In this document: in pieces, positions 1 through 64,000 of the stretch
Layout: every line of letters starts with the position of its first letter
Position numbering within the stretch: the first letter of the stretch is position 1
Assembly: GCA_050084515.1 (NCBI GenBank)
Contig: CM114271.1
Location: forward strand, 11,098,001-11,162,000
DNA from: Blasia pusilla
Lineage: Eukaryota
Direction of reading: 5' to 3'
Length of the DNA stretch: 64,000 bases
Translations under genes and position numbers: made by a program
The notes under the pieces: model-generated
Told to the model about the DNA's origin: nothing
Database searches by the model: none
Seen by the model: the letters and a program-made list of their open reading frames with translations, nothing else

Positions 1-2131
1 ACAAAGGATTGTCACGGCTGCATCTTGGGAAATAAATGTATTTGCCCAAGTCTTTTTTTTTATTTGAGCACCCTTTGCCAGCATTTACAAGGACGTCGCC
101 CAAGAATCCCTTGTACTCTGCCGGGTGCGTCGTTAGCACTTTCTTCATGCGATTGCAATCCTGGATCCAGTGGTGGGTGACATTCCCCTCCGATGCAATC
201 CTGCACATCCAAACTCAATATCATAATTTTTGCAAGCTACATGGGTTCCTGCAACCCGTCAGACTCTGACAGGTTGTCACAGCTCATGGTCGGAATGGTT
301 GCTACGAGCTAAATTTTGCAACCCATCGGAGTCCGACGGATTGCATTCAGATTTGTGATTTCCTGGTTTCAACCCGTCAGACTCCGACAGGTTGTCAGAT
401 AGTTTGTATTAAGAGAGTTGTTTCCGCGAGAAAAGTGAACATATCAACCCGTCGGAGTCCGACAGGTTGCGCAATTTCAATTAAAGCTGCAATTCGATGC
501 CAAAAATCAAACTCCCCTACTCCGATTACCTTCTTGTGTCGGTGAATGCAACCTTTCGGACTCCGACGAGTTGCTTTCAGCCAAAAACATCAAAAAATAA
601 CGACCAGTCAAGCAACTCGTCGAACTCCGACGAGTTGCTTTCTTCCAAAAACATCCAAAAATAGCAGCCAGTCAAGCAACTCGTCGGACTCCAACGAGTT
701 GCTTTCGGCCAAAAACATCCTATACCATTGGTCAGTCGAACAACTCGTCGGACTCCGACGAGTTGCTTTCGGCCAAAAACATCCAAAAACACCGGCCAGT
801 CGAGCAACTCGTCAGACTTCGATGAGTTGCTTTCGGCCAAAAACATCCTAAAGCAGTGGTCAGTCGAACAACTCGTCGGACTCCGACGAGTTGCTTTCGG
901 CCAAAAACATCCTAAAATAGCGGCCAGTCAAGCAACTTGTCGGACTCCGACGAGTTGCTTTTGGCCAAAAACATGCCAAAAATAGTGGAGAGTCAAACAA
1001 GTTGTCGGAGTCCGACGGTTTGCGGCAAGAGGAAACTTACGTGTTCATGGCATGCATTGCCATCTCCATCGTTGCCATGTGATGAGGGTATGGATGTAGC
1101 ACGACTGCCTTCATGCAAAAATGCGCCTCCAATGAGTTTGGGCGCTCCTCTCTAAACTGGGTCCACGCCATGAACCTGTGGTTTCCATCCCACATGAAGA
1201 AATACAAGTTCCGCATCCAACTGAATTCCGTCCCCTCAATCGCCCTTCTGAATTCCTGATCTCTCATCCTCCAGAATGTGTCGAGCGCTTCCAAGTCCTC
1301 CTCCGTAACCAGCGCTTAGGTTCCATGTTCATCGTAAGGCTGAACATAGAATAGAGTGAAGCTGTTGATGTAGGATGTTGTCGATGCCGATTGTTTCAGC
1401 TTCGCAATATCCTCGTTAGACTGAATTTTGCACACGTACTCCATTGTCCGCAATCGGCAAAGTGGAATTCTCAAGGCGTTCTGGCCCTCCATCAGGGACA
1501 AGTTCAATAAACTACATTGAATTGCCAATGAATTGCAACATGGCCCTTCACATAACTCAAAGATGCAAGATCGTTTCTTACCCACTCGAAGATTGGGTTG
1601 ATGTCTTGGCCAGCCAAGTGCTCTGGGACAGTAGTTGGCAAGTCCACTGGAAACTTGTCGATCCGATAGAGGTTGATTTCTTCCGCCAGGCTAAGAGACG
1701 AGGAAGACCGCTCTCCTGCTTCTTCAGCGATGTCCACCATCTCCACGCTGGGGGTCCTCATGACCTCATGGTCAGTCACTCGAACTTCGTCCGTTTCTGC
1801 TATATTGATTGTGTCCCCGGACTTCATCGGGGATATTTCCTGCATCTCAACACTTTTGGTTGGACGGGCCGCGCTTTCTTCAATGGCAATCGCTTTTTCC
1901 CTTCGAGCTTTTGCCAATTCTGCTCTCCTCACCGATGCGTCCATTCGCCTTCTTAACACGTTTTGCAAGAAGCTCCTGCTTGTGCATCTCCGCTGCCCTT
2001 TCCCGCTCCTCGATTTCTTGCTGCCTTATCTCATTGGCCAAACGAGACCTTGGAGATGGTGATGCAGGAGTCCTCCCACCCTTGGGAGTGAAGCTCCCAA
2101 CCTTGCTTGCTTGAGTTTTTTTCCTCGTCAT
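1..2131 (-). pseudogene. ParB/Srx-like(-methyltransferase) cargo gene of MULE element, copy 1 (5' part; runs off the window start; frameshifts/stops)
   Basis: Minus-strand segments MTRKKTQASKVGSFTPK..., ...RIPLCRLRTMEYV..., ...FFMWDGNHRFMAW... are colinear with the plus-strand copy at 5367-7451. A GTAAGT donor (~1039) and CAG acceptor (~201) fall at the same positions as in that copy. Confidence 0.75.
250..1022. repeat. Array of 25-27 bp palindromes (GCAACTCGTCGGACTCCGACGAGTTGC variant), ~52-53 bp period in its core, inside intron of ParB-like gene copy 1
   Basis: Copies read directly at ~548, 612, 675, 740, 802, 868, 932 and 997. Spacers resemble each other (ttcggccaaaaacatcc...). Confidence 0.9.
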
Positions 2132-2399
2132 TGTTCCCGAAAATGCCTCCTATGGACGATCAGTCGCCTTGATGAGGCACCTTGCTGATGTTGCAATGAG
2201 TCGGCTTGATGAGTAGCTTGAATCTTCTCGCGATGAGTCGCGGTGTAAAGCGCCCCTTGGTATCTGGTCAGCCGCTGCGCGGAAGAGCAATTGATATCGC
2301 AAAACGAAAAACTGGAAATGATCGAACCTTTGAGCCATTGGGTCGCATCGTCATTCCGACGGCGATGTGTCGGCCGTTATGGAAGTCTGGACGTGAAAA

Positions 2400-3215
2400 A
2401 TGCTCCGATGGGTTGCACGCTTTCCGCGGATTCCATGCATCCGTCCTCCTGGCAACCCCTAAAAAATCGACAGGTTGCGCGCCTCCGCCGTCTTCGGGCA
2501 AGAACACGGGCTACCAGTGGAACTCATCAGAGGCCGACAGGTTGCACGCTTCCTTCATGTAAGCGTTACAAGGCGAGGCACTTGCGCAACCCGTCTGAGA
2601 CCGATCGGTTGCGCGCCTCCGCCGTCTTTGGGCAAGAAGGCGGGGCACCTGCACAACTCGTTAGAGGCTGGCGGGTTGTACGCTTCCTTCATGTAGGCGT
2701 TACAAGGCGAGGCACTTGCGCAACCCGTCTGAGGCAGACGGGTTGCGCGCCTCTGTTGTCTTTGGGCAAGAAGGCGCGGTACCCGCGCAAGTCGTCGGAG
2801 GCCGACGGGTTGCACGCTTCGCTTATCTTGGGATAATAGGCGAGGTACCAGGGCAACCCGTCGGTTATCGATAGGTTGCACGCTTTTCTATCCCTCGGGT
2901 AACAATGCGACAACGCATAGTTCCCAGGCAACCCTTAGCAATCCGACGGGTCACAACATCTACCCTGAGTTGGACAATCCCGCAAAAGTCCCCAACGATT
3001 GGTTGCCTTTGCAAATGCAAGAGATGTCTCGTGTTTGATGCTAGCAAAATCGACTCAAAAGACCATTGGTCGGCAAGAAGGGGATACCAACCCATCGGAC
3101 TCCAACGGGTTCCAACCTGCGTTGGGACACGGAAACAAAAAATAGAAGTGAGTGCTTCGCAACCCACGTCTTTGATTCCCAAATTCTGCAACCCATCGGA
3201 CTCCGTCAGGTTGCA
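2400..3215. repeat. Palindrome array (CAACCCGTCGG-n-CCGACGGGTTG) in the divergent intergenic region, copy 1
   Basis: Degenerate palindromes recur roughly every 60 bp between the ParB-like ATG (2131, -) and the putative transposase ATG (3408, +). Confidence 0.85.
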
Positions 3216-3407
3216 GCATAATTGAATCCATCATGTCAGACATTCTCACCTTCCAAACTTCATCTTGTCAATCAAATTCCGTCAGGAGAATCTGAGTCCC
3301 TATTAACTATAAATTCAACATTCTCATTCTTATTCTCATTCTCATTCCCAATCCCAATTTTATCCTCATTCTTATTCTCAGTCTCCTCCCGGTGGAATCT
3401 TCTGGGA

Positions 3408-3980
3408 ATGGATAATTATGTGAAGCTCACTTGTGGCAGTCATGTAGCGGCCCTTCCTCAATCAGAAATCGTTCGACCGCAAGCTCGTGAGTCTTTCATA
3501 GAAGTGGATGAAATTTTTTCTCTCAATTCGATTTTTTCTCCAAATTGGAACCATCTTTGTATCCAAGGATGTTAGGATGGACGGTACGGAGGACATAATA
3601 GGTGAGAAAGTCCAACCAATGATTGGAGACCATAAAGTATGGAATCTCCTACCTCTAGCAAATGGTCAATATAGAGTTTACGGCTTGCCTCTGAATTCCT
3701 CAGTTTCCCCAGTAGACAGTCTAGAATTTCCTCGTGCACCGAGCTCTATGTTTGCAACTCGTAGCTCAGTAGATCCGGCATCGACTCCAACTTCAAACGC
3801 TTGTAACAATGTTGTACTTCCTGAAGATATTTCGGATGTCATCAACCTCAAAAGATCTGTCGGACACCAATCGAGCCCTCTGTGCGCCTACTCATTCCTC
3901 TTGCGAGTATCAGGCAATAGTTTGCTATCGTCTGTGGCCTTGAAAATGTTCAAGCACATTCTTATCGATGAGTTGCCAAT
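3408..3980 (+). pseudogene. 5' portion of MULE transposase gene (copy 1), frameshifted and truncated
   Basis: Reads MDNYVKLTCGSH...ALKMFKHILIDELP. The end matches LAFKILKHILVNELPPTYDGN at ~39795, which leads into the transposase of copy 3. Confidence 0.6.
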
Positions 3981-4319
3981 TTCTTCTCCAATTTGGAGAA
4001 GAAATCGAACAGAGAGAAAATTTTCATCCACTGCTATGAAAGATTCACGAATGATTTCTGATTGAGGAAGGGCCGCCAGATGACTGCCACAAGTGAGCTT
4101 AACATAATTATCCATTCCCATAAATTTTGTACGGGAGGAGGGTGAGAATGAGAATGAGAATTTTTAATTTATAGTGAATAGGAAAATAGATACTCCTGAC
4201 AGATTTTTACTGACAAGATGAATTCGGTAGGTGACATTATTTGACACAATGGACCCAATTCTGTTGCAACAGATTCAATTCTCTTGAAATGTGTTACCGG
4301 ATTTGGGAAGTAGAGACGT

Positions 4320-4965
4320 GGGTTGCGAAGCACACTTCATTTTTTTGGAACCTGTCGGAGTCGTGGTAACTCAACAATTAACCCAAGCTAACCGAAGCCT
4401 GCAACCCGTCGGCTTCGGACGGGTTGCACGCTTCTGCCTTACCTTCAAACGCAAACATGGTCGAAGCTGGAAACCTGTCGCTCTCCGACGAGTTGCTCGG
4501 ATACCGCTCCTTCTTGCCCGAAGATGCCGGAGGCGTGCAAACTGTCTGTTCCCGATGAGTTCCGCGGGTGCCGCACCTATTTGCCCAAAGACGGCGAGGC
4601 GTGCAACCCGTCGCCCTCCAACGGGTTGCACAAGGGCCTTGCCTTATGGTGCTTACATGAAGGAAGTGTGCAACTTGTCGGACTCCGACGAGTTGCGCGA
4701 GAAGCCCGCATTGTTAACCCTTGACGAGGGAAGCGTGCAACCCAACGGTCTCCGACGGATTGCGTGTGTACGTCTCGTTCTTGTCCGAACACGGCGGAGG
4801 CGCGCAACATGTCGGTCTCCGACGGGTTGCGTGGGTACCTCGCGTTCTTGTCCGAAGACGGCGGAGGCGCTCAACCCGTCGGTCTCCGACGGGTTGCTTG
4901 CGCACGTGGCGAGATACCCAGGAAGGCGGAGGCGCGCAACCTGTCGGACTCCGACGGGTTGCCAT
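4320..4965. repeat. Palindrome array in the divergent intergenic region, copy 2
   Basis: Examples: CAACCCGTCGGTCTCCGACGGGTTG at ~4872 and CAACCTGTCGGACTCCGACGGGTTG at ~4937; period ~60-65 bp. Confidence 0.9.
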
Positions 4966-5179
4966 TTTTCACGTCCGAACTTCCGTAACCTCCGGCACAT
5001 TTCCGTCGAAAGGACGACGGGACCCAACGGTCAGCCCAGCAGCTAGAAAAGTATAAATAGGGCAGAAATTGCTCATTTCCGGTTTCTCATTTCGCGATCT
5101 CCATTCCTCTCTCTCCCGCGCAGCAGCTGATCAGATACCAAGGGGCATTTCACACGTCGAGTCATCGCGAGTCGATACG

Positions 5180-5282
5180 AGGGAACGAGAGCGAGACGGT
5201 TTGACCGAAAGAGAGCAAGATGGTTCGACCGAACGAGAGCAAGATGGTTCGACCAAACGAGAGCAAGACGGTTCGACTGAAT
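5180..5282 (+). repeat. 24-bp tandem repeat x~4 (gaacgagagcaagatggttcgacc) upstream of the ParB-like ATG
   Basis: Directly visible; gives the repeated EREQDGST peptide in the ORF track. Confidence 0.85.
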
Positions 5283-6609
5283 GATCGCGAGACAATTCAA
5301 GCTACCCATCAAGGCGACTGATCAAGTGATTCATCGTGGACATAGGTGGAGGCATTTCCAGAAAAGATGACGAGGAAAAAATCACAAGCCAATAAGTCTG
5401 GGAGCTTCACTCCGAAGTCCATTAGGACTCCTGCGTCAACATCTCCAAGGCCTCGTTCGGCGAATGAAATTAGGCAGCAGGAAATCGAGGAGCGGGAAAG
5501 GGAAGGGGAGATGCACAAACAGGAGGTTCTTGCGAGACGTGTTCAAGAGGCACTCGATAGACAGAACGCAGAGGCTGAGACGTCGCATGCCTTGAAGAAA
5601 AGTATCGCCGATTTAAAAGAGAGAAAAGAAGCGTGACGGGCGGGCGTCGGTGAGGAGAGCAGAATTGGCTAAAGCGAGGAGGGAAAAAGCGATAGCCATT
5701 GACGATAGCCCTGCCCGTCCAACCAAAAATGTTGAGATGCGGGAAATATCCCCGATGAAGTCCAGGGATACAATCAACATAGCGGAAACGCCAGAAGTTC
5801 AAATCACGGACGATGAGGTCATGAGGACCGCCAGCGTGGAGATGGTGGACATTGCCGAAGAAGCCGGAGAGCAGTCATTCTCGTCTCCAAGCCCGGAGGA
5901 AGACATCGACCTCTATCGGATCGACGAGTTCCCAATCGATTTGCCAGCTTCTGTCTCAGACAAGTCGGCTGGTCAAGAAACCGACCCAATTTTCGAGCGG
6001 GTAAGAGAGGATATGGGTTTTTTGAATTATGTGAATTCATTGGGAATTCAATGTAGCTTATTGATCTTGTCCCGGTTCTGACAGGTGGTAAAGCTGATGG
6101 CACTCATGGAGGGCCACAACGCCTCGAGGATTCCACTCTGCCGATTGCGGACAATGGAATACGTCCGCAAAATTCAGTCCGACGAGGACATCGCGAAGCT
6201 TAAACAATCGGCGGCGACAGCATCCTACGTCGATAGCTTTCCTCCCTTCTATGTTCAGCCTTACGACGAGCATGGAACGCAAGCCCTGGTTACGGAGGAG
6301 GACTTGGAAAAGCTTGACACATTCTGGAGGATGAGAGACCAGGATTTCAGAAGGCAAGTAGAGGGCACGGAATTCAGTTGGATGAGGAATCTGTATTTCT
6401 TCATCTGGGATGGAAATCACAGGTTTATGGCGTGGACCAAGTTTGCAGAGGAGCGGCCCAACTCCTTGGAGGCACATTTTTGCATGAAGGCAGTGGTCCT
6501 TCATCCATTCCCTCATCACATGGCCACGTTGGAGATGGCAATGCATGCCATGAACACGTGAGTATCTTCTTGCTGGGTCGGGACCGTTGTTGGGATGCTT
6601 TTGGCCAAA

Positions 6610-7210
6610 CGCAACTCGTCGGAGTCCGACGAGTTGCTCGATTGAGGAATGGGTTAGGTTTTTTTTTGTCGAAAGCAACTCGTCGGACTCCGACGAGTTG
6701 CTCGACTCGACGCTTTTTCACGATGTTTTTTGAAGAATGCAACTCGTCGAGTTGTTCAACTGACCACAGATTTAATAAGTTTTGTTGGCCCAAAGCAAAC
6801 CGTCGGAGTCCGACGGGTTGCTCGACTTGCCGCCTTTTCAGGATGTTTTTTGAAGAAAGCAACTCGTCGAACTCGGACGAGTTGTTTGACTAACCGCAGG
6901 TTTATTATGTTTTTTGCCTAAAGCAACCCGTCGGAGTCCGACGGGTTGCTTGCCTCGAAACTGTTTTTGGCCGAAATCAACTCGTCGGAGTCCGACGGGT
7001 TGCATTCGGAAGTTGGTTTGGCAAATTTCGCGTCAAATTGCAAGTTTCCATTCAATTGCGCAACTTGTCGGACCCCGACGGGTTGCTATGTTCACGTTAG
7101 TATGTTCAATTGCACAACCCGTCGGAGTCCGACGGGTTGAAACCAGGCATTAGCTCGTTCCTAGAATCTGACCTTGAGCTGTGACGACCCGTCGGAGTCC
7201 GACGGGTTGT
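6610..7210. repeat. Palindrome array in intron 2 of the ParB-MTase gene
   Basis: Perfect CAACCCGTCGGAGTCCGACGGGTTG at ~6924 and ~7115, plus CTC/GAG variants at ~6612 and ~6676. Confidence 0.9.
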
Positions 7211-9373
7211 AGGAACCCATGTAATTTTCTTACGGGTTGAGTTTGGATGTGCAGGATTGTATCGGAGGGGAATGTCACCCACCACTGGATCCAAGACTGC
7301 GATCGGGTGAAGAAGGTGCTTACGACGAGAGTACAAGGGGTTCTTGGGCAACGCCCTTGTAAATCTGATGCTTGCAAAGGGTGCTCAGATAAAAAAGAAA
7401 ACTTGGGCAAATAAGTTTATTTCCCAAGATGCAGCCGTAACCATCCTTTGCTAGTCGAAGATATAGGCCGCAAAGAAGAGCGCTGCACTAGAGCTGGAGC
7501 GGAGGGAGAAAGTATCTAGGTCTGAGCGCGCGAAATTCATCCAAGTTGCAGTATCTGCAGCCACGAAATACACGGCGAGCAAGATACATCAGCATTCTCA
7601 ACCCCGATCTTGGTCCGGAGTTCTACAAGGAGCTGAAGGCAATTATCAAGCGCCAGCGAAAAAGGGATGAAGATCCGCAAGGTCGGATTGGGGAGAAAGT
7701 GTCCCTGGATCGCGTGCATCGGTTTGCGTTGTCCGGCATAAGCGAGTTTAGGAAGATCCGACTAATGAAAATCAGTCTCGAGGGCACAGAGGCCCAGAAG
7801 AGGGCGGCACACCATCCTCCGGGTGTGTCCGACCCAATGATCTCCCACTGGCTACGCCAATGGTCGTTCTGGGATGCGTTGCGGGTTATCGGGAAGTCCG
7901 TGCTGGACGGTCTACAAGCGAAGCTCAAAAGATTAGAGCCCATTCCGGATGAAGCAAAATTGGAAAGTTCTGTAGATTTCGAGGTTTGGCTCGACGACAT
8001 CCGAGACAATCCAATAAAAAACCCAGGATTCAAGACAATGTTCAAGGTTTGCATCCTCCCTCAGGCAGAGCTTGACGAAGAAATCGAGGGGAACAAACGG
8101 GATCAAGCAAAGAAGAAGCGAGATCTACAGGAGCAGACGGCCGATTCAATTCGAGTAAAAGCTGCCCAACGGATGGTCTTCATGTACCTCGTCCAGTGTA
8201 AGAATGCAGGTACCTAGGGAAAATTACCGGCAGCCTTGAAATTGTGGGCTTCGCCGCCTGATGGAGAGACATTCTCCATGTATGACATGGAGATGGGGCA
8301 GCACATGTCTGATTGGAAGGTGGAGAATTGCCCCATTTAGCTTGACTTCAACGACCCTGAAGACATCACCGATAAGGATTTACGAGTGCTTCATGATGCA
8401 GTGGCCTCAGGACAAGACGACATCCCCAATTTTGTGCAGCCTGAAGACTTCTTCGGAGGAGATGCGGAAGAGCAAGCCCACGAGACAGCTGAGTTGACTT
8501 CCAAGGTCGCACAGCCAAAGACAAATCCACACGGGTCTCAAAGGCAAGGCGAGGGGAGGGAAAAGTTATGAGGCCGAGTCTTCCCAAAGAGAGGCTGAAG
8601 ATTCAAGGCCAGAGGCGGAATCGTCCGGGCGAGCGGGGAGAGAGGGTCGGACCAGGTCCTCGGCGAAAAAAAACCCCACTAGAGTCTGAGGTCATAGAGA
8701 CCCCGACAAGCCGTCCGCAAACTCGGGAGAAGCCGAAGCGAGAGGTGCCAGGGTTGTCCCAAGGAGAATACAGTCCATCATCCTTGGGAAGACACAGACA
8801 AACAACGACCCAGACAAGCGGCCTCCTTCAGTTCACTCCTTTACTGGATGAGCTGAAAAGCTTCAGTTCTCAAGCGTCGACACCAGCCATCGATAAATTG
8901 ACAACGCGGGGACGGAAGCTCCAATGAAATGGGCACGCTGCTTGGACGGTGAATGGAGTGATCGAAGAGGTTGCGATGGATCTCTTGATCGCTGATCTGC
9001 CCCTCGGGGTTGCGACTGTGGGGCGAGAATCCGTCGGACGGGGTACGTGAGTGGAATGTGCCGCTGTCTTATGACCAAATCGCGCTATTGTTCTCCTTTG
9101 CAGACGCCTATCTGAGTGACAGGGGCTGCTTCTTGGTGTTGACTAGAGGGAGCGAGGACGATCTCTTCAATCTCCAGTGCGTCAAGAGGTCGCTAAAGTG
9201 GAGGATGGCGCAATTGTGGATCATAAAAAACGAGTACCCACTCTGATTTGCGACGAGTCAGATTCGGGTAAGGCTCAATTCTTGTAGTATAATCTCAAAT
9301 ATATTTTCAAATTCGGGTAAGGCTCAATGAGTGTTAATTTCAGATAGTATATCTCCGTTTTTTTTGTCGGTGA

Positions 9374-9677
9374 GCAACCCGTCGGAAGGCGACGGGTTGC
9401 TAGCTTAGAGCAGCCCATGCTCGGGTGAGAGCAACCCGTCGGTTTCCGACGGGTTGCATCTTTCCCATAAACACAGGGAAAACCGTGGTGTACCTGCAAC
9501 CCCTCGGAACCCGACGGGTTGTAGTTGCTTTTGGTTTTTCCCTATGTTTACGGAAAGCTGCAACCCGTGTGATAGCGACGGGTTGCTCTCAGCGAGCATG
9601 GGCTGCTGTAGGCGACAACCCGTCGCCTTCCGGCGGGTTGCTCCTGCACAAAACAACGGAGAGCTCGACGGGTTGAT
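9374..9677. repeat. Palindrome array in the intron splitting the MTase-like domain
   Basis: About six copies with variable centres (GGAAGGC, GGTTTCC, GCCTTCC) between the GTAAGG donor (~9268) and the TTTCAG acceptor (~9816). Confidence 0.85.
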
Positions 9678-10309
9678 CCAAAGTAAGTAATTGAAAAAAG
9701 TTCTCTAGGGTCAAGCCGACTTCTTTGAATTCTTGACATTGTTTCCAACGTGCTTCTTTCTGAGATGGACCACTCCCCCAGCGTCTTTTGCCCGTTCGGC
9801 CCGAGCATAATTTCAGGTGTACAAGATCCAGGATCTTGTGGATCCATGCTCAGATGGGTACAACTTAGAAAGTTTGTACAATCCCCACGAGAATTTACAT
9901 GCAAGCAGTACCACACTACGGGAGGAAGGGAAAAATCGCCGACCACGATGCAACGCTCATCGAGCTCTGCTCGAGCCGGGTGACTTGGTGTTCAACTTAG
10001 TGGGACTTTCGAGGGCAAGTATCAAAGCGCTGGCGAGTGGCGGGAACATTCTCGCCTCGAGGAAGGCATGAACTATTTGACCTTTGCAATGAGGCAAAGC
10101 GGAATCTGAAAGGCTCGTTGGGCGCACAACTCTCTACGGCCGAGAGCTCGGTTCGGACCCACCCTTGGTAGTGACTCCATCGTCACTTCCAACGATTCCG
10201 AAAATCGGGAGGGCAAGGCCGAAAGTAATTTTGCAAGAGCTCTCGAACGATGACGAGTGAGTTCAAAGAACTCAACGACGCAGCTTGACTGCAGCATTTG
10301 GAGTAGGGA

Positions 10310-11430
10310 GTTTTTTGATGATGAGGCAAAAGATTTCATAGAATAGATCAAATGTACAGTTCCGAGCTTTTTCGGATGGTATAAAGGAGAAGATTTTTTC
10401 GAACGATGGTGGTGCTTGTAAAAGTTTGCTGAACATTTTTTATGTCTTTTCGAATGTGATGGTCTATGTACTCCGCGGACTTCTATTTTGCAACCCGTCG
10501 GATTTCTCCTACTTGCAACTTTTCACTTTTTGACGACAGCACCTTTTTACCACTTCCAGGAAACCTGTCGGATTCCGACAGGTTGCCTGATCGGACTCTT
10601 TCCCTGTTGGTCCAACTTAAGAGGCACTCTGGCGGGCTTCTTCCCTTGGCACCTTCCCCTCAACTCGTAAAGGGAGCCGTAGGCTTCTTTTCTTCTCTCA
10701 GACGTGTTGGATTCCTACTACCTGTGCGATTGCCATCATGGTATTACCAAGGACGGAGCACATATTGATAATGGATGGATGTCACATTGCAGAGCGTACA
10801 AGGTATACTGCCGAGGAAGGCGGTGGGACTCAAATCAGGTTACATGGGACCGTTATGGCGTACCTAGGGGGGGGCCAAGGCTCTCAAATTGGCCAACATT
10901 TTCGATCCCCGTCTACAATCGACCAGAGGAGCCACTTGTATCCCAGGACATTCCTTTTGTACTGTCACCGAGGAGAGTTAGGAGTAAATTTGTAGATAAC
11001 GAGGCTGAAGAAATCATAGACTAGGTCAAATGTACATTTCCGAGGTTCCTTCGGAGGTAATAAAGGACGAGATTTTTTCAACCCATAATGGTGTTTGTAA
11101 AAGTTTGCTGGAATATTTTGTTAGACTTGTGGATTGTGTTCTTTTAGCTACTCAGAATTACAATTTTGCAACCCGTATGATTCCGATGGATTGCAACTTT
11201 TTCTTTTTGCCCACTACAACTTTTTAACCATTTCCAAGCAAGCTGTCGGATTCCGATAGGTTGACTGCTTGAGTGATCGGACTCTTTCCCTGTGAGACCA
11301 ACTTCTGACGCATTGTGGCGGGCTTCTTAACGTTTGGCTCGTTCCCCTATATTCGTCAAACCAGTTGTAGGCTTCTTTTCTTGTCTAAGATGTGCAGGAT
11401 TCCTACTACATGTCGGATTGCCATTTTGGA
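10310..11430 (+). repeat. Diverged direct duplication (~430 bp: ~10310-10740 and ~10990-11430) inside the MULE element
   Basis: Shared blocks tcaaatgtaca.ttccgag, tgtaaaagtttgctg, gatcggactctttccctgt and ggattcctactac occur in the same order in both units. Confidence 0.75.
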
Positions 11431-12115
11431 TTCCCAACCTGTTAGATCGTCGTGGATGCAGGGTGGAAGAAAATCACTTCTAAAAATCTTTCCTTTCTTA
11501 TGGTGAGCTTTCTTACGGGTTGGGAGGGGTCCAGCTTCTCGCTTTCTCAGCCTCAGGATCTGAATGAAGGGACATCAGTTCCTCTTTACTCCAAACAGCT
11601 AACAATCTTTTGGTTCAATTATCCTCTCATGTGTTCACATTTCACAAAGTTGGTCTTGAGCATACACCATTCATAACCAACAGAAAGTTGGTTATGGAGC
11701 AATTCAGGGGAGGCCATGATGCAGGCAACAATCCCTGCAAAAAGAGAGGTTGGCATCCGGGTGGTCCTCCAACAAAAATACCCATGGGCACTGCTTTTTG
11801 TAGACCAAGATAGTTAATGTTAAGAAACTTAGGCTCACATGGAGAGTGATGGAAAAATGTTTGTAGTGGTCTTATGATGTCTACTTTTTTTTCGCCCCCA
11901 GTAAAAAGGAGGTTGTTTTAGGGCCAAATGTGGACCACTACCTACTCTCTTCTAGAGATTTCATGAATTTGAAAGGAAACAAAAATTTCAAATATGTCAA
12001 AAAGTTTTGAAGAGAGGAGGCGAATTTGGCCCTTTTTTTTTAAGAGAGACTCTCCTCTCTTCCTCTCCTCTCTTACTCTCTCCTGCCAGAATACCAGCCC
12101 CCGCCATCGTTGCAG

Positions 12116-13614
12116 GGATTGAACATTCATGAAAATGCCCTCTGCCCCAACATAAGTGGAGCAGAAAGTGTTCATTCCTCCTAGAGGTTGTCACAAGCAT
12201 GCCAACGAATTTCACTTGTGGAGGCATGCGAACAAGACCACGTAAGAGCAATGCTACAGTCTGCAGCATCCCATATCTTCCTCACAAAAGGCATAACAAA
12301 AGGAAGGGGTCTTGATCTCACGAGCTCTATGTCGTAGTATTTGTGAGATCTGGTGATGAAAAACTCTATGTGGAAGCCTTCAACTGGTGCGTAGCAGGAA
12401 CTCCCCTCGAGCAAGATGTACATATTGGTGGGGATATTTGTGGGCGCGTTTCAAGACGTCCAATACAGATGGTGGTAGAGCAGTCCGAGCGAGACTCGTG
12501 GAGACCACATAAGTATCAGGCAAGTGAAGAGCCAGCATGGAGGAACGAATCCAGTGAATGATTTGGATGAGGAAATTACGCCGCCCAGGTATTCGGGGAC
12601 CTCGAACTGCTCCCAAATCCGTGATGGAGTAACTTCTCCAAAATCAGTGAATGTTTTATTTCAAAAGCCCTCCGTTGCTGGAAGTTCGCAACATCCGGTC
12701 GTTGGGGTGGTTCAACAATATGGGATTCCGGTCATGGAAGTGGATTGCAACATGAAACGGTGGCATATATCTCGGAGCAACCCCGGACGTGGACCCACTT
12801 GCAGAGCATGATCTGATGGCATGAGGAGAGCATGCGGCACTTTCCTAAATAAGAATGCATAAGGAAGGATTTGGGCGACCCTTTGCCTGGGTTTTGGGGA
12901 CTCAAAACCTTTGATCGTTTCACGAGGACCGGGGATCAATTGAAGTACTTATTTTGCCCAAATGAATTTTGCGCTTTCCGCAAGTCTTATCCGGCTGCCA
13001 TTGGAGCTCCAAGGAATACCCCCACGATTTGGCCCATCGTCGCACGTACGAATTGGACTCAAGACGAAGTGGAAAATCTTATAAGTGCCGGTTTCAGACT
13101 CGTAGACGGAGGAAGTTCAGAGCATGTTTGCATTATAGAGACCTTTGCATTTCGTATTCAACCCAAGATTGACGTCAACATGTACCCGGAGAAGGTGGAT
13201 GATCTCAATCCACTATTTCTGTTTGAGTCTAGAAATGGGGTGAAGAGAAACAGAATGTGTAGGCCAACGGTGGAGAGAGCAAAGCGAATTGCATCAGGTC
13301 GAGAGGCAAAAATGGAGATCATCGCCACCAAAGATGTCCACAGTGGAAATGGAATAGGAAGGATGTATTGGGTCAGGAACAACACTGTAAATTCAAGTGT
13401 CACAAGGGTGTATGTGGTGCACCTCTGTTGCTTTCCCACATGTTCATGTGATGACTTTGTCCAAAGAGAGACAAGTGGCAAAAGGTATTTCCCTTGTAAG
13501 CACATGTACTATGTGTTGCTTGTAGTTTTAAGAGAGTCGGAGGTAGGAGTAGGAATCCACGAACCAATTCTCTCCCTTAAAGAAGTGCAAAGTATTTTAA
13601 ACAAACCACTTTGA
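12116..13614 (+). pseudogene. 3' exon of MULE transposase (catalytic E region + SWIM zinc finger), frameshifted
   Basis: Contains NISGAESVHSS and the SWIM motif PTCSCDDF...YFPCKHMYYV (CxC-x(n)-CxH). Closely similar to 42310-43819. Confidence 0.85.
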
Positions 13615-15019
13615 GGATGCAAAATGAGGTTTTAGACTGTACTTTCATTTTTCCAGAACCTTCACTTTGAGCTTGAACTCTATTCAGCCGAGGGCAAATG
13701 ATAGATTTTTTTCCAGACCTTGGATGGAAAAAGTGATTGGTTCCACACTTATGATTCCATTGATTTTTCAGTTTTCTAAATTTTGTCCAATTTGCAACTC
13801 GTCGGACTCAGAGGGGTTGCCAAAATGTGGAAGAGGAAAAAAAATTGTGGGAGTGCTTAAGAACTGAGCACAAAAGTGCAAAAAAAATCACACAAAAACT
13901 TTCCTCTCTTCAACCCAACGGAAACTCTCTTCAAATCACAGGAAACTCTTTAAAAAAAATATATCTATTTCGGTTGAAGGTAGTTTCCTCTCTCCTCTCT
14001 CTTCTCTTCCTCTCTTCCTCTCCTCTTACCACACCTTGCACGTTGTTGGGGGCGGCCATTGTTGTGTACCGCACTCCTTTATTTTTTGCTTCCGATGTTA
14101 TGACGTTGGGGGGTACGCCTCTGGAGGCTTTTTGGTTGTCCGCTACACTATGTGAGCGCGGAGTTGGAGTTCCTGCATCACGTTCAGAGGTGATTGCAGA
14201 GGAGGTGATGGACCTACCCTTGGAGTGGATGCTCGGGCCGTCTATGTCATATTCATGGCAGGCTGCAGTTGCTAGGATGGCGGAGATGCCTGCTAGACCC
14301 GCGATAGAGCTTTTAGTCTGCAACGCGTCTTGTTGGATTCAGGAGCATAACCTCTGATGTTGGGGAAAGCGTCATTCAGAGGATTGGGCTTGACGAGAGC
14401 CCATGTGGAGGGTTGTCCATTCCGAACAGAGACATCCTTGGGTGGAGCGAGTACCACATAGTATATTACCCGAAAGGAGGTCGTGGTGAGGATTCGCTCG
14501 AGACATCCTAGAGATGAGTCCGTGGTGCGAGCCAAGGCTATAGTGATTGATGCAGGGTCCTACGACATCTTGGTTGGTAGAGTAGTGTTATACCCGATGG
14601 GATTTTCCTTGGATTACTGGGAGGAGTCAGCGTCCTACAGACCAGGATGGCAGTCAAGTGATGGGCACCTTAGCTCATTATCCATTCGATTCACAAGTGT
14701 AGTGATCGAGCAATGGCCAGGAGAGATGGCGACCTTAGCAGCATTTAGGAGTGCCATCACTTGGCCTAATGATTTGATTGAGGGACATGTCCATGTAGAG
14801 GATACTCGCGTTCCTGACATTTCTATGGAGAGGAGTGTTATGGTAACCGCATCATTCCGTGGAGGAGAGGTGCCACCGTGGGGTTGGACTGAGGAGCTTC
14901 GACAATTGGCATATGAGCACGTGCAGACCGCGTGGAGCGAGGCGTTTGCCACGGAGCGTGATGGGTCTGAGGAACCCGAGGTAGCAATGAGTGCTACAAT
15001 GACACCCTTGGATACCACA

Positions 15020-15945
15020 CCCATTGTGTGGTGTATCCCGGAGGAGGGTATTCGATTGTTAGATCTCTTCGGAGGGATTAGCACTAGGTTAGCAGGAGTG
15101 CGAGTGCAGCAGTACGTGTATGTGGAGAGTGATGATGTTGCGAGGCGCCTCTCACTACGATATGTGGCGTAGTTACGCCTACGTTTTCCCGACTTGTTTT
15201 TTGCGTCCGCGGTATAAGGGTACCAGAGTTCCCTACCGAGGGATATTTTGTTGTTGGGGGTGCAGGACTTAGAGCGATTAGGCACCATTGATTTGGTCAT
15301 TGCCGGTTGGCCATGTCAAGGCCAATTGAGTGCTGGACAAGGCAGCGGGTTGGCTGACACTCGATCCAGGTTGTTTTGGGAGATATGGAGGGTCTTATGA
15401 CAATTGGAGGAGCACCAATCTCATTCTCCAGCCTACATTCTCGAGAATGTGCCGATCTTAGGAGACTCCAGGTCACGGGTGGTGACGAGTGCTAATCGGG
15501 TGCGTGTCTGGATCGGCCTAGCGGTGTTCTTGGATGCGACGAATGTAGGTTCTAGAGCCCATCACCCGTGTCTATGGTGGATCAACTTGGTGCCCTATGC
15601 GGTGTTATGGAGGGCGTATGCGAGAGTGGAGCACCCTCCCATTTGTTAGTGGATTCCATGTTGGATCCAGATTGCAGGCCACGAGCAGCCTTTCCCACAT
15701 TTGTGAGTTTTCCCGATTCCTCTGCACAAGGAGGCCGGTCCTGGCTTGGTTTGGGATGACCAGGTTCAGAGGTTGGTGGAGCCCAACGCCGACGTGAGAG
15801 AGTGGGCGATGGGATTTCCCACAAGAGTGACGGCACTCTTGTCAGTATCAGAGGCATCACGACGCCATGTCTTGGGTCAGGCGATGGACCTGAACTGCTT
15901 GACATGGATCTTCAGCTTGGGAGTGGCTGAGCAGCGTCGAATGAG
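15020..15945 (+). pseudogene. C5-cytosine DNA methyltransferase domain embedded in Gypsy pol
   Basis: In the same frame as the protease: motif I LLDLFGGI, II YVYVESD, IV IDLVIAGWPCQG (catalytic PC, 15311-15316), VI YILENV, VIII GSRAHHPCLWW (degenerate RxR), IX EPNADVREWAMGFP, X LGQAMDL. Several in-frame stops. Confidence 0.9.
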
Positions 15946-18374
15946 ATTGCGACAGATCACACTGGTTGGGTTGGTGAGCCCCATGCCTACTGAGACGGTG
16001 GAGGCAATGGCTGGGGGCGAGACCCGAGGAGATCGACACACCATGGGAGATCGGGAGAGACACCCTTGGACTTCTTGGGATGTTTTGCAGGTACGCTAGG
16101 AGATGATAGCCACAACATCGAGCGTGGTTCCGGGGACTGCATTTGGAGGAGATCAGAGTTTGCAGTTGGGTGTAGGAGAGCGGTCGAGTATTGTTGTTCG
16201 AGACGGGGTTGCACCATAGCAACCACCGATATCTACGTCGGAGAGACCTACCGTAGTCACGATAGAGACTTGGGAGCCACATATGGGCCCTAAGTTGACA
16301 GATGTGAGCCATGTTCGCGCATTCATGGGATTGGCGAATTTCTATCGGCGGTACGTCAAGGGATTCAATTCGATTGCGAAGCCGTTAATCTTGCTCACCA
16401 AGGTGGATCACGAGTGGCACTAGGGGGATGAGCAGGAGCGAGTATTTCATTTACTCAAGGACAGGTTGACCTCTGCGCCCATCTTGAGGAGACCGATCAG
16501 GGGGTATCCTTTCCAATTGCACACATATTGGAGCATGTTGGGGCTTGGAGCGGTGCTCACCCAGCATGATGATGAGGGTAGAGAGTTCGTGGTGGCTTAC
16601 ACTAGCCGCTCGAACAACGCTGCAGAGGCAAAGTACAGCTCGTATGAGGGTGAGTGCTTGGATGTAGTGTGGGCTGTTGCGCATTTCAGGTGTAACTTAT
16701 TCGGCAACCCCTTTACCATCATCACTAATCATCAACCACTAAAGTGGTTGATGGAGTCCGACAAGCTTTCAGGGAAGCTTGCGAGATGGGCTCTGTTTTT
16801 TGAGGAGTATGATTTTCAGGTGGTAGATAGACCTGGGACGCTCAACCAAGATGCAGATGGGTTGAGTCGTAACCCATGCGCGAGTCAGCGAGATGCGACT
16901 GGAGCTCGATGGCATGGAGAGAGTGATGAGAAGTCAGTGCTAGGATGGCACGCGTGAGCCTATTTAGGCATGTTGGCTATGGAGAGCTAGAGTGTGGAGA
17001 CTTCGATGGCGAGGTCTAGTGGAGAGTCCTTGGATCCCGAGCCGAGTGAGGAGACAACAAGTGGCCGAGATATTCATGATGATGGAGTAGTCTTGGAGTA
17101 CCTTTGTACTGGCAGCGTTACGAGCACCGTGGTCGCTAAAGAGCGGGATCGGATCCTATAGCGGGCCAGACGGTTCCGGTGGGAGGGGACACATGTTTTA
17201 AGGGTTTGGGAGGATGGTAGAGTACGCGTAGTGCCGCATCCTTTGCAGAGAGCACGACTAGTGCAGCATGCCCATGAGGAGTTGGGTCACTTTGGGGTGA
17301 AGCGAACGTAGAGCTTGCTCTAGATTCAATATTGGTGGCGAGGCATGCAGATTGACGTTCAGCAGTTTGTTGCTAGGTGCATGGTGTGTGATCGGGTCCG
17401 AGCATCCTTCAATGCTCTGACTCCACAGTTGCATCCATTACCGATCATGGGCTTAGGGTATAGATGGAGTTTCGATTTTGCAGGACCTTTGCCTTTGACG
17501 AATCGTCATAGTCGTTATGTGTTGGTGATGATTGAGCACTTCTCGAAGTGGATCGAGTTGGTTGCATTGCCTGACAAAGCGAGTGAGGGAGTAGCTTATG
17601 CCTTCCTTGACAGAGTTTTGAGTCATTGTGGCGCACCGGCTGAGGTGTTGACAGACCAAGGTACCGAGTTTCGCGGTGAGTTCCACGCCTTGTGTGATTA
17701 GGCGTTGATCAACCACCGCACGACTTCGAAAGATCATCCCGAGGCGGATGGATTAGCAGAGAGAGTTGTGCAGACAGTGAAGAGAGGTTTATGCAAGTAT
17801 GGTTTGCAAAGAGGTCACCTAGGAGATTGGGACCTTCAGTTTCCGTGGTTGGCCATGGGATACAGATTCATCAGACAGGAAGGCATCCTTAGCGTCTTTT
17901 TCACCGTACTTGCTACTTTATGGCCGAGATCCAAATTCACCTACGGCCATTCGTCGAGATGTTGGTGAGGTTTCGGACCTGATGATCCAGATGTATGGAT
18001 GCGAGCATGTTCTGAGAGGGTTGAGTTGTTTTAGAGAGTGATGCCCATGGCGTTCGAGAACTTGGCGATTGCGCAACATCGGGATACGTTGAGGAATGCG
18101 ACTATTCGGGATGGTGGTTATCAACCAACTATTTGGAGGTCTCACCCAAGGAGATTACGTCTACTTGTAGTAGACGACACCGACGACGTTGGATGTGACT
18201 GAAGGGTGCATTATCCTGAGAGTGCGTGACGTTTTGCCATGCGGTGTTCTCTTGCTGGAGGGGCCGCGATGGTATGGTATGGAAGGACCATGTGCATAAT
18301 TGTGCACCATATCACCTTCCTAACATTGATGGTACAGTAGATCCGAGCTTAGCAATAGTTCCTACAGGATTGCA

Positions 18375-18510
18375 TTGTATGTTGTGTGGTTTGCTCGTGG
18401 TGCGGCCACGATGCTAGTCTGTGATGGATGTTCGAGAGGTTGGCATATGGCATGTCAGACGCGACCTCTCACTAAGGTTCCTCGGGGACGATGGATGTGT
18501 CCTTGATGTA
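18375..18510 (+). pseudogene. PHD finger at the integrase C-terminus
   Basis: CMLCG...MLVCDGCSRGWHMACQT..L..VPRGRWMCP*C gives a C4HC3 pattern, with one frameshift. Confidence 0.85.
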
Positions 18511-18703
18511 CATAAAGGAGATACTAGGCAGGTTTCGATTCTGACTTTTTCTATGACATGGATGACAAGAAGGCGACTAACGATGGGGCCACATGAGCAA
18601 CCGACCTTTGTGCTCTTAGCGTCCTAGAGATGTATGTCGTGGTAGGTAGGGATAGATGGCTATCAGGAGTTAGAGGGACCTAACCACCTACTAGGGGGGC
18701 GAT

Positions 18704-19469
18704 TAGAGATATTTTGGTACTTCTCACCTCTGTGTTTGGATGCATGAGTTAGCATGGGATCGTGCGTGTTTGTGTGTGTGTTCGGTGACAATGATATATG
18801 TTGTGTAGCAATGTGTATGCACACGAAAACTATCATGTCTTTTAGGATAGATCGATGAGATCTAGTAGAGCGCCTTTGTGAGAAGTGGAGGATAGGCTCA
18901 ATAGGTTTAGGATGACTTGCTGAGGCCTAAGGAAACTTGAGAGAGTAGGTTTTCCTTTCGTTTCGGCTCATTTGGAGCCATATTGAGAAACTTACTATTT
19001 TAGGTAAGTACCATTTTGAGTATTTGATCGACTTTCTATTTTTGTTAAATGACCCTTGACCTCCTACTTTAGGTCAAGAGCCAAGGAGATGACTTGGGAG
19101 AATAGGTTACAATGGAGAGAGCTTGGGAGAGGGAAGGGGTATACCTTAAGGAGATAGAGCTTGAGAGCTCATTCTCTCTTTGTTGAACCTCTTGGCATGA
19201 GGCGGCGGAGCTATGGTCCCTTGCCTTGTGAGTGTAACCCAAGCCTCTCATTAGGAGAGTGGGTTTCGTTTGACATGAGAGAGAGTGCACACCTTTGAGA
19301 GCTGTGGTGTGAGATGGTGTAGAGAGATTGGATCTTACTTTATTGGAGATATTTTGGTACTTCTCGCCTCTATGTTTGGATGCCATGAGTTAGCATAGGA
19401 TTGTGCGTGTTTGTGTGTGTGTTCGGTGACAGTGATGTATGTTGTGTAGCGATGTGTATGCGCACGATA
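18704..19469 (+). repeat. 3' terminal A-B-A structure of DNMT-Gypsy (A ~125 bp at 18704-18828 and 19344-19469)
   Basis: Direct repeat t(g/a)gagatattttggtac...gcacga(c)a. The B-A portion recurs on the minus strand at 61751-62402. Confidence 0.8.
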
Positions 19470-19661
19470 AGATTGAGGAGTGGAGTTTTAGGCCGGGTGT
19501 GCCGCTTTTACTCTTATTTTTGTTATGTGATCTCGATGTATATATATGAGTTGATTTTTTGTACTTGTGTGGATCTACTTGTATGTTGGGGGATATTAAT
19601 GTTGTGTGGTGTGGATGTGACCAGCGATATATATTGTGTAGCGATGTGTATGTGCACGACA

Positions 19662-19687
19662 CGTGGATCGCACGGCAACCTTACTAG
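19662..19687 (+). mobile_element. Helitron-like 3' end (hairpin + CTAG|T)
   Basis: Imperfect hairpin cgtggatcgcacg followed ~9 nt later by ctag|t. Confidence 0.45.
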
Positions 19688-20299
19688 TAAATTATAGAGG
19701 TTAAACATTTTTATAATATTATCCATTAGATGAGTGCCTTTGCCATACACCTGACCAATAATCATGTTGCCCTAAACTTTAAAATAAATATTTCTACATT
19801 TATTATCCCACAATGTCAATTAGAGAGGTGTTTACAATCAATAAATCATTCTCGCTTATAAATATAAATTATGATATCATAATGTGCAAGTGCACCGCAT
19901 ATATAAGAACTAACTTACCTATATTATTAAAAGAGGATGGGCCCCCTCTGGTGTGGACACGTAGGCTTTTTGAAGCCTCCCTATATTGACACTTGTACAA
20001 GAGAAACTAAGAACTAACAAAAAGAACTAAGGTGCATGTTCCCCATATGATTTTTTCACATGTGCATCGCACAGATAAGATGCTAGTTCTTATTGAAGGA
20101 TGCACACAAATTAAAACACTAATAAGGTGCTGGTGCGATGCACGCGAAATAAAAAAGTGTTTGAAGAGTTTTTGTCAGTGTGTAGTCCGTGAAGGGAAGG
20201 GATTGATGATGTTGCACAAAAATTCAAACTTTTTACTTTGCTGGCCGTATAAGGAGAAACATTTTCTTGCTGCCCACTTGCCACATATCAAATAGAGAG

Positions 20300-22491
20300 G
20301 TTTTTGCAATTAAGAAGGCACTCTCCCATAATAATGTAGATTTTTTGCAATTAAAAAAAACACCAAAAGAGAATTATGTGACTAAATTTGAAAAAGTAGG
20401 AAAAAGTAGAAGGGATTTCTTATTTTTTGAAGAGGGAAATAAGAAATAGGAAAAGAGAAAAAATGAAAAAATGAAAAAAAAAATTTATTATAATATTTTT
20501 GAAGGGTAGGTTCGGTAGCTTGAACGTATCCCTACCCTAAGACCCACCTAACCGCGGCCGTCGGCGATCTGTATCAGGTCTCCATCCAACGGTTGGATGT
20601 AAGTGGCCGTTGGATTGGCATCGAACGGTGGAGACCGCCATGCTGTTGTCTTCGCCGGCCCAAGCCGACTCTGCACTCATTGCAGGCCCTTGGCGTCTCT
20701 ACCCCCTTCCCCCTCCCTTGAGTCGACACTCCTGGTCGAATGGGGAGAGGGATCAAACTTCGCTCTCCCCTCCACTTCCCTTCCGCTCTCCCCTCCACTT
20801 TCCTCTCGCTCGTTCGCTCTCGACTCGCGCTCATTCTCCTTTTGCTGTCACTACATCCTCTTTGCTCCACGGCGCTCTCCCGGGTACACAACTATAGAGG
20901 CACGCTCGAGTGCAGTCGCGCTTAAGTGCAGGTGTGCTTGAGTACAGGCATGCTCGAGTGCATGCGCGCTAGAGTATAGGCGAGGTCGAGCGGCTTTCAA
21001 AGTTGCCTCAAATTTTTCCCGATGCGTGTTCCTCGACGCGTTCAGAGAGGGCCTTTGTTATTTCGTTTCAGTTACTTCCATTTGGTTGCGCTTGGGCTCA
21101 AGGTCCCCTGCTCAACGGTGGCTCTAGCTCCTGCCCACTCGCTCCTTGAATTTTTGCTCCCTAGGTCCCGCTTGCATCTGCCTTCTTCCTTGGTTTTTCC
21201 TTCGCCCTTTCTACGCTTAGCTGTGCTTGACAGGATGCTCACTTTGCGGAAGTTTTAGGTGGTTTCTCAATGGGTGGTCCAACTGTTTGTCCAATAGCTT
21301 TGCATTAAGCCACACACATCAAGCTTGTAGCTCTCCGACTGTCGAGGGTGGGAGGGGGTCAAAGCTCTTGTGAGTGGCCTTGGCATGTGCTATGGGCTAG
21401 TGTTGTTGAAGTTGTGCAATTTTCATGACTTGTAGCTTGCTCCTTGGTCTAAGAGTACTCAAATTGAAGACAAGAGAAAGGGCAACATGGAGACGTAGGA
21501 GACCCTTTACACCGAAATTCTTTTTCGATGAAGCCACCTTGATTACTCTTTCCCTTTCCTTGGGTGGACTTCCTTGTTGTTACTTTTGTTGCCAGACCGG
21601 TCGTTTTGGTTGATGCCGTATATTATGCGCTTGTGTGTTGGGGGTGCTTGCAGGTTGGGAGTTGAAGTTGTTGGAGCGTGTGTGGTGATGCAGCACTTAG
21701 AGAATCGGGAGTAGGATGAGCTGAACCAAGAGTTGGAGGAGCTGCTGGAGGTTCCGAAACAGCAATAGGAGTTGCCAAAGGAGCCGAATGGGGAGTTGGA
21801 GCTGCTAAAGGAGCTGACTCGAGAGTGGGAGTTGCTGAGCAATCGGACCTGCCAAAGGAGCCGAATCGGGAGCTGGAGCTACTAAAGGAGCCAACTCGAG
21901 AGTGGGAGCTGCCGATCATTGTGTAGAGGACTTGAAATGCAGGAACAACAAAATAGCAACATTAAGAGTAGAGCTCGAAGACACACAATATCTATTGCAT
22001 GTGTAAATGATATATTCGTCAATACAGCTCATAAGCGTACCAATAGCTAGAGCAATGGCTTGTAACATTTCATTGAATGAGTAAAGATCCGATGTTACCT
22101 ACGTTCAAATGAGACATGATGTTACTTGAGGAGAAGTGCGCATAGTGAGTTTGTAACACATAAATACTTATACTCTATAAGGTCTTGTAAGCCGTGACAC
22201 CTTTTCGAAAAGCAAGAGGTCCATTAAATCAACGGATCTCCCTCATGCAACGGATTTGACTATCTTCGAGAACAGAAAATTCGAATGATTAAAAAAAGAA
22301 CTGTTTTCACGGCGGAAGTTCCAAAACCCTAAGGACCCCCAACGGCTTAAAAAAAACCCATCCAAAAATTAAGAATCGCAGAACTACATATCAGACCGTT
22401 TGGAAACGCCGCATTTAGTTGGGCCAAAATACCACGTGTCAGATGCTCACGTGTTTAGGTGGGGAGAAGGCACTCTCCCATAGTAGTATAG
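20300..22491 (-). mobile_element. Probable non-autonomous Helitron remnants (two 5' termini on minus strand)
   Basis: Minus strand reads TCTATACTACTATGGGAGAGTGCCTTC at ~22490 and TCTACATTATTATGGGAGAGTGCCTTC at ~20340, resembling the mini-Helitron start at 31125. Internal 15-bp (20900-20990) and ~72-bp (21765-21912) tandem repeats. Confidence 0.4.
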
Positions 22492-23015
22492 ATGATATCT
22501 CTAGTAAAATTTTTTATTAGAGATACACTCAAATTAAAACAAAATATCTCTAATAAATGTTTATTCGAGAGATCATGTTTTAATTTGCGTGCATCCATCG
22601 TACACTATTTCTGGGAAAATAGATAAATCTCAAATTGTGGGACCGTGAGTGTGATCATGCGACGTTGGATGGCGATCTAACGGTGGTAACGTTTCCTTGC
22701 ACGCGGCAAAACTTGAAAGAAGAGCAACTTCTGGGCCCAATGGGCAACTTCTAGGACCAATACGCACCGTTAGCGAGGTAAGTGCCCCGCGACGTTAGCA
22801 GGAGAAGCTTTAGGGTTTCTTGCCTGATTTCTTGATGGACTCGGTTTGAGCGAAGTTCAAGTTCAGGAAGGCAAACAAAGAAACCTTCATAGTTTGAGAG
22901 GACGAGAAATAACCATCTTGTTCTCTGGATTGTCGTGGCTCTCGTGGTTATCCAGCGCGATCAAGTTGCGGATGCTAGAGCGGTTTATTTTGGCCGCTTT
23001 GCACAGTTTTGCATA

Positions 23016-24557
23016 ATGAGCAAGAGTCTAGGGATACCGGTGAAGCTGCTTCATGAGGCGGAGGGGCACATTGTGACAGTGGAGCTGAAGAGTGGCGAGC
23101 ACTACCGGGGTTCTCTCATCGAATGTGAGGACAACTGGAATTGCCAGCTTGATAACATTACGTACACAGCCAAGGTAAGCAAGGAGTTTCACTTATGAGA
23201 TTTTGGGGTTTTTGGTCGGTCGGCCCGATGAAAGATTTAATCACGAGCTTCGGAAACAATTTAGCCTCATTTTCCCCACAGCTTATGGTTCACACTTTAA
23301 TGGTTTGAATTTCAAAGGTAGCTGTAAACCCTGGTTTCCGAGCCAATTGGTTTAGACGAGTTACGTAATCTTGAGAGTGCCCGCATGTGCGTCGTTTATA
23401 TTTTGAGGCTGACTCATGTCAGTTTTATTATTTTCACCAAGCTCTAAATCGTATGGCGGTCTCTTTGTTGCTTTTTTTTTCCCGTATAATCACATTTTTT
23501 CGTTGCGATTGTCTTAGGATGGGAAGGTGTCTCAACTTGAGCATGTCTTCATCCGTGGGAGCAAAGTGAGGTACGCAAGCTTTCTGGGGTTTTCCGTTGA
23601 GTTGACTGGTTTGTCAAGTGACAGACGTATCTTTTACATTTTGGATGATACGAATCGAGAGTGAAAATGGTGGTAGGGTTGACGTTAGGATATCGGTGTC
23701 ATTTTTCATGTCTAATGTATGCATGTATGTGGTGTGTGTGCCTGCGAGCTGAATTCCTAAACTGTGTTACAGGTTTATGATCATCCCCGACATGCTCAAG
23801 AATGCTCCCATGTTCAAGCGCTTGGACGCCAAAATCAAGGTACGTGGATCGTCTTCGGGTTCTTTTTCTGGTGCATTTAGAAGCCGTCTTGTTCTCTTAT
23901 CACACTGGTAGTTAAGATTTTCTCTGCATGCCCTTATGTCTGTTTGTCAAAGCATTTGATTTTGCCTCTCTCTAGGATATCAATTCGAATTTTCTCACAT
24001 TGTCTGAGGGAGTCCATCCGTTTGTTCAGAAAGTATTAAGCACATCTATAAAAGAAAGTTTGTTTGCTCTCAAAATTTTACTGCACTCACACTTAAGGGC
24101 ATCCATACAGGGCAAGGGTTCCACAGGACTTGGAGTTGGTCGTGGACGAGCTGTTGCTTTGCGTGCTAAGGTAATTCTGAGGACTATTGCCTTGGGTTTG
24201 CGCAACCTCATTTGATCCGGATTACCAGTGAAGGTTATGAGAACGGGATCGGATGCTGCTGAATCTCTTATGTTACCTCTGATTTGATTCTGTTCCCAGT
24301 TAAGGGTGACTGTAAAAGCCATTCTCCTTGTACAAATGTATTCTGAGTAATAATGATAGTAAAGGATCAACTTATTCTCTGATTTGAGGTGGTTTTGGCA
24401 CAGCAAATGGTGATGGAAGTTGGAAGGTCTTCTTTTCATCACAGTAATGGTTTAATTCATGTTCTATTGTTTTTGGTTTTATTCACAGGCTCGTTCTGCA
24501 GCCCGGGGTACAGTTCCAGCACCCCCTGCAAGAGGAGCTGCACCTCTGAGGAGATGA
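23016..24557 (+). CDS. SmD3: Small nuclear ribonucleoprotein Sm D3 (135 aa); exons 23016-23174, 23518-23570, 23773-23839, 24111-24170, 24489-24557
   Basis: [28 protein letters not shown]...[34 protein letters not shown]...GRGR. All introns are GT-AG and phases are consistent (408 nt). Probable 5'UTR intron at ~22778-23006. Confidence 0.97.
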
Positions 24558-25335
24558 GTTGGCTGCAGTTTGAAGCCTCCTCTCTCATTGTGATGTTACT
24601 GCCAAAAATCGCACTACAGCATCGGTTGTATTGGGTGTGAATGCTTCAGTTGTTGCCAACTGATTTCTGCAGACATAGTTCTTTGTGCAGCCTTGTTATT
24701 ATATGCAGACTTTAAGAGGTGCAATGGGGAGAGAAGAGATGAATTGCTTGTGGACCTCTTGGAGATCTTTGCCAGGCCAGTTGTCATACAGACTTAGTTT
24801 CGCTGCACTTCAGATACTCCTTCAGCCACAGGGGTTGCAACCTCTATAGCTTGGAAGTGAATTAGCCTTGCAGGAGCAGGTATGCTGGAAGGATCCTGTA
24901 TCCATCAGAATTTTACGCAAAGATTTTGAATGTACATTTGAAGATTTGCTAGTCTGTCAAGTCTTCTCCAATTTTCCTTTACTGTACCCAAGTTTCTTAA
25001 ATGAATGTTTCACTCCAGTGTTTCTGTTCATCTTCATCAGCATAAGGGAGATGTATGTGTCCATGTACATTCAAGCATGTACCTGTACGCAGAGCTATCC
25101 CGAGAGTCACTGTGGCGTCGAGGTGGTCTACAGGTGTGGAAGAATGCTCTCAACCTGCGAGTTGGTGCAGGGTTTTTGAACTAGTAATATGAGATAGAGT
25201 GCTGCTTGTAATGATCACAAAACGTTGTTTTCCAAGTTGTATGCAGTTAGGCAGCTCTACCTGAACACTTATGAGCTTGTGGGTGTGCAAAATTGTTCAC
25301 AAATGACTGTATCCCAAGAGAACCTTGGCTTTCTG

Positions 25336-28300
25336 CTAGTTACATGCAAACAGGAGATTTTCTAGGTCCTGCAGATCTGTGCAAGTGCAGTATTTCCTTA
25401 GAAAGTGCAATTGCACTGGTCCATTCTCATTGGCTAGGGCAAATGTGTACTCTCCTGCTTCCTTGCTAATTCTTCTGGACATCTCAAAACAGACCATCTT
25501 ATCTCCTGTACCATTTATAGGAAATGTCTCAGAGATCATTGGAGTATCGTGTTGATCCAGTAGATTCCACATGTACACATGTGATACACTCGCCACAAAG
25601 AAAATGGAGGAATTTGCTGGAGACCATTGCGCAGAGACTATCTGCTCACTGGGTGCATCACAATGCCATATCCACGTTCGCCATGGCTGGTAACTGTCTA
25701 TTGTGAAGAGAGCAATAGTTCCATCTGCATATGCAACTAGGAAGCAGTCTTGCAGGAAAGGGGAGAAGGACACGCTCATAATTGGGCTAGGTAGAGAATT
25801 TAACTGGCTGGTCGCTTTACGAGAATAATTACTTGACGACCTAAATCCTCTGCTGGGAGTGTCTAGGAGGCTCGTTTTGACTAGTGTTCCGTCCCCAAAT
25901 GCCACAAAGATCTCATGTTGGACATCTGGAATTTCGATGAGTGAGTTGGCTTCAGGGATTGCAGTGGCCAGCTTTCCAGGGTAGGGGGGTATGACAATTA
26001 CCAAACCTGTTCTTATGAGATAGAAAGATGCCTCGTTCTGCATCCCTGGATCACTGCTCCGCGATGCCTTCACAATGAGCTCCTTGACCACCCACGTGAA
26101 CATATTACCCATTTTGTCCAGGGTCAAAAGTTTGAGGAACTTACCGGCCGGATTACCTCCTGGGTTGCTGGTCACAACTCCCATACTATTGCCGACAAAT
26201 TTCACACTGCAAATAGGGGCAGTATGGTTGTCTTGGATCCTGTAGCTCGTGGAGTAGGTAGGCACCAAGGAAGTAGGTACGGTATTTAAGGTCCAGCCGG
26301 CGGCGCCCCTTTCTGGAAGACTCCACAGCGCCAAGCTTCCCGTGTCAGTACCAGCCACCACTATTCCTTGATGGCCAGCTCTTACAGGCGTACTACATGA
26401 GGCGCAAAGTGGGGTTCCTTCCAAAAGAAGGATGTTGTGGAGACTACACGAAGATCGAAGGATGTAAACGCAAATGCAACCCTGGTGAGGTGAAGAATCT
26501 CCAGGTCCATATCCACAGAGCAATGCGGAGTTGCTTAACTCTGTGAAAGCAACGAATTCAACCTTACGTCCTGTGTCGAAACCATCGCTGCAAGCTAGTA
26601 TCTGTGATCTGCTACTCATTTTCCCCGCGCACTGCTCTTCACCCATAGTGTTGCCGAGGCTGTGTAATACCTGTGAAATCAAAGTAACACTGCCGTTTAA
26701 GTTACTGGTGAAGTGCCAATGAAAACTTTGCAAATCTGGTCTACACGGTAACGACAGAACGCTTGCTAGATAAATCAATGTCAGGCACACTGTCTAGGGA
26801 GGTTCGCTCTCCTGTTCTCGAGCGAGAGGGAACAGAAGTCCGCATAGACTTATGAACCAGAAGCCCGCATAGACTTTCGGTTGATAGTTCACGACCGTAG
26901 TTACAGAGCTTCTGGAAGGTTTGTGAACCGAGGAACTGCTAGTAATTGAGGAAATCCACCACAGGAAGGAAAGTACAAAATTTTCGTGCTCCAATCCGAG
27001 CACGAAAATTTTGTACATACCTTTCTCGAAGTAATGGAAATATCTTAAGTTCTTAATGGCCCGCAATGCCCAATCTGAGAGTTTCTCGACACCTTCAAAA
27101 GATGCACAATCGTTATACGTGAGCTCAATCGAAGGGTTTCTTTGAAGCTTGTAAGCTACCAAATCTTTTTTGAAAAATCTTTGGGTTTTCTTTCTACTAG
27201 GTTAATATTAGGTCTAAAGGTCCACGACTGCCGGTGACAGCACCAATTCTCTTGGAGTTAAATCTAGGGGTCTCGTTGTCCCAAGCCGATAATTTACTAC
27301 CATCTAAGGGATATGATGTACTTGGATTTCTTTGATTCACGTGAAATTACGTCCGAAACAAGCGTGGGCTCCATTTTTGAATCCTGTTGGTTCGCTCGTG
27401 TTTCCTGACTGACTTTTTAGGGGAGCTACCACATTCTCTTGCAAGGGTTCACCATACAGTAAAGTGAAAGTTTTTTTTTCCCCTTACGTTATCTGAGAAA
27501 CACCACGATCATGCGGGAACTTTTCACCAGCCTTGTGGTTTTTTAGTTTCCTGTTACTTTTCCATAGTTTATGTTATTCATTTCCTACTGAAAGAGATAA
27601 ATAATGGATTGATGTCTCCTAGCAGCAATGACTGGAAACTTGCTTCATTGTTTGTATGACTTATCAGTGAATGTGCAACCTAGATTACAGCGATCTACCA
27701 CCTGGCAGGAAATCGTACGCATTTCTGGAAACTTGGAAATTCAGGGTGAGGAAGGATCCTAAATATATGGATATTTACCAGTTGGAAGGGACGCCCGGTG
27801 AGAGTCTCAATAACGTTTGCTGCGTGAGTGAGGAAGTTCTCGAGGTGAATCTCTTGGACATTTCTCGTCTGGGAGGTCGAGAAATGTTTGTTTAAATAAT
27901 GGTTGAGGTCAGTTGCACAAAGAGGATTTAAATTTGATGGTGTCACGTCCTCGGGGACCATAGAGGCCACAGATGCCCGAACTACCTGCTTGTGTGGAAC
28001 ACCTGGATCTCATGAGAAGCAAGGAAGGTCTCCTCATACCAAACCCCATTTCACATTTTGATGTGCACCCGGTCTCTGCATTCATCAATGTCTTTGTGGG
28101 TAAAGATTTTCATATTCAGAACCGTTTCACATAATGTTTTAAAGTCCTTATGTTGCCCACTAGCTTATGAAAGGCAAGAAACTATCTCAATTGAAGGTTT
28201 CCTGAACCACTTAGAGTTTCTGTCCTTGGCTGGACACATACGAGAAATGGTCGTGAGTGTTAAGAGCGCAAAAACCCAGAATGCCTGGCACTACCCCAAG

Positions 28301-29616
28301 TTACTCATAATCTGTTCCATGTACTTGTATAGGTGTGCCGAAACGCTACACAATGCCAATCAGCAGTGGGATTCGTACCCACGCCCTTTCGGACCAGTAC
28401 CTAAAACTGGCGCCTTAGACCAACTCGGCCATATTGACATGCACACAATTGTAAAATAAAATAAAATAACACAAATTTTGAATAAGTTCAAGGGGGATCC
28501 GCTTACAACCTCGGTAGTCTGTGTCAACTTGTTCCCGGTCCAAGCATCCAAATCCGTCTGTGTAGTTCTGCAGTCCCTTGCACACGACTCCACTTTGACA
28601 GCCGTGACGTGATCTTGACAATACAAAGTTTCCGATACTTCTTTGAATTTTACAGCAATTTCCTGGAGGATCTGCCTCCGCCCACAGCAATTGGGACGAG
28701 ATCCTTCAGAAGTAGAAGCATTGCTGGAAAGAGCCGCACTCCAAATCCGCACCACATCGGTGGCGCTGCGTCTGTCCATCTGCAAATCCATATGCTGCTC
28801 TTTAGCCCCAAATCTGTTGTCGTGTTGGAATCAGTCAGTTTTAATGACGATAAGCAGGTGGATCGTTCTCACGTCCATTTTTCAGGGTTACTTGTTGGTT
28901 GCATGAATCGGACGTGAGCGTCATTGTGGGGAGCGAACCGCATCTTCACAATTCCTACAAGTCTTCACAATTCTTACAACAATTTGAAACTCTTCTCCTG
29001 GTTAATCAACAATGATCCCGTTTTCAGGACGAAATTGTACACGCGTTGGATTAGCGCTCATGGTCTTGAAAGTTGAAATTATCTGAAGATCTTATTCCCC
29101 GTTTCACACGCGTCTAACCAATAAGCAAGTAGGCTCTCATTTGATAATTAACGTCGATGCACAGATTCAAGATTTGCTTACGGATTCTGACTGTCAATCT
29201 CTCGATTGCAAGTTGAGTTTCAAGATTCCAGGTGAACATGACCAGTCATAAATTCAAAAAATAGACATTTCTTCATACCAGCACTTCTTCCGATGTTGTT
29301 AACTTCCTCCGCAGTAAAGATCCTAGCGGTTGAAGTGAACTACTGTTTAAGGTACTATCCAGAAGTTTATAGTTGGTCAAAAGGGACAAATCCAAAATAA
29401 GACCAGTAGATTTCAGGAAAATGGCCCATTGAACAAGCGAGTTCGAGCACAGACCTCACCACTGGTGTCGTCTTCACCACCGAAGTCAGTTTCATAAGAT
29501 TCGAACTCATCGAAGCCATTGTCGTAGTGATCAAACACACGCGATTCCTCTATAGCTCTGGGGGACTCCACCTTGCATTTCGCGATTTTCTTTCTCAATT
29601 TTCTAGATTCTCCCAT
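25336..29616 (-). CDS. WD40 protein, dynein-2 (IFT dynein) intermediate chain WDR60/DYNC2I1/FAP163-like; approximate exons 29616-29454, short exon ~29320-29279, ~28812-28511, ~28003-27777, ~26671-25336
   Basis: Acidic N-terminus (YDNGFDEFESYETDF), TQT motifs (RTTQTD, KLTQTTE) typical of dynein ICs, LENFLTHAANVIETL, and a WD40 C-terminus (VAGTDTGSLALWSL, SVSFSPFLQDCFLVAYADGTIALF, QWSPANSSIFFV, YMWNLL). Internal exon borders are uncertain. Confidence 0.72.
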
Positions 29617-30199
29617 GTTTCTCGGCGCTCTTGATCCAGAAATCAGTTATCTTCAAGAAACGCTCTCCACTTCCTCTAGGCTGCCTTGCCGCTTATTTCC
29701 ATGGCAAACATAAATTCTTGAGGCTTTCAATTTCTTTTGATCATTGACGGTAATAACCGACCTCGCTCATGGAACACGTGATCAATAGCACAGATTGTGC
29801 TTGTATCAAGGATTTGGCACCGCCTTCATCCCATATGTATTATGTGTCATGAACAAACCGCCAATTGAAGATTCGCAATCAAGGGACACTCGACGCCCTC
29901 TCGCCCGGTTTTTAGGTTTTAGACCGTCTTCACCGAAAGCCATAAACTGCCGCGGTTTTGCATTGATTGCGAGGCCCGGTACAATCAGCGGGCAGGTAGT
30001 AAAAAACTAATTTTGCAAGTAAATAACAAGTAATCTATGGCCTTCGGTCTTCACACACCTTCTTCAAACCCCCAACCACCGAACCATATGTGGTTGGTTG
30101 GGGGGGTTTGAGGAAGGTGTTTACAGAGTTTGGATCCATTTGGCACGGATATTATGTTTAGTATTGCCCGCGAGACTAGCTTCCTTGTGAGAAAGGCAC

Positions 30200-30600
30200 T
30201 CCTCCATGCGAGATTCTTTTATTCTTGCTGATCTTTACATGACGCGAGAGGTGGAGGTGGCTGATGTTGTAATAACGTATTCTATGCGAGAAGTTGTGCG
30301 AGCCCAAGTGGTGGCACAAGGGAGATTGCTATAAGGAGTGGTGGAGGAAGCGGCAAAGAAGACCCATATTCATAGTCGACTTCACATGGACGAGGAGTTG
30401 TCCCCCCGAGCCATAGAGATGTACGGGGCTATGGGGGAGAGGTTTGACTCGCTCCTCATGGATTGTGCTCATCATCTCTAGTCGAGAAATGGGTTGTTCT
30501 TAGCTACTGCGATTATTTATTGTAGGCAACGGGTTTCCATAGCTTTGCAGTGTGCCCAGGCTAATGGGCTTTTTTGGTGGGCTTAGGCTATAGGAGACGT
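30200..30600 (+). mobile_element. Degenerate 3' end of a restriction-like-endonuclease (CRE/R2-type) non-LTR retrotransposon
   Basis: Reads ADVVIT...EEAAKK...PRAIEMYGAMG...RQRVSIALQCAQA, the RLE C-terminal signature, with stops. Confidence 0.55.
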
Positions 30601-31124
30601 CGGCACTAGAGGCCCACTTAGTAGTAGTCATAGTTCTCTTGGTGTTGTTGCTATTGCCTCTGCTGGTGGTGAGTTTAGTCGATAGGGGGGAATGCCCCCT
30701 TCTTCTTCTTCATGGCTGGTTGTGGCCTTTGGGTACTTGACTCTTCGAGTCCCTCTCTTTTGTATTTATGATGGGTTTTCCATCATGCGTTTTTATTGAG
30801 GTTCATCATCGCTTTTCTTCCTCACCTCACTCGCGTCACCAGTGGTGATCATTTGTTGAGAGAGGGACTCCATCTCATCATCGTATTTTTATTTTATTTT
30901 TGCTTAGTTGGTCTCCAACATCTCCTTGGGCCTAGTCAACTCAATATTTACGAACCAAGAATCTTAAAAGACCTTCACTAGAGTTCCAAGAAAACTCTCA
31001 AATTGACTTGTGCACATTCCATTCTCTTGTTCACTACAAAGCACTCTCATGACTCTCACGCGCATACACATCGTTTCACAACCTATGTCGTTGTCACACA
31101 TGTATAAATAAATCTACACTAACA

Positions 31125-31316
31125 TCTATATTAATATCGGAGAGTGCCTCTTCATTTGGAAATCTCCTTTCCTCTTGATACTTGGCACTCTCAGGCAATG
31201 AGATCACTCGCCTTCTAAACCAATAGGATCATTAGAAATTAATTTAAAATGGTATTTGAGAATTTTGAGAATATAGCACGTAATTTAAACTCGTGAATCG
31301 CATGGACTTACACTAG
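31125..31316 (+). mobile_element. Mini non-autonomous Helitron (~190 bp)
   Basis: A|TCTATATTAATA 5' end, subterminal imperfect hairpin cgtgaatcgcatg, CTAG|T 3' end. Confidence 0.55.
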
Positions 31317-31369
31317 TAACACAAAATAGATACACATCATATCCATATGTACACCATTACACAAGGATG

Positions 31370-32176
31370 CCACACAATCGACCCCTAAGTTGGTGATTTC
31401 TCAAACACCGGTCTCGTGTGTCGTGGAAGCTTGCATTCAGCAAGTTATATTCTCCGTACTGATCTTCACCCAAACACACTCATATTACCCACAATTTGGA
31501 TGAACCACCACCCTTGCGTCTCCCTAGCCTTGGCCACCCTTCAAGCTCAGCAGATCTAGATGGGTCAAATATCGACCTAGTTCTTCCCTCCCCAACACAC
31601 GCAAGTCCCAACTTGCGTTTCCAACTACCTAATGGATCTCGAACGAGTCTCTAATTGGGACTCAATATCTAAGTGATGGATAAAGGTCTAAGGTTGGTTT
31701 CCAAGGTAGGGTTTAGATTCCAATCATCCTTGGAGAACCTGCCCTTATATATAGTTTTAGAAATTCCGACCCCTCGCTACCTCTAGGGAATTCTTCTCAG
31801 GCGGCTCCTTATGGCCCTCAACCAAACTATCATTCCAATAGTTTTGTGATGGTTTCTAGATCTTTGATGATGCATTTCACCATATTTTTAGTGCGTTGGA
31901 ATTGGCCTCTCAAAGGATTTCTAATGCCACCTTATTAATCCCAAATGCATATGGGGTATAGTTAGTATGACCTCAAACATGGAGAACCCCCAAACACTCA
32001 ATCAAGTTCTAAGTGAAGTTGTAGTTCCCTTGGTGCCAAACTCTTGTGGGACTTGAAAAATTTTCAAGTCCCGCTTGATGTTTGGTCTTTCTTTGCTAGA
32101 TTGCAACCTCATTGTTGGAGATGCCCATCAAGGCTCACATTTTGCTTCTCGGGTCTATGGTCGCAAGGCTACGACA
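31370..32176 (-). mobile_element. Diverged LTR-like relic related to the ~1-kb solo-LTR family
   Basis: Shares blocks with 34747-35773 (ttagtgcgttggaa, tcccaaatgcat, ggccctcaacc); ends ...ctacgaca. Confidence 0.45.
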
Positions 32177-32191
32177 GACACTACTTAATGA

Positions 32192-32193
<2 letters not shown>

Positions 32194-32283
<90 letters not shown>
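32194..32283. repeat. (TC)n microsatellite, ~45 units
   Basis: Directly visible. Confidence 0.98.
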
Positions 32284-32287
<4 letters not shown>

Positions 32288-34746
32288 CTAGTTTATGCTA
32301 ACTCTCACTTTCCTACCACTTCCAAGCTCTCAACCAAATGAGCTCCTTCACAACTCACCCTCTCTCGACACTCATGTTCATGCTGCTCAAACTGACAAAC
32401 CTAATGTCCCAAAGTCAAAATGCACATTGTTTTGAGTTCCAAACTTATTAACTTATCATTTTCCCGACTCCAAACTCACAACCATTCTTTAAGATCATTG
32501 GCCCATTGTTAAACTCACATGAGACACATCATATTTTCATATTAATCTATAATTATAAATCGACACATTAATTTTTTGCTAAGAAAAAAATGCCACTTCT
32601 TTTTTGGCCCATCTTCGTTATAGTTTATAACTACCTTGTGACATGTTGCCTGCTTTGAACATGGTCTTTGTATAACTAGTTTGTACAGACTTAGTTATAA
32701 ATTTCCTATTGCAAAAAACACAATATTCCTTTTAGTGATGGTTGGTCTCTCCATCTTGATCCTAAACTCTTCCCCCTCTCTGAGTTTACAGCAGTGACTA
32801 AATGTGACTCCATTATCTTGCAAGTAATTTGGGAGTCAATTGATCGGTTTGGAAGTAACTAAGAGTGATTCAAATGAATCTTAGTAACACGAGGCACAAA
32901 CATATTGGTTTAAAATGGCCCATTTTCTACTTGTGTGAATCTTTGGGAATCAACCTAAGTCTTCCACTTGGAAATCTCAAGGTCGAGAGTGTTTTAAGGC
33001 AAAGCTAGGAGAAGTAGAGGTCAGACTTTATAACACTCATGAGTTGACGAGCTCTGACCGAACAATGTGGTCAGAGCTATCGATTGTGCATATTACGAGT
33101 GTTGTGTAAAATTAGTTGGTAGTATAGAGATTTTTATTGAGAGGCACTACATAATGAGAGTACTCATTAAGTAGTGATTTTTTTAGCCTTGCAAACATAG
33201 ACCCCAAGCCTTGGTTGAATGGTGTTGTGTCAATAGATTTTTTTCAAGTAAGGACCAACCTTCTAGCTGCAACAATCGTTGATGCAAGATTGAATTCTGT
33301 CTACATCCATAGGTCCCTAAATAAGGACATACAAAGTACAATCCCAAGTCCTTCCGTACGTGACAATAGTAAGCGTCATTGGAGTAGATGATTGCATAGC
33401 TTGGTTCATGAATATCTCTCCAAAGTGGTAGATTAAATAACGAGTAAACCAATGCCTATCTACGAAGAGGATATTTACGTGGTATGGGTTAAGAAAAGGG
33501 GAGTCGGGTACGAATCGCGCTCCATCCCTATACATGATTGATGGACATTCTCTATCCTCTTTTCTTCCCCTAAAAAAATTAGGTCATAGGTAAATTGTTA
33601 CATATATTCCCTCGGATTCATAGAAGAAAAGTTTCCCCATTTCAACCTATACTAGTTAATCTCTAAGTCCTCAAGAATGGATTATGGTGAAGTTGCTCTC
33701 CCAAGAGTGATAATACACTCTCATTGGAAAAGTTATGAGTCCAAATCAATATACTATCCCAAGAATGATAGAGGCAACTCTTCTAAAATAATAAGTCTCG
33801 GAATAATCATCTCCACATATATCAGACTCTCAAAACTCTTAAAGAATAGATCATGGCCAAGTCACTCTCCCAAGAGGGATAATTTTCCCGACCCTCATAA
33901 TCAAACGAGCAGCAAGCGAAACATCAGAACTCTAGTAGACTCACGCTAGAATGGTTGACGTTTGGAGAGGTCTCAAGAAGAGACAAGTTAGGAAACACAA
34001 GTGCGAGACGCGAGTGAGGCTAGAGTTTTGAGTGTTTTATGTGTTTATGGTTGCTACTAAGGAAATTGGAACCAAATGTGAACCCACACTTGAGAGGAGT
34101 CGAGTCTAGGATGAGACGTGGCCAAAAGGTGAGAACCGGATTTGGAACATGACTAGCGTTTGGGATTTTTTTATTGTATTTTAGACCATAACTTTTAGTT
34201 TTAAGATGCATTTGGGCAATTAACATAATGTTGGAAAGCTTATGCAAAGCTGGTTTGATTCTAATGCACCAAAGATCTCAAAAAATGCACCAGTAGAGGT
34301 TGAGATTTTGGCAAAAAAGACTATGTCTGGAGTTAGGCTGAGGGCTAAAAAGAGAGGCCCGGGTATCTCTTCCCCAAAGGTAGGGGAAGGGCGGGGATCC
34401 CCTAGAAGTACTAGTAAGCGGTAAGGCCTCCAAGAGTGCTTGGGACTCGAACCCCACTTTGGGGTGCCGCGGGGCGACCCAAGGGCACGGAATGGACCGG
34501 AAGTTTTGGCGTTGGGGTTCGAGACCTGAGCCAAGTCCAATAGAGTGGATTTCAGAGGTCCCTTTTGGATTCCTATCTGTGACTCATTTAGTTGGGTCTT
34601 GGTTTGGGGCTCATGCAAGGTTCATTGGATAGTTGGGATTGCTAGGCCTGCAAACACCATTTTAGGCGCCTAGATTAATCAGAACGTCTGTCCCAAGTCT
34701 CGGAAGACTTGCCCGTATTGGGCAGCTAAGAGCTAGGGAAGGTTCA

Positions 34747-35773
34747 TGTCGTGCACCTATTCTCCTTGAATGTTAATCTTTGTTGTTGCGGATGCGTGCG
34801 TTCAGTAGGTCACGCTCTCAACGTTGATCTGCATCCAAACACGTACTTTAGTTAGTCAGGTTTGGATCAATCAGCGGGTTAACTTTACGAGTTCTAGTCT
34901 CGGTCTCACATCAAGCTCAACTTTCCTAGTTTCACCGTTTATAACACAGGCAAGTCTCAAAAGACTTGGGACAAACTTTCTGGTCGGTTCAGGAACCTCA
35001 AACGGCGTTTCGTGTCAAGCGGTTCCAACTGTCCGATGGACATCCAATAAGTCCCTAACCGAGACTCACAAAAAATGAATCACGGGTCAAAATCCAAGTG
35101 TGGCGTCAAAGTCCACTCCCTTGGATCAAGTTTGGGTTTCGAGTTCCAGCGCCAAACTCTCGTTCCATCCCGTGCCCTTGAGACGCCGTTTGGTGCTCAA
35201 AGTGGGGATTTGTGTTCCTAGACATCTTGGAGAGACTCCTCCCTTACAAATACTTCTGGAGATCTCCGGGCTTCCCCTAGCTTTATGGAAGGATAGCCGG
35301 GCCCCTCAAAGTGGCCCTCAATCTGATTGCTCTGACAGTTGTTTTAGGCCAATATCTCAGCATCTACTTATGAATTTGCTAAGATCTTTAGTGCGTTGGA
35401 AGCGCCACAAGATAAGCTTTCCAATGGGCTCTTATTTGTCCCAAATTCATCTTGGGGCTAAACGTTATGGTCCAAAATACTATCAACTTCCCCAAACGCT
35501 AGTGGCGTTCCAAAATTGGTTCTCACCTCTTTGGCAACCAACCTTCCAAGACTCAACTCATCTCAAGTCTTGGTTTGGGTTTGGTCTAGGTTTCTTGGTG
35601 GTGACCACTAACACATGAAACACACAACTCTGTTCTGCGTTTTGTCTCTTGGACTTTTCCAAGAGACCTTCCAAAAGCCTCTCCAAAGCGCGATCATTGC
35701 AGCATGAGTCACTTGAGTTCTGATGTTCCGCTTGGCGCCTATTTGGTGTTCGTTTGGTTATGAGCATCGCAAA
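34747..35773 (-). mobile_element. Solo LTR (~1.03 kb), inverted, nested in a related LTR
   Basis: Plus strand starts TGTCGTGCACCTATTCTCC, the reverse complement of the family 3' end. Closely matches 59726-60447. Degenerate TSD gttca/attga. Confidence 0.8.
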
Positions 35774-35789
35774 AATTGAGCTTGATGAG

Positions 35790-36088
35790 CATGGTTGCGA
35801 AAAAGGACAAGTCCTTTCTTAGGACGGACATGGATAGACAAGTCTGGATATGTCCATGGACATGGGTTCCAAGAGGTGTGACCCATACTTTTAGTCCATG
35901 ATGAAAGGCAATGCAAGGATGAGAGGAGGAGGGAGTGGAGGTAGAGGGAGGAAGAAATGGGGGAATATGGAACACGAAGGCAAGTAAAGGGAATGAGAAA
36001 GAAAGGAAAGGTGGGGCCCATACGGACAAGTCCTTCCATAGGACGGACATAAGTCCACGGACACGGACTTTGTCCACATGCAACCTTG
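35790..36088 (-). mobile_element. hAT-type MITE (299 bp)
   Basis: TIRs CATGGTTGC...GCAACCTTG; perfect 8-bp TSD ttgatgag (35782-35789, 36089-36096). Confidence 0.9.
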
Positions 36089-36550
36089 TTGATGAGGTGT
36101 CGAGTTGAGAACCGGTGCATTGGAAGGACGATTGACCCAGACTAGACTAACGTGAGTATGTTTGGATGCAGATCGACGATGAGAGTAGGTCCTACTGAAC
36201 CTACGTATTTGCAACACTAAAGATTGATGCTCAAGAGGAGTAGGCGCAGGACTCTCATCCACTCTCATTGGAAGAGTAAGCAAGCCGAATGTCATCTACT
36301 CAAGAGTGACAAGATAAACTCAAGAGATGAAGTTCAAGGTTATAAACCCTTAAAGTTCTCTCCTCTTTATATACTCATAAGGAATCTACAAGAGTAAAAA
36401 ATATGGCCAATCTTATCTTGTACCACATGGCTTCCTCTAAAGACTTAGCCAATCTCATTTTGATACAAGTAGATTAATTTTTATCTCCTAAAATATCCTT
36501 ATAGATCCACTTCATATCCTCCAAACTACCCCAACTACCCTCGCCTTGAC

Positions 36551-36852
36551 CAAGGTTGCATGTGGACAAAGTCCGTGTCCGTGGACTTGTGTCCGTCCTA
36601 TGGAAGGACTTGTCCGTATGGGCCCCACCTTTCCCTTCTTTCTCATTCCCCTTACTTGCCTCCGTTTTCCATACTCCTCCATTTCTTCCTCATTCCACCT
36701 CCACTCCCTCCTCCCTCATTGCTTCTCTCATCCTTGCCTTGCCTTCCATCATGGTCTAAAAGTATGGGTCCCACCTCTTGGAACCCATGTCTGTGGATAT
36801 GTCCATCCATGTCCGTCCTAAGGAAGGCCTTGTCTGTTTTGGTGCAACCATG
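36551..36852 (+). mobile_element. hAT-type MITE (302 bp), second copy in opposite orientation
   Basis: TIRs CAAGGTTGCA...TGCAACCATG; perfect 8-bp TSD gccttgac (36543-36550, 36853-36860). Confidence 0.9.
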
Positions 36853-37904
36853 GCCTTGACTTCTTCACCAACCAAAAAATTATAAGAGGACTCAATAAAA
36901 AGCGGGTGATAGACCAACCAAGACTTCTTTAGTTTTATTTTCATTAATATAAAAATCCACTACTTTACTTTTATATTTCTCGTGTCTCATTTCTTAGCTC
37001 TTTTCCTAGCTCGTGCACTCTCACTAGTGGTTATTACCTGGTCAGCTACCAATGTTCTTTTAAAATTAGAAGAAATTATGAATAATAAGATTTAATTGCA
37101 TGCATGTGTGTGACACGAAAAAGAATTTTACATACGAGGCTAATTTGACCCATAGCAGATGCCTTAGGAGCGCTCTAGTTGTAGCGTAGTGAACGGTGTC
37201 GGACCAAACCCATTTTCCCCGCTGTTGGAAGGACCAAGTCGTGCTGTGTCTCTCCCCATTCGTCCCAACAGATGCCAAAGATTCTCATGCCTAGCTAAAC
37301 TAGGCCGTAAGACAAGATCCCCCTCCCGAACGATCGATGAGTTGGGGACACGAGATCGATACGCACGCCCCTGTACGAAAGGATACAATATAGTTTGACG
37401 GGTGAGAGAAGACGGTGGTCTATGTATGGGCTCTATAAAGATTGACTGTAGTTCAGTTACTGGTTTCCAGCTCGGGTCCAGCCAGCCCGCCAACCCAGCC
37501 CAGCCCGCTTGCCTGCCCTCCCTCAATTGGGTCGTTGGTAGGACTCATGGACCTCCTAGTTGGCACGCAATGCGTGAGGGGTGAGCGATTATCGCTTTTG
37601 CTATGCAGTGGCGTTCACTGATTGATTGTACCTGCATTCAACTAAGCCAATGAACAAACCCTTATAAAGTAGTGCACTTCAAATACTATGTGGATTTTTT
37701 ACAATATGATCTTGAGAGGAAAAGTCCCGCAATATACCTGAAATTCATTAGGTCTTCTTGTGGGAAGCAATGTAATCATGGCGGGCGACGTTCTCCTTGC
37801 CTATCGCGAGAGTGTTGTGGACTTCAAAACCCTTCTTTGTAAGGGCTATATCCCATGGGCGAGAATCGCTCACGGACACTGTCCATTAGGCTAGATCATT
37901 ACTA

Positions 37905-38406
37905 GTAATTTTGGGGATCTCCAAACACCCCCTACCTTTGGAAAAGGATGGTCGGGCCCTTCATTGTGGCCCTCAACCCGACTCTACTTACAGTCATTTT
38001 TGGGTTGTTTCTCAGCCTCTACTTGTGTGTTTGCAAGGATCTTTAGTGCGTCTGAACTGACTTTCCATAAGCTTTCCAACACATCCTTACTCGTCCCAAT
38101 CGCATCTTGACGCTAAAATTTATGGCCATAAATACAGTCGGAAACTCTCAAACGCTAGTGGCGTCCCAAATCTAGATTCCTTCCTTTGGCAACCCACTTC
38201 CTAGACTTGACTCCTCTCAAGTCTTGATCGGCGTTTGGTCCAGGTTTCTCAGTTGCGATCATATCATATGAAATTCGAAGCCTCGCTTGCGTCTCGTCTC
38301 CTATCTCTTCTCCGAGACCACTCCAACGCGCAAACCATCTTAGCGTGAGCCCGCTAGTGTTCCGATGTTCCGCTTTGGCACTCGTTTGGTCATGAGGGTC
38401 GCAACA
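37905..38406 (-). mobile_element. Truncated LTR of the ~1-kb family abutting MULE copy 3
   Basis: Minus strand begins TGTTGCGACCCTCATGACCAAACGAGTGCCAAAGCGGAACATC, matching 45354 onward. Confidence 0.75.
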
Positions 38407-39789
38407 CTTTTCTTCATGGCCTTCGATGCCTCAACCTCGGCATTTTGCTTGGAGAGCTCCTCTAGAGCACGTTTTGCTAGAACCTCGTGCCTGTGCATAT
38501 TTGCTTCCCTTTCCCGCTCCTCTATTTCTTGTTGCCTTATCTCATTCGCTGAACGAGGACCTGGAGATGGTGACCCAGGAGTCCTGATGAACTTGGGAGA
38601 GATGCTCCCTACCTTGGTTGCTTGTGTTTTCTTTCTCGTCATGGTGCACGTTGGGTCAATTCTTCCTCCTCGACAGTCTAATCAGCTCCTGTGCACGATA
38701 GATCCCTCGAAGCGTTTCGTGATGAAGCCCGTGACCCTTCAGAGGATGGGCTTGCCGAAGTCGAACCCTAGAAGCGTCGGGTGCTGGATCGTCGTAACCT
38801 TCCAGCGAAGGGATGAATGTAACCGATTTTGGTAGCGGAAAGGTAACGTCAACTGCCGCGAGGAAGAGCACATGAAATCGCGAAATGAAAAACGGAAATG
38901 GGCAAAATCTCAGTCTTTTATACTTTTCGAGCCGTTGAGCTGACCGTTGGGTCATTTGGTCATACCAACGGTAACGTGTCGGCCGTTATGGAACTTTGCA
39001 CCTGGGAACCCGGGCAACCCGTTGGTCTCCGATGGGTTGCACGCTTCCCTTGTCTTGGGGGTGGGAGGCGAGGTACCCAGGCAACCTGTTGGAGACCGAT
39101 GGGTTGCACGCATCCCTCATCCTCGGGTAACAAGGCGAGGTACCCACGCAACCCATCGGAGGCCGACGAGATGCACACTTTCCTCGTCTTGGGGTAACAA
39201 GGGGAGGTACCCTAGCAACCTTTCCGAGACCGACGGGTTGCACGCTTCCCTCGTCCTCGGGTAGCAAGGCGAGGTACCAGCCAACCCGTCGGAGACCGAC
39301 GGGTTGCACACTTCCCTCGTCTAGGGACAACAAGGCGACGTACCCGCGCAACTTGTCGGAGACTGATGGGTTGCACGCTTCCCTCATCTTGGGGTAATAA
39401 GGTTAGGTACCCGGGCAACCCCTTGGAGACCAACGGGTTGCACGCTTCCCTCGTCCTCGTGTAATAAGGCGAAAAAGCATAGTCCTGAGGCAACCCGTTG
39501 AGCTCCGACGCGTTACAAGATCTACCATGGGTTGGACACTTCTCACCATACGGCGAAACTGCACTCACGGTTTGCACGATTCATTGGACAAGAGAAATCG
39601 ACGCGAGATCCCCCCCACAACTCGGTTACCTCCAAAAGGGAGAGCGAGGTTAGGTGCCTTTCCAACCCGTCGCGGTCCCCAAAGGGTTGCCGTAGCAAAT
39701 CCATGCGAGGTCTCGTGGATCCTGACTCCAATCAGACAAGTCAGACAAGCAAGGGGTACCAACCCAACGGTCTTCGACGGATTGTTTGC

Positions 39790-42700
39790 TATTGTCTCTG
39801 GCCTTTAAAATACTCAAGCACATTCTTGTCAACGAGTTGCCGCCCACGTACGATGGTAATTGCATTTTTGAGTTGCCTCCACTTGCTGGTCCTGCTCAAA
39901 AGAAAGATGGAGGACGCTTGAAGGGTATGGACAGAAAGTCTGATTGTCATCGATGATGCAGGCTTCAATGGACTAGTGCTTCAATTCCAGATGGTCCTTG
40001 GATTGTTTCTCGCCGCCAATGCGTTGGAGCCATGGAGTGTAGAAGTCTAAGCTGCCCGTATCTAGAGCGCAATGGGCGAGTCAATACGTCGCAATTTCCC
40101 CCTAAGAATGGAGAAAGTCCATATGAGGTTGGTGCGATCATTCCGCCGGGAGGCCATCGATGTCCTCATTGTCAAGCATCCCTTTTCTGCGTTGGAGCGT
40201 GTCCTACATACATATTTTTCATTGTGCACGACTTTAGTTCTACGCCCGAGTACACCAGGCTGGCACTTCATGTTTGCACATTCATCCTATTACCAATGCA
40301 ATTCAGAGACACATCAAGGAGGATGTGGCAAAGAAAGTGTCCGAGGTATATAGAAACTCTCCGAGATCAAAGCCCAGAATGATCAAGTTAACAAAAACAT
40401 CACAAATTTGTGAACAACTGCTTGGAATCCCTGGGCAGGGCGAGATCACCGCTTCTGAGGAGAAACAACTCTGGGAAAATCTCGCATTTCTCGCTGATCC
40501 TGAATGCTTCAGGAATTTGCTGCATCAAGACGGGTATTGGATGGAAAGACGGCGGAAATGGATGCCATTGCCAGAATCAAGGCCAACTCCAGATTTCCAT
40601 TTATTCAGAGATGGAAGTTCATGGGCTAGGGAGGCGAAGGATCCAAGGCTTATGTCTTCAAAATGTCAACGACAGGGCCGTCGAGTGGTCTTGATCTTAT
40701 ATATCGAATGAGGGAAGGGGAAGATCTTTACAACAGTTGGGTAAGCTTTGATATTTGCTACAGAGTGGTGAATGGATGGTTGACCGTGGGTGCTCACGTT
40801 TATGACCATGTGGAGAAGGGACTCAAAACTATATTTGTCTGTTAGGTAAAAGCAGAAGACGTTGGCAGTTTGAAGATATGTTGGTTACTCTTATTGGAAG
40901 TGGTGAAGGAAAACATAAGGCCACCTCCGGAAATTTATGGATTCATGGTGCACAATGAAAAACCTAGATGGATTGCTATCAGGGAAGTGTTATGGAGTGG
41001 ACAGGTTCAACCAGAGAGGGAAAGGTCAGATGCTTTCCATTGGCAACAATCTGTGACCCGATCCACCAAATCTTGCATCAAGGAGAATAATAGGACACAG
41101 CATGTCACTCTACTCCAATACTGCAAGGACAACAAAACCTTGAAACAGGCCATGGAGTGCCAAGAAGATCTTCACGGGTGGTGGAGGAAGCATGCGATTG
41201 AGGGGAAGTACAAAGAGTTGTGCTCTTGGCTCAATTGGTGGAATGTACGAATGAGACAATGGGGAAATTTCATGCGGAAGGTGAGTTCAATATTTTGTCC
41301 TATCGAGCTCATGCTGAGAATTTTTTGAAAAGTTGCAGCTCAAGTTGAGAAGCGTGGGCACTAGAAGGATTTCAAAACGAAGAAACCAAGCAACCGGTCG
41401 GATGCGACAGGTTGCCTGAGTATGCAACCCGTCAGAAACCAACGCGTTGCGTGAATGTACAACCAGTCAAAAACCGAAGGGTTGCATCAAGAATGTTTGC
41501 GACATGATGCACGAGGAATGTTTGTGCAACCCGTCGAAACTCGACTGGTTGCATGAGTGTGCAACATGTTGAATCCTGAGAGGTTGCAAGTTGCATGCAC
41601 ACAAGGCCTGCAAATAGTTTGACCCGGATCGGTTGCAAGCCGCAAGGCTACGAGTTAACTTGGTCTGCAACCCATGGGATTCCGACAAGTTGCGTTTATC
41701 TACAACCAGTGGGATTCCGACTAGTTGCGTCTGTATGCGACTCCTTGCATTCAGACAGGTTTCGGCTGTCTCCAAGTCGCATCCAGACACATTGCATCAG
41801 TTCAAGTTAACTCGAACTTGTCGAATTCCAATAGTTGCAAAGCTTCGTGTGTGGACACTTCTTGCAAGCCAACGGAATCCGATAGGTTGCACAAGGAGTT
41901 TTGAGACCGGACCGGCCTGCTTCTCACAACCCGTCCGATTCCGATGGGTGGTAGTAGCACGTTCTTGAGTGCTACGTTGCAGTAAAAGGTTATTGAGACA
42001 TTCCAGGGATATCTCTGACTTGCAACCCGTTTCAAGTCGGAGGCTAGAAAATCCATGTGCGATTCGTTGGATTCCGATGACTTGCACTTGGATCTTCCAG
42101 CCCAGAGTGGCCAAAGTTACTTGCAACCCGTGTAAATCCGATAGGTTGCAGTAGGTGGTTCCTGGGTGTTGCAACACGTCAAAAACCGACGGGTCGCAGA
42201 GTCATTCATGGGATGCCTCTGACTTGCAACCCCTCTGGTTCCGACAGGTAGCTTTTTTCTTTGCTCATAGAGCTATTTTCGTTCCCTTCTCACAATGCCG
42301 TTGTTGCAGGGATTGAACATTCATGAAAATGCCCTCTGCCCCAACATAAGTGGAGCAGAAAGTGTTCATTCCTCCTGGAGGTCGTCACAAGCATGCCAAA
42401 GAATTTCACTTGTGGAGGCATGCCAACAAGACCACGCAAGAGCAATGCTACAGTCTGCAACATCCCATATCTTCCTCACAAAAGGCATAACAAAAGGAAA
42501 GGGGCCTTCGATTTATGAGCTCTATGTCAAGGCGGCTGTGAGATCTGGTGATGAGAAACTCTATGTGGAAGCCTTCAATCAATGTGTAGTAGGAACTCCC
42601 CTCGAGCAAGATGTCCACATTGGTGGGGATATTCGTGGGCGTGTTTCAAGACGTCTCATACAGATGGTGGTAGAGCACTCCGATGCAAGATTCGTGGAGA

Positions 42701-43819
42701 CCAGATAAGTATCTTGACTTCAGGCAAGTGAAGAGGCACCATCGAGGAACAAACCCAGTGATTGATTTGGATGAAGAAATTATGCCGCCCAGGTATTCGG
42801 AGACCACAGATTGCTCCCAACTCCGAGTTGCAGTAACTTCTCCAAAATCAGTGAATGTTTTATTTCAAAAGCCCTCTGTTGCTGGAATTTTGCAACATCC
42901 GATCGTTGGGGTGGTTCAACAATATGGGATTCCGGTCATCGAGGTGGATTGCAAACTCAAAAGGTGGCATATATCTCGGAGCAACCCTAGACCAGTACCC
43001 ACTTGCAAGGCCGGATGTGATGGCATTAGGAGAGCATACGACACTTTCCTAAATAAGAACTGTACAAGGACTGGACGACCACTGCCTAGATTTTAGGGAG
43101 TCAAAACCTTTGATCGTTTCACGAGGACTAGGGATCAATTGAAGTACTTCTTCTACCCAAATGAATCTTGCACTTTCCAAAAGTCTTATCCGGCTGCCAT
43201 TGGAGCTCTAGGTAATACCCCCACGATTTGGCCCATTTCCGCAGGTTCGAATTGCACTCAGGATAAAGTGGACAATCTTACAAGTTCCAATTTCAGAGTC
43301 GCAGACGGAGGAAGTTTGGAGCATGTTCGCATTACAGAGACCTTCGCATTTCGTATTCAACCCAAGATTGATGTCAACATGTACCCAGAGAAGGTGGATG
43401 ATCTCAATCCACTATTTCTATTTGAGTCTAGAAATGGGGTGAAGAGAAACAGAATGTGTAGGCCAACGGTGGAGAGAGCAAAGCGAATCGCATAAGCTCG
43501 GGAGGCAAACATGGAAATCATCGCCACAAAAGATGTCTAGAGTGGCAATGGAATAGGAACAGGAAGGATGTATTGGGTCAGGAACAAAATTGTAAATTCA
43601 AGTGTCACAGGGGTGTATGTGGTGCACATCTGTTGCTTTCCCACATGTTCTTGTGATGACTTTGTCCAAAGAGAGACAAGTGGGAAAAGGTATTTCCCTT
43701 GCAAGCACATGTATTATGTGTTGCTTGTAGTTTTAAGAGAGTCGGAGGTAGGAGTAGGAATCCACCAACCAATTCTGTCCCTCAAAGAAGTGCAAAGTAT
43801 TTTAAACAAACCACTTTGA
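39790..43819 (+). pseudogene. Mutator-like (MULE) transposase: GCM/WRKY-like zinc-binding domain, DDE core, SWIM finger; intron 41281-42309
   Basis: RQCVGAMECRSLSCPYL...CPHCQASLFCVGAC...RLALHV..HIHP; WVSFDICYR (D1); YGFMVHN (D2 position, mutated); ERSDAFHWQQS (C/D-xx-H); NISGAESVH (E); PTCSCDDF..CKHMYYV (SWIM). Multiple stops and frameshifts. Confidence 0.85.
41388..42252. repeat. Degenerate palindrome array filling the transposase intron
   Basis: Repeated gcaacc(c/g)gtc....cgac(a/g)ggttgc between the GTGAGT donor (41281) and the TGCAG acceptor (42309). Confidence 0.85.
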
Positions 43820-44217
43820 GGATGAAAAATGAGGTCTTAGATTGTACTTTCATTTGCTAGAACCTTCACTTTGAGCTTGAACTCTATTCAGCCCAAGGCA
43901 AATGATAGATTTTTTCCGGACGATGGAAAAAGTGATTTGTTCCACATTTATGATTTCACTGATTTTTTAGTTTTTTAAATTTTGTGCAAATTGCAAACCG
44001 TCGGATTCAGATGGGTTGCCAAAATGTGGAAGAGGAAAAAAAAATCAGTGGGACTGCCTAAGCATTGAGAACAAAAGTGCAAAAAAATTCACAAAAAAAC
44101 TTTCCTCTCTTCAACCCAACAGAAACTCTCTTCAAATCACATGAAACTCTCTTAAAAAAAAAGTATCTCTTTGGGTTAAAGTTAGTTTCCTCTCTTCCTC
44201 TCCTCTTACCACTCCTC

Positions 44218-44370
44218 CATCCTTGTTTGACTCCAGTGTTGGAAGATAAAGTTTTAGATTTACCCCTCTTAATGGCAATCTGTGCAAACACCTGAGCATA
44301 TAAGACCTTGATTGTTGTAATTTGTTGTGATGGGACACCCAACTCTTCATATAAGCACAAAATTTCTAGC
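44218..44370 (-). mobile_element. Non-LTR (LINE) reverse transcriptase fragment
   Basis: LYEELGVPSQQITTIKVLY...SNTGVKQG, the conserved region preceding RT motif GV.QG. Confidence 0.6.
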
Positions 44371-44647
44371 TCAATATAATAGGAGCCCCTTCACAATAGG
44401 AGTGAAAACCATAACTTGTCGAGTTTTGAGCCTCGAAAACTTCTCAGCCACATCGACTTGGTTATAAGTGGAGGTACTAAATACGCATCGTAGCATCTTG
44501 TAATATCTTCCATCAACAAATAGGTACCGAACGCTTTCATCAAATCGGCCATGACATACATGCATGCCCATGCATTTAGGATCACATACACATAAGCATA
44601 AACACCTTTTTTTTTTCAATGACATGATATTGCCATAAGGACTCAAA

Positions 44648-45345
44648 AGAATCCTACTCAATGCCCTCTTCTACCTTCTTAACACCTCTTTTTCTACCCT
44701 CCACCCTCATCAAGGAGACCAAAAATCATGAAACTTTTCCCAAGATGGCACTCCAAACACAGGAACACAAGGCAAAAGAAAAAACTTCAAATGACCACTC
44801 ACACATTGAATTAAAAATCGTAAACCCTAAAAATGGTCTTTCATTTTTGGTTTGAGCATGGGGGGAGGACTAGGAGATCTGAATTGTTGAAGGTGTGGAG
44901 GGATAGAGTTCCTTGGCCTTTACCAAGTTTCAGCACCATCGAATAGTGGGAAGAAAAGTTGACCCCATGATAACATGAAAATGCCACAAGGACTTGAAAG
45001 AATCCTACTCAATGCTCTCTTCCTCCTTCTTGACCCCTCTTTTTCTACCCTCCACCCTCATCAAGGAGACCAAAAATCATGAAACTTTTCCCCAGATGGC
45101 ACTCCAAACACAGGAACACAAGACAAAAAAAAAACTTCAAATGACCACTCACACATTGAATTAAAAATCGTAAACCCTAAAAATGGTCTTTCATTTTTGG
45201 TTTGAGCATGGGGGGAGAACTAGGAGATCTGAATTGTTGAAGGTGTGGAGGGATAGAGTTCCTTGGCTTGTGCCAAGTTTCAGCACTATCCATTGGTGGG
45301 AAGAAAACTTAACTTGGCGACAATATGAAAATGGCATAAAGAGGT
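44648..45345 (+). repeat. Tandem duplication, ~350-bp unit x2
   Basis: agaatcctactcaatgc...gaagaaaa repeated at ~44648 and ~44999 with few differences. Confidence 0.9.
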
Positions 45346-45353
45346 GGAACAAT

Positions 45354-46364
45354 TGTCGCGACCCTCATAGCCAAACGAGTGCCAAGTGGAACATCCAAAC
45401 TCTAGCGTACTCACGCTAGGATGGTTTGCGCTTTGGAGTTAAAGAAACACAAGGGCGAGATGCAAGCAAGGCGAGCGCTTTGAGTGTTTCGTGCATTTAT
45501 CCTGGCAACCATGAAATCAAAACCAAACGCGGAACTCAGACTTGAGAGGAGTCAAGTCTTGGACGAGACTCGGCCAAAGGGGTAAGAACCAGACTTGAGA
45601 CGTGGGCGGCGTTTGGGAGTTTTGGATTGTACTTTTGACCATAAATTTTAGTCCCAAGATGCGTTTGGGACAAGTAAGATAGCATTGGAAATCTTGTGCT
45701 CAGCCGGTTCGAACTTACCAAAGATCTTGGAAAACGCTTGCGCAAAGGCCGAGATCTGGGCCAAAACCGAATGTAAGAGGAGTCGGGTTGAGGGCCAAAA
45801 AGAGGGGCCCGAGTGGTCTTTCCCAAAGGTAGGGGGACCCCGGAGATCCCCAGAAGTACTAGTAAGGGGAAAGGTCTCCAACAGTGCTTGGGACTCGAAC
45901 TCCACTTTGGGGTGCCGCGGGGCTACTCAAGGGCACGGAACGGATCGGGAGTTTGGCGTTGGGAATCGAAACTCGAACCTAGTCCAATAGAGTGGATTTT
46001 GGAGATCCCTATTGGAGTCCAATTCGCGACTCATATTATTGTTGAGTCTCGGTTGGAGCTCATGCGAGGTCTGTTGGACAGTTGGGACCGCTAGGCGCGC
46101 AAACGCCGCTTTAGGTGCCTGGACTAACCAAAAAGTTTGTCCCAAGTCTCGGAAGACTTGCCCGTGTTGGGAACCTAGGAATGAGGGAAGGTTGAGCTTG
46201 ATGAGATGCCGAGTTGAGGACTCAGTGAGTTGGAAGGCCGCTTGACCCAAAGCCTGACTAATGTGAGCTCGTTTGGGTGCAGGTTGGCGATGAGAGCGTG
46301 TCCTACTGAACGTATGCTTCTGCAACACTAAGATTGACGTTGAAGGAGAGTAGGCGCACGAAAA
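45354..46364 (+). mobile_element. Solo LTR (~1.0 kb)
   Basis: Starts TGTCGCGACC and ends GGCGCACGA(aa), decayed from ...CGACA. Possible degenerate TSD acaat/aaaat. Confidence 0.8.
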
Positions 46365-46539
46365 AAAATCCTAGCCAAATTCATCCTCTTCATTCTCCAA
46401 CTCTCTTTTAGTACCCGCCCCTTGAACCAAGGGTCGAAGAATGTTCAAAAAATTTCCAGAGGGCAACTCAACCCCAGGAACGCATGACATATACATCCCA
46501 ACAACAATAAAAAAAACGGTAACATTGGAACATGAAATC

Positions 46540-46767
46540 ACTAAAACACATCAGTCGTTGTTTATGACTTAGTATTACTAGGCAAGTGAAACAAATACGA
46601 CTAGTCTTGACTAAAGGGTATTGATAACTACTTTAGTGAGGAGCAGATGACTGTGTGAGTTGTGCAAATATTAATTTTAGGACTAAACCATTTTAGTCAT
46701 AATTTGAGTCATTCTTTTAGTTAGTCGTTTAAAGCCTAGTCATAAAAACCACACATTTCTTCTAGTG
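46540..46767 (-). mobile_element. CACTA-type terminus with subterminal GACTA/TAGTC repeats
   Basis: Minus strand reads CACTAGAAGAAA from 46767. No partner end was found. Confidence 0.5.
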
Positions 46768-48463
46768 TTCGAAACTCTAAATTTTACAAGAAAGCAATTC
46801 AAGGAGAAAGGTATTTGACTGGTCTTGCGGTTTCATTGAGATATAACAAGAGCATTTGAGAGTATATCATTGGTGATGCAAGATATTCGTTTTTACCTTG
46901 GCTCATTGTCCCTTATCTAGGAGCAAGTGGTAGAAAAGAGGCATGGAATTATCTCCATTCTGCCATGCGTATGTGTGTGGAGCGAGTAGGAAATCCGAAA
47001 GAGAAGGCAAGAAAATTCCGCAGCTCGAAGTGGAAATGGGGCCCGGATATGGCGCGTAGCACCAGCGGATTACTAGTGCATGTCGTTCCTACCTCTCTCC
47101 ACCGAGAACTCACATTTGACACACGAAAGACAAGAACAACAAAGAACAAGAACGAAACACCACTACCTGCGTGAAAAAAGGTAGGATTCAAGTGGGGCAG
47201 GTGGTGCACAGCCTTCATTATTACTCCTTACAACGCACTCCTCTCACGAAGCACTTCTCGCACGCTCATACGCCACGGCCCTCCGAGTCGCGTAGGTTTA
47301 TGCCACACCACATCCCCAGATGAAGAGCCAAGTGGGGAGTCAAACTAGCGGCTCTACTATTTCCACGGGTGCTCGACTATAGTTTCGTTGCCCTGCCCTC
47401 TCTATGTCTGGTTATGCGACGTGTGGTCACCACGCTTAATTGCGGAGTTTAAGGGCCATAGTAGGGGCCGTAAATACCTGATGCCATGGGCCGAGTTCTT
47501 CGGCCGGAAGCTGTGGAATCCTAAACGCACTGGTCTTCCGTCAGGTCATTCATTATTGAATGAAAAATGAAAAATTGTTTTAAAAAAACGATTTGTTTTC
47601 AAATGAAAACCGGCACTAAAGGTCTCATAGGGCTGAGCGGCCTTCTTGTGCCCAAAAATATTGCGAAAAACTAAGTACGCCAATCATAAAATCAGGTGGC
47701 CGACGTGAATTGTTCCATGGAATCGCGAGCGGGAGACCATGTGGGTACTATACGGGGGTGTGCCCTAAACGTTTGTACCCGGGGTAATTAGATAAAGGAG
47801 CACGAGCAGCACTCGAAGATGGATGGATAGATAGATGAGATTCATGAACACGAGGAGCGCCTGAAGATCTAGAAATAAGATTCGTGCGCTCAAGTAGTGT
47901 TGGAGGATGGAGTGATAAGATGTATGGACGAGAGCAGTGTTCCAACTAGTGATGAGATACATGATGTCAAGCAGATGTTTGTAAGATTTAGCGACAGAAC
48001 GGACGCATGACTCTCGGGAATAACCAGCATGAGCAAAAGGATGTTTCCAATTAATCTTGAAAGATTGGTCGACAATAATGCGTCAATCGGACCTTTCCGG
48101 TAAGTACGGTTTCCCTACTCTTCTCAACTGGAGCTTCATCTCTTTACTTACAACGTTTTACCCCGGGGCCAATTGGAGATAAGTCGTACGAAGTCCCACG
48201 CATTGATCGATCAACGGACGGACAGGCAACGCGTGATGGATTGACCATGAACACTGCAAGTGCAAGAAATCACGAGGCGCAATCAGATTTTGTCACACTG
48301 TCCAGTGTGGTTTGAGTGCTTGCGAGCGGGTATGCACAGCTTAAATCTACATCCCCCCACAATGCTCGAAGATGTCTGTGTGCATCGAGTTACTTCGTGG
48401 ACATGCCATGCCGTTCCATTAGCGATTGCGATAGGTAGCCTGGGAAGCAAATTGCAGCGGAGC

Positions 48464-49732
48464 TTACCAATTGGTCAGCCTGACTTCTCGAGTGTGCACT
48501 TGCAGATCCTTCAACCACCAGTTCTTGAGATTGTGGTTGAAATAGCGATAATCACCTAAGTCCGACCACAGATCCAAGCTAGCACCCGGACAGAAATGGA
48601 GCACGGCAGATGGTACGAGATGCATGGGCTTGGAGCCCATGAAAGCCAGGCCTCGACCAGAGTAGGGTGCTGCCATGGATGAGACTCGAGCACCTAATGA
48701 CCCGTCTCTTGCAAGGCGCTCGTGGTTGTGGAAGTACTCCCAGTATCCTCGACAGATTGGGTCGCCTTTGTTGATGTATAAGTGAGGAGTCCACTGCCGC
48801 AATCGATAGTACTCTGCCGTAATGGAAGATCGAGCCTCGACATCCATGAGAAGATTTGTGAGCCCGACGACACTTGCGTAGCGAAGCACGCGCACTGTGC
48901 TCCACAGCCCTTCATTCTCAATTAGCTCGTGGGGACCTGGAAACCAAGTGTAGGGATAGACAGGATTGAACAAGTGAGACTCAATGTGAATTCCCTCAGC
49001 TGCTAACGTCCTCGCAACAAGCAAACCTAGAGCTGCTCCCAATGAGTGGCCGACGATACAGACATTGTGGCTCCCATGAGTCGCCACAGCGCTCCTGACG
49101 ACGCCCAAAACTGCGCTGTAGCGTGGCGTCTCGTGCAGGCGCTGCACAGGTATGTGCATATTGTGCCATCCATCGTCCACTCTAGCCAGGGTTCCCCTGA
49201 TGGCTACCACCACGCTTTGGGGCGGGGGAGCTATGGAGGATGCAGAATTCCAGGCATATACTGCTAGATCGATGCTCTTCTCCTCCACTTCCTGCTTGTG
49301 CCGGCGTTGGGGTCCCCCCAGGACCAACTGCTTCTCCTCCTGCAATCCTACGAGCTCAAAGTGAACGGACTCCCACCACCATCGAGCGGGGGGTTTCCTC
49401 TCGTTGGATATTCCCTCCATGCGTCGGAATTCCAACTCGTATACCCCCTTTACGAGCTTCGCCAGTGTGACTCTTTGATGGGTTTCATCGGCCCAGATCG
49501 AGAGCGATTTGGAAATTGGTGGGGGGTCATCAGCCCATGAATTGTGCAGGACAGGTTTCCGCAAATCACTCAGCCCAACAGATTCCACGGAAGCCTGGGG
49601 ATTCGAGAGCCTCTTCGTAATTGGTAGTCTCTGAGGTCTTGCATCAAAATTGGGAACTCGGTCGACACCTTCACACCGTTGATGGCACCGTATTGACTGC
49701 AATTGACACCATAAGGGCCCGGGAGCCGACAT
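48464..49732 (-). CDS. Class-3 lipase-like alpha/beta hydrolase (422 aa, single ORF)
   Basis: VVVAIRGT lid motif, nucleophile elbow IVGHSLG, SHLFNP, LYINKGDPIC, C-terminal HNLKNWW. Start codon uncertain. Confidence 0.88.
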   Translation of the reverse strand: MSAPGPLWCQLQSIRCHQRCEGVDRVPNFDARPQRLPITKRLSNPQASVESVGLSDLRKPVLHNSWADDPPPISKSLSIWADETHQRVTLAKLVKGVYELEFRRMEGISNERKPPARWWWESVHFELVGLQEEKQLVLGGPQRRHKQEVEEKSIDLAVYAWNSASSIAPPPQSVVVAIRGTLARVDDGWHNMHIPVQRLHETPRYSAVLGVVRSAVATHGSHNVCIVGHSLGAALGLLVARTLAAEGIHIESHLFNPVYPYTWFPGPHELIENEGLWSTVRVLRYASVVGLTNLLMDVEARSSITAEYYRLRQWTPHLYINKGDPICRGYWEYFHNHERLARDGSLGARVSSMAAPYSGRGLAFMGSKPMHLVPSAVLHFCPGASLDLWSDLGDYRYFNHNLKNWWLKDLQVHTREVRLTNW

Positions 49733-51288
49733 ATTTCATCACATGCAGGTTTCTAATCCTCGAATGCTTCTTCCATGGCTACCAAACATATGCAGTCTAC
49801 GCCATCAAATAGTCGCAGCAGCTGTTTCTAGAAGCGTGTTCTCTCAGTAGTTGTGCCGTGTTACCAATCGTTAGACGTCTGAATTCGGGCATTATCATTT
49901 AGCACATGGGAGCACCTAGCAAACCCCCCTCATGGGTGAATCTCGTCCAGTTGAAGGCTATCCTTATCACTGGACTAGGTACCTACGAACTTTCATCTCG
50001 GCTTGGGTTTAGTGAGCACCGGTAGCTTTCTATGAGATGACATCAGATTGACGTCGTAAACGGAACTCTCCTTGCATCCTTTTCCAAACTTCAGCAGCAT
50101 TCCCATTAATACCAACGATTGCTGCGGGTCATGGCTTTCGTTACACGTCCGTAGATGCGCACGACAACGCACTCGTGCTTGGCCACCAGTCGATTCGGTG
50201 TAAAGCTTCTCCCTATCTCTTCAGCCGATGGAGCATTCGATGGAGCACTCGTGATTTTCGAAAGGATAGTGAGGCTTTCAAGATCCCCGCACTTCTGCCA
50301 TTTCTTTCTGCTACTCACGCTATTCGTCCATGCAGACATTTGCATCAGCCGTCGTACGCAGAATCAATCTCTGAGATCGATCCTTACGTTCGCCATCACA
50401 ACTTTTCAGATTACGCGTAATATATCACACGACTCCAAACCTGGCTTCCCGGGCATCCGCTTATCTCCTGAGGATACCCATCCTCAACATCTGCCACTTT
50501 GCTCCAGAACACTCATCAAAACATTCGTGAACACGGGAATCTGTTTTCTGTCCAAAGGATGTCAGATGTGGACACTAGGGGGTGGAGGGTGTATCATTAC
50601 AAAACCTGGTTACCCGACGATGGCAAGAATCTTTGTTTGACTGTACGGTAGCGGACGAAGTTTACCCGCACAGTGCTACACTAATGGACAGAAAGCTCGG
50701 AGTTTGGGCGCTCCTTAGAAATTTTGCTTGGTTGAGGCTTACGGTGAGTCGAGTGACAACGTGCAGTCGTCAATTTCACCGGGGTAATGTGTGCATAGGC
50801 TTTTGATGTGCGGCACTGAATTCCCTTACCCCGTCTCTTGTACAATCTTTTGTAGTGTGAAAGAAGTGAGTTTCTTAAGTGTAGTTTGGCTCTCAATGTA
50901 GACCTGTCGTATCGGGGAATGACATGACATAAATTTGTATCCGGTCTCATAGATAGTCCAAATAGAGCAAGGAGAGAGTTTTATCACCGAGTACCAACTG
51001 GATTTCCTGATAAAACTATCGTTTTAAAGACGATAGCTCATTGCAATACTCCCTTGAAATCCAGTTGTTAAGAGGTTTGAGTGGGCCGAGTGCCCTATGT
51101 AGAGACAACTCTAAGTTTCTTCTGCCTCTACTAAAGAACATCTGTGTTCGAACTTAGATCTGAGATATGCGAGTATGAATTCTGATGCCCTTCACCTGTA
51201 AGTCAATTCTACACATGTAAAAGATGATTGGGTGTCACTTCTCATTTTCTTGTGATATACAGTGACTTGAACAACTGCCACCTGCCAG

Positions 51289-54200
51289 CTAGGTTGTGAG
51301 CAAAATCTTGCCAACATGGGCGCTTGATTCCATCAGCTCATGGGCTTTTGGTGCTTGTCCCAAAGTGAATGAGGCGTGTATAATTGGCTTCACTTTTCCT
51401 GCTTCAATCTCAGGCCAGACATGCTTCAGCACCTCTGCGACAATTTCAGCCTTGTTCTCTGGAGTTCGAGCTCGCAATCCAGCACCTGCCCATCATTCCA
51501 TAAAATTCCACAGATTAGACAATATATGTATCATGCCCGGCGTCTAATCATGATAAGACATCACATTACAGACCACATTCTTGAGTTCCATAAGGGAATA
51601 GTGATAAGAACTAAGAATGATAACTCCCTTGTTGAGAGTGGTCGACTGATAGATAGATGGTACTTTCGATTGAGAGTTGATGATTTTTCTTCGCAACTCT
51701 ATCATCAAATAAAACCGATACCACCATGCACCAACATTACCTCAACCACCTTCCCCTCAGATATGAACCTACTACTGATGATGCTGTTCCTTGACCCAAA
51801 CAGATGAAGACATTTCTTCCACAACGAATGTTTCTGATAAGCCATGGTGGAATATATAGAACAGAATGAGAGAAAACCTATCACAAGGTCTGGATGCTGC
51901 CATTCACTTACTAAGTTGATATCTCCTGGCCTTCCTCAAGAATTAGGTCAAAAGAATCAATACCTTGAATGGTGAGACGTTTTCCCATGATAGGAGCAAA
52001 GTTCACATGCGGTGCCATTGAACCTCCCATGAACCCAATAAAGAAAAGTCTCCCGTCGACACTGAGCGCATCTAAATTCTTCTGGAAATATGATCCTCCA
52101 ATGTGGTCCAGGACAACATTAACCCCTGTACCAAACCCAAAAATTCACAGTAAACCTAACGCAGCATTCACAACTGAAAGCGAACTTGAGGATTACTTAT
52201 AGTTGACTCAAACCCTCAATGTACTCTCGAATCATTTCATCAGTACTCCACGGAGAAAGACATTCATCTACACAAACTCCCTACTGTGTACATGGGTATA
52301 GACAACTGCTCATAACTCCAAAAACTGACTTCATAGTATCCAAGCACCCAATTGAAAGAGAATATTGATGAAGCTGAGTAGAGAAAGACATGTTTTGGCG
52401 TTGCTAACCTTTGCCATTGGTCTCCTCTTTCACCCTTGCCACAAAATCGTCTTCTTTGTAATTTATGGCAACATCTGCACCCAGTTCCTTGCAAACTTCT
52501 GCCTTCTCCTGGTTTCCTGTCGAGTTTCAAAAGCTAACCTGAGTGCTTATCACCAAGACCATCTGGTAAGAAATATTTACTATATTTTACTTGTACTTGG
52601 CCTTAACTAAGGCCAATTGCTTTCAATATCTATATTTTGACCAACTCACGACTGGGAATCTGTCCACAATCTCAATTTATGAAGATTTCTAAGTCGGTCC
52701 TATAATTCTCTTGGTCGGGAGTAAAGCTTCATCATGAAATGGCAAAGTCTAATCACTGGAAAATGGTGTATCGTACTTCACATTTTGAATTGAAACCATA
52801 CATGTTTATTCGAGCTTCTGATGAAATTTAAGAGTTACAAACAACGGCATCAAGCCATTTGGACCTCTTCTTAGAGCACTGCTCAGATTTCTTCATTGCT
52901 CTGAATTTTGCTTACCTACTGTGCAAAAGACGGTAGCTCCCTTTGCCTTGGCTATTTGGATGGCAAAAGTTCCTATTCCGCTTGAGCCTCCATGTATCTG
53001 AATGACCAGGAGTTACAACAAATGTATGATATCCAAAATGTTAAAGCAGAGGATCGTGTTAGACGTAATCCAAATATTTGACGTCACTGATTCAGTGAGT
53101 ACTAAATGATTGCTCAAAGAACAAGTTCACATGAACGGTCAGATTTATAGTACTGTTGAAGTCTTCCTGGCCTTCTATCCTCCAGGCTTCATGTCCTCTT
53201 CGTTAAGAACAAGTGCCTTCACTACTTCAGAACGAAAATCTTTTCACAGCCAGCTCTGGTCGTCACCATCACTGTATGAATGTTAGTCACCTCTAGCCTG
53301 AGAGGCGGCTACAAAAATTCTATTCAAGCCCGGTTCAGAAGTTTGCGAGATTAAGTTCTTCTTATTACTCCACACGAGTATTAGAGTTAGCGGTCGGAAA
53401 TTAGCGTCTGCCCAATTCTTCCATATTCCAGAGTTGATTGAATCATCGACCATCAAATGTCTAATAGAAGAGGGAGGAGAAGGGTGAGGAGAGAGCTAAC
53501 CAGGACACTCTCCCCCGCTGAAAGCTTAGATGTCATGAAGATTGTGGACCATACAGTGCACGCAACTTCAGGAAAGGCAGCTGCCTCTGTTACTGAAAGT
53601 CCCTTCGGGACGGGGAGAACTTGGCCTTCCAACACCGACACCTTTTCTGCGTAACCCCCACCAGACAGTAGGGCACATACCTGCGCTTGACAATGTAAAA
53701 GTCTTGATCAGATTCAGCCACGAACGACTGGAATGACTGTTCAAACAAACCTTGACCATCGCATGCATGCAGGTGGGGTGGAGTGTGGGGAGTGAGTTAA
53801 GGTGAGGTGAGATGGGAGACGGGGGGGGGCAACACAGGCCCGACCAGTTCTCTAACTCATGCGAGCTATCGCAAAGCTATCACAATAAAATCACACACAG
53901 GACGTTTTGAACAATTTCCCTTACAGATATGTTCATCTGGAGACTATAGCCCTTCTCTCTGAGAAAGCTATGACTCACCCACTCCTTGCACTTCTGAACG
54001 CTGTAGCTTACAGCTGGATGCGCAAATTTGAACTCAAACGAAAATTTCCAGGAAGAATTGGGAGCGGATCTCTCACCCACGCAAGCCATTTCATATGAAG
54101 GGCTGGGGTGTGTGTGTGTGTGGGGGGGGGAGGAGGGAGAAGAGACGTAGAAAGAGAAGAAGGAAAAGAGGGCTCTAAATCGTACAAGAGCGATTTCTGA

Positions 54201-54510
54201 ATCCATGAAAAAATTGCAGCTTTAACAAGCAGAACCGCAAGGTTCACTCTGAGACTTACCTCATCGCCTACTTTCCATTTCTGAACCTCATCTCCAACAG
54301 ACTCAATTACTCCGGCACACTCCAATCCAGGGTATAAGCTTGCTCCTGGAGGTGACGGATACTTTCCTTCCCTCTGCAAAGTGTCCGCTCTATTGATCGC
54401 AGTGGCTTTGATTCTGATCACAACCTCCCTCGGGCCGCCAAGCTGGGGATCTTCCACTTGTCTAAGCTCCAAAACCTGCGGACCTCCCGGCTGTGAAATC
54501 ACTACTGCCT

Positions 54511-54514
<4 letters not shown>
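51289..54514 (-). CDS. NAD(P)H:quinone oxidoreductase, PIG3/zeta-crystallin family (327 aa); exons 54514-54260, 53680-53501, 52997-52916, 52516-52409, 52125-51964, 51485-51289
   Basis: [15 protein letters not shown]...[69 protein letters not shown] introns; 984 nt in frame. Confidence 0.95.

Positions 54515-54546
<32 letters not shown>
54515..54546. repeat. (CT)n microsatellite; (AG)n directly 5' of the oxidoreductase ATG
   Basis: Directly visible. Confidence 0.95.
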
Positions 54547-54550
<4 letters not shown>

Positions 54551-56569
54551 TTCTGTTTCTTTGATTGTCAATTCTGATCACCCAGCAACAGATCGATCGA
54601 TCCACTGTCGACGACAGTTCCGTCCCTCCCTCCTCAAGCGCTCGCTTGCACTGTAGATCCAGAACCAGAACTACATACACAGCCCTTACTCTTCCTTCCT
54701 CTCTTTCCCTTCGCTGGTGTACGAAACGGGGAGTTTTTTCGTGGGACCTGGTACATTACTGGAAATGGTAAATCGGGAACGGAAATTCCGGTTTTTGAAC
54801 CGGTTTTCACATATGGAATACAAAGAGCGTCCTCAAATCCAACCGGTTTTTCGTTTAATATTAAAGCTGGTTTCCAACCAGCTTTAATATTAATCGGAAA
54901 TTCTCAAATTTAACCGGTTAGCCTTATTCGTAACCCCGGATCTCCCCGATCATTGAACGATACTACTCTCGCTGCTTGCATTCCACTGCATGGGATGCCA
55001 CGTCATGCCTGGAAACACGGGTTTCACATCATTCCCATTGGACCCGGTTCCGGCCTGTTGAGGTCTGTGCCCTCTCTTGTATCGTGATGGGTTTTTATCT
55101 TTTATCTATTATATATATATTTTTAATTTTATTTTTCGGTTAGAGGTCTCATAAATCATATAATCTACAAGCATTTACTTGTCTATTCATGTATTTTCTC
55201 TTAGGGTTTAGAAATACATCTTCAAGAAGATATCGCACATTAAAAGATAACTTGTCTAGGAAATCGAAAAATAACATCTGTATTTATGTCATAAATATCT
55301 CTATTTCTTAGACTAAGAATAGTTGTATCTCTCAAGAAACCAATGTCATGGAATTGGTTAAGAGAATTTTCGACACTATTTTTGCCAAATGTGGCCAATT
55401 AAAACATTTTGGGGTTTCCTAAACCCTTCATTATTTCAAATTTCCTCGAATTCGTGCTTCTAGGTAAAATGAGGACTTAGGTCTGTTTAATCTCAATCAC
55501 GTCTTCTCCACATCAACAGTTCCACTCATCTTTCTTGTGTACAATTGATTCTCGTATTCCACCAAGAAACAACATATGAGAGATAAAATGTTCTCGATGT
55601 TTATTGAACAATTTTTCTTTATATCTCGTTCGTGCTATGGCTTACAATTGATTCACTGACAGTCAACTTGCAAAAAAGTCTTTGTGGTCGGACATTCAAA
55701 TGGCTTAGATGTACTTGTGTTAATTGATGGGAGAAAATTTTTATTCTTGATTCGTAAAAAAAGGTTGTTATTGCGAGCCGGGTAGCCGTCCTTTGGAAAA
55801 ACAATTCATGATGAAATCCTTCAGAGCCCGAGGGTCACTAATCATCGGTTTTGTGATGAACACGTACACGTATGATAGCCAGTGCATGGAATTAAATAAG
55901 GTCACCGCGACATGCCGTACTTGATCAGCTATGTGTGGGGAAAGTGAAGAATGAGGTTGCCTTCACCTTAGCAACATTCAAATGCAGACTAAAGGTTATG
56001 CTTTTAGGTTCAAAATCTGCAAAAATGGAACTTAAGTTCTAATTATGTCTAAAGTCTTTGTCCTCTAGTCTTGGTGTCAAGGCTCCAACCTTGATCTTCG
56101 TCACAAGGATTATTATATGGTTAGTTATTAGAATTGAAGTGCTGATGTGGGTGAAGTCCTTGTGACCGCGAGAAATCAAACATTATAGATTATGAAACTA
56201 AATTATTCTACGACCCATATACAATGGTAGGGGCAAAAGTTTGAATGTGGCCCGGTAGCATGGATGGGTTAGAGAAAAGACACACTTTACAAAGGTTCGT
56301 CCGTTGGGCTGCCGGAATACAACATGGAAATAAGTACAATCAGTGTGTTGGGAGGTCAGCTGTTTGGTGGGTCTCTATCTTCAATGTGGTTGCAGGAAGT
56401 CAGGAACGAGTCCCAAATCCTCCTCTTCTTCTAAAAACAAAAGAGAAAAAAAAACTAGTTTAGCATCAACTGGAATATGTCCGCACAAGGACTTGTTCCG
56501 GCTACCCATCAACTCCATCCAACGGAATCGTATCTTAACAGCCAATTTAATATCATTTAGAACAACATT

Positions 56570-58745
56570 TGGAACTCTAGTTCCAAATTAGTTCCGACCC
56601 ACCGCCTATCCTCCAAGATTCTGGAAAGTCCTCTTGGCGATAGTCCAACAATAGCCCACTGAAGGAGCTGTTCATCTCATTTGGAACTAGAGTTTCGAAT
56701 GCCTCCCGAAACCCGATTCCATAGTAAGAAGTTGTGTTATAGCTGGATGAGTTACTTGGGGGGGAATGTTTGGGACTCGCCAAGAGGACCTTTCAAATAC
56801 AATGAGGATAGCCAGTGGGTTAGAATGTAACGATGTGTATGCGCATAACAATTGTCACATCTGAGTAGTTGATAGGTAGGGCCGGGATCTATCACGGCAC
56901 TAGAGTTCCAAATGCCTCCCGAAACCCAATTCCATCGGTAGGAGGTGTGTCGTTTCCGTAACAGCTCCTTCTACAGGCTACTATAGGGCTATCGCCAAGA
57001 GGACTTTCGTAATCTTGGAGGATATGTGGTGGGTTGGATCTTATTTGGAACTAAAGTTTTGAATGCCTGCCGAAACCCAATTCCAGCGGTAGGAGCTATA
57101 TGTGAGTGCTGGAATAGGTCCTTACGTGGGAAAATGTATGGCTATCGCCAAGAGGACCTTTCAAATACAAGAAGGATAGCCGGTGGGTCAGAGTTCATTT
57201 GGAACTAGAGTTCTGAATTGCAGTTCAATTGTCTCTTCAGATCCCGTTCGGAGCCATTTCTGGAATAGCTCCTTTTGCGGGCTACTGTAGGGCTATTGCC
57301 AAGAGGATCTTCAAGAATATTGGAGGATAGGTAGTGGGGATAGGCAGTGGGTTGGATCTCATTTGGAACTAGAGTTCCGAATGCCTCCCGAAACCCAATT
57401 CCATCAGTAGGAGGTGTATGTCATTGCCAAAGTAGGTCCTTCCACAAGAAAATGTATGGCTACCGCCAAGAAGACCTTTCAAATACAAGGAGGACAACCA
57501 GTGGGTCGGAGTTCATTTGGAGCTAGAGTTCCGAATGGTTGTTTAATTGTCTCTTCAAATCCCATTCGGAGTCATTTCTCTACCTATCCTTCAAGATTAT
57601 GGAAAGTCTTCTTTGCAATCACCCTACACGCTGATTGCAAAGAGCTCTGATCTTGAGTTGTGTAAAGATCATGTTAGAGAGATGGGATATCTGCTATCTG
57701 GAGTTGGGGGGATCCAATTGCCACCTAAAGGGCCAGTTATGTGATCTCGATGTACATGCGTGAGTTGATTTTTGTACATGTGTGGATCTACCCATGTGTT
57801 GGAGAAGATCGGTGTTGTGTGGCGTGGATGTGACCAACGACTCCAAGATTTTGGAAAGTCCTTTTTGCGATAGTCCTATAGTAGCCAACGGAAGGAGTTG
57901 TCCCAAAAATGACACACCTCCTATCAATGAAATCGGGTCTCAGGAGGCATTCAAAACTCTAGTTCCAACTGAACTATGATCCACCGACTAACCTCCTTGT
58001 ATTTGAAAGGTCCTCTTGGCAAGTCCCAGACATTTTCCCGCGGAAGTAATTGGTCCGGCTATGGCACAACTCCTACCAATGGAATCCGGTTTTGGGAGGC
58101 ATTCGGAACTCTGATTCCAAATGAGATCCGACGGATCTCATTTAGAACTAGAGTTCCGAATGCCTCCCGAAACTTGATTCCATCAGTAGCAGTTGTATGT
58201 TAGTGCCGGAATAGGTCCTTCCGTGGGAAAATGTATGGCTACCGCCAAGAGGACCTTTCAAATACAAGGAGGATAGACGGTGGGTCAGAGTGCATTTGGA
58301 ACTAGAGTTCCGGATACCTCCCGAAGCTCGATTCCATCGATAGGAGGTGTGTCGTTTTTAGAATGACTCCTTCCATTGGCTAATGTAGGGCTTACGCAAA
58401 GAGGACTTTCCTGAATCTTGGAGGATAAGCAGTGGGTTGGATCTCATTTGGAACTAGAGTTTCGAATCCCTCCGGAAACCCAATTCCATCTGTAGGAGCT
58501 GTATGTCAATGCCGGAATAGGTCCTTCTACATGAAAATGTATGGCTATTGCCAAGAGGACCTTTCAAATAAAAGGAGGATCGAGAGGAGGATAGCCGGTG
58601 GGTCGGAGTTCATTTGGAACTAGAGTTTCGAATCGCTATTCAATTGTCTCTTCAGATGCTATTTGGAGCCATTTTCGGAACAGCTCCTTGCGCGGGCTAC
58701 TATAGGAATATCGCCAAGAGAACTTTCCGAAATCTTGAAGGATGG
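56570..58745. repeat. Tandem array, ~146-165 bp monomer with two alternating subtypes and inverted blocks
   Basis: ttggaactagagtt(c/t)cgaatgcctcccgaaacc recurs at ~56681, 56900, 57046, 57199, 57363, 57517, 58143, 58296, 58449 and 58614. Reverse-complement blocks at ~56570-56660 and ~57840-58125. Confidence 0.9.
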
Positions 58746-59629
58746 GGTCTTGAGTGTAACTTCGTCTTGAGGTGTTGGATGGGGTGAGGATAGTTTTGTT
58801 GTGTTAAGAACATTGTTTCTCATGACTTTCTTTTTTAGGTCTTTCACAACCGGGTGACTTGTTTAGCAGGTTACCCACCCCTGGTAACCTGTGCGTGCAA
58901 GTTACTATGAGGATTGCTATTTTTAGGGGAAAGAGCCTTTTGGCTTTTCCCAAACCTATATAAGGGAGAGAGATGGCTTTCCCAAGCCATCTTTCTCATG
59001 TTGGGCCGTTGGAGCACCTTCCTTGCTCGGTGTGAGGTAGGAACTATAGTGCTACCGTTCAGATTCCCTCATAGCGGAGGATGGACGAGGCTCAATATGT
59101 CAATGTAGATTTAGGAGTGGAGTTTTAGGTCGGGTGTGTCTTTTTTTACTCTTGTTTTTAAATGAGAAAGATGCGAGGAGGTAGGGGGAATTCGTTGTTT
59201 GTAGGTAGGCAAGGAAGTTGCCTTGGTTGGGAGCCACTAGAGATGTTGGTTGGCGTTTTCTTTGTCAATTTTTTGTTTGGAAGGTTGTGGGTGGAAGCGC
59301 TATCCATTTTCTCATAGATTTTCTTGGTATGGATTGACGTGGGACAGTAGTCGAGTGTGGTGCTGAGAGTGGTATCGACGAAAATAGCGATGCATAGCGG
59401 GAATATTGGGAAAGGAAATATCATGTCTAGATCTTGTAGCTGCTTTGCCCTGAAGGAGGCTCAAAGATTAGGGTGTAGCTATAGGAGACTTCAAGAACAG
59501 ACTACGTAGCCAAAGGCAGGGTAGAGAGGAGGCTCGATTGGTCGGAAGTGAAAGCGTGCGCATCTAAAGAAAAACTAGGGGTAGGTGGGAGTTCCGTGGC
59601 GCGAATGAGGTTACTCCCGTGGCGCAACC

Positions 59630-60750
59630 ACTATGCTAGTCTATGATGGATGTTCCAGACAATGGTGTATAGCATGTACGTCACCTCTCACTAGGATTCC
59701 TCGAGGACGATGGATGTGCCCCAGATGTCGTGACCCTCATAACCAAACAACACCAAATAGGCGCCAAGCGGAACATCAGAACTCAAGTGGACTCACGCTA
59801 CAATGCTTGCGCTTTGGAGAGGCGTTTGGAAAGGTCTCTTGGAAAAGTCCAAGAGACAAAATGCGGAATAGAGTTGTGCGTTTCATGCATTAGTGGTTGC
59901 GACCAGGAAACCTAGACCAAACGCGAGCCAAGACTTGAGACGAGTTGAGTCTTGGAAGGTTGGTTGCCAAAGAGGTGAGAACCAATTTTGGAACACGATT
60001 AGCGTTTGGGGAATTTGACTGTGTTTTGGACCATGACGTTTAGCCCCAAGATGTGTTTGAAACAAATAAGAATGCATTGGAAAGCTTATCTTGAGAAAAT
60101 TTCAACGCACCAAAGATCTTAGCAAATGCATGAGTACAGACTGAGATATCGGCCAAAAAAAACTGTGAGAGCAATCGGGTTGAGGGGCGATTGGAGAGGC
60201 TCGGGTGTCTTTCCCTAAATATAGGGCAAGTCTTCGAGACTTGCCCATGTTGTAAACCGCAAAACAAGGAAGGTTGAGTTTGATGAGAGACCGAGACGAG
60301 AACTCGGAAAGTTAGCTTGTTGATTGATCCAAGACTCGACTAACCAGAGTGTGTGTTTGGATGCAGATCAACGTTGAGAGAGTGACCTACTGAATGCACA
60401 CCTCTGCAACAACAAGATTAACATTCAAGGAGAGTAGGCGCACGATACCAGATGTACATAGAGTAGGTAGCTATAGATTCTAACTTGTGTCTATGATATG
60501 GATGACAAGAAGGCGACTAATGATGGGGCTACATGAGCATCCAACCTTTTTGCTTTTAGCGTCCTAGAGATGTATGTCATGGTAGGTAGGGATAGATGGC
60601 TATCTGGAGTTAGAGGGACCTAACCACCAGGTAGGGGACCAATTGGAGATATTTTGGTACTTATTGTCTCTATGTTTGGATGCCATGGCCCATGAGTTAG
60701 CATGGGATCGTGCGTGTCGTTTGTGTGTTCGATGATAGCAATGCATATTG
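59630..60750 (+). mobile_element. 3' remnant of PHD-Gypsy (PHD, PPT, A repeat) interrupted by a solo LTR
   Basis: MLVYDGCSRQWCIAC..IPRGRWMCPRC; 60453-60750 is colinear with 18507-18805. Confidence 0.8.
59726..60447 (+). mobile_element. Solo LTR (722 bp, internally deleted) with 5-bp TSD
   Basis: TGTCGTGACC...GGCGCACGATA flanked by ccaga at 59721-59725 and 60448-60452. Confidence 0.9.
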
Positions 60751-60753
60751 TGT

Positions 60754-62903
60754 TGTTGTGTGCATACACATCGCTATACAACCCACATCACTGGTCATAT
60801 CTACATACCACACAACAACAATCTTCCCCAACACATAGGTAGATCCACACATAAATGAAACATACTCACGCATATACACTGGGATTCCACAACAAAATCA
60901 AGAGTAGTAAAAATGGCTCATCCGACCTAAAAATCCACTCATGAATCTACATCGGCATATTGAACCACATCCATCCTCTGCTATGAGGGAATCCGGATGC
61001 TAGTACCCTAACTCCTACACACCTGCACACGTCTATGCAAGTGAGGCGCTCCTAAGGCTTAACATGAGAAAGATGGCTTGGGAAATCCATCTTCCTCAAT
61101 CTTATATCCTTAGGAAGAGCCAAAAGGCTCTTCCCCCAAAAATAGCCCTACCAAGAGTAATCTGTGTGCATAAGTTACCGGGTGACCATTAACTTGGTCA
61201 ACAGGTCACCTGCCGGACTAAAACCAAAATAGGAAAATCGCCATGAACGACGTTCTCGACACAACAGACTTGTTGCCAATCTCATTCAATATGAGAGACT
61301 TGGGAATGCTAAAGGGTCCCGGGATACGGATTGAGTTGACTAGTGATACGCCAATTTTTTGTCGACCCTACAATCTGATATCTCGAGACGAAGTTACACC
61401 CAAATAACCCGTTGACTCTCTATGCCGTCGACACGATCAAACTCTACCTACAACAGAATAAGATGTGACAATTATCATGCGCATACACATTGCTACACAA
61501 CCCACATTGCTGGTCACATCTACATACCATACAACATCAATCTTCCCCAACATACGGGTAGACCCACACATAAATGAAACATACTCACGCATATATCAGA
61601 ATAAGATGTGACAATTATCATGCGCATACACATTGCTACACAACCCACATTGCTGGTCACATCTACATACCATATAACATCAATCTTCCCCAACATACGG
61701 GTAGATCCACACATAAATGAAACATACTCACCCATATACACTGGGACCCCTGTCGTGTGCATACACATCGCTACACAACATATATCGCTATCACTGAACA
61801 CACACACACAAACACGCACGATCCCATGCTAACTCATGGCATCCAAACACAGAGGCGAGAAGTACCAAAATATCTCCAATAAAGTAAGATCCAATCTCTC
61901 TCTATACCATCTCACACCATAACTCTCAAAGGTGTGCACTCTCTCTCATGTCAAACCAAACCCACTCTCCTAATGAGAGGTTTGGGTTATACTCGCAAGG
62001 CAAGGAACCATAGCTCCGCCGCCTCATGGCAAGAGGTTCAACAACGAGGGAATGACCTCTCAAGCTCTCTCTCCTTGAGGTATACCCCTCCCCTATCCCA
62101 AGCTCTCTCCATGGTAACCTATTCTTCCAAGTCACCTTCTTGGCTCTTGACATGATGTAGGAGGTCAAGGGCCACTTACCAAAAATATAAAGTCGATCAT
62201 ATACTCAAAATGGTACTTACCTAAAATAGTAAACTCAATATGGCTCCAAATGAGTCGAAACGAAGGGGAAACCTGCTCTCTCAGGTTTTGCGGGCCTCAG
62301 CAGGTCATCGTCAACCTACTGAGCCTGTCCTCCACTACTCACGAAGGCGCTCTACTAGATCTCACCGATCTATCCTAAAAGACGTGACAATTGTTGTGCG
62401 CATTGTCGTGCGAATCCACATCGTCATACAACATACATCGCTGACATACCATACTCACATACATACATAACATAGACGAGAGCATCCACAAACATAAGTG
62501 TACCATAACTGAAATCTATGAAAGACCTACTGTCATAAAACACCTATAGAATCACATACAATCGAGCCAAACCCACTCCACGATGGGAGAATCTAGGTCG
62601 CAGCTTGCGGGAAACACCATAGCCAAGAGCTCTACTCACTACCAAGGCTAACTCCCAACGCAACAGGCTCAACTCAAAGAACTAACTGTTCTTTGAGTGC
62701 ACTCCACCTTATATCCTCCAACCTAAGAGCGGGCCCTACTAGAAAAGTCACCTACTAGCACACTATACTCTACGACATAATCCGTATGGTCATGACAGCT
62801 GTCGTGCGAATCCACATCGTCATACAACATACATCACTGACATACCATACTCACATACATACATAACATAGATGAGAGCATCCACAAACATGAGTGTACC
62901 ACA
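60754..62903 (-). repeat. Chain of three A-B-A terminal structures from related PHD-Gypsy subfamilies
   Basis: A' at 62800-62903 and 62404-62507; A at 61751-61878 plus a stub at 62392-62402; A'' at 60754-60891 and two tandem ~140-bp copies at 61473-61750. Confidence 0.75.
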
Positions 62904-64000
62904 ACTCGCCCCCCTAACTGGCGGTTAGGTCCCTCTAACTCCCACGTAGCCCTATACATCTACTACATGCTATACACCTTCGTGGGTGCACGAATCAGAA
63001 GGTCGGGTGCTAGGTTGCCCCATCATTAGTCGCACATCTGTAATCCATATCATGCAAAGATCAAGTCATCTGCCTCTCCTAAATACATCAAGGACAAACC
63101 CACCTTCTAGTAGGAACAACATCCATACGTGGAGTCAAACACATCATGTGCCAACCCCTAGAACACCGATCACACACCAACATATGGGCTGCGTTACTAG
63201 CCGACCCACACAACATGCACCTCAAGCTAGCACGTATCATGGCTAAGCTTGGATCAACATTACCATCCACATTTGGAAGATGACATAGCGCACAATTATG
63301 CACATGGTCCTTCCAAACAACTCCATCACGACCCTCCAACATGAGAACTCCAGAAGCTAACACCTCGCGCACTCGTAAAATAGTACGGCCTGCCGTCACA
63401 TCCAACATTGTCGGTGCAATCTGCTGCAAATAGACATAGTCCTCCACATGGAACCTACAAATCGATGGTCGATAACCTCCATCATGAATGGTTGCATACC
63501 GCAACGTATCTCTATGTTGAGCAATGGCAAGATTCTCAAAGGCTGTTGGCATAACTCTCCGAAAGAGCTCTGCCTGCTGAGAACACACCCTCATCCACAT
63601 CTCTGGGTCATCAAGGTTCACCACCTCACTAGACTCCCGACAAATTGCTGCTGGCAAGTCTGGATCTCGGCCGTATAACAAAAAATAAGGTGAGAAGGAA
63701 TCCAAGGTGCTTGGCGACTGAACCTTTACCCAATTGCTAACCATGGCAACTGAATATCCCAGTCTCCAAGATGCCCCTTCTGTAGGCCATACTTGCGCAA
63801 TGCCCTCTTCACCGTCTAAACCACACGCTCAGCCAAACCATCCGCCTCTGGATGATCTTGAGACGTGGTCCGATGATCAATCAACGCCTTGTCACACAAG
63901 ACCTGAAACTCACCCTGAAACTCTGTACCCTGGTTGGTCAACACTTGAGCTGGTGCACCAAAATGACTAAGCACTCTATCAAGAAACGCGTACGTCGCTC
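62904..64000 (-). mobile_element. Gypsy integrase C-terminal half + PHD finger + PPT (element continues beyond the window end)
   Basis: ORF 63088-63744: FSPYFLLYGRDP...CMLCGSASNAAHMLVCDRCSRGWHMMCLTPRMDVVPTRRWVCP. Homologous to 17590-18510. PPT AGGGGGGCGAG at ~62905-62915. Confidence 0.9.

What the first reader, a model, noticed from the sequence alone, without database searches (positions are those of the whole stretch)
250..9677. Dozens of 25-27 bp palindromes in the element's non-coding DNA: candidate parS-like or VANC-like target arrays
Seen: CAACCCGTCGGA-G-TCCGACGGGTTG and variants form arrays in the divergent promoter region (2400-3215, 4320-4965, 39014-39780), in two introns of the ParB-MTase gene (250-1022 / 6610-7210, 9374-9677) and in the transposase intron (41388-42252). 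Scattered copies lie near 10490-11260, 13795 and 43995. My rough by-eye tally exceeds 60. I saw none in host genes or other TEs. The arms are conserved while the centre varies, as expected for a dimeric protein site. Known: ParB clamps load at palindromic parS sites, and Arabidopsis VANDAL MULEs encode VANC proteins that bind motif arrays in their own non-coding regions to remove silencing. Inference: a self-recognition system in which the ParB-MTase (or the transposase) loads on the arrays and marks or protects the element.
Basis: partly seen in the sequence, partly recalled or inferred. Interest (0 to 1): 0.85.

Follow-up and report, generated by a model that had tools for sequence, protein, structure and literature searches.

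The report
Palindrome arrays beside transposon ParB gene
A decayed DNA transposon carries 64 copies of one 27-base palindrome in tandem arrays around its ParB-like accessory gene, and distant relatives keep such arrays with different palindromes, which points to binding sites for a protein the element encodes.

Summary
The palindrome GCAACYYGTCGGA-N-TCCGACRRGTTGC occurs 64 times. Every copy lies in the two copies of one transposon family (window 252-13819 and 39015-44018). None lies in the other 44 kb. Information content drops to background exactly at the 27-bp edges. Promoter, intron and downstream arrays share only the palindrome; their spacers are no more alike than shuffled sequence.

The neighbouring gene encodes a ParB N-terminal-domain fold (model pLDDT 88; VIA Z 9.5 to Caulobacter ParB). 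Its liverwort relatives carry a C-terminal N6_N4 DNA-methylase match just below Pfam's cut-off.

New here: 9 of 26 distinct metagenome loci encoding relatives (25-34% identity) also hold at least 3 palindromes close to the ParB-like exon. At least five different palindrome sequences occur, and they follow the protein clades.

This argues against a neutral minisatellite and for cis-acting sites of an element-encoded dimeric protein, most likely the ParB-like protein. Binding is not shown. No helix-turn-helix was found, and the window copies are dead and now decay about neutrally.

Tandem inverted-repeat arrays beside a ParB-domain transposon gene were already reported in red algae, so this is a new member of a known, still hypothetical, kind.

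The parts
252..1022 (.). Array of 12 palindromes in the inverted partial copy A' (homologue of the first intron of the ParB-like gene). The period is 64 bp from 549.
   Evidence: homology to 6587-7450
1043..2150 (-). ParB-like gene, 5' exons of the inverted copy A'. It has one in-frame stop.
2405..3213 (.). Upstream ('promoter') array of copy A': 7 full palindromes plus 3 orphan half-sites, period 67/134 bp.
3215..4320 (.). Centre of the large inverted duplication (1-3549 against 3987-7450). It holds no palindrome of this family.
4348..4961 (.). Upstream array of copy A: 9 full palindromes plus 1 half-site, period 67 bp.
5346..6557 (+). ParB-like gene of copy A, first coding part. The ParB N-terminal-domain fold is encoded by 6082-6557, with the DGNHR motif.
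6558..7254 (+). GT..AG intron placed between residues contiguous in the liverwort homologue. It is almost filled by an array of 9 palindromes (6612-7209).
7255..9243 (+). Further coding parts of the ParB-like gene (middle region 7492-8214; methylase motif-IV-like stretch 8992-9153). Two in-frame stops (about 8215 and about 8337) mark a pseudogene.
9375..9675 (.). Third array: 5 palindromes plus 1 half-site. The region is itself an inverted repeat (9352-9662).
10491..11263 (.). Scattered sites: half-site at 10491 and full sites at 10561, 11169 and 11239, inside a degenerate duplicated stretch.
12103..14040 (+). 3' part shared with copy B at 89% identity. It carries a SWIM-finger ORF (12853-13614), a single palindrome at 13795-13819, and the end of homology at about 14035.
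38340..38681 (-). Remnant of the first exon of the ParB-like gene in copy B, divergent from the transposase-like gene.
39015..39784 (.). Array of 10 palindromes between the divergent genes of copy B, period 67/134 bp.
39957..43819 (+). Transposase-like gene of copy B. Support is only weak DDE_Tnp_ISL3 and SWIM matches, plus homologues beside ParB-like exons in L026 and L029.
41391..42251 (.). 7 palindromes plus 4 half-sites (partly with a 35-bp period) between two ORFs of the transposase-like gene. The homology between copies A and B starts right after it.
43994..44018 (.). Single palindrome about 220-245 bp from the right end of homology, at the same position as 13795 in copy A.

Best explanation
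The 27-bp palindromes are cis-acting recognition sites for a dimeric, sequence-specific DNA-binding protein encoded by the transposon itself. Tandem duplication multiplied them in the upstream region and introns of the element's accessory gene.

The most likely reader, at about 2:1 over the transposase, is that accessory protein. It has a ParB N-terminal-domain fold at the front and a beta-class N6A/N4C-type DNA-methylase-like domain at the end. A high local density of sites would concentrate the protein on its own element and nowhere else. It could then modify that DNA or control its chromatin and transcription.

Shown: the sites exist, are element-specific, are sharply delimited, are shared by arrays with unrelated spacers, and have counterparts with other sequences in distant relatives.

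Inferred: that a protein binds them, which protein it is, and what binding does.

The copies in this window are dead (stops, about 80% identity between copies), so they are fossils of that system.
For: 1. Element-specific and far above chance: 64 of 64 full sites lie in the two copies and 0 in the other 44.1 kb; shuffles give about 0.
2. The conserved unit is exactly the palindrome. Information falls to background at positions 0 and 28.
3. Promoter, intron-1 and 9375 arrays have spacers no more alike than shuffled spacers (0.45-0.53 against 0.50 +/- 0.06). Homologous arrays of copies A', A and B share spacers at 0.59-0.68.
4. Arms change mostly independently, so sequence rather than pairing is what is kept within the family.
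5. The neighbouring ORF has the ParB N-domain fold: pLDDT 88; VIA Z 9.5, rmsd 2.0 over 95 residues to Caulobacter ParB; ParB/KorB/Noc/PadC fill the top 10. Bacterial ParB, KorB and Noc read multi-copy palindromes (established knowledge).
6. Of 26 distinct metagenome loci with ParB-like relatives, 9 hold at least 3 palindromes of one family near the ParB-like exon: L005, L008, L011, L021, L023, L025, L026, L028, L030. Three more hold 1-2.
7. In the four 17-20-kb loci L008, L017, L023 and L030, all 25 'M8' sites sit within about 2.4 kb of the exon, on both sides, as in the window.
8. Palindrome type follows the protein tree. M8 loci fall in one clade with 100/97 support. L011, L005 and L026/L029 lie outside it with other palindromes. 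The window lies in the other major clade.
9. The sister loci L021 and L025 share a symmetric change in both arms, CAAC..GTTG to CTAC..GTAG.
10. Tandem arrays within 3 kb of the exon hold palindromes in 5 of 12 cases, against 1 of 20 farther away (Fisher p 0.018).
11. Precedent: tandem arrays of inverted repeats beside the ParB-domain gene PAG3 of Plavaka transposons (bioRxiv 10.1101/2025.02.11.637652, section 8 read).
Against: - No DNA-binding domain was found in the ParB-like protein. The matched part of ParB is the nucleotide-binding N-domain (chain residues about 40-140), not the helix-turn-helix.
- Pfam, NCBIfam and PDB sequence searches do not recognise ParB at all.
- The model of the middle region was unusable (pLDDT 48.6).
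- The methylase assignment rests on sub-threshold Pfam hits in one liverwort protein cluster (23.7-26.2 bits against a cut-off of 26.7). Motif IV reads D-x-P-x-G in relatives and C-P-S-G in the window, not DPPY.
- Within arrays, palindromes are clearly better kept than spacers in only 1 of 5 arrays, with a second marginal.
- 14 of 26 relatives' loci show no palindrome family at all. Many of those are short or very decayed.
- Palindrome type tracking the tree is also what plain co-inheritance gives.
- Sites also lie inside the transposase-like gene and near the right end. That fits the transposase as reader.
- Another, unrelated palindrome-bearing tandem array lies at 56899-58580, so such arrays are not unique to this family.
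Confidence: 0.45

Rival explanations
1. The palindromes are binding sites of the element's transposase. It would use them as internal or subterminal sites, or as a transcriptional activator of cognate copies, and the ParB-like gene is a bystander.
For: - A single site sits at the same position about 220-245 bp from the right end in both copies (13795, 43994).
- Seven sites lie inside the transposase-like gene (41391-42251).
- In copy B and in L026 the arrays lie between the divergent transposase-like and ParB-like genes.
- Transposases can act as sequence-specific activators of cognate copies (bioRxiv 10.64898/2026.08.24.746577, abstract read).
Against: - In L008, L017, L023 and L030 all sites hug the ParB-like exon, and no homologue of this transposase is detectable within the 17-20 kb held.
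- No terminal inverted repeat and no left-end site could be found.
- The claimed GCM/WRKY DNA-binding domain was not detected.
Confidence: 0.2
2. The arrays are structure-driven selfish or neutral minisatellites. Hairpin- or cruciform-forming units promote replication slippage and so expand. No specific protein reads them.
For: - Each unit folds as a 12-bp stem with a 3-nt loop at -13 to -15 kcal/mol as DNA, z about -6 to -8.
- Within 3 of 5 arrays the palindromes are no better kept than the spacers.
- An unrelated palindromic array exists elsewhere in the window.
- Breakpoints of the A/B chimera and of the large inverted duplication lie at arrays, as expected of fragile palindromic DNA.
Against: - The same 27-mer is shared by arrays with unrelated spacers, with razor-sharp boundaries.
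- Arms change independently, with few compensatory changes. A structure under selection would favour compensation.
- Palindrome arrays persist at the same place beside the ParB-like exon in lineages only 25-34% identical in protein.
Confidence: 0.15
3. The palindromes are read by a host factor. It would be a transcription factor acting as promoter or enhancer modules, or the silencing machinery acting through hairpin RNA from intronic arrays.
For: - The arrays lie upstream of and between divergent genes and in introns, so they are transcribed. Low RNA read depth covers 1-940 and 6581-7050.
- Each site carries four CpGs. CpG transitions make up 59 of 218 mismatches at 8 of 26 positions.
Against: - The palindrome sequence turns over completely between subfamilies. 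That is hard to reconcile with one conserved host factor.
- 12-bp stems are short for Dicer substrates (established knowledge).
- No small-RNA data were available.
Confidence: 0.1

Closest known systems
Plavaka (EnSpm/CACTA) transposons of red algae with accessory gene PAG3 (Petroll et al., bioRxiv 10.1101/2025.02.11.637652; section 8 read)
   Same: A transposon accessory protein has an N-terminal ParB-like domain. Tandem arrays of inverted repeats lie adjacent to that gene. The authors proposed that the protein binds and modifies its own element.
   Different: PAG3 carries a 2OG-dependent oxygenase, not a methylase-like domain. The host is a red alga and the transposase is Plavaka. Here the relatives are in a liverwort and a fern, and the transposase-like gene has SWIM and weak ISL3/Mutator-type signals. 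I did not see their repeat sequences; supplements were closed.
Sola1-1_Ec32 of Ectocarpus, with a ParB-like plus N4C/N6A DNA methyltransferase accessory gene (PMC12477816; one passage read)
   Same: The domain pair is the same, ParB-like plus DNA methylase. The gene is transcribed divergently from the transposase. Self-binding and self-modification were proposed.
   Different: The passage read mentions no palindrome arrays. The transposon superfamily (Sola1) and the host (a brown alga) differ.
VANC anti-silencing proteins of Arabidopsis VANDAL elements (PMC5735166; passages read)
   Same: An element-encoded protein reads a short motif. The motif is amplified by tandem repeat formation in introns and upstream regions of its own element. 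It is absent elsewhere and differs between related subfamilies.
   Different: VANC motifs are 8-9 nt, not palindromic, and arrayed in one orientation. VANC is unrelated to ParB and has no methylase domain. VANC binding and hypomethylation are demonstrated; here nothing is.
Bacterial ParB/parS, KorB/OB and Noc/NBS systems (established knowledge, recalled; structures matched)
   Same: The fold matches the ParB N-terminal domain (Z 8.1-9.5). The sites are multi-copy palindromes clustered near the gene.
   Different: The site is 27 bp, not 12-16 bp, and bears no resemblance to parS. The motif found 9 isolated hits and no arrays in 596 Gb of prokaryote genomes. The sites lie in 35-136-bp tandem repeats. 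No helix-turn-helix was found. The signature is DGNHR (Srx/DGQHR-like) rather than GERR. CTP binding is unknown.

Membership tests
ParB/Srx superfamily (ParB N-terminal domain) | Fold of the N-terminal nucleotide-binding domain | tested here: met
   AlphaFold model of 6082-6558 has pLDDT 88. The listed Foldseek rows (ranks 1-48) are ParB/Noc/Srx/KorB/SbnI/PadC/serine-kinase chains plus two uncharacterised proteins; best E 2.9e-3, TM 0.40-0.44. VIA gives Z 9.5, rmsd 2.0 over 95 residues to Caulobacter ParB residues 42-137; 17 chains reach Z >= 8.
ParB/Srx superfamily (ParB N-terminal domain) | Conserved G-x-x-R nucleotide-binding signature | tested here: met
   D110 G111 N112 H113 R114 are invariant or nearly invariant among 30 relatives. 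The form is Srx/DGQHR-like rather than GERR (the comparison is recalled). CTP or ATP binding itself is not testable here.
ParB/Srx superfamily (ParB N-terminal domain) | Recognised by sequence profiles (Pfam ParBc, NCBIfam, PDB sequences) | tested here: not met
   There is no ParB family hit. The only hit is DUF1015 at E 0.029. Ten relatives gave none. NCBIfam and a PDB profile search gave none.
Canonical ParB (parS-binding CTP clamp) | Helix-turn-helix DNA-binding domain after the N-domain | tested here: inconclusive
   Structural matches stop at chain residues about 113-150, the N-domain. The middle region 7492-8214 has no Pfam hit, and its model has pLDDT 48.6.
Canonical ParB (parS-binding CTP clamp) | Binding of the cognate palindrome, loading and spreading | not testable with these tools
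   This needs EMSA, DAP-seq or ChIP with and without CTP.
Beta-class N6A/N4C DNA methyltransferase (Pfam PF01555 N6_N4_Mtase) | Profile match at or above the gathering score | tested here: inconclusive
   Three proteins of one liverwort cluster score 23.7-26.2 bits against a cut-off of 26.7 (E 9e-6 to 5e-5), over the C-terminal motif-I region. Of 15 relatives scanned, 12 gave no hit. The window ORFs gave none.
Beta-class N6A/N4C DNA methyltransferase (Pfam PF01555 N6_N4_Mtase) | Catalytic motif IV (D/S)PP(Y/F/W) | tested here: not met
   The aligned stretch reads LDLPTGL, LDMPSGL or FDVPFGG in relatives and LICPSGL in the window (8992-9153). The canonical motif is recalled.
Beta-class N6A/N4C DNA methyltransferase (Pfam PF01555 N6_N4_Mtase) | SAM-binding motif I present in the window copy | tested here: not met
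   The FAGGWGA region of P0148 finds no counterpart in the window (tblastn). The gene is truncated or decayed after about 9243.
VANC-type anti-silencing system | Motif arrays confined to non-coding DNA of the element's own family and differing between subfamilies | tested here: met
VANC-type anti-silencing system | A VANC-family protein, and demonstrated loss of methylation | not tested
   No VANC sequence was compared, and no methylation data were available.
Mutator-like (MULE) transposon | MULE or Transposase_mut DDE domain, SWIM finger, long TIRs | tested here: inconclusive
   There is no PF10551 or PF00872 hit. DDE_Tnp_ISL3 scores E 0.04. SWIM scores E 0.0033, 17.4 bits against 19.6. Atlas leads point to ISL3 and Transposase_mut at 0.87-0.89. 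No inverted copy of the right end is in the window.
Plavaka PAG3-type module (ParB-domain gene plus adjacent inverted-repeat arrays) | ParB-like N-terminal domain with adjacent tandem arrays of inverted repeats | tested here: met
   compared with the description in section 8 of bioRxiv 10.1101/2025.02.11.637652
Plavaka PAG3-type module (ParB-domain gene plus adjacent inverted-repeat arrays) | 2OG-dependent oxygenase domain | tested here: not met
   No such Pfam hit appears in the window ORFs or in 15 relatives. A methylase-like C-terminus is found instead.

The most novel reading that the evidence does not exclude
An old transposon lineage of bryophytes and ferns carries a eukaryotic counterpart of a ParB/parS module. 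A protein with a ParB N-domain nucleotide switch is fused to a DNA methylase. It loads as a dimer on arrays of its own 22-27-bp palindrome and writes 6mA or 4mC on the element, possibly at the GANTC core of the window's site. Protein and palindrome change specificity together between subfamilies, so that each subfamily marks or protects only itself.
Probability: 0.2. Interest if true: 0.85.

Novelty: new member of a known kind. Interest (0 to 1): 0.55.

Why it matters
Only the VANC proteins of Arabidopsis are known by experiment to recognise their own transposon through amplified motifs. ParB-domain accessory genes of algal transposons have been proposed to do the same, without sequence-level evidence.

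This case adds three things:
- a defined 27-bp site;
- a conserved layout of array, ParB-like exon, array;
- at least five palindrome variants that follow the protein clades, in lineages related to liverwort and fern proteins.

That gives concrete protein-site pairs for EMSA or DAP-seq. It also gives a way to ask whether a bacterial-type ParB domain and an N6A/N4C methylase work on eukaryotic chromatin.

Tried and rejected
Genome and earlier notes:
- No whole genome is held for the window, so the genome-wide enrichment test could not be run.
- Earlier-findings look-ups by place, words and sequence returned nothing.

Protein searches:
- Word-based protein searches found nothing for the transposase-like ORFs 40846-41328 and 12853-13614 or for the ParB-like ORF among longer proteins.
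- The protein atlas gave leads only, scores 0.84-0.89.
- The PDB profile search and NCBIfam did not recognise ParB.
- The 'GCM domain' of the transposase gave no Pfam or PDB sequence hit.

Structure and complex prediction:
- The model of the middle region 7492-8214 had pLDDT 48.6 and was not used.
- The homodimer prediction of the ParB-like domain gave no verdict.

Sequencing runs:
- No RNA holder was listed.
- Laid RNA reads were few, mostly under 95% alike, and gave no GT-AG joint. The 'opposite strands' joints at 431/7114, 507/7016, 4696/7086 and 4936/7060 are what palindromes and the inverted duplication produce.

Element ends and other collections:
- No inverted copy of the right end is in the window.
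- The motif has 9 isolated hits in prokaryote genomes and none in viral contigs, with no arrays.
- The metagenome loci could not be searched by Pfam family.

My own faulty steps:
- A first within-array conservation count wrongly included flanking DNA in the last units. One search replaces it.
- A generic 11-nt-arm pattern found nothing in relatives because their arms are 10 nt.
- The loose pattern M_L027 matched at chance level and was dropped.

Compensatory change within the window family was considered and rejected. It is weak: T/T at arm position 6 occurs in 10 sites against about 4.4 expected, and mostly in two homologous arrays.

Literature:
- The search for ParB with liverwort returned 1 unrelated paper.
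- None of the 12 papers listed for the bryophyte, moss and fern terms held 'ParB'.
- The ParB-plus-transposon searches were the ones that found the two algal papers.
- I found no report of this module in land plants in those searches.

Full report
OBSERVATION

The stated 25-mer, with up to 3 mismatches, occurs 38 times in the window. 100 dinucleotide-preserving shuffles gave 0.00. I paired half-sites (CAACYYGTCGG and its complement, each with up to 2 mismatches). This gives 64 full sites, and 62 of them have exactly three bases between the 11-nt half-sites. Exact half-sites number 50 against a shuffle mean of 0.3.

All 64 sites lie in 252-13819 or 39015-44018. None lies in 14041-38400 or 44241-64000. 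Tandem Repeats Finder reports periods of 64 bp (556-1017, 6593-6958), 67/134 bp (2469-2820, 4746-4962, 39008-39472) and 35 bp (41410-41485, 41664-41730).

A logo of the 62 regular sites gives GCAACCCGTCGGA-N-TCCGACGGGTTGC. Most positions inside the 27-mer carry 0.9-2.0 bits. The first base carries 0.81, the centre base 0.21 and the base after it 0.70. The flanks carry at most 0.45 bit.

WHAT THE ELEMENT IS

A self-comparison shows three related pieces:
- Copy A runs from about 3987 to 14040 on the + strand.
- An inverted partial copy A' occupies 1-3549, about 75-83% identical to 3987-7450. The two form a large inverted duplication centred near 3770.
- Copy B runs from about 38400 to 44240.

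A and B share their 3' 1.9 kb at 89% identity (12103-14003 = 42297-44207). Their homology ends at about 14035/44232.

In B, a remnant of the first exon of the accessory gene points left (38681-38340). A transposase-like gene points right (39957-43819), and an array lies between them.

The transposase call is weak. It rests on the following:
- DDE_Tnp_ISL3 at E 0.04, and SWIM at E 0.0033 (17.4 bits against a cut-off of 19.6);
- atlas leads to ISL3 and Mutator-type transposases at 0.87-0.89;
- homologues of two of its ORFs beside, and divergent from, ParB-like exons in metagenome loci L026 and L029.

No inverted copy of the right end is in the window. The superfamily stays open.

THE ACCESSORY GENE

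ORF 6082-6561 finds 145 relatives at E <= 1e-3 among 1.84 billion representatives, 40 of them at E <= 1e-10, with at most 38% identity.

The named relatives among the eight I looked up are hypothetical proteins. Seven are from the liverwort Riccia sorocarpa and one is from the fern Adiantum nelumboides.

None of ten relatives, nor the window ORF, has a Pfam ParB hit. A PDB profile search and NCBIfam are also blank.

The fold does support ParB. An AlphaFold model built on 30 relatives has pLDDT 88. The Foldseek rows listed (ranks 1-48) are ParB, Noc, sulfiredoxin, KorB, SbnI, PadC and serine-kinase chains plus two uncharacterised proteins. The best E is 2.9e-3 and TM is 0.40-0.44. VIA-align gives Z 9.5, rmsd 2.0 Å over 95 residues to Caulobacter ParB residues 42-137, and 17 chains reach Z >= 8.

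The matched part is the nucleotide-binding N-domain, not the helix-turn-helix that reads parS. The signature D-G-N-H-R is invariant or nearly so in the family.

Three proteins of one liverwort cluster, including the 1207-residue P0148, match Pfam N6_N4_Mtase over its C-terminal motif-I region. They score 23.7-26.2 bits against a cut-off of 26.7 (E 9e-6 to 5e-5).

The window gene is colinear with P0148 over three parts: the ParB-like part, a middle part (7582-8508) and a motif-IV-like stretch (8992-9153). It has in-frame stops and no motif-I region. Its motif IV reads C-P-S-G where relatives have D-x-P-x-G. So 'ParB-MTase' is a fair label for the family. The window copy is a pseudogene, and the methylase may be atypical.

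The gap 6558-7254 starts with GT and ends with AG. It falls between residues that are contiguous in P0148, so it is an intron, and the array 6612-7209 nearly fills it.

RNA reads from three runs of the same species label were few and mostly under 95% alike. They gave no splice joint. A DNA run shows that the family is very abundant.

IS THE PALINDROME MORE THAN A MINISATELLITE?

Within the window

The upstream arrays of A', A and B have homologous spacers (0.63-0.68 identity). The first-intron arrays of A' and A score 0.59. Between array classes (upstream, intron 1, the 9375 array) spacer identity is 0.45-0.53. That is the same as for shuffled spacers, 0.50 +/- 0.06. Arrays of different origin therefore share only the 27-mer.

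Within arrays the picture is different. Palindrome columns are clearly better kept than spacer columns in one of five arrays: 4471-4937, 0.81 against 0.60, with 1 of 67 circular windows as good. A second array is marginal: 6612-6924, 0.83 against 0.61, with 7 of 64. The other three are not better kept. The sites average 3.5 mismatches to the consensus. That is what dead copies decaying neutrally would show.

The arms change mostly independently. Symmetric double changes are few and come mainly from two homologous arrays. Sequence, not pairing, is the conserved feature within this family. Single units would nevertheless fold as 12-bp hairpins of -13 to -15 kcal/mol.

In relatives

A scan of metagenome contigs with the ParB-like domain returned 34 loci, 26 of them distinct. 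Most have in-frame stops and are A+T-rich. None holds the window's palindrome. Many hold others:
- L011 has GGTATTGGCGG-NN-CCGCCAATACC 8 times with a 64-bp period, plus AACTTCCACTCGATCGAGTGGAAGTT 3 times.
- L005 has AGCATTCGGCGCCGAATGCT 5 times, with periods of 75 and 127 bp.
- L008, L030, L028, L023 and L021 have 12, 7, 5, 4 and 3 sites of CAACTTTYGG-NN-CCRAAAGTTG ('M8').
- L025 has three sites of a TAC..GTA variant.
- L026 has two arrays with two further palindromes, between a divergent transposase homologue and the ParB-like exon.

These results come, and the shuffles run for these motif searches gave 0.

That makes 9 of 26 distinct loci with at least 3 sites, and 3 more with 1-2 sites. Fourteen have none, and many of those are contigs of 1-4 kb.

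In the four 17-20-kb loci L008, L017, L023 and L030, all 25 M8 sites lie within about 2.4 kb of the ParB-like exon, in one cluster on each side. This is the layout seen in the window.

Of TRF arrays within 3 kb of the exon, 5 of 12 hold at least two G+C-containing palindromes. Farther away the figure is 1 of 20 (Fisher p 0.018). TRF misses the more decayed arrays.

On a tree of the ParB-like domain the pattern is as follows (30 rows):
- The M8 loci fall in one clade (support 100/97).
- L011, L005 and L026/L029 lie outside it.
- The window lies in the other major clade, with the liverwort and fern proteins.

I left out L024, L027, L030 and L034 because their matches were short, and I left out the duplicates.

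The sisters L021 and L025 share a change in both arms, from CAAC..GTTG to CTAC..GTAG.

Palindromy, array form and position beside the ParB-like exon have therefore outlasted complete turnover of the sequence. A neutral minisatellite does not explain that. Co-inheritance alone would also make palindrome type follow the tree, so this does not show who reads the sites.

MECHANISM

My best reading is that these are recognition sites of an element-encoded dimeric DNA-binding protein, amplified by tandem duplication. The ParB-like/methylase-like protein is the likelier reader (confidence 0.45) and the transposase is second (0.2).

For the first: the arrays hug the ParB-like exon in all clades, and bacterial ParB, KorB and Noc read multi-copy palindromes near their genes (established knowledge).

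For the second: sites lie inside the transposase-like gene, and one site lies about 220-245 bp from the right end in both copies.

Steps shown are the existence, specificity, delimitation and comparative persistence of the sites.

One lead: the centre of the window's site, G-A-N-T-C, is the recognition sequence I recall for CcrM/HinfI-type N6-adenine methylases of the same Pfam family. This would explain the free centre base. The chance of it arising in a palindrome is about 1 in 16, and other subfamilies have other cores.

COMPARISON WITH WHAT IS KNOWN

The closest report is Petroll et al. (bioRxiv 10.1101/2025.02.11.637652; section 8 read). They describe tandem arrays of inverted repeats beside PAG3, a ParB-domain plus 2OG-oxygenase gene of red-algal Plavaka transposons, and they propose self-binding.

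A ParB-like plus N4C/N6A methylase gene, divergent from the transposase, is described in Ectocarpus Sola1-1_Ec32. [quoted passage not shown]

VANC proteins of Arabidopsis VANDAL elements are the experimentally shown case of motif arrays that evolve with their reader. Their motifs are 8-9 nt, direct and non-palindromic (PMC5735166; passages read).

I found no report for land plants in my literature searches.

The window motif has only 9 isolated hits in 596 Gb of prokaryote genomes and none in viral contigs.

VERDICT

This is a new member of a known but still hypothetical kind. It comes with new comparative evidence and concrete protein-site pairs for testing.

Noticed in passing
window 1-3549 versus 3987-7450: There is a large inverted duplication, about 75-83% identical, of the upstream array and the 5' half of the ParB-like gene. 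It is centred near 3770 on a 1.1-kb segment that is itself an inverted repeat (3137-3549 against 3987-4345). Copy A therefore has the ParB-like gene on both sides of its 'divergent promoter', whereas copy B has the transposase-like gene on one side.
   Followed up: partly
window 42252/42297 and 12103: The homology between copies A and B (89%) begins immediately after the array inside the transposase-like gene of B. In A it joins the 3' end of the ParB-like gene region. This suggests recombination at an array made the chimeric copy A. That is an inference only.
   Followed up: no
window 56899-57537 and 58132-58580: An unrelated tandem repeat of 151-152 bp carries its own palindrome, CATTTGGAACTAGAGTTCCGAATG. 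No ParB-like match lies nearby. It shows that palindrome-bearing arrays are not unique to this family.
   Followed up: partly
window positions 12-16 of each 27-mer, for example 6934-6938: The core of the palindrome reads GANTC with a free centre base. I recall this as the target of CcrM/HinfI-type N6-adenine methylases of Pfam PF01555. The second palindrome of L011 has a GATC core, and one palindrome of L026 has an ATCGAT core.
   Followed up: no
window 14462-16957: By eye, ORFs just beyond the right end of copy A look like retrotransposon pol: aspartic protease, reverse transcriptase and RNase H-like stretches. They were not scanned.
   Followed up: no
window 5183-5281: There is a 24-bp tandem repeat (4.1 copies, 88% matches) between the upstream array and the start of the ParB-like ORF.
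   Followed up: no
window 9871-14100, run X1: Contig depth of a DNA run of the same species label reaches tens of thousands to about 150,000 over the 3' half of copy A. It is 11-550 over the bins 471-940, 2351-2820 and 4231-4700, which hold array DNA. The family, or parts of it, is very high-copy, and arrays assemble poorly.
   Followed up: no
L026 1895-3786 (-) and 9010-9330 (+); L029 5189-5452 (-) and 10001-10354 (+): Homologues of the window's transposase-like ORFs lie 5 kb upstream of ParB-like exons and divergent from them. This is the same gene arrangement as copy B, in a ParB-like clade only about 25% identical to the window's.
   Followed up: partly
P0067: A 3875-residue relative matches the ParB-like ORF in 10 separate stretches. 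It was not examined.
   Followed up: no

Follow-up and report, generated by a model that had tools for sequence, protein, structure and literature searches.

A window of 64,000 nucleotides of Blasia pusilla DNA, to which all positions below refer, contains the dead relic of a bryophyte Ty3/Gypsy retrotransposon family that carries both a Dnmt3-like C5 cytosine methyltransferase (DNMT) and, C-terminal to its integrase, a PHD finger. We name this family Gypsy-Dnmt3-PHD and consider its structure and proposed working, taken as a whole, highly probable. It is a further example of an already known kind of element, now in mosses and liverworts; our literature search found no account of this family in land plants.

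A degraded Gypsy copy with a methyltransferase and a PHD finger

A single colinear copy occupies 14055-19470 on the plus strand, on which all of its features lie, in the order gag remnant, protease, DNMT, reverse transcriptase (RT) remnant, RNase H, integrase, PHD finger and 3' repeats. The Pfam searches used the read-through translation, in which X replaces each stop, as well as segments of it. Frame translations around the break place a 5' truncation at approximately 14031-14040, just upstream of a gag C-terminal remnant (14055-14309) that differs in frame from pol and matches residues 521-602 of Marchantia P0005 (tblastn, 41% identity, E 4e-9). The aspartic protease (14324-14620) aligns by BLASTP to Marchantia P0010 from residue 147, where relatives match Asp_protease_2, and a motif search locates LLDSGA at 14330-14347. 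The DNMT (15026-15940; PF00145, E 1.8e-8; family HMM envelope equivalent to P0001 residues 262-566) is interrupted by five in-frame stops and presents motifs I-X in normal order, among them motif I (DLFGGIS, 15062-15082), motif IV (GWPCQG, 15305-15322), motif VI (ENV, inside 15437-15454), motif VIII (15548-15580), motif IX (15794-15817) and motif X (15872-15895).

A native in-frame stop in the context TAG CAA CCA (16217-16225), proposed to be leaky, marks the boundary between ORF1 and ORF2. Beyond it, the RT remnant (16220-16423) joins the ORF2 N-terminus straight to the RT thumb, and RNase H follows at 16427-16810 (RT_RNaseH, E 1.2e-29, P0001 residues 756-856; RT_RNaseH_2, residues 729-826). 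The integrase (17246-18150), identified by Pfam and by tblastn to residues 305-912 of ORF2 from the intact relative L059, comprises an H2C2 zinc domain (17246-17404; Integrase_H2C2, E 3.9e-15), a catalytic core (17459-17740; rve, E 6.8e-12) and, from approximately 17872, a frameshifted C-terminal part. The PHD finger (18405-18506; PF00628, E 7.5e-8) has lost its first Cys pair. Repeat B1 (18702-18829) directly precedes the LTR-like 3' repeat A2 (18830-19341), where nucleotide alignment with relatives stops at the start of their own A2. Repeat B2 (19342-19470), 91% identical to B1, ends the element, a boundary placed by the B1/B2 match and by a second copy in the window, whose positions 62403-61753 are 90% identical to 18817-19467.

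The initial annotation had described a Gypsy element at 14327-18510 with a DNMT inside pol and a PHD finger after the integrase. Pfam matches and motif coordinates recover every listed feature in the order given and on the plus strand. The annotated span proves to be the interior of a longer element that runs from the gag remnant to the 3' repeats. The reading frame described as continuous holds up to the integrase core, but the integrase C-terminus and PHD finger (17872-18510) are reached only through at least three frameshifts, with indels in the integrase at 17872, 17979 and 18145 relative to transcribed relatives. Finally, the DNMT is in frame with pol, but it forms the C-terminal domain of ORF1 (Gag-PR-DNMT, with PR the protease), ahead of the conserved UAG.

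The copy was also said to be dead, and it is. A single reading frame extends over 14243-17968, interrupted solely by 19 stops (13 TAG, 2 TAA and 4 TGA), 18 of them acquired and one the native UAG. Together with the frameshifts and the loss of the RT core described below, the copy is devoid of the 5' repeat and of most of gag.

Further copies lie nearby, as expected from the integrase/PHD ends previously noticed near 59630 and at 63088-64000 and from the multi-copy status assigned on that basis. A second decayed copy (61753-64000, minus strand; tblastn and blastn) retains integrase, PHD finger, A2 and B2 in a translation riddled with stops; L059 ORF2 residues 731-1034 align to its positions 63998-63085 (tblastn), and its upstream part, including any DNMT site, falls beyond the window end. 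A third copy survives as plus-strand fragments (59588-60770), namely a PHD piece (59588-59749) and a post-PHD/B1 stretch (60451-60770) separated by the insertion of a different repeat. A lone fragment of the family's RT N-terminus lies at 61279-61395 on the plus strand and matches P0010 residues 724-753 (73% identity) and L059 ORF2 residues 51-89 (tblastn).

The family in bryophytes and its relation to known elements

The window DNMT stretch matches 41 proteins (best E 4.5e-103), far above chance. The same domain order recurs in proteins of Marchantia, Calypogeia and Sphagnum and at 80 loci from metagenomes, a locus count that is partly non-independent (the same place in different metagenomes, for example L007 and L034) and that, being obtained with DNMT-derived patterns, cannot demonstrate a DNMT in every family copy. 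Marchantia P0005 runs from gag-CCHC through LLDSGAQ to the DNMT and terminates there, Marchantia P0010 runs from the DNMT through RVT_1 to RNase H, and Sphagnum P0026 and Calypogeia P0002 also match the window element. Most metagenome loci are decayed (72 of 80 contain no ORF of at least 400 aa). Intact relatives are approximately 9.1 kb long, with an ORF1 encoding Gag (CCHC knuckle), protease and the Dnmt3-like methyltransferase and, after one in-frame UAG, an ORF2 encoding RT, RNase H, integrase and a C-terminal PHD finger. In L059, an ORF1 of 1369 aa (PR and DNMT) and an ORF2 of 1047 aa (RVT_1, RNase H, integrase and PHD) flank a single TAG; L079 is intact in the same manner and L011 almost so. 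The PHD finger is whole in ORF2 of both L059 and L079 (residues 990-1034).

Relatives share the layout A1-coding-B1-A2-B2 with TG..CA ends. Their A1/A2 pairs measure approximately 340 bp and stand approximately 8.75 kb apart (six loci), B1/B2 pairs are 93-95% identical in four of four metagenome loci, and 4-bp target duplications flank three of three independent insertions; the window copy retains only the 3' set, B1-A2-B2. The relatives thus possess the TG..CA terminal repeats and short target duplications of Ty3/Gypsy elements, with an extra B after A2, as well as the order PR-RT-RNase H-IN with a DDE integrase, the RT core being present in L059, L079, L011 and P0010.

By sequence, the solved chains closest to the element DNMT are DNMT3A, 3B and 3C (phmmer, E 1.7e-8 to 3e-7), with other solved classes weaker (HaeIII, 1e-3; DRM, 2.6e-3). 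The Foldseek matches listed for an AlphaFold model of the domain (mean pLDDT 72.5) are likewise all DNMT3A, 3B and 3C (E 1.2e-16, TM 0.82 on target). Sequence and predicted fold together indicate a DNMT3-type catalytic domain with an unrearranged I-X motif order. GWPCQG and the motif VIII residues are invariant in 24 sequences, as are E and V of ENV, whose N is conserved in at least 90%. The comparison of L059 with L079 gives dN/dS values of 0.14 (DNMT), 0.05 (PHD finger), 0.13 (PR) and 0.03 (RT/RNase H/integrase), which are rough since dS is saturated (0.8-2.6); they indicate that the DNMT evolves under purifying selection in the family. Whereas the host DNMT3 is a multi-exon gene with N-terminal PWWP and/or ADD readers, the element domain sits in a retrotransposon ORF, and Pfam detects neither PWWP nor ADD in ORF1 of L059, L079 and L011 or in P0005.

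Gypsy elements carrying a Dnmt3-like DNMT were described in the charophyte alga Klebsormidium nitens as KnitGypsy-Dnmt3 (de Mendoza et al. 2018, PMC5890265). As far as that published description extends, the two families share a Gypsy-type polyprotein with an unrearranged Dnmt3-like DNMT, an intronless and multi-copy state, purifying selection on the DNMT and A-coding-B-A-B repeats, the last termed a DIRS layout in PMC5890265; they differ in their hosts, liverworts and mosses here. In the available text of PMC5890265, the PHD finger occurs zero times and a stop between DNMT and RT likewise goes unmentioned. SymbioDIRS-Dnmt3 of Symbiodinium, as presented in the same source, resembles the bryophyte family in its Dnmt3-type DNMT and A-coding-B-A-B repeats, but it employs a tyrosine recombinase, whereas Gypsy-Dnmt3-PHD has a DDE integrase, TG..CA ends and 4-bp target duplications. 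Also related are algal Gypsy elements of the order RT-RNaseH-DNMT-IN-PHD ('pol' of Scenedesmus sp. PABB004 and many metagenome proteins). Their RNase H and integrase are related to those of the bryophyte family, their C-terminal PHD finger is identical in position, and their DNMT is approximately 31% identical to that of the window and 40% to that of L059; in these elements, however, a single long ORF encodes the DNMT after RNase H and ahead of the integrase, whereas the bryophyte DNMT precedes RT.

Descent of the bryophyte family from the Klebsormidium lineage receives only indirect support, from the Dnmt3 type, the Gypsy pol and the A-coding-B-A-B repeats when set against the Klebsormidium descriptions. 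We regard as unlikely a convergent origin in which bryophyte elements gained their Dnmt3 independently of KnitGypsy-Dnmt3 and no lineage persisted from the charophytes. Retrotransposons are reported to have captured DNMTs recurrently (PMC5890265 and preprint 10.64898/2026.05.21.726589, as far as their available text goes), and PHD-bearing Gypsy elements show two DNMT sites, before RT in bryophytes or between RNase H and integrase in Scenedesmus and metagenomes, which the DNMT tree splits by one branch (SH-aLRT 100). Against convergence, the bryophyte family and KnitGypsy-Dnmt3 as described both unite a Gypsy pol with an unrearranged Dnmt3 and A-coding-B-A-B repeats, a rare set of features, and both DNMT placements go with the same integrase-PHD end. 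Tentatively, and at somewhat short of an even chance, we propose that Gypsy elements with a Dnmt3 writer and a PHD reader constitute one old green-plant lineage, extending from chlorophytes to bryophytes and still transcribed, in which the DNMT moved to the Gag-PR end, upstream of a leaky UAG, where it would be produced in Gag-like excess and could accompany the new DNA inside the particle.

Loss of the RT core and transcription of relatives

The window RT is reduced to its thumb because a precise deletion that preserves the frame, at 16297|16298, removed the fingers and palm (approximately 280 residues in relatives), which explains why the thumb alone had been noticed at the outset. Residues ~26-304 of L059 ORF2 and 695-937 of P0010 have no counterpart in the copy, and Pfam finds no RVT_1 match in the window read-through or its pieces.

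Three RNA-seq runs with the same species label each place 5660-6434 reads on the window element, mostly 80-95% alike. The reads span the whole element, with depths of 43-98 in the DNMT bins, and nearly all of them show another letter at two of the window stops. First mates are approximately ten-fold commoner on the minus strand in 30 of 30 bins, which, as in most stranded libraries, signifies sense RNA. Relatives 80-95% similar to the window copy are therefore transcribed in sense, DNMT included, although such reads may stem from decayed copies or read-through transcripts and do not thereby prove an active element.

These reads also bear on the improbable case that the window copy, instead of being a full element that dropped its RT once inserted, represents a non-autonomous subfamily that lacks RT and is copied in trans. 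In favour of this are the exactness of the deletion, which keeps the frame, and the highly repeated state of the family (170580 records at least 80% alike in the DNA contigs of run X1). Nevertheless, the 16297|16298 junction is seen in no second copy, RNA reads of relatives diverge at 16298 into RT-like letters (68 in run X20 and 78 in run X22), and an extra deletion is unremarkable in a copy already 5'-truncated and heavily decayed.

A conserved stop and the proposed working of the element

The stop between ORF1 and ORF2 occupies the homologous codon in the window, L059, L079 and L011, and all 38 of the additional loci inspected also have a stop there (25 TAG, 13 TAA). The consensus for translational read-through is given as UAG_CAR_YYA in PMC3542737, as available. 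In all four of the window, L011, L059 and L079, the hexanucleotide that follows the stop conforms to CAR-YYA; in the 38 additional loci, CAA CCC follows the TAG or TAA, so that this abundant metagenome subfamily departs from CAR-YYA at the last base, and the strict UAG-CAR-YYA pattern occurs in 3 of 56 loci with both anchors. We propose from these sequences that the UAG is a leaky ORF1/ORF2 stop of the type I read-through class.

Were the stop instead a product of decay, active elements would make a single Gag-PR-DNMT-RT-RH-IN-PHD polyprotein (RH, RNase H); the decayed state of most loci (the 72 of 80 above) and the TAA in 13 of the 38 inspected loci lend this some plausibility. It is nonetheless very improbable, as L059 and L079 are otherwise stop-free over 2416 codons, yet have TAG at the same codon, the Marchantia gene models P0003 and P0005 finish after the DNMT domain, and every inspected locus has the stop, through metagenome subfamilies 32-68% identical to P0005. 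The proposed leaky stop resembles the type I read-through of tobamoviruses and the gammaretroviral gag-UAG-pol, as described in PMC3542737, in that a plentiful product encoded ahead of an in-frame UAG is set apart from a polymerase-bearing extension behind it, a likeness drawn from the Gypsy-Dnmt3-PHD sequence and tempered by the CAA CCC of the commonest metagenome subfamily. Unlike in those viruses, the upstream product includes an enzyme, the DNMT, beyond structural and protease parts.

That the DNMT is a one-off capture, a host DNMT3 fragment or bounded separate insertion in the window copy alone, has almost no probability left, for although just one window copy shows a DNMT (the second leaves the window and the third is fragmentary), PR, DNMT and RNase H share a single frame and order there, the Marchantia, Calypogeia and Sphagnum proteins and the 80 metagenome loci repeat that order with the DNMT at a fixed position and without internal boundaries, Marchantia P0065 has a DNMT although retrieved by an IN-PHD query alone, and RNA reads of relatives run across the DNMT without a break. 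The DNMT is thus neither absent elsewhere nor separately inserted, the two findings named beforehand as contradicting its place in the family.

In the working that we envisage, most ribosomes would halt at the UAG to yield Gag-PR-DNMT, and a minority, aided by the CAR-YYA context, would read through to add the RT-RH-IN-PHD extension. That arrangement would yield the methyltransferase in a Gag-like excess, and its substrate could be the freshly synthesized DNA of the element itself, a role already suggested for the algal elements. Chromoviruses are described as bearing a chromatin reader at the C-terminus of a DDE integrase, presumed to steer insertion; in Gypsy-Dnmt3-PHD the reader is a PHD finger, which would replace the chromodomain, and Pfam gives no Chromo match in the window or in ORF2 of L059 and L079. 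To our knowledge, chromoviruses lack a DNMT. The solved PHD fingers nearest to that of the element (CHD4, PHF12, ATXR5, KDM5B/5A PHD1 and PHF21A) favour H3K4me0, and the element PHD finger probably tethers the integrase to histone H3 tails, most likely with unmethylated K4. Both the DNMT and the PHD functions are predictions from sequence.

Plants silence transposons chiefly by DNA methylation. It is therefore paradoxical for a transposon to supply a de novo methyltransferase of its own, a situation hitherto reported from dinoflagellates and one charophyte alga, with the Gypsy version in print solely from the green alga. Such elements are now seen to be widespread in bryophytes, apparently under purifying selection and still transcribed, with the enzyme on what would be the abundant Gag-PR product and an integrase ending in a PHD finger rather than a chromodomain. 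Their ORFs are catalogued as hypothetical proteins or DNA cytosine methyltransferases in Marchantia, Calypogeia and Sphagnum and may inflate counts of host DNMTs. Intact first ORFs occur in Marchantia, a genetically tractable model liverwort. If these elements do form one old lineage, the question of why a transposon carries a transposon-silencing enzyme would become genetically testable in a land plant, and work on self-methylation and chromatin-guided insertion suggests itself.

A decayed Gypsy element with a methyltransferase and a PHD finger

A single reading frame runs from 14243 to 17968 on the plus strand of the window copy and contains 19 stop codons (13 TAG, 2 TAA and 4 TGA). Translation of this copy with X placed at each stop yields a read-through product with Pfam matches to DNA_methylase (E 1.8e-8), RT_RNaseH (E 1.2e-29), Integrase_H2C2 (E 3.9e-15) and rve (E 6.8e-12), all on the plus strand, as is a PHD finger (E 7.5e-8) encoded by the final 58 codons in a different frame from that of 14243-17968. 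Pfam searches of single stop-to-stop pieces of this copy miss the DNA methyltransferase (DNMT) in two of three pieces and the protease as well; both domains are established because the X read-through and the homologues settled them. The LLDSGA protease signature and DNMT motifs I, II, IV (GWPCQG), VI (ENV), VIII, IX and X lie where the initial annotation had placed them, and its overall observation of a Gypsy element with a DNMT and a PHD finger is confirmed.

Several details of that annotation require revision. The domains are in frame up to the integrase core only, as three or more frameshifts fall between approximately 17872 and 18150. The reverse transcriptase (RT) thumb is present as described, but the RT core is absent: the RT region passes from its N-terminus straight into the thumb at 16297|16298, with approximately 280 residues of the relatives missing. 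The span of 14327-18510 proved too short, as a gag remnant occupies 14055-14309 and the 3′ repeats reach 19470. The view that this copy is dead is borne out by its 19 in-frame stops (one of them native), its frameshifts, the loss of the RT core and a 5′ cut at approximately 14031-14040. This cut falls at the end of an unrelated repeat of approximately 1.9 kb, present at 12103-14030 and 42297-44230 (89% identical), in which an ORF at 12853-13614 gives a weak SWIM zinc-finger match (E 0.019). The repeat at 12103-14030 probably belongs to another transposon.

The terminal organization of the family is apparent from its relatives. In six loci, an A repeat of approximately 340 bp stands at the 5′ end and again approximately 8.75 kb downstream, and in all four loci compared the approximately 115 bp preceding the second A (B1) recur directly after it (B2) with 93-95% identity. 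The relatives end in TG..CA, and all three independent insertions carry 4-bp target duplications. In the window copy, B1, A2 and B2 lie at 18702-18829, 18830-19341 and 19342-19470, respectively. A direct-repeat search returned no flanking pair around this copy, which reflects its 5′ truncation and not an absence of repeats. Past B2 comes one more B-like piece, 40-95 bases long (19470-19661), and similar stretches, some inverted, adjoin the two other decayed copies in the window (60754-60948 and 61475-61789); the 3′ ends of these elements thus sit in a mosaic.

Base composition was measured over window 14055-19470, two metagenome loci (L007 8511-17714 and L022 1680-10805) and the coding parts of the intact or nearly intact loci L059, L079 and L011. 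Coding-strand GC skew is positive throughout, at 0.23-0.26 in decayed copies versus 0.11-0.17 in intact ones, and CpG observed/expected spans 0.28-0.78. Strand-specific C-to-T editing was rejected as the cause of the skew, since intact relatives already show 0.11-0.17 and most of the skew is therefore compositional. Elsewhere in the window, 21731-21914 holds three 77-base units (68-87% alike) rich in GGAGC(T/C)GC words, and 2-1938 pairs with 7450-5644 as a large inverted repeat of approximately 1.9 kb (75% identity) containing tandem repeats near 548-1023 and 6590-7003.

A conserved stop after the DNMT

A TAG at the homologous codon is shared by L059, L079, L011 and the window copy, so that one of the 19 window stops, 16217-16219, is native. 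The six bases that follow it are CAG TTA in L059, CAA TCA in L079, and CAA CCA in both L011 and the window copy; all four fit UAG_CAR_YYA, the six-base read-through context that Firth and Brierley (2012; PMC3542737) describe for tobamoviruses and other plant viruses. Among 56 loci with both anchors, 38 have a downstream anchor starting at residue 1 and were inspected at the junction; every one keeps a stop (25 TAG, 13 TAA), some of these loci being the same place recovered from different metagenomes. The six bases after the stop in these 38 loci read CAA CCC, a mismatch to the consensus at the final position, and a strict TAGCARYYA near the ORF junction occurs in 3 of the 56. The anchors of this strict pattern are non-adjacent in the window copy because of its RT deletion. 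The Marchantia gene models P0003 and P0005 likewise stop after the DNMT.

The conservation of this stop indicates that ORF1 has the DNMT as its final domain. The DNMT does lie within the element, as first described, but it ends ORF1 upstream of the stop and is not inside pol; the earlier interpretation was largely right, with ORF1 and its stop as the needed refinement. The sequence context suggests programmed read-through at the UAG, whereby the majority of ribosomes would stop to release Gag-PR-DNMT and a minority would read through to add the RT-RH-IN-PHD extension.

The DNMT and PHD finger in the family

The DNMT stretch of the window copy matches 41 proteins, the best of which come from two liverworts, Calypogeia fissa and Marchantia polymorpha (E about 1e-103, 52-55% identity); a protein of the moss Sphagnum fallax is also among the matches. 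Marchantia P0005 reads in the order Gag with a CCHC knuckle, LLDSGAQ protease, DNMT and then its end, and Marchantia P0010 in the order DNMT, RVT_1, RNase H. Scanning of metagenome contigs with family patterns yielded 150 relatives, from which 80 loci were retained. No ORF of at least 400 residues is found in 72 of the 80, and most are therefore decayed like the window copy. L059 is intact, with an ORF1 of 1369 residues (protease and DNMT), one TAG and an ORF2 of 1047 residues (RVT_1, RNase H, integrase, PHD); L079 likewise keeps an intact protease-DNMT ORF, its TAG and an intact ORF2, and L011 is nearly intact.

The metagenome loci cannot prove that every family copy carries the DNMT, having been retrieved through DNMT patterns. 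An integrase-PHD query from the window copy returned only three matches among longer proteins, because this copy is so decayed. Marchantia P0065, retrieved by the integrase-PHD query alone, nonetheless holds a DNMT, and RNA reads of relatives, from runs with the window's own species label, span the DNMT continuously. Together with the same domain order in relatives, these results contradict the alternative raised in the initial annotation, in which the DNMT would have been captured only once or inserted separately. The annotated "genes" P0065 (Mp_7g09570) and P0066 are themselves internally deleted or juxtaposed pieces of the family, comprising a protease end, a partial DNMT, an integrase end and a PHD finger.

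By sequence, the closest solved relatives of the family DNMT are DNMT3A, 3B and 3C (E 1.7e-8 to 3e-7), followed by HaeIII (E 1e-3), plant DRM (E 2.6e-3), DNMT2 (E 0.02-0.09) and HhaI (E 0.11). The pLDDT of an AlphaFold model made for the protease-to-DNMT half of L059 ORF1 averages 72.5 and exceeds 85 over most of the DNMT, and every match listed by Foldseek for this model is a catalytic domain of DNMT3A, 3B or 3C (E 1.2e-16, TM 0.82 on target). No Pfam match to a PWWP or ADD domain was obtained in ORF1 of L059, L079, L011 or P0005. Across 24 better-preserved sequences, GWPCQG, the motif VIII residues and two letters of ENV (E and V) never vary, and the N of ENV is conserved in at least 90%. 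Comparison of L059 with L079 gives dN/dS values, rough because dS is saturated, of 0.14 for the DNMT, 0.05 for the PHD finger, 0.13 for the protease and 0.03 for RT, RNase H and integrase.

ORF2 of both L059 and L079 closes with an intact PHD finger, and Marchantia P0065 and P0066 carry one as well. The solved structures nearest to the family's finger are CHD4 PHD1/2, PHF12, ATXR5, PHD1 of KDM5B and KDM5A, PHF21A, DPF3, UHRF1 and AIRE, most of which bind H3 tails that lack methylation at K4; the top solved-structure matches include no classic aromatic-cage H3K4me3 reader. At the position where this family carries its PHD finger, chromoviruses are described as carrying instead a chromodomain, which follows the integrase and steers insertion. 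We infer the roles of the family's DNMT and PHD finger; by analogy with the chromodomain, that of the latter would most likely be to tether the integrase to H3 tails.

Transcription and distribution

Raw reads of three RNA-seq runs, which share the species label of the best-matching DNA run, were aligned at 80% likeness or more, with small-share rows (air metagenomes, organisms B-E) set aside. Each RNA run contributes 5660-6434 aligned reads, most of them 80-95% alike and only 11-20 at least 99% alike to the window copy, which indicates that this copy is barely or not expressed and that its relatives are. First mates are approximately ten-fold commoner on the minus strand in all 30 bins; in most stranded libraries such mates represent sense transcripts. 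Their depth ranges from 43 to 98 in the DNMT and from 115 to 206 across the stretch from RNase H to the PHD finger. At 16298, 68 reads of run X20 and 78 of run X22 continue upstream into RT-like letters missing from the window, so the RT deletion is private either to the window copy or to a minority. Nearly all RNA reads show another letter at two of the acquired stops of the window copy. Contigs of the DNA run gave 170580 aligned records, and the family is thus highly repeated. The transcription evidence falls short of proof of an intact, mobile copy.

A search with the L059 DNMT domain returned 2883 cluster representatives at E≤1e-3, 852 at E≤1e-10 and 269 at E≤1e-30. Many of these matches belong to a large second family of Gypsy elements, whose layout is RT-RNaseH-DNMT-IN-PHD within a single long ORF. 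Pfam verified this second layout in all eight proteins checked, and one protein that has it is 'pol' from the chlorophyte Scenedesmus sp. PABB004. In this Scenedesmus-type Gypsy a related Dnmt3-like domain stands between RNase H and integrase, and the C-terminal PHD finger is as in the bryophyte family. The second-layout proteins P0032, P0035, P0069, P0082, P0087, P0096, P0113 and P0143 are single ORFs of 1.6-3.2 thousand residues. A quick, unrooted maximum-likelihood tree of 80 DNMT domains, with layouts labelled by the search that retrieved each protein and with P0026, P0029, P0065 and P0066 dropped as partial or gappy, splits the two layouts by one branch (SH-aLRT 100) and groups the window DNMT with L011, Calypogeia and Marchantia.

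The family is filed with the KnitGypsy-Dnmt3 elements of Klebsormidium mainly because they share the unusual A-coding-B-A-B repeats, a DNMT of Dnmt3 type and a Gypsy pol, a likeness at the level of description; A-coding-B-A-B is also the layout given for DIRS elements by de Mendoza et al. (2018; PMC5890265). The protein searches for relatives returned no Klebsormidium protein. In the text of open-access papers and bioRxiv preprints we found no report of a bryophyte DNMT-bearing Gypsy or of a PHD-ended plant Gypsy. The DNMT-bearing retrotransposons found in open-access and bioRxiv texts are those of Symbiodinium, Klebsormidium, Cymbomonas and Euglena only, and these texts do not mention the Marchantia gene identifiers. 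Neumann et al. (2019), who surveyed plant LTR retrotransposons, make no mention of PHD, methyltransferase or Marchantia. The phrase 'streptophytes (Gypsy-DNMT3)' in a 2026 preprint (10.64898/2026.05.21.726589) is compatible with Klebsormidium alone. Set against the algal architecture, the PHD finger and the placement of the DNMT before a putative leaky stop may prove to be new variants.

The window copy is a dead relic, and the interest rests in its family, which is spread widely among bryophytes and is both conserved and transcribed. Marchantia, the model liverwort, carries this family with intact first ORFs, and gene models of the P0065 and P0066 type could pass for host DNMT or PHD genes.
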